Source of the DNA: an uncultured archaeon
GTDB lineage: Archaea > Iainarchaeota > Iainarchaeia > Iainarchaeales > Iainarchaeaceae
Length of the DNA stretch: 32,000 bases
Reading direction: 5' to 3'
NCBI GenBank assembly: GCA_964577555.1
Contig: CAZNZM010000001.1
Span: forward strand, 117,278-149,277
Of this stretch, positions 1 to 32,000 are shown in pieces. Within the stretch, counting starts at the first letter, position 1; every line of letters begins with the position of its first letter. The translations under genes and the position numbers were made by a program. The notes below the pieces were generated by a model. That model was given only the letters and a program-made list of their open reading frames with translations. It did not search any database and was not told the origin of the DNA.

Positions 1-2
1 AA

Positions 3-596
3 TCAAAACAAGTTGGATCGGAAAAAATAGTTTATTTGGCAAACAAAAATTCAGGAAATTTTGAAATAGGGGAAAAAATAATATTCAACGTCAAAGCTGA
101 ATATGAAAACACAGAACCGGTAATAACTGATAATATTTACGCGGAAATAAAATCAAAGCCGATACAGCTAAAAGCAATAGATAAAGGATTATATGAGGGC
201 GAATACTTAGTAGGCGAAAAAGATGAAGGAACACTGCCTGTAAAAATATATTTAGACGACGGCTATGGCAACCTCGTTGAAGAAAAATTTGAATTAACAA
301 TAACCGGAATTACATTAACAAGTTGGCTCCTTCAAAACAGTTTATTAGTAGCAATATTAGGAACAATTGCATTAATTTTGATTTGGCACGGATTTTTGTT
401 TATTGAACACAAAAACAAAATAAACGAACTAAAAAAAAGAGAAGCTGAAATAATTACGGAAATAAAAAACCTTCAAACAGAATATTTCATAAATGGAAAA
501 ATAGACAAAAACGTTTATACAAAAAAAATGACTCATTTGGAACCGGAATTAAAAAAAATAAGGCAAGAAATAAGTGCTGCACAAAAAAACGGATAA
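3..596 (+). CDS. Single-pass membrane protein, 5' end probably cut by the window edge (beta-rich N-terminal domain, one TM helix, cytoplasmic coiled-coil tail)
   Basis: The frame is open from position 3; the ORF track starts at a TTG at 36. Hydrophobic helix LLVAILGTIALILIWHGFLFI. KE-rich C-terminal tail with a GKIDKNVYTKKM segment reminiscent of SHOCT-type short C-terminal domains. TAA stop at 594-596. Confidence 0.5.
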   Translation, partial: SKQVGSEKIVYLANKNSGNFEIGEKIIFNVKAEYENTEPVITDNIYAEIKSKPIQLKAIDKGLYEGEYLVGEKDEGTLPVKIYLDDGYGNLVEEKFELTITGITLTSWLLQNSLLVAILGTIALILIWHGFLFIEHKNKINELKKREAEIITEIKNLQTEYFINGKIDKNVYTKKMTHLEPELKKIRQEISAAQKNG

Positions 597-690
597 AAAT
601 ACCAAAAGACAAAGAGCGATATGTTTTTTAGCGGTAATAACTACGTTATTTGGAAACAATAAATGCCTTAATCGACTCTATGGTGTAAAA

Positions 691-3000
691 ATGGATGAAA
701 ATAAAAGCAAAAACGAGCCACAAGAAAAAAAGCCGATTTTAGCCATATTCTCAAAATTGATTGGCACTGAAAAAGAAAAGGAAAAACAAATAGAAAACAA
801 AGAAATACAAACATTTATACCTGAATTGAAAACTGACGGAAAAGGCAAGGTAAACGAAATAATAGTGGAATCGCCTTTAGATGAAAAAAATCCAGTCAAG
901 AAAAACAAAGAAAAAAATAATGTGGAAGAAGAAGGCGGAGACCAAAAAGAAATAAAAGATGCAATTGAAGAAACAAAATTCATAAAAAATACTGCAAAAC
1001 TGCTTGATGAAAAGACTGATAAAAGCAACTATAATGAAACTGAAAAGACCGAATATGAAACAAATGGCAATTCGAAAGTATCTTTGCTAATTCTTGAAAA
1101 CCGAAATTACGATAAGGGGATTTCAATACTTTTAAAAAAAATGGCTTATGATTATGAAAAAAACATGTACGTTGCACTAAACGAAACCATAGAAGAAATG
1201 GAAAACAGGTTTTATGAAGAAAAAATAGAGAAAAAAAAATTTGTTATAATAGATACTCTGACTTTAGGATCAAAAAACGTCAATCAAAAAAAATATGAAA
1301 ATTGCATTTTTGTAGCAAGCCCTAATGCACTCATAGAATTAAGTCTTGCAATAATGCAAGGAATAAATAATTGGAAAGCAAAAGCCATTCTTTTTGACTC
1401 GATTTCAACCCTTTTGATATATGAAAACGAAAAAACGGTTTCAAGATTTGTGCGCTCGATAATTGGAAAAATAAGGGCTTCCGGAATAGACGCTTATTTC
1501 ACCGTATTGGCCGGAGATTCAAAAAAAGACGTTATAAAAGAATTGAGACCATTTTTTGACAAAGCAAACAATCTTGAAGAATTTGTTTCAGAGCAATTTC
1601 CCGGATTTGAAATAGAATCAATAAAAAGACAAAAATGGTACGATGAAGATGAAGAATTGGAAAATTATAAAACTGCACGCCTTAATTCGGAACCGGCAAT
1701 ATTCATGGCTGAAATACAGGCTTTGAAAAGAAAAATCAAGGATTCACAAAAAAACAATTTGATGTGGAAAGATTTGAATTATTTAAAAGAAAAATTGGAA
1801 AAGCTGGAAGGCATGAAAGAAAAAATAAACAAAATTGAAGGATTGACAGAAAATGAAAAAAATAAATACAAAGAAATTAGTGCAACTCTTGAAGAAGTAA
1901 AGGAAAAATTAAAAAAAATGGAAACGGTTTCAAAACTTGAAGAAGAAATCAAAGAGGTTTACAGAAAAATAGAGGAAATAGATGAAAAAGCGCAATTGAG
2001 CGCAGAACTGAGAAAAAATATTGAAGCGAAAAAAGAATCGGAATTGAATGAATCAATACAAGAAATGAAAGTCAAACTGAAAAATCTTGAAGGAGTGACA
2101 TCTCTTGAACAAGAAGTAAAAGCATTGAACAACATGGTGCTTGAATTGGAATCAAAACTTCGAAAGGAAACGAAAGAGGAAATTGAAGCGCAAACTGAAG
2201 CAATGAAAGAATTTTCAAGGCAAATTGATGACCTTTCAAAAAGGATTTCCGAAGCGCAAAAAAGCGACAAATACGAAGAAATGGCTCAAAATTTTGGAAA
2301 GGAATTGGAAGCAATAAAAAGCGAAATAGACGAAATGGAAAAAAATAATGCACTTGTAAGGGAAAAAGAACATGAGGAAAAAGAAAAAGTAAAGCAAATG
2401 ATTGATGAAGTGAAAACCAAACTCGCAGGGCTCGAAAAGATAAGCGAAATTGAACAACACATGACTGAATTATACAAAAAAATAGAGGAACACGATGAAA
2501 AGGCGCAACTTGGCGAAGAAATTAAAAAAACAATTGAATCGCAAAAAACAAATGAAATGAAACAAGCAATTGAAGAAATGAAAAAAAATTTTTTGGCACA
2601 GGAAGAAAATATTTCGTTGTTTTCAAAACAAATTGATGCTTTAAGGCAAAAACTTGAAGAAACCCAGGCAACAAACTTGGAAAAAGACGAGTTGGACAGA
2701 AAATTATTAGAACATATTTCTGCAATGGAAAAACACATTTCAAGTTTGGGAAAACGGCTTGAGGCTGCAGAACTTCAAAAAGCTTTGGCAGAAAGCGAAG
2801 ACGAATATAAGAAAATATCAGAAGAAAGGGAGCAAGTTGAAATGGCTTTGAAAAGAATGACTGATGAAGAAGGTTATACTAAGGAAAAGCTTGCCAAACT
2901 TAACAACCAGCTTGAAAAAATTTCGGAAATTGAAAAGGAAATCAACGAAAAAAGAAAGGAAATGCAAGAAAGACTCAAAAAACTTAAACAAGACGAATGA
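691..3000 (+). CDS. Large protein: K/E-rich N-terminus, P-loop-less RecA/KaiC-like domain, ~440-aa C-terminal coiled coil
   Basis: ORF 574-3000. The ATG at 691 (MDENKSKNE) is the more plausible start. The central region (YVALNETIEEME, KKFVIIDTLT, AILFDSISTLLIYENEKTVSRFVRSIIGKIR) aligns with the product of 5247-5840 and has a Walker-B-like hhhhD strand but no GxxGxGKT. The rest is continuous E/K/L heptad sequence with internal repeats. Confidence 0.7.
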   Translation: MDENKSKNEPQEKKPILAIFSKLIGTEKEKEKQIENKEIQTFIPELKTDGKGKVNEIIVESPLDEKNPVKKNKEKNNVEEEGGDQKEIKDAIEETKFIKNTAKLLDEKTDKSNYNETEKTEYETNGNSKVSLLILENRNYDKGISILLKKMAYDYEKNMYVALNETIEEMENRFYEEKIEKKKFVIIDTLTLGSKNVNQKKYENCIFVASPNALIELSLAIMQGINNWKAKAILFDSISTLLIYENEKTVSRFVRSIIGKIRASGIDAYFTVLAGDSKKDVIKELRPFFDKANNLEEFVSEQFPGFEIESIKRQKWYDEDEELENYKTARLNSEPAIFMAEIQALKRKIKDSQKNNLMWKDLNYLKEKLEKLEGMKEKINKIEGLTENEKNKYKEISATLEEVKEKLKKMETVSKLEEEIKEVYRKIEEIDEKAQLSAELRKNIEAKKESELNESIQEMKVKLKNLEGVTSLEQEVKALNNMVLELESKLRKETKEEIEAQTEAMKEFSRQIDDLSKRISEAQKSDKYEEMAQNFGKELEAIKSEIDEMEKNNALVREKEHEEKEKVKQMIDEVKTKLAGLEKISEIEQHMTELYKKIEEHDEKAQLGEEIKKTIESQKTNEMKQAIEEMKKNFLAQEENISLFSKQIDALRQKLEETQATNLEKDELDRKLLEHISAMEKHISSLGKRLEAAELQKALAESEDEYKKISEEREQVEMALKRMTDEEGYTKEKLAKLNNQLEKISEIEKEINEKRKEMQERLKKLKQDE

Positions 3001-3371
3001 AACAAAAACAAATCAAAAATTAAAAAATTGTCAAAAAAATGGTTGGCAAAATAAATTCAAAAAAAAACTGGCTCAAAAAAAAACAAGCCACAAAAAAAAT
3101 AGCTCACAAAAAAAACAACCAACAAAAAAAATAACAAAAAAAAACGGCTGATAAAAAAAAATCTTTACAAAAAAAAAACAAAAATTGTCTAAAAAAAAGG
3201 CTCACAAAAAAAATTAAAAAAAGTTCAAAAAAAAATCATGAAAAAAAATTGTCAAAAAAAACTGGCTCAAAAAAAAACAAAATTGGCTCGCAAAAAAAAA
3301 CCAAGCCACAAAAAAAATAGCTCACAAAAAAACAAATTAAAAAAAACGACTTAAAAAAATGTCAAAAAAAA
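3001..3371 (+). repeat. A-run/GC-island mosaic repeat region, copy A (A-rich on + strand)
   Basis: A7-11 runs every ~10-23 nt, separated by islands such as GGCTCA, AGCCAC, AGCTCAC, GGCTCGC and TGTC. It shares blocks with 20152-20862 and 30040-30690. It lies between two convergent stop codons. Confidence 0.85.
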
Positions 3372-4433
3372 TCAATCCTCGTAGAAAAATTCCTGATCTG
3401 CGTAAATTTCAAACCCTTTTGATGTTATTTTATATGGAACAAGCCTCTTTGAGTGCCCAGTGCCACGCATTTTTATTATTTCCAAAACATTTTCCCGCCT
3501 ATTGTGAGTTTTGAGGCTGTAAAGTGCTACAAGGCTGTCAGCAAGCAATTCATGCATGCCTGTCAAATGATAATTTCCTGGAACCCTTGCAGTTTCATCT
3601 ATTATTATATTCAAGGCACCAAAACTTGAAATTGTTTCAAAAAGTTTAGAAGTGTATTGCCTGAAACCGTTTGTATTTTCTGCAAATGCTAAAGAGAGAG
3701 AAGAAAGGCTGTCAAAAACCAACCTGTCAGGCTTGAAAGGCAAATCAAAAAGAAATGGCAATTTAAATTGTTCAGGCGGAATATAAAGGTCGCCTTTTTC
3801 GCTTGTTAAATTGGCTTCCATTGCCCTTACTATGGCAAGCGGGTCTATTTTGTGCATGGAAATAAAACCTTTGTTTTCAAGAGAAACCAAATCCCAACCA
3901 AAAGAAGCAGCCATATTTTCTTTGACCTTTTCAGGAGACTCTTCAAGCGAAATATAAATACATTTTTCACCTTTTACTTTCGCAGCAGTATAAATTGATT
4001 GTATTGCAAATGTTGTTTTTCCGGTTCCTGAACTTCCAGAAAGCAACATGATGTCGCCACGTTTCAAACCTCCTTTTTCTATCAATCTGTCAAAATCACT
4101 GACAAAAACAGGAGAAATTTTTCTGAATTCGGAAAGACCTATGCGATTGTATGGTTTTGACAGAGAAACGCCTATTTCTTGAGACTGGGTTCCGTAAATA
4201 GAACCTTGCGTGTTGGCTGATGAAATAGATTCTTTCTCTACAACACCTTCTGGCAGCTCCATTTTTTTGCTCTCTGGTGAATTTGCCAGGTTTTTTGCTT
4301 CTTCAACAATTGACTTGGCTTCTTCATAAGAAAGCCCCACTTCTGTCATGCTTTTTATGGCCTCATCTTCGGAGGTTCCTGATTGAAGAAGCCTTTTAGT
4401 GGCATCCACAAGCCTGGCTTTGTTTTCCACCAT
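3372..4433 (-). CDS. KaiC-like RecA-superfamily ATPase with ~100-aa N-terminal helical extension
   Basis: Walker A GSSGTGKT, KaiC-family ISLEES and FGWDL motifs, Walker B LVFDSLSSL. N-terminal SGTSEDEAIKSMTEVGLSYEEAKSIVEEAK helical segment. ATG at 4433. Confidence 0.85.
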   Translation of the reverse strand: MVENKARLVDATKRLLQSGTSEDEAIKSMTEVGLSYEEAKSIVEEAKNLANSPESKKMELPEGVVEKESISSANTQGSIYGTQSQEIGVSLSKPYNRIGLSEFRKISPVFVSDFDRLIEKGGLKRGDIMLLSGSSGTGKTTFAIQSIYTAAKVKGEKCIYISLEESPEKVKENMAASFGWDLVSLENKGFISMHKIDPLAIVRAMEANLTSEKGDLYIPPEQFKLPFLFDLPFKPDRLVFDSLSSLSLAFAENTNGFRQYTSKLFETISSFGALNIIIDETARVPGNYHLTGMHELLADSLVALYSLKTHNRRENVLEIIKMRGTGHSKRLVPYKITSKGFEIYADQEFFYED

Positions 4434-4445
4434 TAAATACCACTC

Positions 4446-4461
4446 ATGTTTAATAAAACAT
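4446..4461. promoter_or_regulatory. 16-bp palindrome ATGTTTAATAAAACAT in the 82-bp divergent spacer between the two KaiC-like ATPase genes (candidate operator)
   Basis: Perfect 6-bp arms around a 4-bp centre, seen directly. The AT-rich background makes a chance occurrence plausible. Confidence 0.25.
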
Positions 4462-4515
4462 TCAAATTACTAAACAATAAGTATAATTAACCGATATAAA
4501 TGTCTTTAGATACAT

Positions 4516-5247
4516 ATGCACGAACACGAAACCGCAAAAACAAGTGAAAGAGTGGAATTTGAAAGAGTAAAAACCGGGGTTCAAGGCTTGGATGAAATGA
4601 TGGGGGGCGGCATACCGAAAGGGAATTTGGTTGTATTGAGTGGTGACCCAGGTAGCGGCAAAACAGTTCTTTGCTGGCAATACTTGTATTACGGCATCAC
4701 CCAATTCAATGAAAACGCAGTGTATATTTCATTGGAAGAAACTGAAGAAACCATATTTGAAGGTGCAAAAGAATTTGGTTGGGACTTAAAAAAGCTGGTT
4801 GATGAAGGAAAATTATCAATAATAACTATAGAATTGTACGACTTCGAAAGGCTCAAAGCCGCAATTGAAGACAATGTCAAGGCAAGAAAAGCAAAAAGAG
4901 TTGTTATTGATCCGGGAGTCATATTCAGATTGTTTTTTGAAAGAGAATTGGATGCAAGAAAAAGAATAGTTTCCCTTGGAAAAATGCTTAAAACGCTTGG
5001 CGTGACTACAATAATAACAAACGAATTGACTTTGGAAAAAGAATCTTCACTTTATGGTTTGGAAGAATACGTTGCTGACGGAGTAATACTTTTATTTCAT
5101 ACAAGAATAAAAAACAGGTTCGTAAGAAGCATAGCAGTGCTAAAAATGAGGAATACTGAAATAACAGAAAGTCTAAAACCGGTAAAAATTGACAACAACG
5201 GAATAAAAGTGCTTTCAAGAGCCGAACTTTTTGACGAGGTGGATTAA
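4516..5247 (+). CDS. KaiC-like RecA-superfamily ATPase (single domain)
   Basis: GLDEMMGGGIPKGNLVVLSGDPGSGKT (Walker A), ISLEETEETI, FGWDL, Walker B RVVIDPG. The size (243 aa) is typical of archaeal single-domain KaiC homologues. Confidence 0.9.
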   Translation: MHEHETAKTSERVEFERVKTGVQGLDEMMGGGIPKGNLVVLSGDPGSGKTVLCWQYLYYGITQFNENAVYISLEETEETIFEGAKEFGWDLKKLVDEGKLSIITIELYDFERLKAAIEDNVKARKAKRVVIDPGVIFRLFFERELDARKRIVSLGKMLKTLGVTTIITNELTLEKESSLYGLEEYVADGVILLFHTRIKNRFVRSIAVLKMRNTEITESLKPVKIDNNGIKVLSRAELFDEVD

Positions 5248-5840
5248 TGGCAGACGAATGGAGTGAAGAAAAAATAATTGCTGCTCTTGACAAGAACAAG
5301 CAAATAGAAGCAAAAGCAATGGAAATCTTAAAAGAATTCAAATCATCGTTCAGCATACTTTTAATTTTGAAACCAGAATCGTACAAACCAATAAAAAATT
5401 CTTTTTTAAATGCCGCAAATACTAAATGGGAGAAAACAATATTTGTAAGCATTAATGAAACTGCTGAAAAAATTTTGGAAAAAACGGACAAAAAATCGCA
5501 AAAAAAAATTTTTGTAATTGATATGTTTTCAGGCAAAAGTTCTTCAAACGAAAATTATGCAAAATTGGATTCCGCAACACAACTTGCAGAATGCCTTGAG
5601 CTAATAGAAAACAACTTATCAAAAAACAATGAAAAACAAAATTATGTAATAATAATTGATTCAATATCGTCATTATTGCTCTACAATAACGCGGAAGCGG
5701 TAAAAAAATTCTTGCATTTAATGATTTCAAAAAGCCAAAGTTTAAAGGTTTCGGTGATTCTTTTTGGAATAGACGAAAAGGATTATGATGGTTTTTATAA
5801 AATAGTCAGCCAATTTGTTGATTCAACTGTTGTAATTTAA
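5247..5840 (+). CDS. P-loop-less KaiC/RecA-like domain protein, paralogous to the central domain of the 691-3000 product
   Basis: Its start overlaps the upstream stop (TAATG). FVSINETAEKI, KIFVIDMFS and YVIIIDSISSLLLYNNAEAVKKFLHLMISK align with the 808-aa ORF. There is no GxxGxGK[ST]. Confidence 0.7.
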   Translation: MADEWSEEKIIAALDKNKQIEAKAMEILKEFKSSFSILLILKPESYKPIKNSFLNAANTKWEKTIFVSINETAEKILEKTDKKSQKKIFVIDMFSGKSSSNENYAKLDSATQLAECLELIENNLSKNNEKQNYVIIIDSISSLLLYNNAEAVKKFLHLMISKSQSLKVSVILFGIDEKDYDGFYKIVSQFVDSTVVI

Positions 5841-5916
5841 CATTGGCACTTAAGCATGAGCAAATTTAAAAAAACAATCAAGCAAAGCATAAAGAATAGT
5901 CACAAAAGGCAAAAAT

Positions 5917-7305
5917 ATGAATGCATATGAAAAACTTTCCGAGCTTTCAGAAAAAGTCAAAGCACTGGACGATTTTGTTGTAGTGCATCATTATGATGCG
6001 GACGGTTGCAGTGCAGGAGCAATAATGTTCAAGGCTTTATCAAGGCTTGGAAAATCAGTAAAAAAAATTTGGATAAAACAACTTTACAAAGAAACAATAA
6101 ACGAAATAAAAGGACTTGGCAAAAATTATGTTTTTGTGGATTTTGGGTCCGGACAATTGTCATATCTTAAGGAAGAATTCGGAGAAAATTTGTTTGTATT
6201 TGACCATCATGAACGCACAAATGTGCAACACCCTAACCATTTCTCGCCGTTTGATTATGGAATTAATGGCGGAAATGAAATAAGCGCTTCAGGAATATCT
6301 TACTTGTTTGCAGAAACACTGGATAAAAAAAATATAGATCTAATACAACTAGCAATTGTTGGGGCTGTTGGCGACGTTCAGGATTTCAAAGGAAAATTAA
6401 TAGGCTTGAATAGTGAACTAGCAAAGAAAGGAGTAAATGCAGGAATTGTAAAAATAGAAAACGACCTAAAATTGTACGGCAGAATAACAAGACCTTTGAT
6501 TCAATTCCTTGAATTCAGTACCTCGCCAATAATTCCTGAAATAACGGCAAACCAGGAAAACGCAAGAAAGTTTTTACAGGAAAACGGAATAGAACTTAAA
6601 GACGGGGACAGATGGAGAACTTATTCGGATTTGAGCTTTGAAGAAAAAAAAGAATTGGCAACAGCTTTAATATTGCATTTGCAAAAACATAACTTGCCAG
6701 AATGGAAAATATCCGAATTGTTCGGCGAAGTATATCTTTTTCCAAGCGAAGACAAAAAAAGCCCGCTTTACGAGGCAAAAGAATTTTCAACTCTTTGCAA
6801 TGCCTGCGGAAGGCATGGAATGGCTGACATTGCAATAGAAGTATGCTTGGGCGACAGAGGGAGCAATTATTCCATGGCGATTGACTTGATGGCTGAACAT
6901 AGAAGACAATTAAGGGAAGGGATAGACTTTGTTGCAAAAAACGGAATTTCGGAAGAAAAAGAATTTTATTGGTTTGACGCTGGTGAAAAAATTTCTGAGT
7001 CAATCATTGGAATAGTTGCTGGAATGCTTTATGGCTCGGGAATTATTGAAACAAGAAAACCTATTATTGCAATAGCGCATAATAAAGACGGGTATTTAAA
7101 AATTAGCGGCAGGGCTACAAACGAACTAGTTGGAATGGGTTTAAACCTTGGAATAGCATTCAGAAAAAGTTGTGAAAAACTAGGAGAAGGGAACGAAGGA
7201 GGGGGGCACGCAATAGCCGCCGGTTTGAAAATAAAAAAAGAAAAACTCAACGAATTTCTACAAAACCTTAACGAAATAATAAGCGAACAATACACAAAGA
7301 GCTGA
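5917..7305 (+). CDS. recJ: RecJ-like DHH-family phosphoesterase/nuclease (archaeal GAN/RecJ-Cdc45 type)
   Basis: DHH motifs HHYDADG, VFVDFGSG, FVFDHH and GAVGDVQD. DHHA1 motif GGGHAIAAG near the C-terminus. 462 aa. Confidence 0.85.
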   Translation: MNAYEKLSELSEKVKALDDFVVVHHYDADGCSAGAIMFKALSRLGKSVKKIWIKQLYKETINEIKGLGKNYVFVDFGSGQLSYLKEEFGENLFVFDHHERTNVQHPNHFSPFDYGINGGNEISASGISYLFAETLDKKNIDLIQLAIVGAVGDVQDFKGKLIGLNSELAKKGVNAGIVKIENDLKLYGRITRPLIQFLEFSTSPIIPEITANQENARKFLQENGIELKDGDRWRTYSDLSFEEKKELATALILHLQKHNLPEWKISELFGEVYLFPSEDKKSPLYEAKEFSTLCNACGRHGMADIAIEVCLGDRGSNYSMAIDLMAEHRRQLREGIDFVAKNGISEEKEFYWFDAGEKISESIIGIVAGMLYGSGIIETRKPIIAIAHNKDGYLKISGRATNELVGMGLNLGIAFRKSCEKLGEGNEGGGHAIAAGLKIKKEKLNEFLQNLNEIISEQYTKS

Positions 7306-7579
7306 ATTGCAACAACTTGCAGTTAAAGTTTCAGGCGAATCCCAAATAAAGATAATGCTAATGCAGATAAATTATCACGTCAAAAAGCAACTTATCAGCG
7401 ATTCATTTTTACAATAATGGAAGCCAGACAACAAGGCTTCGGTCAAATCCTCATGAAGAAATGAATATGAAATTGTCATCACATTTTCAGTAGTTGGAAA
7501 TTGACTATGGTTAAATCAAAAATAATTTGACTGGAAAAGACAATAAATATTATATAACCAAAAGTCGTTATTAATAAAC

Positions 7580-8104
7580 ATGCAAAAAAATGAAAAAAAA
7601 CTGGCACTAATCTGTGTTTTGTTGGTTTTGTCGGCATTGGTTACTTTGGCTTTGGAAACTTTGCCAAACTTGGACAATTATTTTGACAACAACAACCATT
7701 TAAAAAAAGAAATTCTTTCTACAATAAACGAACAAACAAGCAAAGTTCCAAATGAATTGATTTTAATTTTCGCCAACAAAAAAATCAACGTCTACATAAC
7801 CTCGGATGAGGGTTTGGTGAAAGAATTTTATGCCAAGACTAACAACAAAACTTTTGACGAAATTTCAAAAGGTGCCAGAATGGACGCTGATTTGGAAGTT
7901 AGGTTGAACGAAGCAACTCTTTTAAAAATTTATAATTCTAAAGAGCCGATTAGCGAATTAGTCAAGTCTATTTCATCTGGCGAAATAAAGTATAATGGCA
8001 TAACTAACGAAGGCAAAATCAACAGCACTACAATAAATATTGTGGCTGGTTTATTGTCATTCATTGACGAGATCAAAAATTTTATTTTTGGGTTTTTCAA
8101 ATAA
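7580..8104 (+). CDS. Membrane-anchored or secreted hypothetical protein
   Basis: N-terminal signal-anchor KKLALICVLLVLSALVTLALE and a second C-terminal hydrophobic stretch. The middle part has a weak SCP2-like feel (LLKIYNSKEPISELVKSISSGEIKYNG) that is not strong enough to call. Confidence 0.55.
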   Translation: MQKNEKKLALICVLLVLSALVTLALETLPNLDNYFDNNNHLKKEILSTINEQTSKVPNELILIFANKKINVYITSDEGLVKEFYAKTNNKTFDEISKGARMDADLEVRLNEATLLKIYNSKEPISELVKSISSGEIKYNGITNEGKINSTTINIVAGLLSFIDEIKNFIFGFFK

Positions 8105-8117
8105 ACTTAATTGAAAA

Positions 8118-10769
8118 TCAATTTTTTTTCTTTTTTTCCGTTTTTTCTTTTATAGATGCTTGCGCTGCAGACAACCTTGCAATTGGAACCCTATAAGGCG
8201 AACATGAAACATTATCAAGACCTATCAAGTGGCAAAATTCAATAGAGTTAGGGTCCCCGCCGTGTTCGCCGCAAATCCCTATATTTATTTTTTTATTAAC
8301 CGCTTTTGCGTTGTCAACACACATTTTCATTAGCACTCCTACTCCTTGGCGGTCAATTGAAACAAACGGATCTGTTTCAAAAATTCCTTTTTCCAAATAA
8401 TGCTTGATGAATTTGCCTGCATCATCCCTTGAAAACCCTAAGGTTGTTTGTGTAAGATCGTTTGTGCCAAATGAAAAAAACTCGGCTTCTTTAGCCAGCT
8501 CTGCAGAAACAATGCAGGCTCTCGGAACTTCAATCATTGTGCCTATTTTGTACTTTATTTTCCCTTCTACTCCGAGTTTTTTTGCTGTTTGTTTTATTAT
8601 TTCCTTTTGGTCCCTGAATTCATTTATATTACCCACTAATGGTATTTCTATTTCTGGTATTGCAATTACTCCTTCTTTGGCGACGTTAAGGGCTGCTTCA
8701 AATATTGCTGTGGCCTGCATTTCCGTGATTTCAGGATATGTTATGCCGAGTCTGCAGCCCCTATGACCAAGCATTGGATTGAATTCATGAAGCGATGAAG
8801 ATATTTCTTTTACTTTCTCAACAGTTATGCCCATTTCTTTTGCAAGTACCTTCATTTCGTCTTCCTCTTTCGGCAAAAACTCGTGCAAAGGGGGGTCAAG
8901 CAATCTTATTATAACAGGGAGGCCATCCATGGCTTTGAAAATTCCTTCAAAATCCTGTCTTTGAAATGGCAACAATTTAGAAAGAGCTTTTTTTCTTTCC
9001 GATTCCGTCGTAGCGAGTATCATTTCTCTTACAGACTTTATTCTTTCGCCTTCAAAAAACATGTGTTCTGTCCTGCAAAGACCTATTCCTTGGGCTCCAT
9101 AGTTTCTTGCGACAAGAGCATCTTTAGGGGTGTCAGCATTGGTTCTTATTTCAAGCTTCCTGAAAGAATCCGCCCACTCCATTAATTCTCCAAAAGAACC
9201 AGAAAGGCCTGGTTCAACCAATGGCAATTCTCCTTTGAAAACTTCTCCGGTTGCGCCATCAATAGAAATATAATCACCTTCCCTGAATTCCAAATTCTTT
9301 TTCGGAACCGCAAATTTTCTTTCTGACTCGTGAACCCTTATATCTTCACAACCCGCTACACAAGATTTGCCCATTCCCCTGGCAACAACAGCCGCATGGG
9401 AAGTCTTGCCGCCTCTTGCAGTGAGAAAACCTTGTGAAACATGCATGCCTTCTATATCTTCCGGACTGGTTTCGGTTCTGACTAAAATTACTTTTTCGCC
9501 ATAACCAGCTAATTCTGTTGCGCGTTCTGCGGTGAAAACAACTTTCCCAACAGCAGCACCGGGCGAAGCCGCTATTCCTTTTGCAATAGGCTCAGAGTTC
9601 TTTTTCGCGTCAGGATCAAGTTGTTTATGCAAAAGCTGGTCAAGTTGTTCTGGTTTTACACGTAAAATAGCTTCTTCTTTTGTTATCAGTTTTTCTTTAA
9701 CCATGTCAACAGCAATCTTTACTGCTGCATGCGCAGTTCTTTTACCGGTTCTTGTTTGAAGCAAGTAAAGTTTTCCGTTTTCAAAAGTGAATTCAAAATC
9801 CTGCATTTCACGGTAATGCTTTTCAAGTTTGTCATAAATCTTCAGCAATTCAGCATACATTTTTGGATGGGTTTTTTTCATTTCGTCAATTGGCATAGGC
9901 GTTCTTATGCCTGCAACAACGTCTTCGCCTTGCGCATTTACCAAAAACTCGCCATAATGCACTTTTTCCCCTGTTGATGGATCCCTCGTGAAAGCAACTC
10001 CTGTGCCAGAATTTTCCCCCATATTGCCAAAAACCATTGCTTGGACATTGACTGCTGTTCCGGCATCGTTTCTCAAATTATGTATCCTGCGATAGCTTAC
10101 TGCCCTGTTTGACATCCACGAACCAAAAACAGCATTAATTCCCATTTCCAACTGCTTCATAGGTTCCGATGGAAAACCGATTTTCTTTTCTTTCAAAACT
10201 ATTTCCTTATAAGTAGCCACCAACTCCTTAAGGTCTTCAGTAGACAAATCAGTATCAAACTTAACTCCTTTTCTTTCTTTTAATTCGTGAAGCGCCTTTT
10301 CAAATTTAGCGTGCTCTATGCCCATTACAACATCGCCAAACATTTGTATAAACCGCCTGTAAGAATCCCAAGCAGCTCTTTCGTTTTTTGTTTGCTTTGC
10401 AAAAGCAATTACTGTTTCGTCGTTCATCCCGAGATTTAACACAGTATCCATCATGCCGGGCATTGAAACATAAGAACCGGAACGCACCGAAACAAACAAA
10501 GGCTTTTTTTTATCCCCGAATTTTTTCCCGGTTTTCTTTTCCAATCTTTTCATCGCCTTGGCTATTTCTTCAGCAAGCCCTTTTGGCCATTTTTTATTGT
10601 GTTTATAAAATTCCTTGCAAGCTTCAGTGGTTATGGTAAATCCGTAGGGCACTTTAAGTCCCGCATTAGTCATTTCAGCAAGCTGTGCCCCCTTGTTTCC
10701 CAAAAGAAATTGCGATTCTTCAGTATTAGGATTTTTTGATTCGTCAAACATGTACACGTACTTTGCCAT
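8118..10769 (-). CDS. ppdK: Pyruvate, phosphate dikinase
   Basis: N-terminal GNKGAQLAEM, phosphohistidine region GGKTSHAAVVARGMG, C-terminal PEP/pyruvate domain GTNDLTQ and ICGEHGGDP. ATG at 10769 is preceded by GAGGTGG. ~883 aa. Confidence 0.95.
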   Translation of the reverse strand: MAKYVYMFDESKNPNTEESQFLLGNKGAQLAEMTNAGLKVPYGFTITTEACKEFYKHNKKWPKGLAEEIAKAMKRLEKKTGKKFGDKKKPLFVSVRSGSYVSMPGMMDTVLNLGMNDETVIAFAKQTKNERAAWDSYRRFIQMFGDVVMGIEHAKFEKALHELKERKGVKFDTDLSTEDLKELVATYKEIVLKEKKIGFPSEPMKQLEMGINAVFGSWMSNRAVSYRRIHNLRNDAGTAVNVQAMVFGNMGENSGTGVAFTRDPSTGEKVHYGEFLVNAQGEDVVAGIRTPMPIDEMKKTHPKMYAELLKIYDKLEKHYREMQDFEFTFENGKLYLLQTRTGKRTAHAAVKIAVDMVKEKLITKEEAILRVKPEQLDQLLHKQLDPDAKKNSEPIAKGIAASPGAAVGKVVFTAERATELAGYGEKVILVRTETSPEDIEGMHVSQGFLTARGGKTSHAAVVARGMGKSCVAGCEDIRVHESERKFAVPKKNLEFREGDYISIDGATGEVFKGELPLVEPGLSGSFGELMEWADSFRKLEIRTNADTPKDALVARNYGAQGIGLCRTEHMFFEGERIKSVREMILATTESERKKALSKLLPFQRQDFEGIFKAMDGLPVIIRLLDPPLHEFLPKEEDEMKVLAKEMGITVEKVKEISSSLHEFNPMLGHRGCRLGITYPEITEMQATAIFEAALNVAKEGVIAIPEIEIPLVGNINEFRDQKEIIKQTAKKLGVEGKIKYKIGTMIEVPRACIVSAELAKEAEFFSFGTNDLTQTTLGFSRDDAGKFIKHYLEKGIFETDPFVSIDRQGVGVLMKMCVDNAKAVNKKINIGICGEHGGDPNSIEFCHLIGLDNVSCSPYRVPIARLSAAQASIKEKTEKKKKN

Positions 10770-10849
10770 CAAGCCACCTCTATGAAAACATATTATTTAC
10801 AACACTAAAAAAGAATTTAAAAGGAAAGCAAGCCAAAAAAAATGGCGAT

Positions 10850-11581
10850 TTACAAATTGGTTTGCCTGGACGTAACAATTTTTGTTGATATTCCTACAAT
10901 TAAGAGTTTATCATTGTCTCTTTTAATAGTAAATTTTGTAAAAAAGTAAGGGTTTTGTTCAGGGTAAGGCAAACTGAAAACAAGTATTTGAGATTTTATT
11001 TTTTCAAAATAAGGCAATAATTCTTTTGCCAAATCTTGCGGCAATTTAGGATTTGAGGAAAGACTATATGTTAAGTCTCTAAATTTACTAAATAAACTGG
11101 AAGGCAAGTTAATAATCTTTGAAGGATCTTTTACATGAGGATTTCCAGAACTCCAAATAACTATTTCATAATCTTGTATTACATAGTTGTCAGGACCTTG
11201 CCCCGTCTTTTTAACATATATTATTATTTTGGCATTTCCACCGTTAAATTTTCTGTCAGAGTATATTTTCGCAACCGTACCAACAGGATGCTTACGAAGA
11301 TTCTCATACACAAATTTTTCAAATTCTGGGGAGCGAAAATACTCTGCAAATAAGGCAGAATTTCTAACGAGCTTGTTAGGATGTTTACTGCCTTTGACAG
11401 CAAATTTTTCAAGATAATTGATTTTTTCACTAGGCGGATGAAATTTTGCAAAAACTGTTTTACCAGGCCATTTTAAAGATAGAACTTTTTGTGGGTTTTT
11501 TTTGACTTTTGGCTCATTTCGTGGCCTAAAAAGTCTAGGAATAATTGAAGGCTTAATTGGTTTTCTGGCTTTGGGCAACAT
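10850..11581 (-). CDS. Hypothetical protein with basic N-terminus (243 aa)
   Basis: A long ORF with ordinary composition. No motif recognised. Possible distant paralogue of the 22709-23437 product (NGGNAKIIIYVKKTG...KDPS vs NGARIIVIRSVQRVG...KDPT). Confidence 0.6.
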   Translation of the reverse strand: MLPKARKPIKPSIIPRLFRPRNEPKVKKNPQKVLSLKWPGKTVFAKFHPPSEKINYLEKFAVKGSKHPNKLVRNSALFAEYFRSPEFEKFVYENLRKHPVGTVAKIYSDRKFNGGNAKIIIYVKKTGQGPDNYVIQDYEIVIWSSGNPHVKDPSKIINLPSSLFSKFRDLTYSLSSNPKLPQDLAKELLPYFEKIKSQILVFSLPYPEQNPYFFTKFTIKRDNDKLLIVGISTKIVTSRQTNL

Positions 11582-11619
11582 TCAGATTATAAAATTCCGC
11601 CAAAAATAAAAATAAATAG

Positions 11620-11830
11620 CATTTTGTCTTTTCTTGGCTAGCCATTTTTTGAGATGATTGGCAGACTGTTTTTCAAGCCAAATTTTGTTTTAGCTAACCG
11701 TTTTTTTGAGGGTTTTTTAGGAAATTTGTTTTATTTTTTAGTTTTTTGGGTTTATTTTTGCAAGCCAATTTAGGCAATTTTATTTTTTAAATTCAAATTG
11801 TTTTTTGCTATGGTTTCTTGATTTTTTTAA
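11620..11830 (-). repeat. A-run/GC-island repeat region, copy D (inverted: T-rich on + strand)
   Basis: The reverse complement of 11751-11768 is TTGGCTTGCAAAAATAAA, identical to 20371-20388. Contains T-runs separated by GCAAGCC, GGCTAGCC and AGCTAACCG islands. Lies in a divergent intergenic spacer. Confidence 0.7.
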
Positions 11831-11881
11831 TTTACAACAAACGATAAACCTATTTAATTATAAGCAAATGAATTTTATTTG

Positions 11882-12640
11882 ATGAAGATTTTTATAACTG
11901 GACGAAGGCAAAACTCAATAGCTTACGAAACCGGTTTAAGGGCAATCAATTTTATCAAATCAAAAAACCTAGACTTTGAAATTGACAAAAAATTTATCAA
12001 CATAAAGGGAAAGTCAAAGAATAATTTTGGAAATTCTGCTGACATAGTTGTTTGTTTTGGCGGGGATGGAACGCTTCTTTCGACTTTCCACTCTTTGAAA
12101 AAAGAAATTCCAGTAATTGGAATAAATTGCGGAAGCAAGGGTTTTCTGCAAGCCTATCAAAAAGACGAAATTGAAAAGGCAATTGAAGATATTATTTCAA
12201 AAAATATAAAATTTGAAAAAAGAACAAGAATATTAGCAAAAATAGACGGCAAAATAGTTGGAGAAGCTTTGAATGAAGTATTAATTGTTCCTGAAAAATC
12301 CGGAAGGCTTTTGCATTACACTATTGAAATTGGAAAATATTTGTCAAACGAGGCTGGCGACGGACTTATAATAGCAACTCCCACAGGTTCCACTGCACAT
12401 GCTCTTTCTGCCGGCGGGCCTATAGTAAAAGGCAACGCATCGGTTTTTGTAGTGGTTCCAATAAACCCTGTTGATTGGAAGCACAGACCTCTTGTAATAA
12501 ATGACCATGAAAAAATTGTTATTGCTGGGTTTGAAAAAATGAAAGCAGAAGCGGTAATTGATGGACAAAAATGGTTCAAAATAAAAAACAAAATAGAGCT
12601 TGAAAAAGGGAAACATGTTTTGTTAGGAACAAAGAACTGA
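11882..12640 (+). CDS. nadK: NAD kinase
   Basis: GGDGTLL motif, NEVLI, DGLIIATPTGSTAHALSAGGPIV. ATG at 11882; the ORF track starts one codon earlier at a TTG. Confidence 0.9.
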   Translation: MKIFITGRRQNSIAYETGLRAINFIKSKNLDFEIDKKFINIKGKSKNNFGNSADIVVCFGGDGTLLSTFHSLKKEIPVIGINCGSKGFLQAYQKDEIEKAIEDIISKNIKFEKRTRILAKIDGKIVGEALNEVLIVPEKSGRLLHYTIEIGKYLSNEAGDGLIIATPTGSTAHALSAGGPIVKGNASVFVVVPINPVDWKHRPLVINDHEKIVIAGFEKMKAEAVIDGQKWFKIKNKIELEKGKHVLLGTKN

Positions 12641-12706
12641 TTTACGACAATTGTCAATTTTTAGCTTGACAAAAGACGAAAGATTTTTATATTGGCACGC
12701 CACACA

Positions 12707-12922
12707 ATGGTTTTAATGATTGATGAAAAGACTAAAGAATTGCTCAAAACGGGAAAAGCAAAAATGGAAGCCAGATTGAAAATAGTAAAAGAATATTTTA
12801 CTGGCAAAAGCATCAAAAGCAAATCAAAGTCCTCGGATTTGTTGAAAGCTGGTTTTGCAAAGAAAAAAACAAGAACAAAAGTGGTTGAAGAATACTTGAA
12901 AAAATTAAATCAACCATTTTAA
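12707..12922 (+). CDS. Small Lys-rich hypothetical protein (~70 aa)
   Basis: ORF 12692-12922. ATG codons at 12707 and 12716. A TATA-like TTTTTATATT at 12684-12693 would fit a leaderless start near 12716. No recognisable domain. Confidence 0.4.
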   Translation: MVLMIDEKTKELLKTGKAKMEARLKIVKEYFTGKSIKSKSKSSDLLKAGFAKKKTRTKVVEEYLKKLNQPF

Positions 12923-12949
12923 GTTTTAGAACAGGATTGGTGTTCCAAA

Positions 12950-14260
12950 GTGAAAAACTCAAAAATAGAAAAATTTTATGAAAAAAACCTACAAGAAAGA
13001 CTTGAAATTGTAAAAAATTTTGGGGAACTGTCAAACGAGGAAATGCAAATTCTTGAAAAATTCGGGGCATTGGATTTTGAAACAGCAAACCGAATGATTG
13101 AAAATGTATATTCCACATTCCCAATGCCACTTGGAATTGCAACAAACTTTGAAATAAACGGAAAATCATATTTAATACCTTTTGCGTTGGAAGAACCAAG
13201 CGTTGTTGCGGCGGCAAGCAACGCGGCAAAACTAAGTTCAGGCTTCACTGCCAAGGCAACAGAGCCGATAATGATAGGGCAAATACAAATAGTAAATGTA
13301 AAAAACACGAAAGAGACAATAAAAAAAATTCTTGAAAAAGAAAAAGAACTGCTTGAAAAAGCCAATGCAATAGATTCAACTCTTGTAAAATTCGGCGGCG
13401 GCGCAAAAAAAATAGAAGCAAGGGAAATAGAGACACAAAGAGGAAAAATGATTATAATGCATTTGCTTGTTGATGTCAGGGATGCAATGGGAGCCAATGC
13501 CGTCAATACAATGTGTGAAAGAATCTCCCCAGAAGTTGAAAAAATTACAGGCGGAGAAGCCAGGCTTAGAATAATCAGCAACCTTGCAATACACAGAATT
13601 GTCGAAGCTAAAGCTATTTGGACTAAAGAAAGTCTTGGCAACGACTTTGCAAAAAAAAATGGAATAAAAAACCCGAACCAAAAAGATATTGAAAAATTAG
13701 GGTTTGAAACAATTGAAAAAATACTTGACGCATATGAATTTGCAGCTAATGATGAATTCAGGGCTTGTACCCATAACAAAGGAATAATGAATGGTGTTGA
13801 TGCTGTCGTAATTGCGACAGGAAACGACTTCAGGGCTGTTGAAGCAGGAGCTCACGCATATGCAAGTAGAAGCGGGAAATATAAGCCTTTGACAAAATAC
13901 TATAAAAACAAAGACGGAAATCTTGTAGGTGAAATAGAATTGCCAATGGCTGTTGGTTTGGTTGGCGGAGCAACAAAAACACACCCGATAGCAAAAATCA
14001 ATGTAAAATTGTTAGGAGTGAAAACCGCTTCAGAACTAGCTGAAATAATCGCTTCTGTAGGGCTTGCCCAAAACTTTGCCGCTTTGAAAGCCCTTGCAAC
14101 AGAAGGAATTCAAAAAGGACACATGAAATTGCATGCAAAAAACATAGCCATAATCGCCGGGGCTGATAAAAAGCAAATTGACGAAGTTGCAGCAACCATG
14201 ATAAAAGAAGGAAATATAAGTGTTGCAAGAGCAAAAGAAATAATAGGAGTGAAAAAATGA
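12950..14260 (+). CDS. hmgA: HMG-CoA reductase, class II (bacterial-type)
   Basis: Class II signature ALEEPSVVAAASNAAK (class I has TTEGCLVAS here), DAMGANAVNTMCE, THNKGIMNGVDAVVIATGND. GTG start with GGTG 8 nt upstream. 436 aa. Confidence 0.9.
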   Translation: MKNSKIEKFYEKNLQERLEIVKNFGELSNEEMQILEKFGALDFETANRMIENVYSTFPMPLGIATNFEINGKSYLIPFALEEPSVVAAASNAAKLSSGFTAKATEPIMIGQIQIVNVKNTKETIKKILEKEKELLEKANAIDSTLVKFGGGAKKIEAREIETQRGKMIIMHLLVDVRDAMGANAVNTMCERISPEVEKITGGEARLRIISNLAIHRIVEAKAIWTKESLGNDFAKKNGIKNPNQKDIEKLGFETIEKILDAYEFAANDEFRACTHNKGIMNGVDAVVIATGNDFRAVEAGAHAYASRSGKYKPLTKYYKNKDGNLVGEIELPMAVGLVGGATKTHPIAKINVKLLGVKTASELAEIIASVGLAQNFAALKALATEGIQKGHMKLHAKNIAIIAGADKKQIDEVAATMIKEGNISVARAKEIIGVKK

Positions 14261-15306
14261 TGCCTGGAATTGTTGGTTATGGTTTTTATTGCCCGAAAAA
14301 AAGAATCACCGCAGAAGAAATTGCAAGGGTTTGGAACAAAGATGGTAAAAAAATTTCTGCAGGACTTGGCATAAAAGAAAAAGCAGTGGCGGCATGGGAT
14401 GAAGATACTTCAACAATTTCGGTTGAAGCGGCAAGGCTTGCGCTTGAAGTGGCAAATATTAACCCCAAAGAAATTGACGCTATTTACGTTGGCTCAGAAT
14501 CACACCCATACGCAGTAAAACCGACAGCATCAATAGTAGGCGAAGCCCTGAATGTAGGACAAGATTATATGTGTGCAGACTTGGAATTTGCATGCAAAGC
14601 CGGAACAGCAGGATTGCAAATAGTATATGGGTTTGCAAAAGCGGGTTTGATAAGATACGGCTTGGCAATCGGGGCGGACACCGCACAAGGAAGGCCCGGA
14701 GATGCTTTGGAATTCACCGCAGGCTCTGGAGGAGCTGCTTTTATTGTTGGGACAAAACCAACCGAAATAATTGCTGAAATAAACGATACCTACTCATTTA
14801 CAACAGACACGCCGGATTTTTGGAGACGACAACACGCTGAATTCCCAAGGCATGCTGGAAGATTCACCGGAGAACCGGCATATTTCAAGCATGTAATTAA
14901 TGCAGCAAAAAAAATGATGGAAAAAGCAAGAATGGGTCCAAAAGACTTTACACACGTTGTTTTTCACCAACCAAACGGCAAATTTCCAGTAAGGGCGGCA
15001 AAAATACTTGGATTCAATGAAGAGCAAATAAAACAAGGATTAATCACTCCCTATATAGGAAACACGTATTCTGGTTCATCAATGATTGGACTGGCTTCGG
15101 TGCTTGACGTCGCAAAACCTGATGACAAAATATTAGTGACAAGCTACGGATCTGGCTCTGGAAGCGACGCATTCATAATGACAATAACAAAAAACATAGA
15201 GAAAAAAAGGGCAAAAGTACCGGTGCTAAAAGCAATTGAAGAAAAAGAATACATAGACTATGCACAATACATAATACATAGAAAAAAAATCAAGGGGATG
15301 GAATAA
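14257..15306 (+). CDS. hmgB: HMG-CoA synthase, archaeal type
   Basis: 349 aa. Active-site Cys context LEFACKAGTAG, GSESHPYAVKPTA, HQPNGKFP. ATG overlaps the hmgA stop (ATGA). Confidence 0.85.
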   Translation: MMPGIVGYGFYCPKKRITAEEIARVWNKDGKKISAGLGIKEKAVAAWDEDTSTISVEAARLALEVANINPKEIDAIYVGSESHPYAVKPTASIVGEALNVGQDYMCADLEFACKAGTAGLQIVYGFAKAGLIRYGLAIGADTAQGRPGDALEFTAGSGGAAFIVGTKPTEIIAEINDTYSFTTDTPDFWRRQHAEFPRHAGRFTGEPAYFKHVINAAKKMMEKARMGPKDFTHVVFHQPNGKFPVRAAKILGFNEEQIKQGLITPYIGNTYSGSSMIGLASVLDVAKPDDKILVTSYGSGSGSDAFIMTITKNIEKKRAKVPVLKAIEEKEYIDYAQYIIHRKKIKGME

Positions 15307-16470
15307 ATGAGAAGCGTTTCAATTGTAGGGGTTGGATTGACAGAATTCGGCGAACACTGGGAAAAAAATTTTAAGGAGTTAGTAGCCGAAGCAGGAATAA
15401 AAGCAATTGAAGATTCAGGACTTCACAGAAAGGACATACAAGCTGTTTACGGGGGATGCATGGCTTCAGGCAGATTCATCGGACAAGAACACATTGGAGC
15501 ACTTATAGCAGACCAACTCGGACTAAATCCGATAGCTTCAACAAGAGTTGAAGCGGCATGCGCTTCCGGTGGAGTAGCATTGAGAAACGGATATTTGGCT
15601 GTTGCATCAGGAATTTACGATGTAATAGCGGTTGGCGGAGTAGAAAAAATGACAGAAGTAAGCACTGAAGATGCTGGATTTGCACTTGGAGGCGCTGGAG
15701 ACCAAGAAACTGAACTATTCATGGGAGCAAGCTTTCCAGCACTATACGCTCTAATGGCAAGAGCACACATGCACAAATTCGGAACTACAGAAGAACAACT
15801 TGCTGCAGTTGCGGTAAAGAACCACAAAAATGCAGAAAACAACCCATATGCACAATTCAGAAAAGCGATAACAATTGAAGAAGTCATGAATTCAGGCTAT
15901 GTCGCATCGCCATTGAAATTGCTTGATTGCTCGCCAATAACAGACGGAGCGGCAGCAGTAATAATGTGCTCCACAGAATACGCAAAAAAAATGAAGTTGG
16001 ACAAAGCAGTGGAAATAATTGCATCAACACAAACATCAGATACACTTGCTTTAGCCTCAAGAAAAAACTTATACGAAATACCTGCAGCAAAACTGGCGGC
16101 AGAACAAGCTTACAAACAAGCAGGAATAACAGCAAAAGACATTGACTTTGCTGAAGTACATGATTGCTTTACAATAGCTGAAATAATGGCTATAGAAGCA
16201 CTTGGTTTTTGCAAATTGGGAGAAGGAGGAAAATTCACAGAACAAGGTAACACACAAATTGACGGACAAATCCCGATAAACACTTCAGGGGGGTTAAAAG
16301 GAAAGGGACATCCGGTAGGTGCAACCGGAGTTGCACAAGCAATAGAAGCATACTTGCAATTAAACAACATGGCTGGAAAAAGACAAGTAAAAGGAGTAGA
16401 AATAGGACTTACACATAACGTTGGCGGTTCCGGAGCCACTGCAACAATCCACATATTCAGGAAGGCATAA
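15307..16470 (+). CDS. Acetoacetyl-CoA thiolase (acetyl-CoA C-acetyltransferase), archaeal type
   Basis: VEAACASGGVAL active-site Cys, GGLKGKGHPVGATG, NVGGSGATA. Starts immediately after the hmgB stop. Confidence 0.85.
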   Translation: MRSVSIVGVGLTEFGEHWEKNFKELVAEAGIKAIEDSGLHRKDIQAVYGGCMASGRFIGQEHIGALIADQLGLNPIASTRVEAACASGGVALRNGYLAVASGIYDVIAVGGVEKMTEVSTEDAGFALGGAGDQETELFMGASFPALYALMARAHMHKFGTTEEQLAAVAVKNHKNAENNPYAQFRKAITIEEVMNSGYVASPLKLLDCSPITDGAAAVIMCSTEYAKKMKLDKAVEIIASTQTSDTLALASRKNLYEIPAAKLAAEQAYKQAGITAKDIDFAEVHDCFTIAEIMAIEALGFCKLGEGGKFTEQGNTQIDGQIPINTSGGLKGKGHPVGATGVAQAIEAYLQLNNMAGKRQVKGVEIGLTHNVGGSGATATIHIFRKA

Positions 16471-16472
16471 AC

Positions 16473-16886
16473 ATGGTTCAAGGAGCATTACCATTGCATT
16501 GGAGAAAATACCCTGAAAGATACAGATTAGAAGGCAATATCAACGTTGAAACAGGACAAGAATTCTTCCCAGCAAGAGTAATAGATCCACTAACAGGCAG
16601 AAAAAGCAAGTTAGAACCAAAAGAAATGCCAAGATATGGAAAAATAATTTCATGGACAAGAGTATTCGTGGGCCCAGCAGGCTTTGAAAACGAAACACCA
16701 TACTATTTGGCAATAGTTGAACTTGAAAACGGAATAAGAATACTAACACAAATAGTTGATTCAGAACCACAAAAAGTTAAAATAGGAGCAAAAGTAAAAA
16801 AAGTATTCAGAAAAATATCTGACACAGAAACCGAAGGCGCAATAGCATACGGATATAAATTTAAAGTCATAGAACAAAAAAATTAA
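16473..16886 (+). CDS. DUF35 OB-fold protein (scaffold of the archaeal thiolase/HMG-CoA synthase complex), with degenerate zinc ribbon
   Basis: Sits directly after the thiolase gene. OB-fold-like C-terminal part (GKIISWTRV, YYLAIVELENGIRILTQI, KIGAKVKKVF). The protein contains no Cys at all. Confidence 0.75.
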   Translation: MVQGALPLHWRKYPERYRLEGNINVETGQEFFPARVIDPLTGRKSKLEPKEMPRYGKIISWTRVFVGPAGFENETPYYLAIVELENGIRILTQIVDSEPQKVKIGAKVKKVFRKISDTETEGAIAYGYKFKVIEQKN

Positions 16887-16890
16887 GATA

Positions 16891-17826
16891 ATGAAATCAA
16901 TCGGCATAGGCTATGGCAAAGCAATAATTTTTGGAGAACATTTTGTAGTATATGGGTTGCCTGGAATTGCATCTTCAATAAACCTAATTACAAAATGCAC
17001 TTTCGAAAAAAACGACAACGGAATAATTTCAAATGACCTTGTAACAGGAGAAACAGTGATTTATGGACAAGCAACATACAAAAACCTTGACAAAGTAATA
17101 GGAACAATACTAAAAGAAACAGGAATAAAAGAAAGAAATTTCAGGCTTGATTTGGAAACAAACATGAGCCTTAAAGGGGGAATGGGGAGTTCGGCAGCAT
17201 TATGCGTATCAATTGCAAAATGCCTTAACAAACAATTTTCCCTCAAACTAAATAAAGAAGACATAAACAAAATTTCTTTTGAAGCAGAAAAAGTATTCCA
17301 TAAAACGCCAAGCGGCATAGACAACACGGTTTCATGCTATGGCGGAACCATCTGGTTTGTAAAAGCAAAAACACAAAACATAATTGAAAGGTTGAAGTGC
17401 AAACCCGTTGAAATTGTAATGGCTGACACAGGAAAATCACACAACACCGCTGAAATAGTAGAAATGGTTAGAAAACAAAAAGAAAAAGAACCTGAAAAAT
17501 ACAAAAAAATATTCGAAGAATATGAGAGGCTCGTTTATAAAGGAAGAAAAGCTCTTGAAGAAGAAAACTGGCAAACAGTGGGAAAACTTATGAATAAAAA
17601 CCATGAATTGCTAAAACAAATAAACGTAAGCTGTGAAGAAAACGATTTAATAAAAGAAATATCAATAAAAGCCGGGGCTTTGGGGGCAAAATTGACCGGT
17701 GCAGGCCTAGGAGGAAACAATATTGCATTGACTCCTGGAAAAGCATTACAAGAAAAAGTGGCAAAAGCAATAGAAAAAAAAGGATTCAAAACATATAAAT
17801 TAAAAATCGGGGTGAAGCCGAAATGA
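16891..17826 (+). CDS. mvk: Mevalonate kinase
   Basis: GKAIIFGEHFVVYG N-terminal motif, GHMP-kinase motif GGMGSSAA, KLTGAGLGG. Confidence 0.9.
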   Translation: MKSIGIGYGKAIIFGEHFVVYGLPGIASSINLITKCTFEKNDNGIISNDLVTGETVIYGQATYKNLDKVIGTILKETGIKERNFRLDLETNMSLKGGMGSSAALCVSIAKCLNKQFSLKLNKEDINKISFEAEKVFHKTPSGIDNTVSCYGGTIWFVKAKTQNIIERLKCKPVEIVMADTGKSHNTAEIVEMVRKQKEKEPEKYKKIFEEYERLVYKGRKALEEENWQTVGKLMNKNHELLKQINVSCEENDLIKEISIKAGALGAKLTGAGLGGNNIALTPGKALQEKVAKAIEKKGFKTYKLKIGVKPK

Positions 17827-18827
17827 GCCAAACAATGAAAGCGACAGCAATTGCAAACGCCAACATAGCATTAGTAAAATACTGGGGAAAAAGAGACCAA
17901 AAACTTACTCTGCCACAAAATTCAAGCATATGCATGGTTTTGGATAAATTATATACAATAACAACAACAGAATTCTCAAAAAAACTGACACATGACACTC
18001 TTATAATTGATGGAAAAAAAGCATCACAGCAAGAACTTGAAAGAACAACAAAACACTTAGATATTATCAGAGAGATAGCTGGAAAAAAAATTTATGCTCA
18101 CATTGAAAGCAAAAATAATTTTCCAAAATCGGCAGGCTTGGCGAGTTCGGCTTCCGGATTTGCGGCTCTTACACTATCTGCAACAAAAGCAATTGGTTTG
18201 GAACTGAATGAAAAAGAACTAAGCATAATTGCAAGGCAAGGTTCTGGAAGTGCAGCAAGAAGCATTCCAGGAGGATTTGTAGAACTCACAAAAGGAACCA
18301 AAAGCGATGGCTCGGATTGTTTTGCATTCCAAATAGCACCAAAAGAACATTGGCCAGAACTTACAATGATTGTTGCAGTAGTTACGAAAAAAGAAAAGCA
18401 AATTTCATCAACAAAAGGAATGGAAAACACAGTTGAAACATCACCTCTTTACAAAGCTTGGCTTGAAACAATAGAAGAAGACCTTGAAAAAACCAGAAAA
18501 GCAATAAAAGAAAAAAACATTGAATTGCTAGGCAAGACAGCAGAAATGAATTGTCTAAAAATGCACTCCACAATGCTTACAACCGAACCACACATCATAT
18601 ATTGGGAACCTGAAACAATAAAATTGATAAAAGAAGTAATGAAAATGCGCTCCGAAGGAATAGAATGCTATTTTACAATAGATGGCGGACCACAAGTAAA
18701 AATAATATGCTTAGAAAAAGACAGAAAAAAAGTTGAAAAAAAAATCAAAAAAATGAAAGAAGTAAAAGCAATCTATTCCTGCCATGCTGGAGACGGAGCA
18801 AGAATTGAAAAAAAAGGGTTATTCTAA
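17823..18827 (+). CDS. mvaD: Mevalonate (di)phosphate decarboxylase family protein; likely phosphomevalonate decarboxylase from operon context
   Basis: NIALVKYWGKRD, AGLASSASGFAAL, ARQGSGSAARS, YFTIDGGPQV. 4-nt overlap with mvk. The substrate call is inference from IPK being present and no phosphomevalonate kinase being seen. Confidence 0.85.
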   Translation: MSQTMKATAIANANIALVKYWGKRDQKLTLPQNSSICMVLDKLYTITTTEFSKKLTHDTLIIDGKKASQQELERTTKHLDIIREIAGKKIYAHIESKNNFPKSAGLASSASGFAALTLSATKAIGLELNEKELSIIARQGSGSAARSIPGGFVELTKGTKSDGSDCFAFQIAPKEHWPELTMIVAVVTKKEKQISSTKGMENTVETSPLYKAWLETIEEDLEKTRKAIKEKNIELLGKTAEMNCLKMHSTMLTTEPHIIYWEPETIKLIKEVMKMRSEGIECYFTIDGGPQVKIICLEKDRKKVEKKIKKMKEVKAIYSCHAGDGARIEKKGLF

Positions 18828-19333
18828 TGAAAGAAAAAGAAGAAATAATTGACATAATAAATGAAAACGACCAAACAATAGGTTTTGCAACCCGCTCAGA
18901 AGTAAAACAAAAAAAACTGCTTTACAGGTGTGCCGGAATATACCTCGAAAGAAACGGAAAAATAGCACTCGAAAAAAGAAGCATGAAAAAAGAAATAAGA
19001 CCTGGAAATTGGAGCATTGTTGAAGAAACCGTAAAAAGCGGGGAAACATTCGAACAAGCAGCAATAAGAGGATTAAAAGAAGAACTAGGCCTGAAAGCAA
19101 TAAACCTAAAATTCGTAGGAAAAAAAATAATTGAAGACATGAAATACCCTGACAAATTCATGCTGGGTATTTTCAAATGCAATGCAAAAGGAAATTTGAA
19201 GTTGCAAAAAGAAGAAGTTGAAAAGGCAAGATTCTTGACGCTAAAACAAGTTGAAGCAATGATAAGAAATGGAAAAAACATAAGCCCATCACTAACAGAA
19301 ACATTTAACATATACATAAAAAGCAAAAGTTGA
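18827..19333 (+). CDS. Nudix-fold hydrolase (IDI-related sequence but lacking IDI metal ligands)
   Basis: Nudix-box-like GETFEQAAIRGLKEELGL (E-x7-R-x-L-x-EE-x-G). TAATG overlap with the upstream gene. Its stop overlaps or abuts the ipk start. Confidence 0.75.
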   Translation: MKEKEEIIDIINENDQTIGFATRSEVKQKKLLYRCAGIYLERNGKIALEKRSMKKEIRPGNWSIVEETVKSGETFEQAAIRGLKEELGLKAINLKFVGKKIIEDMKYPDKFMLGIFKCNAKGNLKLQKEEVEKARFLTLKQVEAMIRNGKNISPSLTETFNIYIKSKS

Positions 19334-19338
19334 TTGAA

Positions 19339-20151
19339 ATGAAAAATGAAAAAAATTTGTATATAATAAAACTTGGCGGCTCGGTAATAACTGAAAAAAA
19401 AACAGGCAAATTCATAATAAAAAAGGAAAAAATTGCGAAAATTGCAAAAGAAATAAAAAAAGCCCAAAAAAAGAAAAAATTCCAATTAATAATAGTACAC
19501 GGAGCAGGCCCTTTCGGGCATAAAATAGTTTCAGAATATGGAATCTCAAACGGAGTAAAAACTAAAAAACAATTTGAAGGATTCAAAAAAACAAAAGAAT
19601 CAATGAGGCGACTATGTAAGCAAATAATCAAAATACTGAAAAAAAACGGAATAAAAGCAACTCCGGCGCAAGACAAAGCAAACATAATTCAACATAACAA
19701 GAAAATTGTTAAACTGAATCTTGAAGGAATAAAAAAAATCTTGAAAACGGAAAAAGTCCCCATACTCCACGGAGACATGGTAAAAGACACTGCAATCGGA
19801 GCATCGGTAGTAAGCGGGGACACTATAATTGCAATTCTTGCAAACAAATTAAATGCAACAAAAGTTTTTTACGGCACTGATGTAAATGGAATATATAACT
19901 CAAATCCAAAAAAAAACAAAAAAGCCAAACTCATAAAAGAAATAAACAACAGCAACATAAAAAAAGTCTTGAAAATGACAACAGGGGCAAACACAATTGA
20001 TGTAACTGGAGGAATGAAAGGAAAATTAGAAGAAATAAGAAAAAACATAAAAGGCATAGAGTGTTTTGTATTCAACCTTCAAAATGAAAAAAACATTAAT
20101 AAACTATTGTTTGGAAAAAAAACCAATTGCACAAAAATAATATTCAACTAA
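19339..20151 (+). CDS. ipk: Isopentenyl phosphate kinase
   Basis: Amino-acid-kinase fold motifs LYIIKLGGSVITEK, IIVHGAGPFGH, VVSGDTII. ATG at 19339, with an alternative TTG at 19330. Confidence 0.9.
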   Translation: MKNEKNLYIIKLGGSVITEKKTGKFIIKKEKIAKIAKEIKKAQKKKKFQLIIVHGAGPFGHKIVSEYGISNGVKTKKQFEGFKKTKESMRRLCKQIIKILKKNGIKATPAQDKANIIQHNKKIVKLNLEGIKKILKTEKVPILHGDMVKDTAIGASVVSGDTIIAILANKLNATKVFYGTDVNGIYNSNPKKNKKAKLIKEINNSNIKKVLKMTTGANTIDVTGGMKGKLEEIRKNIKGIECFVFNLQNEKNINKLLFGKKTNCTKIIFN

Positions 20152-20862
20152 ATTCAACATAAACAAAAAATTGGCTAAAAAAATAAAAAATTAAAAAAAA
20201 TAAGAAAAACACCTTAAAAAGAACTAAAAAATAAGCATAGGTAGATCGCAAAAAAAAAGAAAATTCAATTAAAAAACAAAAAAATAATGTCAAAAAAAAC
20301 AACACACAAAAACAAAAAAAACAACTTGACAAAAAAAAGAATTCAAAAAAAAAGAAAAATGACAAAAAAATTGGCTTGCAAAAATAAATCCAAAAAAACA
20401 CATAAACAACGCCTAAAATGCAAAAAAAGAGCTGAAAAATAAAAACAAAAAATCAATTAAAAAAAATAAAATTGTCTAAAAAAAGGCTCACAAAAAAAAC
20501 AACTTTGACAAAAAAAAATACCAAAAAAACGGCTCGCCAAAAAAACAAAATTAAAAAAATGGCTTGCAAAAAACAAAACAAAAAAAATGACCAACAAAAA
20601 AAATACCAAACAAAAAAATAATTCAAAAAAAATAAATAACAAAAAAAACTTGGCTCGCCAAAAAAACGGATTGAAAAAAAAACCGCAAAAAAATAGCTCA
20701 CAAAAAAAACAATTAAAAAAAATAAAATCGACTAAAAAATTGGCCAAAAAATAAATTAATAATTAAAAAAACTAAAACCAAGATTAACAGAAACAAAAAA
20801 ACAAGAAACAAGACAAAAATTTTAAATTAAAACTTGGCTAGAAAACTCAGAAAATTACAAAT
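20152..20862 (+). repeat. A-run/GC-island mosaic repeat region, copy B (largest)
   Basis: Same architecture as 3001-3371. 20523-20573 is identical to 30130-30180. 20321-20396 is near-identical to 30254-30331. 20689-20740 resembles 3314-3360. Confidence 0.9.
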
Positions 20863-21423
20863 TCACAAAAAAAAATTTTTCCCCTGCTCGTCGCTATAAA
20901 CTATTCTAATTGTCTCCCTAAGCCAAACAGGATAATTTGATGAACCGCCTTGAATATCTTTCAAAACGGTTTTTGCTGGGATTTTAATTATTTTATTATT
21001 AGTATGGCTTGCAGAAGGAATTATTTTGCCAGAGTATTCCGTAAATGCGGCCAGGCAATATTCATTTTCACAAGAACCATCTCCATAATCCTTCTCATAA
21101 GAATAACCTCCAAGAATCTTGATTTCAACTTTTTTTATCCCATATTCGTCTTCCAAGCACCTGATAGCCGAATCAATGGGCTTCTCACCAGCCAAAACAT
21201 GGGTTGTCGGCGAATCAAATACGCCACCGCCAACTTTATTACGAGGTCTTTCATGAAGAACAAGTTCTTTTTTGTCATTAAAAACAAGAACTTGAATTGC
21301 CAAATGCTTTACACCGGGCGAAGTATGTCCAGAACGCCTATCAATAATTTTTCCAGTAACCTTGCCAAATTCATCAACACAAACAAGCAACTGGTTTGGG
21401 TTATCCAAAAGACCGTGGGACAT
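20863..21423 (-). CDS. idi: Type-1 isopentenyl-diphosphate isomerase-like Nudix protein (catalytic Cys position is Thr)
   Basis: Aligns by eye to E. coli Idi. H-x6-H (GHTSPGVKH) matches His25/His32. THVLAGE aligns with CGHPQLGE. CENEYC aligns with VENEVC (Glu114/Glu116). YG aligns with ELG. Confidence 0.7.
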   Translation of the reverse strand: MSHGLLDNPNQLLVCVDEFGKVTGKIIDRRSGHTSPGVKHLAIQVLVFNDKKELVLHERPRNKVGGGVFDSPTTHVLAGEKPIDSAIRCLEDEYGIKKVEIKILGGYSYEKDYGDGSCENEYCLAAFTEYSGKIIPSASHTNNKIIKIPAKTVLKDIQGGSSNYPVWLRETIRIVYSDEQGKNFFL

Positions 21424-21509
21424 TCAAAAGTAAAAAAACAAAAGAAAAATAAAGGTTAAGTATTGGAATTTTGCAAACCAAAGTCAATATAAAATACTTA
21501 AACTGGCCA

Positions 21510-21980
21510 TCAAGAATATTTCTTTCTTAATTCCATAAGGCAATTTTTGATCAGATCCAAAGACTCATTAATGTTTTTTGAAACAGAATATTCAAAACCC
21601 TTTGAAACATCATCTTTGCCAAACATCGGATTAGTTGAAAATGAAATTCTTTTACCACGCCATTCCAGCAAGCCAAGATTAAAAAGCCTTGCAAGATGAT
21701 ACCGCAAAGCCTTTTCACCGATTTTTCTTTTTTGAGAAACAAGATAAGAATTCAACTCAGAAATTTTTGGAAACTTCTTTTTTGATATTTGAAAATAAAA
21801 CAAAGCATCAAGAACGTCCAAAACCCCAGACCTTGACTCATTTGGCGAAATAAGACCAGAAGAAAGCGCAAACCAACGAATCAAAGAACGCTTAGTAAGA
21901 GAAACCTCCTGCGGAAAATCCATCTGCCTTATTGTAAAAGAACGCCTCACCAATTCAGCCTCTGGAAACTCCAAAGCCAT
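21510..21980 (-). CDS. Winged-helix (wHTH) DNA-binding protein, hypothetical regulator
   Basis: The segment EKALRYHLARLFNLGLLEWRGKRISF looks like a recognition helix plus wing. 156 aa. No family assignment possible. Confidence 0.5.
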   Translation of the reverse strand: MALEFPEAELVRRSFTIRQMDFPQEVSLTKRSLIRWFALSSGLISPNESRSGVLDVLDALFYFQISKKKFPKISELNSYLVSQKRKIGEKALRYHLARLFNLGLLEWRGKRISFSTNPMFGKDDVSKGFEYSVSKNINESLDLIKNCLMELRKKYS

Positions 21981-21994
21981 ACAAAAACATCTCC

Positions 21995-22042
21995 AAAATA
22001 ATACTAAAATAATATTAGAAATTCTTAAATAATATTAGAAAA
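21995..22042. promoter_or_regulatory. Three direct copies of AAATAATA(C/T)TA, two of them an exact 15-mer AAATAATATTAGAAA spaced 20 bp apart; candidate operator in a divergent promoter
   Basis: Exact copies at 22007-22021 and 22027-22041, each containing the palindrome TAATATTA. A degenerate copy lies at ~21995-22006. Located between the divergent genes 21510-21980 (-) and 22158-22514 (+). Confidence 0.4.
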
Positions 22043-22157
22043 TTTATTAAAAAGATGATAATTCGTCAAAAAACGAATAAAAAAATAAATTTACTACATA
22101 ACAAACTTTAGGTAGGATTTAATAATATAAAAAATGTAAAAATATATTCGGATTAAG

Positions 22158-22514
22158 ATGCTTGAAATTTCAACACAATTATTTCCATATAGGCTCAAAA
22201 TGGAAACCCGCCAACCAATAGAACTTAAAGTCACAATAAAAAACAACAGCAGAGAACCGGCTTTAGTTTCCTATGATATTGCAACAGAAAAAACCCTGGC
22301 TTTGGACAAAGGCGGATACAAGTCAACTGAAAATGTAAAAGTCGGAGTTATTGCACCGGGAGCAAGCATTTCTGGAAGGTTTGAAGTTTTTGCCAAACAT
22401 CTTGCAAAAATCGGGCTTCATAAAATTTATATAAGGGCGACAGAGCATTACAATAACTACAACCTAGTGAAAAATGAATATAGAAAGGAAATAGAAGTTC
22501 TGGTTGATAAATAA
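22158..22514 (+). CDS. Small beta-sandwich-like hypothetical protein (118 aa)
   Basis: Alternating beta-strand pattern IELKVTIKNNSREPALVSYDI ... IAPGASISGRFEVFAK, typical of Ig-like/CARDB-like folds. No signal peptide. Confidence 0.55.
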   Translation: MLEISTQLFPYRLKMETRQPIELKVTIKNNSREPALVSYDIATEKTLALDKGGYKSTENVKVGVIAPGASISGRFEVFAKHLAKIGLHKIYIRATEHYNNYNLVKNEYRKEIEVLVDK

Positions 22515-22552
22515 ATTTAAAAAAAATGTTTTTGAATGACTTGGTGTTGGTA

Positions 22553-22666
22553 TGATAAGAATAAAAACTGAAAAATGCCAGGAATGCGGAGAATTAGTTC
22601 AAGTATTCAATATTGCAAATCACAAAAAGAATCATGAATTGGAAAAGAAAAAACAAACAGGATAAT
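22553..22666 (+). CDS. 37-aa C2H2-like zinc-finger microprotein (below the ORF-track size cutoff)
   Basis: My translation is MIRIKTEKCQECGELVQVFNIANHKKNHELEKKKQTG, with pattern C-x2-C-x11-H-x3-H. GGTG at 22544-22547 lies 5 nt upstream of the ATG. TAA stop. Confidence 0.5.
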
Positions 22667-22708
22667 TGCAAATGATTATTCAACCAAAAGAGTTGAGTTC
22701 TTACAGTT

Positions 22709-23437
22709 TCAGGGCTTGGCAAACAATTTTCTTAAAGCAGTTGGAATATATCTATCTGGAAGATTAAATAAGAGACTAGCCACAAGAGGTTTTGTAATAT
22801 TTAATGGATAAGCGTTAACCTCTGTGACTAAAGCTCTTTCACCGGGAAGTGTGTTCCTTCTATCATAAATTTTTATCTTTACTTCATGCCTCATAAAAAA
22901 TTTATCCCTTATAGGCCCATGAATTTCGGGGTTTGAAGGAGCATATAAGTATATTTTTGGAGAAAATAATGACTCTAATATAGCAGTACGATGACTAAAT
23001 AAAAATCGCAAAATAGCATATGTCTGTGAATGTATTCCAAATTTTTTTTTAAATTCTTGATCCCTATTTCCAAGCAGTTTAGCCCTTTCAGTTGGGTCTT
23101 TACATTGTTCTTCTCCTACTCTTTGCACGCTTCTTATAACTATTATACGCGCCCCATTTAATGAACCTTGTGTAAATTCAAGCGCATACATTGTTGGTTG
23201 AGAAATAGTATAATCTCCAGGGGATTTCCATTTCAAAATAAAGTAATTATTATGAGATCTGTATCCGTCATAATTTGTAAAACCCTTTGTTATTGCTTCT
23301 GAAGAATTAGGAATAGCAGCAAAATGTTTTCTAAAACCATGGCTTGCCAACAAGCTTGCTTTTTCTTTAAGTTGTAAACTATTGAATGATTGGCCCCATA
23401 AATTTAAACTATTTTTTTTGCGGATTTGTCGAGGCAT
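22709..23437 (-). CDS. Hypothetical protein with basic N-terminus (242 aa)
   Basis: A long ORF with ordinary composition and no recognised motif. See the possible paralogy with 10850-11581. Confidence 0.6.
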   Translation of the reverse strand: MPRQIRKKNSLNLWGQSFNSLQLKEKASLLASHGFRKHFAAIPNSSEAITKGFTNYDGYRSHNNYFILKWKSPGDYTISQPTMYALEFTQGSLNGARIIVIRSVQRVGEEQCKDPTERAKLLGNRDQEFKKKFGIHSQTYAILRFLFSHRTAILESLFSPKIYLYAPSNPEIHGPIRDKFFMRHEVKIKIYDRRNTLPGERALVTEVNAYPLNITKPLVASLLFNLPDRYIPTALRKLFAKP

Positions 23438-23815
23438 AAGTTTTCACTTTATTTTTAAAAAAATATATTAATATATATAACATTTATTATACATAACAAA
23501 TTTTAAACAAACACTTAAAAAATTATTAAATAAAACCCAAAACAATTTGTTGCATTCTATTCATTCTATTATACAAGCAAAATTTTAATTTTTCAAAAAA
23601 TCCCTTCGTAATTTTGACGTATAATATACCTTATACGGCATTATAACATTATATTGTTAATTTTAAGTCAAAAAAGAATAATATTAAAGGAAGAAAGGGG
23701 GTTAAAGCTAAAAAAAATAAAAATTTGGAGAATTTGGGATTAAATTTGGGTTTAAAAATAAAGTAAAAAAGAGGAATAAAAAGAAGAAAAAAACAATAAA
23801 ATTATGTATAATGAA

Positions 23816-24187
23816 TTAGATTTTCTTAAATATCCTGGAAAATGGATTTGACATAGCCAATTTATATTGCCCTTTTTCTTCAATAAGCTCCCCCATATGG
23901 ACTAAATATTTAACTACTTCAACTACATCCCTCTCTTCAAAACCGCCAATTTTTGAAATTGAAGTTATGTCTAAAGAACCATTTTCCATCATCAAAAACT
24001 TTATTGAAAAAATAAGATTAGACCAATAAGCCAGCTCCTTTCCAAAATTTTTTTGAAAAAAACGGGCATCAAACAAAAGCTTTGTCATAAAATCAGTATT
24101 AGGATTAATAATAGCTTCCTTCATTTCTGAATTCAGTGCAAAAGCTTTTTGCCAAAGGGAATTCTCAATTATAGGTTTGGACATCAA
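23816..24187 (-). CDS. Small wHTH-like hypothetical protein (123 aa)
   Basis: C-terminal ERDVVEVVKYLVHMGELIEEKGQYKL resembles a winged-helix recognition helix plus wing. Confidence 0.45.
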   Translation of the reverse strand: MMSKPIIENSLWQKAFALNSEMKEAIINPNTDFMTKLLFDARFFQKNFGKELAYWSNLIFSIKFLMMENGSLDITSISKIGGFEERDVVEVVKYLVHMGELIEEKGQYKLAMSNPFSRIFKKI

Positions 24188-24236
24188 TTCAAATTTAAAA
24201 AGACAACAATTTTAAAAAAAATAGGTAAAAATAAAA

Positions 24237-24303
24237 GGAACGGGCGCCAAAAAGACTTCCAAAAAGGAGTTTACTCACAAGCGAGTTACAGCCTGGCCCG
24301 TCC
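24237..24303. ncRNA. GC-enriched island with a long-range stem; candidate small structured RNA, strand and class unknown
   Basis: About 52% GC by my count against a ~1/3 GC background. GGAACGGGC (24237-24245) pairs with GCCCGTCC (24296-24303) with one bulge, enclosing ~50 nt. Lies in a 255-bp spacer. No tRNA, C/D or H/ACA signature found. Confidence 0.2.
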
Positions 24304-24442
24304 TTTTGTTTCGGTTTATCTGCAATGTAACAGATGTTTCACCGCAAGGAAAAGGAAATTCCCTATTAATATACTTCCTTATTAGCTTTCCAAACAAGAA
24401 AACAATATTTTCAACAAGAGCGTTTTAATACAACTCGACAAA

Positions 24443-25414
24443 TTAACCAAAATCCATTTTGCCTTCCATAAAAAAAGCATCCAACTCTGGCAAAATATCG
24501 TTTATACTCTTAGCCAAAGCCATTTTTACCCTCAACTTCTTTGCCAATGGAATACATTTAGTAAGTCGCATAGCGTTAAGCCTCAAATGTTCAAGTTTAA
24601 CCATTTCAAACTTTTTACAAAGCTCATAATAATTATAAAATAGCTTCATTTTTTCTTTAGGTGAAAATTTTGGTTCTTTGCCGGACACAACGTATTTATG
24701 TATAAAATCAAATATTAATGGATTTATCATTGCCTGACGCCCAATCATAGCAAAGTCGGCTCCCGTCCTCTCTAATATTCTGACTGCATTTTCACACGAA
24801 TTTACATCACCGTTTGCCACAATAGGGACTTCGACAGAGTTCCTTATCTTTGCTATTGCATTCCAATCAGCAATACCTGAATAACCTTGCACAGCTGTTC
24901 TTGCGTGCACTATTATTCCATCAACCCCTGATTTTTCAAGTATTCTGCAAATTTTAATAGATTCGTCTTTAGCCCAACCTAAACGAATTTTAACAGTTAC
25001 GGGTTTTGACACCTTGGATTTTATGGCTTTGACAATTGAACCTATTTTTTCAGGTTTTTTGAGCAAGGCGGCGCCAGCGCCGATGGAAACCTCTTTGTAC
25101 GAAGGACACCCACAATTTATGTTTATCATTTCAAAATTCGATTCAACAGCCTTGGCTGCAACGGCAAAATCCCTTTTATCAACGCCAAACAATTGAACTG
25201 CAACCGGTTTTTCTTCGTCGCAAGTTTTTATAATGGAAAATTCATTATTGGTAAACGGATCCGGATTGCGGGCTATTTGAGTGGCATTTATTTGTTCTGT
25301 GAACACCATTCCTGCGCCTTTTTGCACGCAAAGCATTCTAAATGGCAAGTTAGTGACAGCTGCCATTGGCGCTAAAAAGTATTTGCTTCTTACTTTAACA
25401 CCGCAAAAATCCAT
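24443..25414 (-). CDS. dus: tRNA-dihydrouridine synthase (FMN-dependent Dus family)
   Basis: FLAPMAAVTNLPFRMLC, ININCGCP, VTVKIRLGW, IIVHARTA. ATG at 25414; the ORF track's earlier GTG at 25423 would lie inside the tRNA. Confidence 0.9.
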   Translation of the reverse strand: MDFCGVKVRSKYFLAPMAAVTNLPFRMLCVQKGAGMVFTEQINATQIARNPDPFTNNEFSIIKTCDEEKPVAVQLFGVDKRDFAVAAKAVESNFEMININCGCPSYKEVSIGAGAALLKKPEKIGSIVKAIKSKVSKPVTVKIRLGWAKDESIKICRILEKSGVDGIIVHARTAVQGYSGIADWNAIAKIRNSVEVPIVANGDVNSCENAVRILERTGADFAMIGRQAMINPLIFDFIHKYVVSGKEPKFSPKEKMKLFYNYYELCKKFEMVKLEHLRLNAMRLTKCIPLAKKLRVKMALAKSINDILPELDAFFMEGKMDFG

Positions 25415-25418
25415 GTTA

Positions 25419-25489
25419 TGCACCCGCCGGGATTTGAACCCGGGCCGAAAGCTTGGGAAGCTTTAAGGCTACCGCTACCCCACAGGTGC
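25419..25489 (-). tRNA. tRNA-Gly (anticodon CCC), 71 nt, no encoded CCA
   Basis: Hand-folded cloverleaf. Acceptor GCACCUG/CGGGUGC (one G-U). U8, D-arm GGGU/GCCU with an AGCGGUA loop. Anticodon stem AAAGC/GCUUU with loop UUCCCAA. T-arm CCGGG/CCCGG with loop UUCAAAU. Discriminator A. Confidence 0.9.
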
Positions 25490-25562
25490 GTTAATTTATT
25501 ATAAAAAGTAGATTCGGGAAAATTTTAAATTACGCATTCAAAAAAAACTTTTGCGATTTATT

Positions 25563-25791
25563 GGAGGAGGCCCGAAGCTTTTTTTAGCTTCGGGGCAATG
25601 AATTTTGAAAGCAGTACTTGCTACTTGAGCATAGCAAGCAATGTTGAGGACGAACGCTTTTGATTAACCTTTTTAGAATTAAATCTGAGCCTAGCTGCTT
25701 TAATTCTTGGTACTTGTATAGTTTCTGTATCTTTTATGAATTCACGCCAATTCATCCTCAAAACCTCCTTTGATATCCCACCTAAGAGGTG
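25563..25791. ncRNA. Hairpin-rich intergenic segment; candidate structured RNA or regulatory region, strand unknown
   Basis: Hairpin CCCGAAGCT-T6-AGCTTCGGG (25571-25594). Hairpin CTTGCTA-N8-TAGCAAG (25617-25638). Hairpin CACCT-AAG-AGGTG (25779-25791). Possible weak closing pairing of GGAGG (25563-67) with CCTCC (25764-68). Confidence 0.2.
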
Positions 25792-25886
25792 AAACCTCGA
25801 ACCACACGTTATAATTAATGCCTTTGATATATAAATAATAGTAAGTATAATAAATATATCTGCTATAAAAAGTATAGTGTGATAAA

Positions 25887-26183
25887 ATGGGTGATTTTAG
25901 AAAAATAGAGGCTTTTATCTCCAAAAAGTATAATATTAGTATTTTAAGGGAGCTTTTAAACAGCCAACAAGGTGTTGGATTTAATTCCTTGCTTAAATCG
26001 CTCGAGCCTATAACAGCAAGAGTTCTTTCTATTCGTTTGAAAGAGCTTGAAAAGGACGGGTTTTTACAAAAAAACTTGGTTTTGGGTACGAAGCCTAAAA
26101 TAGAGTATAGGGCAAGCCAAAAGGCTGAAGGCTTGAAGAAAGTGATTAAAGAATTGGAAAAATTTGAAAAAAACTTGCAATGA
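25887..26183 (+). CDS. HxlR/MarR-like winged-helix transcriptional regulator
   Basis: FNSLLKSLEPITARVLSIRLKELEKDGFLQKNLVLGTKPKIEYRASQKAEGL matches the HxlR pattern (..Ls.rLkeLe.dGl..r.....p..veY.lt.kG..L). TATA-like CTATAAAAAG lies ~15-25 nt upstream. Confidence 0.75.
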   Translation: MGDFRKIEAFISKKYNISILRELLNSQQGVGFNSLLKSLEPITARVLSIRLKELEKDGFLQKNLVLGTKPKIEYRASQKAEGLKKVIKELEKFEKNLQ

Positions 26184-26187
26184 ATTT

Positions 26188-26201
26188 GTTAATCGATTAA
26201 C
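26188..26201. promoter_or_regulatory. Perfect 14-bp palindrome GTTAATCGATTAAC 5 nt after the HxlR-like stop codon
   Basis: Seen directly. It could be a binding site or a loop-less hairpin. Function unknown. Confidence 0.2.
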
Positions 26202-26371
26202 TGGACAAAGATTATTTTAAACGTGGGTGTTGGCATTTGTAAAACATTTTTGTAAAATGTTGGTTGCGTTGGTTCTTCTAAAAGTTCGTTTTCAAACCAA
26301 ACATAAAACCTTTTACCAAGCAGTTAAATTAATTAAGTTCATGGAAATTAATTTTAGATAGGTGGTTTTTG

Positions 26372-26602
26372 ATGGCTAAATTCAAGATAATATTTGACAG
26401 AAATAATTGTGTTGCCGCTGGTCCTTGTGCGGCTGTTGATTCGGTTCATTTCAAAATCGACCCGTCTGATGGTAAAGCAATATTAATTGGTGGCAAGGAA
26501 GTGAGCCCAGGGATTTTTGAACTTGAAGTTGATGATGATGAGCTTGGAAATCAAGCCGCTGCAGTTTGCCCAGCAGCAGTAATTACGGTAAAAAAATTAT
26601 AA
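26372..26602 (+). CDS. Small mono-cluster ferredoxin-like protein (three Cys, 3Fe-4S/4Fe-4S type)
   Basis: C-x5-C (NNCVAAGPCAAV) plus a distal C-P (AAAVCPAAVITV) in a 76-aa acidic protein. AGGTGG lies 7 nt upstream of the ATG. Confidence 0.6.
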   Translation: MAKFKIIFDRNNCVAAGPCAAVDSVHFKIDPSDGKAILIGGKEVSPGIFELEVDDDELGNQAAAVCPAAVITVKKL

Positions 26603-26635
26603 ATAATTATAAATATAAAAAAACAGGAGTCGATT

Positions 26636-26962
26636 ATGGATAGAAAAATTCAAGTGGTGCACTTACTGGAAGGGCATAATATAGACAAGCTTGTATTAAT
26701 GTCTAAAATTGAAAAATTTTATGACAAACTTGCAAAAAATTTTATGAGAGAAATTTTTATGGAAGTGCATTTCAAAGTTTACAATGACAAAGGCAAAATG
26801 GAAAGTAAACGTGAACAAATTGAAACAAAAATACATGTAAAAGCCCCCCACCTTAACCTAAATGCCTCTGAAACCGAATGGGACGCCATAAAGTCACTTA
26901 AAAAAGCGTTTAAAGCGATAGAAAAAGAAGCTGAAAAAGCGCTACACAAACAAGAAAAATGA
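26636..26962 (+). CDS. HPF/RaiA (YfiA)-like ribosome-associated protein, tentative
   Basis: IETKIHVKAPHLNLNASETEWDAIKSLKKAFKAIEKEAEK aligns by eye with E. coli HPF [38 protein letters not shown]. The size fits and the C-terminus is basic. AGGAG lies 7 nt upstream. Confidence 0.4.
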   Translation: MDRKIQVVHLLEGHNIDKLVLMSKIEKFYDKLAKNFMREIFMEVHFKVYNDKGKMESKREQIETKIHVKAPHLNLNASETEWDAIKSLKKAFKAIEKEAEKALHKQEK

Positions 26963-27174
26963 ACCATAAATATAAACAAAATTTTCAAGCCCAAACTTTT
27001 GATTCGTCAAAAAACGATAATAAAAAGATAAACCATCAAAGCTAATTAGTTTTTTTAACTTTTGAATTTTTTTTTGTTTGGATTTGGCGCCTATTAGTAT
27101 AAAATAGATGTTTGGATTTTAAAAATACTGCTTTTATTTTTTCCCGAGGAGGCTGTGAGAGGAGAGAGATCAAA

Positions 27175-27573
27175 ATGAGTCTGATAACTTTAACATTTGG
27201 TTCTGGTTCAAAGAAAAATATTAACAATAATTCAAACAACGAAAATGAGTCTGGTTTGAGTATTTCAACGCCTGAAAGTAGGCTAAAACAAAAAATATTG
27301 AAAGGAGTATCTAGTGGTACTGTAATTGTAAGAAAAGCATGCAGATTTTATTCGCGCGAGGAAGTCTTTATTTTGGGAGAAGTAACTGAAGGGCTTGTAT
27401 CTGATGATATGAAGGTTTTTGTAGGTGAAAAAGAGCTTCATGTTATTGATATTGAATCTAAATATGGGCGTGCAGCAAAGCCAGGTATGACTGTTGGAAT
27501 TACTGTTACTGGAATTGATGACGATGAATTGCCGCAAGGCTCTGCTTTGTGCTTTAAATTAGCATCATCGTGA
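27175..27573 (+). CDS. EF-Tu domain-II-like beta-barrel protein with low-complexity N-terminus
   Basis: ILGEVTEGLVSDDMKVFVGEKELHVIDIESKYGRAAKPGMTVGITVTGIDDDELPQGSAL follows the GTP_EFTU_D2 pattern (G.V..G.v..g..v......v.sIe......A.pG..VGi.l.Gi....l..G..L). There is no GTPase domain. GAGGAGAG lies upstream of the ATG at 27175. Confidence 0.5.
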   Translation: MSLITLTFGSGSKKNINNNSNNENESGLSISTPESRLKQKILKGVSSGTVIVRKACRFYSREEVFILGEVTEGLVSDDMKVFVGEKELHVIDIESKYGRAAKPGMTVGITVTGIDDDELPQGSALCFKLASS

Positions 27574-27871
27574 ACAGCAAAGAGTATATTTTTGAACTCT
27601 TGCAAAAAATTTTTTTGGCTGGCTTTTTTAATAATTAACCTTTATTGTAAATAAAAATGTGTTTCTGAGTAAGTCTAAGTAAGGTGCAAAGTCGTCTATA
27701 CTTGTTTACTTGTTTTTAGTATTGTGCTGGTTTTTGCAAAGCGTTTTATTGTGGCAAATCAAAAAAGTTCTCTACAAAAAAATAAAACAAGCACCTCCGA
27801 TCTTAAATAAACATAGATTTACAGCCTATAAAGTATTGTTTAAGGTTGATTAAGGTTGAGTGATAGTAGTT

Positions 27872-28612
27872 TTATATTTTTACTATAAAAGCTGGTTTGC
27901 GTTTGTGTTCTGTGGCTTTTATTTGGGTGAGAATTTTTTTAATGGTGTTTTTCTTATTTCTAGGTGGTTTTTTTTTGTGGATTATTAATGGCAATAATTC
28001 ATCCAATTCTTCGTAAGTTATTCCTAATTCTTTTTCATCTTCTTGGCCAAGCCATAGTTCAGCAGTGGGTGTTTTTTTCAAAAACTGCACTGGCAACTTA
28101 AAATATTCAGCCAAAGCTTTTACTTGGCTTTTATAAAGGTCTGCTATTGGAAATATATCTGCTGCGGCATCACCGTGTTTTGTAAAATAACCCATATAAA
28201 ATTCGGATTTGTTTCCTGTGCCTACAACAAGGGCGTTATTTGAATTGGCGTAGTTATAAAGAATTACTGCTCTTATTCTGGCGTTGAGGTTTGCTTCGGC
28301 AATTTTGTTTTGCTTCCAAGGTGTTTGTTCGAACATTTCAAGCTTGCGGTCTATTGGTAGGACATGATATTCTACCCCAAAGGTTTCTGCTAAGTTTTTG
28401 GCATCCAAAATGTTTTCCATTTTCGTGATTTTTGTGTTTGGCATTATTAAAGCCGTGACGTTTTCTTTGCCCAACGCTTTTACGAGCAAGGCAAGCACTA
28501 CTGCCGAGTCTATACCGCCACTCAAACCTAAAACTGCTCTTTTAGAGCCGTTTTCAGCAAAATATTTTTTTATTCCGAGAATTATTGTGTTTGCAATCTT
28601 TGAAGCATTCAT
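27872..28612 (-). CDS. nadE: NH3-dependent NAD+ synthetase
   Basis: PP-loop LGLSGGIDSAV, GTGNKSE, TAELW. 246 aa. Confidence 0.9.
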   Translation of the reverse strand: MNASKIANTIILGIKKYFAENGSKRAVLGLSGGIDSAVVLALLVKALGKENVTALIMPNTKITKMENILDAKNLAETFGVEYHVLPIDRKLEMFEQTPWKQNKIAEANLNARIRAVILYNYANSNNALVVGTGNKSEFYMGYFTKHGDAAADIFPIADLYKSQVKALAEYFKLPVQFLKKTPTAELWLGQEDEKELGITYEELDELLPLIIHKKKPPRNKKNTIKKILTQIKATEHKRKPAFIVKI

Positions 28613-28667
28613 AAAACATATTGAATTGCATTAAGCTTAAACGCATTGCTTTAAATCAAATAAAGGC

Positions 28668-29339
28668 TTATTTTTTGTCGATAATTGATATTAAATCTGA
28701 AAATGAATTTAATTCATAATCGGCTTTATATTTTGAATTTTTAAATATTTGACCGTATTTTGCCAAAGCAGTTTTCATGCCAAGGTTTTTTGCTCCAGCA
28801 ATATCTCTTATAGGATTGTCCCCAACAAATAATATTTCTTCTGGCTTCGCACCGATTACATTTAATGCTGCTTTGAATGGCAATTCGTTTGGCTTTGCCA
28901 CGCCAGTATCGTCAAGAGTTATAACTACATTAAAAAAGTCGGACAATCCCATCTCTGTCAATCTTAACCAGGCTCTCATTCTTGGAGCATCAGTAACAAT
29001 TCCTAAAATAAGCCCTTTTTCCTTAAGAGCAATCAAAGTACTCCTAACTCTTGGATATGGTTCCAAATAACCTGCTTGAACTCTCCTATAAGCAGTAATG
29101 CCTCTCGCCAAAATTCGATAATCAACTTTTCCTGTAACTTTTCTCAGGAATTTTTGAAATATTCTTTGATTTTCAATTCCATGTTCTTCGTAAAGTTCAA
29201 ACAATTTCTTGTAAGCTTCGTCCTTTGCCATGTTTAAACCAGCATCAATCATGGCTGAAATTGCGGCTTCGCAACTTCTTCGTTTCATTGTCATAAAATC
29301 GATTAAAGTATTATCAAGGTCAAAGAGAACTGCTTTCAT
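28668..29339 (-). CDS. HAD-superfamily hydrolase, subfamily IA (phosphatase)
   Basis: Motif I FDLDNTLID, motif II GIVTDAP, motif III/IV K...VGDNPIRDIAGAKNLGM. Confidence 0.85.
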   Translation of the reverse strand: MKAVLFDLDNTLIDFMTMKRRSCEAAISAMIDAGLNMAKDEAYKKLFELYEEHGIENQRIFQKFLRKVTGKVDYRILARGITAYRRVQAGYLEPYPRVRSTLIALKEKGLILGIVTDAPRMRAWLRLTEMGLSDFFNVVITLDDTGVAKPNELPFKAALNVIGAKPEEILFVGDNPIRDIAGAKNLGMKTALAKYGQIFKNSKYKADYELNSFSDLISIIDKK

Positions 29340-29404
29340 TTGATATAAAATTGGGACTAATAGGATAAAAACTTTATATATAGGTTAATTCATTTTTTAA
29401 AGGT

Positions 29405-29641
29405 ATGAAAATTGATGAAAGTACAAAAGTTTTTGGAAAATCAATTTCGTTTTTTGTTTATGGTGTAGCGCTAGGCTCTCTTTTTATTTGGTGTATAATT
29501 CAAGGTATTAAAGTTCATTTAAACAACATGGAAACACTTGCGTTTTCCTATTATTTTTTAGGGTGGGTATCAGGGGTTGGGGGTTTGGCGCTTTATTGGC
29601 AAGCAAAAAGACTCTTCCACTTTGCTGAAATATCAAAATAA
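29405..29641 (+). CDS. Small two-TM membrane protein
   Basis: Two hydrophobic helices (ISFFVYGVALGSLFIWCII and YYFLGWVSGVGGLALYW). A TATA-like CTTTATATATA lies upstream. Confidence 0.5.
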   Translation: MKIDESTKVFGKSISFFVYGVALGSLFIWCIIQGIKVHLNNMETLAFSYYFLGWVSGVGGLALYWQAKRLFHFAEISK

Positions 29642-29665
29642 AAAATTAAGAAACTGATTTTTGTT

Positions 29666-29914
29666 TTATTTTTTCTTTTTTGGTGATGCTGAGTTTTCAA
29701 TTATTGTTTTGTCACCATCAAACCCAAACAAGTCTTCAACTTTTTTTCCTGATTTTACGCTTTCGTTGAATTCTTTAATATCTTCTTCATCCAAACCCAA
29801 ATTTTTCAATATCTTGTCATGATCTTCTAAAGTCATTTGGTTAAATTCTTCCCTCCAAATCTTCATATCTTCAGTGTCTGGAAGAGGATGGCCTTCCCTT
29901 TTTCTTGTTATCAT
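29666..29914 (-). CDS. Small acidic hypothetical protein (82 aa)
   Basis: ORF with ordinary, non-repetitive composition (MTLEDHDKILKNLGLDEEDIKEF). No motif recognised. Confidence 0.45.
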   Translation of the reverse strand: MITRKREGHPLPDTEDMKIWREEFNQMTLEDHDKILKNLGLDEEDIKEFNESVKSGKKVEDLFGFDGDKTIIENSASPKKKK

Positions 29915-30039
29915 GACATAATAAACGCCTTACAGCTTTATAAATTTTACAGAAAACATTGCCAGCAAAAAACATTAAAAAGAGAAAAAGCCAAAATATT
30001 GGAAGGAAAACAAACTAAGCCAAATAATTTAATTACAAA

Positions 30040-30690
30040 CAAAAAAATTAACTGGAATTTGTAAAAAACAAGGATAAATTCAATTGCAAGAAAAAATAGT
30101 TCAAAATTTGGCAAATAAAATAAAATTGAAAAAAAACGGCTCGCCAAAAAAACAAAATTAAAAAAATGGCTTGCAAAAAAAACAAACAAAAAAAACGACT
30201 TGCAAAAAAATGAAAAAAATAAAAAAACAACTCAAAAAACAAACAACAAAAAAACAACTTGACAAAAAAAAAGAATTCAAAAAAAAAAAGAAAAATGACA
30301 AAAAAATTGGCTTGCAAAACAAATCCAAAAATAAAAAACTTGACCAAAAAAAACAACAAAAACAAAACTCACAAAAAAATGACCACAAAAAAATCAGCTT
30401 GCAAAAAACAAAACAAAAAAAATAAAAAAAAACAAATTTCAAAAAAAACGTCTAACAAAAAAATAAAAAAAACACACAAAAAAAATTACCAAAAAAAAAC
30501 AAACAACAACAAAAAAACTTGACTCAAAAAAAACAAAATTGGCTCGCAAAAAAAACCAAGCCACAAAAAAAATAACCCAATTAAAAAAAATACATAGAAA
30601 CGCTTAAAATACAAAAAAAGAAAAATCACAAAAAAAACAGCTCACAAAAAACACAAAAAAATAATTTATTTTTCAAAAAAGTTTCGTGAT
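30040..30690 (+). repeat. A-run/GC-island mosaic repeat region, copy C
   Basis: Shares exact or near-exact blocks with copy B (30130-30180, 30254-30331) and copy A (30524-30574 vs 3267-3319). Lies in a divergent spacer directly upstream of the recombinase gene. Confidence 0.9.
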
Positions 30691-30725
30691 AAAAGTTTTA
30701 TTGTTCAAATATGTTCTTATTTAAC

Positions 30726-31589
30726 ATGGACGAAAAAGATCAGGAAGCGATTAAAGAAGCAGAATATCCAAAATTTATCATGGAATTCAAACAAGAACTC
30801 ATAATAGCAGGATTAAGCCCTCGGACGATAAAAATGTATTTGCTTTACATTTCAGATTTTTTTGAATTTACAAAAAAAGAGCCAAAAGACATAACCAGAA
30901 GCGATATTGTCAATTTTTTGGCAAAAATTAAAGAGAGAGGTAATTCAAATGCCACTCTTGCGCTTTGCCATGCGGCATTTAAATATTTTTTCCAAACGTG
31001 GCTGAAAATGAATGTATTAAATGATGTAAAAATTCCTAAAAAAAACAAACACCTGCCTATTGTCCTTTCTAAAGAGGAAGTTAAACAATTACTCCAAGCA
31101 GTAAAACCAGGCAAAAACAGATTGCTTCTTCAATTTATTTATTCGACTGGAACACGAGTAAGCGAAGCTGTAAATATGAAAGTAGAAGATTTTAATTCCA
31201 AAGAAAGAATAGCAAAGGTAAAATCTGGAAAAGGAGACAAAGACAGGATAATAATTCTTTCAAAAAATTGGTGTTTAATGGCAAAAAAATATTTGGAAAG
31301 AAAAAAAGTAAAAAGTCAATTTTTTTTCACTAAAAAGAATGGAAAACCAATAACAGCAACTACAGTTCAGAGAATAGTAAGATACGCAGCCAAAAAAGCA
31401 GGTTTGAACAAGGAAGTAACCCCGCACACTCTCAGGCATAGTTTTGCCACTCATTTGCTTGAGGCTGGAGAAAACATTAGAAATATACAAGAATTGCTTG
31501 GGCATAGCAGTTTAAGCACAACACAAATATACACTCACGTTTCAACAGAACAATTAAAAAAAGTCAAAAGCCCCCTTGATGAATTATAA
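30726..31589 (+). CDS. xerA: Tyrosine recombinase, XerA/XerC-like
   Basis: C-terminal catalytic region TPHTLRHSFATHLLEAGENIRNIQELLGHSSLSTTQIYTHV (R-H-R-Y family), SAM-like N-terminal domain, GTRVSEA. ATG at 30726 (MDEKDQ) or 30711. Confidence 0.85.
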   Translation: MDEKDQEAIKEAEYPKFIMEFKQELIIAGLSPRTIKMYLLYISDFFEFTKKEPKDITRSDIVNFLAKIKERGNSNATLALCHAAFKYFFQTWLKMNVLNDVKIPKKNKHLPIVLSKEEVKQLLQAVKPGKNRLLLQFIYSTGTRVSEAVNMKVEDFNSKERIAKVKSGKGDKDRIIILSKNWCLMAKKYLERKKVKSQFFFTKKNGKPITATTVQRIVRYAAKKAGLNKEVTPHTLRHSFATHLLEAGENIRNIQELLGHSSLSTTQIYTHVSTEQLKKVKSPLDEL

Positions 31590-31686
31590 ATAAACAAAGG
31601 CAAAAGCAAAGATTTTGATACCCCCTTTAGTTCCACTAATAAGTGTGGTGATTTGGCGTTTTCAACACAAAAGAAGATAATTTGCC

Positions 31687-31730
31687 AACAAACACAGACA
31701 TAGACCAAACACGAGTTTGTTGATTTTTTT
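31687..31730 (+). terminator. Hairpin plus T-run, candidate terminator ~100 nt after the recombinase gene
   Basis: CAACAAAC (31687-94) and GTTTGTTG (31715-22) form an 8-bp stem with a 20-nt loop, followed by a T7 run (31724-30). Confidence 0.25.
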
Positions 31731-32000
31731 AATTATGAAAAAAACTTTTGTTATGTAGCAACGCTCGGCAATGTTGATTGATGAATAATAAAAAATTTTT
31801 GAAAATAAAAATTGAGAATATGAAGTAATGTTTGGACTCTTACTTATTGTGATTTTAAAAACAATGAATTTTATACTAAGGTTTATTTTATTGTAGAATT
31901 CATATTTCAAATTTTTTTAGCTTGAGTTTTTGTTGAATTTTAATGTAAAGATTTATATATGTGATATTTCTTATTATTTCAAAATTGTTTTTATGAGGAG

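Follow-up and report, generated by a model that had tools for sequence, protein, structure and literature searches.

The window, meaning the whole stretch of 32,000 nucleotides that was analysed, comes from an Iainarchaeota (DPANN) archaeon whose 1-Mb genome (G000) is 95.5% complete. Its first part holds four genes, here called A to D, which are preceded by the gene of a surface protein (U) and followed by a nuclease gene. The features discussed below are located as follows, where iKaiC stands for "inactivated KaiC".

3-596, plus strand: 3' part of U (full gene G000:C1:116370-117873, 593 aa)
691-3000, plus strand: A, 769 aa counted from the ATG
814-882, plus strand: linear motif FIPxLKxxGKxKVxEIIxxSPLD in the disordered N-terminal region of A, also present in A orthologues of other genera
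1072-1590, plus strand: iKaiC domain of A, about aa 128-300; Pfam DUF7504 4e-10, DUF7090 2e-4
1699-2997, plus strand: coiled-coil region of A, residues about 337-769
3001-3371, no strand: spacer between the convergent genes A and B, with A-runs and short GC islands
3372-4433, minus strand: B, 353 aa
4284-4433, minus strand: N-terminal domain (NTD) of B, aa 1-50, a three-helix UBA-like head domain
4434-4515, no strand: divergent spacer between B and C, 82 bp, AT-rich
4516-5247, plus strand: C, 243 aa
5247-5840, plus strand: D, 197 aa
5917-7305, plus strand: archaeal RecJ-family nuclease, NCBIfam RecJ_archaeal 3.7e-147

The four genes lie where a preliminary description of this DNA had placed them, and the 82-bp divergent spacer and the TAATG overlap that it reported are present as well. 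The overlap joins the stop codon of C to the start codon of D (5245-5249), and together with an SD-like GAGGTGG (5236-5242) located 5 nt upstream it suggests that D is translationally coupled to C. Between A and B, the A-runs of the spacer correspond to T-runs on the B strand and may be candidate terminators; an Rfam search of window positions 1-9000, this spacer included, gave no match. The RecJ-family gene beyond D is probably a neighbour outside the system.

B and C are single-domain KaiC-family ATPases with a complete motif set. The Pfam KaiC model (PF06745, cut-off 26.6) matches B at 144.8 bits (3.4e-42) and C at 197.9 bits (2.1e-58). In B, the Walker A motif GSSGTGKT (4014-4037) is accompanied by SLEES, FDS and a KMRG finger, and C carries GDPGSGKT (4642-4665), SLEET, IDP and KMR. 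The Walker A motif is intact in 13/13 orthologues of B and 64/64 orthologues of C. The architecture of B consists of the three-helix head domain, a disordered linker and the KaiC ATPase domain, which has an insert of ~40 aa ahead of Walker B. The top Foldseek matches of the AF2 model of B are PH0186 and KaiC CI, and among solved structures C is closest to KaiC CI domains (E about 1e-50 to 1e-60). C is 69-82% identical between related families, and C and D are among the best conserved genes around the pilus locus described below. A circadian KaiC was considered and rejected, as B and C are single-domain proteins rather than tandem CI+CII and reach 84 and 126 bits with NCBIfam circ_KaiC against a cut-off of 546; moreover, KaiB (PF07689) is absent from G000 in a search of the 95.5% complete genome. 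C was likewise rejected as an ArlH orthologue, scoring 58 bits with the NCBIfam ArlH model, the cut-off of which (215) no G000 protein passed.

The two active ATPases had been described as standing beside two P-loop-less paralogues, and this division is borne out by the PF06745 scores and the conserved Walker A motifs given above on the one hand and by A and D on the other. The motif GxxGxGK[ST] occurs in neither A nor D, nor in any A orthologue or in the alignment of D orthologues. The degenerate domains of A and D do resemble each other, with 30% identity over 150 aa (BLASTP, E 5e-9). The domain of A has no Walker A, shows N (VALNET) where the first catalytic Glu would stand, lacks a KxRG finger segment and retains a Walker B-like FDSIS. 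In D, the P-loop and the first catalytic Glu are gone, as is the C-terminal segment bearing the Lys/Arg finger. Pfam matches of A and D comprise DUF7504, DUF7090, DUF835 and KaiC. With DUF7504, which has a gathering cut-off of 27 bits, A scores 40.9 bits and D of the window only 22.1 bits; 19/19 D orthologues nevertheless give E<0.01 with it, and PF24336 is carried by database relatives. Modelling, suggested earlier as a check on the fold, gave a RecA/KaiC fold for D (AF2, pLDDT 90.7), and Foldseek agrees, the best matches being PH0284, SSO2452, KaiC and FlaH (2dr3, 2w0m, 4yds) with TM-scores of about 0.6-0.67 when normalised by D and 0.52-0.56 when normalised by the single-domain targets. Given its homology to D and its KaiC-related Pfam matches, the degenerate domain of A presumably adopts a KaiC/RecA-like fold too. 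D is present in 139 of 201 genomes sampled across the phylum; a word-based database search with D returned close relatives only. An identity of D as Elongator Elp5 was rejected, since PF10483 matches only 4/19 D orthologues and the neighbours are pilus and KaiC genes.

Several parts are added to this core. In A, a disordered K/E-rich N-terminal region is followed by the iKaiC domain and then by a coiled coil of ~430 aa, a fusion that had been recognised from the letters and that fits a stretch free of proline, composed of 39% E+K and showing heptad periodicity. The coiled coil contains an internal duplication of about 165 aa (E 3e-15), and its NCBIfam matches to SMC proteins are of the composition type only. 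A orthologues of 622-804 aa are found in eight related loci. The coiled coil is a lineage-specific addition; the short orthologues (174-317 aa) of some genera have no such extension. The extra helical domain noted at the N-terminus of B is modelled by AF2 as helices 5-17, 22-31 and 36-50 (pLDDT about 82-85). This 48-residue head domain is common to B, A orthologues, short proteins upstream of C-D and other coiled-coil proteins, and it matches 237 protein clusters among 1.84 billion representatives. Its sequence gives weak hints of UBA and RuvA_C type, and Foldseek with whole B is dominated by the KaiC domain.

The membrane protein previously noted upstream is U, which is predicted to be a surface protein of type I; its features are a Sec signal peptide, a large ectodomain, a single transmembrane helix, a helical tail of ~60 aa and an (F/Y)WLRGxD motif. 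The cytoplasmic tail is conserved (IKxLQxxYFxxGxIxxxxY), whereas searches of Pfam, NCBIfam and PDB sequences with U found nothing, including no recognisable pilus-related domain. U or a related gene, U', lies upstream of A-B in all A-B-holding loci with enough flank, and proteins with the U-type tail motif are also encoded ahead of a B-like KaiC in locus L075 and, within the same genome as U, in a paralogous cluster (L117). A kinship of the U tail with the SHOCT-like C-terminus of A orthologues (Pfam SHOCT, 19-21 bits, under cut-off) is at most a lead; a U-tail HMM gave no A match at i-E<0.05. The new details of the locus are thus the iKaiC-coiled coil fusion, the shared head domain and the tail-bearing surface proteins that recur beside B-type KaiCs.

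A to D belong to a larger conserved cluster, a type IV pilus super-locus of which they make up the distal part. This context was missed in the preliminary description, and KaiC-family ATPases near clade 2 pilus loci have already been reported (PMC4858521). The neighbours of the module are a T2SSE ATPase, two T2SSF (TadC) genes and pilin-like genes; at the pilus locus L033, T2SSE is matched at 1.1e-32 and T2SSF at 1.4e-17 and 8.7e-13, and the pilin-like gene encodes a 141-aa protein with a KRGQSALEYLMTYGWALIV prepilin-like N-terminus. T2SSE ATPase or TadC genes are found in 35 of 80 related loci, at most 2.5 kb from the iKaiC gene in 27 of these 35, and a pilin gene alone in 7 further loci of the 80. 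No pilus gene was seen in 27 of the 80, all with less than 4 kb of upstream flank, and in 11 loci despite at least 4 kb. Pilus genes thus occur in 42 of the 53 loci in which 4 kb or more are available upstream of the iKaiC gene or a pilus gene is already in view. When D and the ATPase orthologue were followed through 41 relatives, both were present in 30, D only in 2, the ATPase only in 3 and neither in 6, which come from six different families.

The earlier check on co-localisation came out positively, as the genes stand together in many related genomes; the four genes are, however, not one unit as had been proposed, but two sub-modules, U(-U')-A-B and C-D, that lie apart in some genomes. C and D are adjacent and in the same direction in most of the 80 loci. 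The commonest order in Iainarchaeota-type genomes, and probably the ancestral one, is pilus ATPase, TadC, TadC, pilin, C, D. In the source family, coaD-coaE, PMM and U, then A and B, lie between pilin and C-D, and 8-13 kb including the housekeeping genes coaD, coaE and PMM separate the pilus core from the KaiC module in the source genome. The order coaD-coaE-PMM-U...-A-B-C-D is shared by the source genome and three other U-A-B genomes (G010, G013 and AR10). Directly upstream of this block, ATPase-TadC-TadC-pilin is found in the source genome, G013 and AR10, and the G010 contig stops at coaD. AR10 (L021) has a second ATPase-TadC1-TadC2 set, which is encoded on the strand of B and 0.67 kb upstream of it. 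Other arrangements include TadC2(+) C(-) pilin(+) D(+) in at least nine loci, C-C-D convergent with TadC2-TadC1-ATPase in L079 and L100, and the iKaiC gene directly after ATPase-TadC-TadC in L097. Yet synteny extends over the entire region, RecJ and PPDK included, throughout the phylum, and gene order alone is therefore weak evidence.

We lean towards the view that A to D serve the neighbouring type IV pilus machine as accessory proteins in the cytoplasm. The KaiC/iKaiC pairs stand at the end of a pilus gene cluster that is conserved throughout the phylum, and their most likely role is therefore to control or scaffold that machine. In the archaellum, ArlH/FlaH docks on ArlI, and an oligomer or ring of C may dock on the pilus assembly ATPase in the same manner. 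D could act as a non-catalytic regulator or adaptor that binds either C or the motor itself. In KaiC rings the finger segment completes the site of the neighbouring subunit; having neither P-loop ATP binding nor the finger segment, D would tune oligomerisation or couple C to partners. B and A would then be a family-specific addition that links the pilus machinery to the U surface proteins through their conserved cytoplasmic tails, with A serving as a long scaffold in a role comparable to ArlX or ArlCDE.

A rather unlikely alternative is that the genes form a general KaiC signalling hub, in which a signal from outside, for example host contact, would be sensed by U, relayed by A and B and passed on by C-D, the proximity of the pilus genes being inherited synteny. 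KaiC and iKaiC proteins have been proposed as archaeal signalling hubs (PMC5847659), U-type tails and B-type KaiCs recur distant from pilus genes (L117), and the head domain occurs on other coiled-coil proteins, one of them beside a MinD-like ATPase. Unrelated housekeeping genes of the region are also equally syntenic. Against this, C-D stays beside the ATPase, TadC or pilin despite several independent rearrangements, and D and the pilus ATPase are jointly absent in six families. It could also be speculated, as an unlikely extension of the pilus reading, that U-A-B is a receptor-coupled KaiC switch acting jointly with C-D to gate the motor of the type IV pilus; U, possibly sensing host-cell contact, would signal by its tails to the A scaffold and the B ATPase.

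Very unlikely is a role as recombination or replication mediators of the RadA-paralogue type, an active and an inactive RecA-fold pair comparable to Rad55-Rad57 or the Shu complex and acting with RecJ. While RecJ starts 77 nt past D in the window and is downstream of D in 22/35 informative loci, and while the D model resembles SSO2452 and D matches Pfam Elp5 (Elong_Iki1), in most relatives D and RecJ are separated by a gene of about 430 aa on the opposite strand and therefore do not form one operon. That gene is absent from G000 and is not among the phmmer matches to the A coiled coil (E<=1e-4, same loci). A functional link of D with RecJ was rejected, the arrangement being judged local synteny. 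Furthermore, the closest solved relatives of C are KaiC CI rather than RadA/RadB, the genome has a canonical RadA-like gene at another place (L119) and no DNA-binding element was seen. Of the earlier suggestion of a signalling or cytoskeleton-like assembly, a membrane-proximal signalling or scaffold role stays plausible, whereas a cytoskeleton-like or membrane-remodelling assembly on the coiled coil of A (~430 aa), with the KaiC ATPases as motors and unrelated to pili, is most improbable despite the wide occurrence of NTD-plus-coiled-coil proteins, as several genera keep the rest of the module with A orthologues without the coiled coil and Pfam searches revealed no homologue among the known cytoskeletal and ESCRT proteins of archaea.

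The genomes of DPANN archaea are very small, and for many of these organisms a dependence on contact with other cells is assumed. The 1-Mb genome studied here still retains about eight KaiC paralogues plus three dead copies, a number that points to diverse roles of KaiC. Should pilus control or receptor coupling prove true, the locus would offer a concrete, testable case of the long-predicted KaiC/iKaiC signalling of archaea and a handle on how attachment is regulated in DPANN cells, with the head domain and the conserved receptor tail as specific interaction candidates. If U-A-B is indeed a receptor-coupled switch, symbiotic DPANN archaea would use KaiC-based transmembrane signalling, not histidine kinases.

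Several known systems resemble this one in part. Elongator Elp4/5/6 and the Rad51-paralogue pairs (Rad55-Rad57, Csm2-Psy3) likewise use RecA-fold paralogues with degenerate nucleotide sites in the role of non-catalytic partners, and D reaches 29.1 bits with Pfam Elong_Iki1 (cut-off 22.5 bits), its model also matching 4ejs; the best matches of D are nevertheless of KaiC type, and nothing in its genomic context points to tRNA modification or recombination. In the archaellum, ArlH (FlaH) and ArlX/ArlCDE similarly place a KaiC-like protein by a T2SSE-type ATPase, a polytopic membrane platform and a coiled-coil scaffold, whereas here the pilus is probably a non-archaellum one and the scaffold A has an iKaiC domain and no transmembrane segment.

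While the preliminary description could assign the genes to no described system, the degenerate domains of A and D are members of the published iKaiC class (Pfam DUF7504, DUF7090, DUF835). As cited in PMC5847659, this class comprises inactivated KaiC-like domains (Pfam DUF835, MEDS; Makarova, Galperin and Koonin 2017). According to that citing account, the class shares with A and D the KaiC/RecA fold, the loss of Walker A, the company of active KaiCs and a presumed function as regulator or adaptor; measured against the same account, the domains of A and D are stand-alone or coiled-coil-fused rather than fused to REC, PAS or membrane domains, and they end before the Lys/Arg finger segment. There is also a published strong association between KaiC-family ATPases and the loci of the archaellum and of clade 2 and clade 4B T4P, FlaH itself being KaiC-like (PMC4858521). 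The pilus-linked KaiCs of that study (arCOG01171, 01174 and 01175; Makarova, Koonin and Albers 2016), the main text of which does not mention DPANN, Iainarchaeum or AR10, are likewise single-domain KaiCs beside a T2SSE ATPase, two TadC genes and a pilin. KaiC/iKaiC pairs beside a pilus locus are an already known, predicted kind of system, to which the present locus adds the coupling of the KaiC to a dead paralogue, a second KaiC/iKaiC pair, the coiled-coil fusion and the surface proteins.

Open reading frame calling in the window agreed with the preliminary description, which had reported a four-gene KaiC-like module with two active and two P-loop-less copies, and the observation is real and conserved. 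The genome under study (G000, 0.98 Mb, 95.5% complete), in which the window spans C1:117278-149277, was compared with relatives from Candidatus Iainarchaeum, Diapherotrites, genome AR10 and some Micrarchaeota. The genes are:

3-596: U, surface protein (3' end of gene)
691-3000 (+): A, inactivated KaiC-like domain (iKaiC) with coiled coil
3372-4433 (-): B, KaiC-family ATPase
4516-5247 (+): C, KaiC-family ATPase
5247-5840 (+): D, stand-alone iKaiC
5917-7305 (+): RecJ gene

B and C diverge from an 82 bp spacer, and the stop of C (TAA) overlaps the start of D (ATG) in TAATG, with GAGGTGG 5 nt upstream. The convergent A/B spacer (3001-3371) contains long A-runs, i.e., T-runs on the B strand, split by short GC islands; it has no Rfam match and is also kept in relatives (170-640 nt).

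The two ATPases match Pfam KaiC (B, 3.4e-42; C, 2.1e-58) and are 29% identical to each other. Walker A is retained in 13/13 B and 64/64 C orthologues, and neither protein has lost the glutamates of SLEE(S/T) or the segment with the K-M-R finger. The closest solved relatives of C are KaiC CI domains (about 1e-50 to 1e-60), while the predicted B model matches PH0186 and KaiC CI. Neither is a circadian KaiC, since both are single-domain and no KaiB was found in the genome. Nor is either an ArlH orthologue: the cut-off is 215 bits, C reaches 58, and no protein of G000 passes. In the two same-genus relatives (L034:6250-7212 (-), L036:5096-6046 (-)), B orthologues only 49% identical to that of the window carry TIDE instead of SLEE, so that the first catalytic Glu becomes Asp.

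The degenerate domain of A (about aa 128-300) is 30% identical to D (E 5e-9) and matches DUF7504 (4e-10), and D itself matches KaiC (4.6e-7), Elong_Iki1, DUF835 and DUF7504 in Pfam. Among 19 D orthologues, DUF7504 was matched by all 19, KaiC by 18, and DUF7090 and DUF835 by 15 each. No P-loop was found in A, D or any orthologue of either, so the degenerate domain lacks this element for ATP. Asn replaces the first catalytic Glu, a Walker B-like D-S is invariant, and the chain stops short of the finger-bearing C-terminal hairpins, leaving the domain without the finger segment that completes the neighbour's site in KaiC rings. An AlphaFold2 model of D built with 43 orthologues (pLDDT 90.7) retrieved PH0284, SSO2452, KaiC, FlaH (4yds) and Elp456 at the top of the Foldseek ranking, so the RecA-like fold proposed for the degenerate copies is borne out by the model of D. 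The domain identities of the KaiC and iKaiC proteins and the loss of catalytic elements are established. Published work (PMC5847659) already names DUF835 and MEDS as iKaiC, the inactivated KaiC domain. A third iKaiC of 168 aa (G000:C8:37997-38877; L114:4998-5878) is adjoined by no KaiC ATPase; the end of its gene overlaps the beginning of the gene for a 125-aa membrane protein in which hydrophobic segments are predicted.

Co-localisation in relatives was borne out: about 10 related loci, that of Ca. Iainarchaeum andersonii among them, share the order U-(U')-A-B<->C-D, U' being a second copy of U, and A adjoins B wherever contigs allow a view. C-D has a much wider distribution, with D present in 139/201 sampled genomes of the phylum; across families, identity is 69-82% for C and 26-38% for D. 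From flank annotation, the commonest order is T2SSE (pilus) ATPase, TadC1, TadC2 (the membrane platform), pilin (-), C, D, which we take as ancestral. Of 80 loci, 35 carry ATPase or TadC genes (in 27, no more than 2.5 kb from the iKaiC) and seven show a pilin gene alone; no pilus gene was seen in 27 with an upstream flank below 4 kb or in 11 with at least 4 kb, four of the latter having U-A-B inserted. Adjacency to pilus genes is maintained through several different rearrangements: in some loci C is inverted and pilin runs co-directionally with D, in others C-C-D and the pilus operon converge, elsewhere an iKaiC comes immediately after TadC2, and in AR10 a second ATPase-TadC1-TadC2 set precedes B by 0.67 kb on B's own strand. 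Among 41 relatives, which are not independent and some of which are incomplete, 30 have both D and the ATPase orthologue, six from six different families lack both, two have D only and three the ATPase only. C and D are coupled, and their linkage to pilus genes is conserved.

In G000, the order is ATPase, TadC1, TadC2, membrane protein, pilin, coaD, coaE, PMM, U, A, B, C, D, RecJ; it is preserved in relatives G013 and AR10 with additional U-like surface proteins, and the contig of G010 shows only the part from coaD onward. Insertion of coaD-coaE (L033:4434-5504; G000:C1:113433-114503), often with PMM, between pilin and KaiC genes occurs in many families and forms part of the conserved synteny of the super-locus. 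Because such housekeeping genes are equally syntenic, it is possible that the module is a general KaiC signalling hub whose position beside pilus genes is inherited synteny. A role in recombination with the neighbouring RecJ is unlikely, because D and RecJ are separated in most relatives by a conserved opposite-strand gene for a coiled-coil-like product of about 430 aa (e.g., L035:7662-8939 (-), L054:8627-9943 (-), L064:2478-3797 (-)). Pfam gave no match for this gene, and no copy was found in the G000 genome; in L048, L058, L061, L064, L077 and L081, it is followed on the same strand by an extra iKaiC of 180-192 aa.

Residues about 337-769 of A are E/K-rich and proline-free with heptad periodicity, and include an internal duplication (E 3e-15). 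This coiled coil might suggest a purely cytoskeletal role, which is unlikely since several genera dispense with it. The head domain of B (NTD, aa 1-50) is modelled as three helices (pLDDT about 82-85), with a disordered linker after them. It is also N-terminal in A orthologues from other genera, is reduced to a helix 1 remnant in the window's A and, in genomes without U-A-B, heads short proteins immediately 5' of C-D. Its 48 residues (4284-4433 (-)) are widespread, occurring in 237 protein clusters (E<1e-3) among 1.84 billion representatives. Most carriers have 430-610 aa and no Pfam match, and join the NTD through an acidic linker to some 350 aa of coiled coil; giant Q-rich proteins carry helices 2-3 in tandem and match Pfam UBA. 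G000 encodes further proteins of this kind (C2:55672-57333+ (L125), C4:92199-92849 (L126), C5:12182-12817 (L127)), one of at least 554 aa directly 3' of a MinD/ParA-like ATPase and another, of 216 aa, tail-anchored in the membrane. The N-terminal region of A, disordered elsewhere, holds the linear motif FIPxLKxxGKxKVxEIIxxSPLD (814-882), which is conserved in orthologues from several genera; a DFWxS...FF linker motif occurs in B orthologues of other genera and is absent from the window's B.

U is a type I membrane protein, and U and U' share a conserved motif in the cytoplasmic tail. Common to U-family surface proteins is (F/Y)WLRGxD right after the signal peptide (L033:7093-7200; L120:3023, L120:6040; L121:5890, L121:8778; L123:13112), and in relatives as many as four of these proteins, 400-1000 aa long, are encoded in series between PMM and A. 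A paralogous G000 cluster, L117, brings U-like, U'-like and B-like KaiC genes together, and linkage of the U tail to a B-type KaiC is seen again there and in L075. In this cluster (G000:C1:67501-72876; L117:2-5377), overlapping or abutting genes encode a U-like protein of >1171 aa with an NPCBM_assoc/DUF11 domain, in which the tail motif occurs twice, a U'-like protein of 308 aa and a B-like KaiC of 306 aa without the NTD.

A literature search found no paper on the present DPANN arrangement. Archaellum, clade 2 and clade 4B type IV pilus loci are known to show a strong association with ATPases of the KaiC family, and the KaiC-like FlaH binds FlaI (Makarova, Koonin and Albers 2016, PMC4858521). 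The KaiC/iKaiC module is a known, predicted kind of system. D may serve as a non-catalytic adaptor or regulator of C, while B and A could form a lineage-specific second pair that ties in surface proteins of the U type, A being a putative scaffold. By analogy with the archaellum, C would work on the pilus ATPase as ArlH does on ArlI.

What the first reader, a model, noticed from the sequence alone, without database searches (positions are those of the whole stretch)
20152..20862. Dispersed, strand-asymmetric GC-island + oligo(A) repeat family fills four unusually long intergenic regions
Neighbouring genes in this window commonly overlap by 1-4 nt, yet four spacers are long. They are 3001-3371, 11620-11830 (inverted), 20152-20862 and 30040-30690, about 2 kb or ~6% of the window. 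They are built from A7-11 runs, spaced roughly 10-23 nt start to start in the stretch I measured. Between the runs sit 4-8 nt islands from a small vocabulary: GGCTCGC, GGCTTGC, GGCTCAC, AGCTCAC, AGCCAC, CTTGAC, TGTC. Multi-island blocks recur between loci in mosaic order, so this is a true repeat family and not just low complexity. There is no fixed period, no spacer-like unique segments and no frame-consistent ORF. I cannot match it to any element class I know. Possible roles, all inference: oligo(T) termination zones for minus-strand genes; genome-encoded A-rich 3' extensions of the plus-strand operons ending at 3000 and 20151; arrays of binding sites for a DNA or RNA protein; or a non-autonomous mobile or gene-converting module.
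Basis: seen in the sequence. Interest (0 to 1): 0.75.

Follow-up and report, generated by a model that had tools for sequence, protein, structure and literature searches.

The report
Fast-changing A-run repeat arrays between genes
A small symbiotic-type archaeon fills many gaps between its genes with fast-changing, one-sided arrays of A runs and short GC words; they look like satellite-type filler DNA shaped by an unusually strong strand-specific mutation bias, not a defined genetic device.

Summary
The four spacers are arrays of ~16-nt units: a pyrimidine, A7-9, a pyrimidine and a short island. They hold 2.5-3.4 times more A7+ runs than base shuffles, and GGCTYRC occurs 20 times on the A-rich strand and never reversed. 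Modules of 30-85 nt are 91-100% identical between arrays. Four assemblies give identical sequence.

The organism is a DPANN archaeon (Diapherotrites/Iainarchaeota). In 63.6 kb of contiguous sequence, eight arrays make up 5%. A sister species has arrays at all seven comparable sites, but its interiors do not align and it has its own amplified modules. Three more distant relatives have 1-18 nt spacers at the same gene junctions.

The arrays have no ORF conservation, RNA structure, Rfam hit, inverted repeats, fixed period or helical phasing.

New result: the strand asymmetry is not special to the arrays. Four-fold sites right of ~32.35 kb are T 74% / A 9% on the + strand, whatever the gene strand. 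Array polarity mostly follows this local skew.

Best reading (0.45): unconstrained, self-renewing satellite-like DNA, driven by strand-biased mutation, A-run slippage and gene conversion, which incidentally forms polar oligo-T terminator stacks. A function is not excluded, because the arrays are retained at every shared site.

The parts
3001..3371 (+). Array R1, A-rich on the + strand, 371 nt. It lies between the convergent genes 574-3000 (+, DUF7504) and 3372-4433 (-, KaiC-like).
   Evidence: Identical in L010 and L012.
11620..11830 (-). Array R2, weak and inverted (T-rich on the + strand). It lies between the divergent genes 10850-11581 (-) and 11882-12640 (+, NAD kinase).
   Evidence: The 30-nt stretch 11742-11771 is 97% complementary to 20368-20397 (I4).
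20152..20862 (+). Array R3 (the finding), 711 nt with 38 runs of A6 or longer. It lies between the convergent genes for isopentenyl phosphate kinase (19339-20151, +) and a NUDIX protein (20863-21423, -).
   Evidence: No Rfam hit or RNA structure. Identical in L004, L007 and L008.
30040..30690 (+). Array R4, 651 nt. It lies between the divergent genes 29666-29914 (-) and the Xer-type tyrosine recombinase gene 30726-31589 (+).
20322..20398 (+). Module A reference copy: CAACTTGAC-A8-GAATTC-A9-G-A5-TGAC-A7-TTGGCTTGC-A5-TAAATCC.
   Evidence: Copies at 90-94% identity lie in R4 and, three times and inverted, in R7 outside the window. TRF finds a 67-nt period x 2.7 copies at 87% in R7.
30255..30331 (+). 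Module A copy in R4, 93.6% identical to the R3 copy.
20530..20587 (+). Module B: CGGCTCGCC-A7-CAAAATT-A7-TGGCTTGC-A6-CAAAAC-A8.
   Evidence: Logan contig L009 ends beside it.
30137..30195 (+). Module B copy in R4, 96.6% identical.
   Evidence: Logan contig L009 ends inside it.
3262..3332 (+). Module C: CTGGCTC-A9-CAAAATTGGCTCGC-A9-CCAAGCCAC-A8-TAGCTCAC-A7. Further copies lie at 3059-3114 (90%) and 30526-30574 (98%).
3181..3213 (+). Module D: AAAATTGTCT-A8-GGCTCAC-A8. A copy lies at 20468-20499 (97%).
20834..20862 (.). Proximal flank of R3 that still aligns with the sister species. The left flank, 20152-20169, does the same. Everything between them does not align.
   Evidence: the L001 alignment stops at 20169 and resumes at 20834.
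29915..29983 (.). Conserved promoter-side flank of R4, 94% identical to the sister species. It contains a TTTATAAA TATA-like box for gene 29666-29914.
11818..11878 (.). Conserved promoter-side flank of R2, upstream of the NAD kinase gene.
   Evidence: the L001 alignment starts at 11818.

Best explanation
The arrays are non-coding, unstructured, satellite-like DNA that arises and renews itself in unconstrained spacers of one DPANN (Diapherotrites/Iainarchaeota) lineage.

Shown:
1. They are mosaics of ~16-nt units grouped into 30-85-nt modules.
2. Modules have been copied recently within and between arrays, in either chromosomal orientation.
3. Interiors carry no detectable sequence constraint and do not align with the sister species.
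4. Their A/C-rich versus T/G-rich strands have nearly the base composition of synonymous sites in flanking genes. Their polarity mostly follows the local strand skew.
5. Relatives without the strong skew have no arrays in the stretches available.

Inferred mechanism:
1. A lineage-specific, extreme strand-specific substitution bias of the deamination type (T and G enriched on one strand) drives any free DNA towards about 65-75% T on that strand.
2. The resulting A/T runs of 7-9 nt act as microhomology for replication slippage, unequal exchange and ectopic gene conversion.
3. Units and modules are therefore duplicated, deleted and homogenised within a genome (concerted evolution). This keeps the arrays long despite deletion.

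Incidental consequences (inferred): the T-rich strand is a stack of archaeal oligo-T terminators that should block RNA polymerase from one direction only. The duplex is straight, stiff A-tract DNA.
For: Not coding or structured:
- ORFs in the arrays have no Pfam match.
- There is no Rfam hit.
- Fold z-scores are -1.4 and +1.0.

Recent copying:
- Module A copies are 91-94% identical in R3, R4 and, three times and inverted, in R7. Module B is 97% and module C 98%.
- The sister species has its own module S at 96-100%.
- Four-fold divergence between the two species is 0.19-0.39.

No sequence constraint:
- The arrays do not align between species. Ordinary spacers align and differ by only 8-10%.
- The one collinear stretch, in R6, has 15 gap events in 185 columns, and its orthologous islands differ at 2 of 8 bases.
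- Two strains of the sister species have near-identical flanks but rearranged arrays.

Composition equals neutral composition:
- Arrays on the A-rich strand: A .63, C .14, G .076, T .16 in both species.
- Third codon positions of Trm56: A .67, C .19, G .05, T .09. Of SerRS on the other strand: T .57, G .32, A .08, C .03.
- Four-fold sites at 32.4-47 kb: T .74, A .09 on the + strand for genes of both orientations.

Polarity and lineage link:
- Array polarity agrees in sign with the local four-fold AT skew at R1, R3 and R5-R8.
- L260, L002 and L003 have skews mostly below 0.3, spacers of 1-18 nt at the same junctions, and no arrays.
Against: - All seven sites that can be compared hold an array in both species, despite 19-39% neutral divergence. 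In a streamlined prokaryote this suggests either selection for retention or a strong bias towards expansion.
- R1, R3 and R4 are much more skewed (AT skew +0.65) than local four-fold sites (+0.02 to +0.40). R2 has the opposite sign to its surroundings. Local mutation pressure alone therefore does not set their composition.
- Run length peaks at 7-8 rather than decaying geometrically.
- GGCTYRC is strictly oriented, 20:0. Either feature could reflect selection rather than shared descent of copies.
- Strain-level rearrangement could partly be local misassembly of repeats, as documented for another Diapherotrite (PMC5905446).
- Only 63.6 kb of one genome was available.
Confidence: 0.45

Rival explanations
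1. The arrays are selected polar transcription terminators or insulators. The stacked T7-9 runs on one strand stop archaeal RNA polymerase arriving from one direction. This protects neighbouring genes in a very compact genome, and the arrays are kept for that reason.
For: - Oligo-T runs are the archaeal intrinsic termination signal, and consecutive terminators are known (PMC2253867, PMC7237163).
- The T-rich strand is the sense strand downstream of the KaiC-like gene (R1), the NUDIX gene (R3), the 200-aa gene (R5), the tRNA genes (R7) and the polyprenyl synthase gene (R8).
- Arrays are retained at all seven shared sites in two species.
- A composition-level function would tolerate the observed sequence turnover.
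Against: - R2 and R4 lie between divergent promoters, where no annotated transcript enters from the blocked side.
- R6 has the A-rich strand as the sense strand of both flanking genes.
- Twenty to forty T runs over 350-700 nt is far more than termination needs.
- Other convergent pairs manage with 13-300 nt and one or two T runs.
- The short flanks next to the stop codons are the conserved parts, not the arrays.
Confidence: 0.17
2. The arrays are chromatin or nucleoid elements. Straight, stiff A-tract DNA with a narrow minor groove would exclude histones or recruit a nucleoid protein. The arrays would then act as domain boundaries or SMC roadblock sites.
For: - In Thermococcus kodakarensis, A-tract frequency correlates with stalling of Smc-ScpAB at TrmBL2 sites (PMC11840125).
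- The arrays are very rich in A-tracts. Their spacing of ~15-16 bp (about 1.5 helical turns) predicts straight rather than curved DNA.
- The arrays occur every 2-10 kb and are retained in both species.
Against: - No protein is identified.
- The islands are not conserved.
- The strong strand orientation of the motifs is not needed for a duplex-shape function.
- There is no array in 16 kb to the left of the window.
Confidence: 0.12
3. The arrays are built by a non-autonomous mobile element of the MITE, REP/BIME or IS200/IS605 kind, which inserts into spacers and is moved by a transposase encoded elsewhere.
For: - Near-identical modules occur at distant sites and in both chromosomal orientations.
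- The arrays sit where more distant relatives have spacers of 1-18 nt.
- The mosaic order recalls BIMEs.
- A polarity that follows strand bias would fit single-strand transposition.
Against: - There are no terminal or internal inverted repeats or hairpins.
- There are no definable ends or target duplications, because every junction is an A run.
- No transposase gene was seen in 63.6 kb apart from one Xer-type recombinase.
- Module copies occur only inside existing arrays, never alone.
Confidence: 0.08
4. The arrays act as RNA. They would be transcribed either as A/C-rich unstructured 3' or 5' extensions of neighbouring mRNAs, or as U-rich RNAs that bind Sm-like proteins.
For: - No oligo-T terminator follows the + strand genes that end at 3000 and 20151, so read-through into A-rich RNA is likely.
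- Both strands are essentially unstructured.
- Archaeal SmAP proteins and the exosome handle A-rich and U-rich tails (PMC5570065).
Against: - No sequence conservation.
- No promoter was identified inside the arrays.
- Orientation relative to the flanking genes is inconsistent.
- No expression data were available.
Confidence: 0.07
5. The arrays are an assembly artefact of homopolymer-rich short reads.
For: - Contigs often end in the arrays.
- Arrays of the sister species differ between samples.
- Repeat misassembly is documented in a Diapherotrite genome (PMC5905446).
Against: - The window sequence, arrays included, is 100% identical in contigs from three JGI samples and one Logan assembly made with a different assembler.
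- A second species has arrays at the same sites.
Confidence: 0.03

Closest known systems
Bacterial interspersed mosaic elements (BIME/REP) and modular BOX-type intergenic repeats
   Same: They are dispersed in spacers, built from a small set of short modules in mosaic order, variable in copy number between strains, and often lie between convergent genes.
   Different: REP and BOX units are imperfect palindromes that form hairpins, and REPs are linked to RAYT transposases. Here there are no inverted repeats or structure, the units are separated by A7-9 runs, and the host is an archaeon.
Satellite or minisatellite DNA evolving in concert (species-specific amplification from a shared 'library' of variants)
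   Same: - Higher-order units of 30-67 nt.
- Within-genome copies far more similar than between-species copies.
- Each species has its own amplified module.
- Array length changes about two-fold between species and strains.
   Different: Satellites are typically long head-to-tail arrays of one unit in eukaryotes. Here the arrays are short (0.2-0.8 kb), mosaic, without a fixed period, and scattered between the genes of a compact prokaryotic genome.
Archaeal intrinsic terminators, including consecutive oligo-dT terminators (PMC2253867; PMC7237163)
   Same: Runs of five or more T on the non-template strand downstream of genes. Several such runs in a row are known.
   Different: Known cases have 1-4 runs within tens of nt. 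Here there are 20-40 runs over 350-700 nt, also between divergent promoters and in the non-terminating orientation (R6).
Phased A-tract clusters / intrinsically curved DNA in prokaryotic spacers
   Same: Clusters of A-tracts concentrated in non-coding DNA.
   Different: The defining 10-11 bp phasing is absent. The dominant spacing is ~15-16 bp, which cancels curvature. The tracts are also longer (7-9 nt).
Whole-strand base disparity in CPR Microgenomates (PMC7143001) and strand asymmetry of animal mitochondrial genomes
   Same: Very strong strand-specific composition at neutral sites that is independent of gene orientation, found in small-genome organisms and attributed to single-strand deamination or an unusual replication mode.
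   Different: The CPR case is a G/C disparity (C 29.8% vs G 15.0%) along the whole chromosome. Here it is mainly A/T (T 74% vs A 9% at four-fold sites), it changes abruptly within the 63.6 kb examined, and it is accompanied by repeat arrays.
CRISPR arrays
   Same: Non-coding repetitive arrays in archaeal spacers that break short-read assemblies.
   Different: There is no fixed-length repeat, there are no unique spacers of constant size, no cas genes were seen, and there are several loci every few kb.

Membership tests
CRISPR array | Identical direct repeats of 23-50 nt at a constant period, separated by unique spacers of similar length. | tested here: not met
   TRF and repeat scans give many overlapping periods of 5-67 nt at 59-93% matches and no constant repeat/spacer pattern.
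CRISPR array | cas genes nearby. | tested here: not met
   Pfam scans of 30 window ORFs and the precomputed Pfam families listed for the genes called in the flanking loci show none.
MITE | Terminal inverted repeats, target-site duplication and a defined element length. | tested here: not met
   No inverted repeats in R1 or R3, and only chance-level AT matches in R4. Module ends are A runs, so no ends or duplications can be defined.
REP/BIME | Imperfect palindromic units able to form hairpins. | tested here: not met
   Fold energies are near the shuffle values on both strands, z -1.4 and +1.0. No inverted repeats.
REP/BIME | Mosaic combination of a few motif types in extragenic DNA. | tested here: met
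   Modules A-D recur in different orders in R1, R3, R4 and R7.
REP/BIME | An associated RAYT (IS200/IS605-like) transposase in the genome. | not testable with these tools
   Only 63.6 kb of the genome could be read. None was seen there.
Tandem repeat / minisatellite (VNTR) | Head-to-tail copies of one unit with a fixed period. | tested here: inconclusive
   Local higher-order periods exist: 67 nt x 2.7 copies at 87% in R7, and 30 nt and 59 nt at 75% in R4. No single period describes a whole array.
Tandem repeat / minisatellite (VNTR) | Copy number or length varies between strains. | tested here: met
   The sister-species strains L255, L256 and L257 differ in array length and order while their flanks are near-identical. 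Caveat: misassembly is possible.
Phased A-tract curved DNA | A-tracts repeated at the helical period of 10-11 bp. | tested here: not met
   Spectral power at 10-11 nt is near the shuffle level. The peaks are at 14.5-15 nt and 18-20 nt, plus 29 nt in R4. Median spacing is 16 nt.
Archaeal oligo-T intrinsic terminator | A T run of five or more on the sense strand directly downstream of a gene. | tested here: inconclusive
   Met for one flanking gene at R1, R3, R5, R7 and R8. Not met at R2 and R4 (divergent promoters) or R6 (A-rich sense strand). Actual termination was not measured.
Structured non-coding RNA (any Rfam family) | A match to a covariance model, or a significant conserved structure. 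| tested here: not met
   No Rfam match at the gathering score or at E<=1. There is no excess folding energy.
Protein-coding (Lys-rich) gene | An open frame conserved in relatives, or a family match. | tested here: not met
   Only ORFs of 80-105 aa, overlapping one another on both strands. None has a Pfam match. The arrays do not align with the sister species.
Archaeal replication origin | Origin recognition boxes flanking an AT-rich unwinding element next to an orc1/cdc6 gene. | tested here: not met
   No orc1/cdc6 domain appears in the Pfam scans of window ORFs or in the families listed for the genes called across the 63.6 kb. There are no inverted repeat boxes in the arrays. Eight arrays in 64 kb is too many for origins.

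The most novel reading that the evidence does not exclude
The arrays and the extreme synonymous-site skew are two read-outs of one unusual process in this DPANN lineage. That process would be a replication or repair mode that leaves one strand single-stranded for a long time, or a loss of deamination repair. Under this reading the abrupt skew change at ~32.35 kb, 0.7 kb past the Xer-type recombinase gene, marks an origin, a terminus or a unidirectional start point. Array polarity would then be a ready-made marker of replication direction. The arrays would be a new kind of archaeal satellite DNA, kept because it gives polar transcription or replication barriers.
Probability: 0.25. Interest if true: 0.75.

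Novelty: new variant of a known kind. Interest (0 to 1): 0.55.

Why it matters
DPANN archaea are regarded as genome-streamlined. Here about 5% of a 64-kb stretch is fast-turning repeat DNA, which shows that satellite-like sequence can persist and evolve in concert in such a genome.

The associated strand bias is among the strongest I know of for a cellular genome (this comparison rests on my own knowledge). Four-fold sites are T 74% against A 9%, independent of gene orientation. That bias bears on three things:
- how these uncultured organisms replicate and repair DNA;
- codon-usage and phylogenetic artefacts in DPANN trees;
- why their metagenome assemblies fragment.

If the arrays prove to be polar barriers or markers of replication direction, they would give a sequence-only handle on chromosome organisation in an uncultured lineage.

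Tried and rejected
1. Genome-wide census by DNA pattern. My patterns were too loose.
2. Viral contigs. There were only a few single matches. One 150-nt mini-array (L261) was not followed up. There is no sign that the family is virus-borne.
3. Rfam at gathering and permissive thresholds, and folding of both strands: nothing.
4. Coding potential: nothing.
5. Helical phasing or curvature: rejected.
6. A rule for orientation relative to flanking genes: none. The sites are three convergent, two divergent and three tandem, and the tandem sites occur in both orientations.
7. A single switch of array polarity along the chromosome (+ - + + | - - - -). With 8 arrays and one exception this is not significant by itself. 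It gained meaning only when compared with the codon-position skews.
8. Inverted repeats or ends of a mobile element: none.
9. Origin-like boxes near the skew change: none recognised.
10. Literature searches for A-run arrays in DPANN or other archaea. No description of such arrays was found in the held library.

Full report
**What is there.** The window comes from a DPANN archaeon.
- Its genes include KaiC-like ATPases, a GINS-associated nuclease (archaeal RecJ-like, DHH-CID domain), an archaeal mevalonate operon ending in isopentenyl phosphate kinase, Dus and a Xer-type recombinase.
- The closest named homologues are 'Candidatus Diapherotrites archaeon'.

- Split at A runs, they consist of ~16-nt units: a short island, nearly always ending in a pyrimidine (C 66%, T 29%), then A7-9 (mode 8), followed again by C or T.
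- A7+ runs are 2.5-3.4 times more frequent than in base shuffles of the same spacers.
- Island words are strongly non-random: GGCT occurs 16 times against 0.8 expected.
- The words are strictly oriented: GGCTYRC occurs 20 times on the A-rich strand and never as its reverse complement.
- R2 is a weak, inverted member.

**A real repeat family.** Blocks of 40-85 nt are 94-98% identical between arrays.
- R3/R4 sharing exceeds what shuffling whole units gives.
- The blocks resolve into modules. Module A (~62-67 nt) occurs in R3 and R4, and three times, inverted, in a further array outside the window. Modules B, C and D are shared among R1, R3 and R4.
- TRF finds no single period, only local higher-order periods of 30-67 nt.
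- There are no inverted repeats, no Rfam matches, no excess RNA structure on either strand, and no ORF with a family match.
- A-tract spacing is ~15-16 nt with no 10-11-nt phasing.

**Not an artefact.** The window is 100% identical, arrays included, to contigs from three JGI samples and one Logan assembly. One Logan contig (L009) ends inside R3 and R4, in or beside their shared block, as expected for true repeats.

**Extent.** Walking outwards gave 63.6 kb of contiguous sequence.
- It holds eight arrays totalling 3.25 kb, or 5%.
- The junctions are three convergent, two divergent and three tandem.
- No orientation rule relative to the flanking genes emerges. At tandem sites the sense strand is A-rich at R6 and T-rich at R7 and R8.

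**Relatives.** A sister species (kinase 90% and SerRS 94% identical; four-fold divergence 0.19-0.39) has arrays at all seven comparable junctions.
- The interiors do not align, whereas ordinary spacers align with 8-10% differences. Only the 20-70-nt flanks next to stop codons or promoters are conserved.
- The one collinear stretch, in R6, has 15 gap events in 185 columns, and its orthologous islands differ.
- The sister species has its own highly similar module, S.
- Two of its strains have near-identical flanks but rearranged arrays. Repeat misassembly, documented in PMC5905446, is a caveat here.
- Three more distant relatives have 1-18-nt spacers at the same gene junctions and no arrays in about 30 kb.

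**The strand asymmetry is genome-level.** Third-position and four-fold-site composition shows a chromosome-strand bias that is independent of gene orientation.

| Segment (window coordinates) | Four-fold sites on the + strand |
|---|---|
| 32.4-47 kb | T .74, A .09, G .11, C .06 |
| 12-22 kb | A .54, T .23 |
| 22-32.3 kb | AT skew about zero |
| -16.4 to -3 kb | AT skew about zero |

- The sister species shows the same values. The array-free relatives show skews mostly below 0.3.
- Array composition (A .63, C .14, G .076, T .16 in both species) is close to that of third codon positions on the A-rich strand, for example Trm56: A .67, C .19, G .05, T .09.
- Array polarity agrees in sign with the local skew at R1, R3 and R5-R8. 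R4 lies in a zero-skew segment, and R2 disagrees.
- The skew changes abruptly about 0.7 kb past the recombinase gene, just beyond the window end. No origin-like boxes were recognised there.
- A whole-strand G/C disparity is known in CPR Microgenomates (PMC7143001).

**Interpretation.** The best-supported reading is unconstrained, self-renewing satellite-like DNA.
- A lineage-specific strand-biased substitution pressure makes free DNA A/T-run-rich on one strand.
- The runs then promote slippage, unequal exchange and gene conversion.
- This duplicates and homogenises modules within a genome.

This accounts for the composition, most of the polarity, the mosaic order, the species-specific modules, the lack of constraint and the lineage restriction.

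It does not fully explain three things:
- retention at every shared site in a streamlined genome;
- the left-hand arrays being more skewed than their surroundings;
- the peaked run length.

A composition-level function therefore remains open, either as a polar oligo-T transcription barrier (PMC2253867, PMC7237163) or as stiff A-tract DNA acting as a chromatin or SMC boundary (PMC11840125).

**Limits.** Both large-collection pattern scans were wasted on patterns that were too loose. No whole-genome census, expression data or long reads were available.

Noticed in passing
L264 6101-21299 (window-equivalent 32.0-47.2 kb); also window 11882-21980: There is an extreme strand bias at synonymous sites that is independent of gene orientation. 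Four-fold sites on the + strand are T .74 / A .09 right of ~32.35 kb and A .54 / T .23 at 12-22 kb. They are near zero at 22-32.3 kb and at -16 to -3 kb. The change is abrupt, between the PRC-barrel gene (L264 6101-6430) and the next gene (6518-7120), 0.7 kb past the Xer-type recombinase gene. It could be an origin, a terminus or a rearrangement breakpoint.
   Followed up: partly
L264 ~13900-14300; L255 5035-5174 and 2481-2631; L007 1933-2080: tRNA genes of 140-150 nt, presumably intron-bearing. Rfam finds them and ARAGORN in bacterial mode misses them. Those near L264 13900-14300 and L255 5035-5174 lie directly upstream of array R7.
   Followed up: partly
L007 4195-4400 (window-equivalent ~34.9-35.1 kb): A GC-rich 200-nt segment between array R6 and the TFIIE gene. 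It is called as a 67-aa ORF with no Pfam match, and its RNA fold z-score is -2.4. It is absent from the sister species, where the array continues instead. It may be a small RNA gene or a recent insertion.
   Followed up: partly
L007 5600-5700: Four copies of an ATTACAGTAA-like palindromic motif lie directly upstream of a 137-aa gene that has no Pfam match. They look like operator or iteron sites.
   Followed up: no
window 13683-13706 and 29792-29815: A 24-nt inverted match, 96% complementary, between two coding regions: the HMG-CoA reductase gene and the 82-aa gene next to R4.
   Followed up: no
window 1934-2070 and 2447-2583: An internal 137-nt direct repeat (73% identical) inside the 808-aa DUF7504 gene, which suggests a duplicated protein segment.
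   Followed up: no
L261 8259-8407 (IMGVR_UViG_3300011335_000895): A 150-nt mini-array of A5-7 runs with GGCTTGC, GGC and GCC islands in a 28% GC viral contig. It could be chance or a distant relative of the family.
   Followed up: no
window 19394-19479 and other coding DNA on the A-rich strand: Coding sequence on the A-rich strand also carries many A7-9 runs: 38 runs of A7 or longer in 8.3 kb of the mevalonate operon, against one in 3.4 kb of SerRS and its neighbour on the T-rich side. The strand bias therefore also loads genes with slippage-prone homopolymers.
   Followed up: partly
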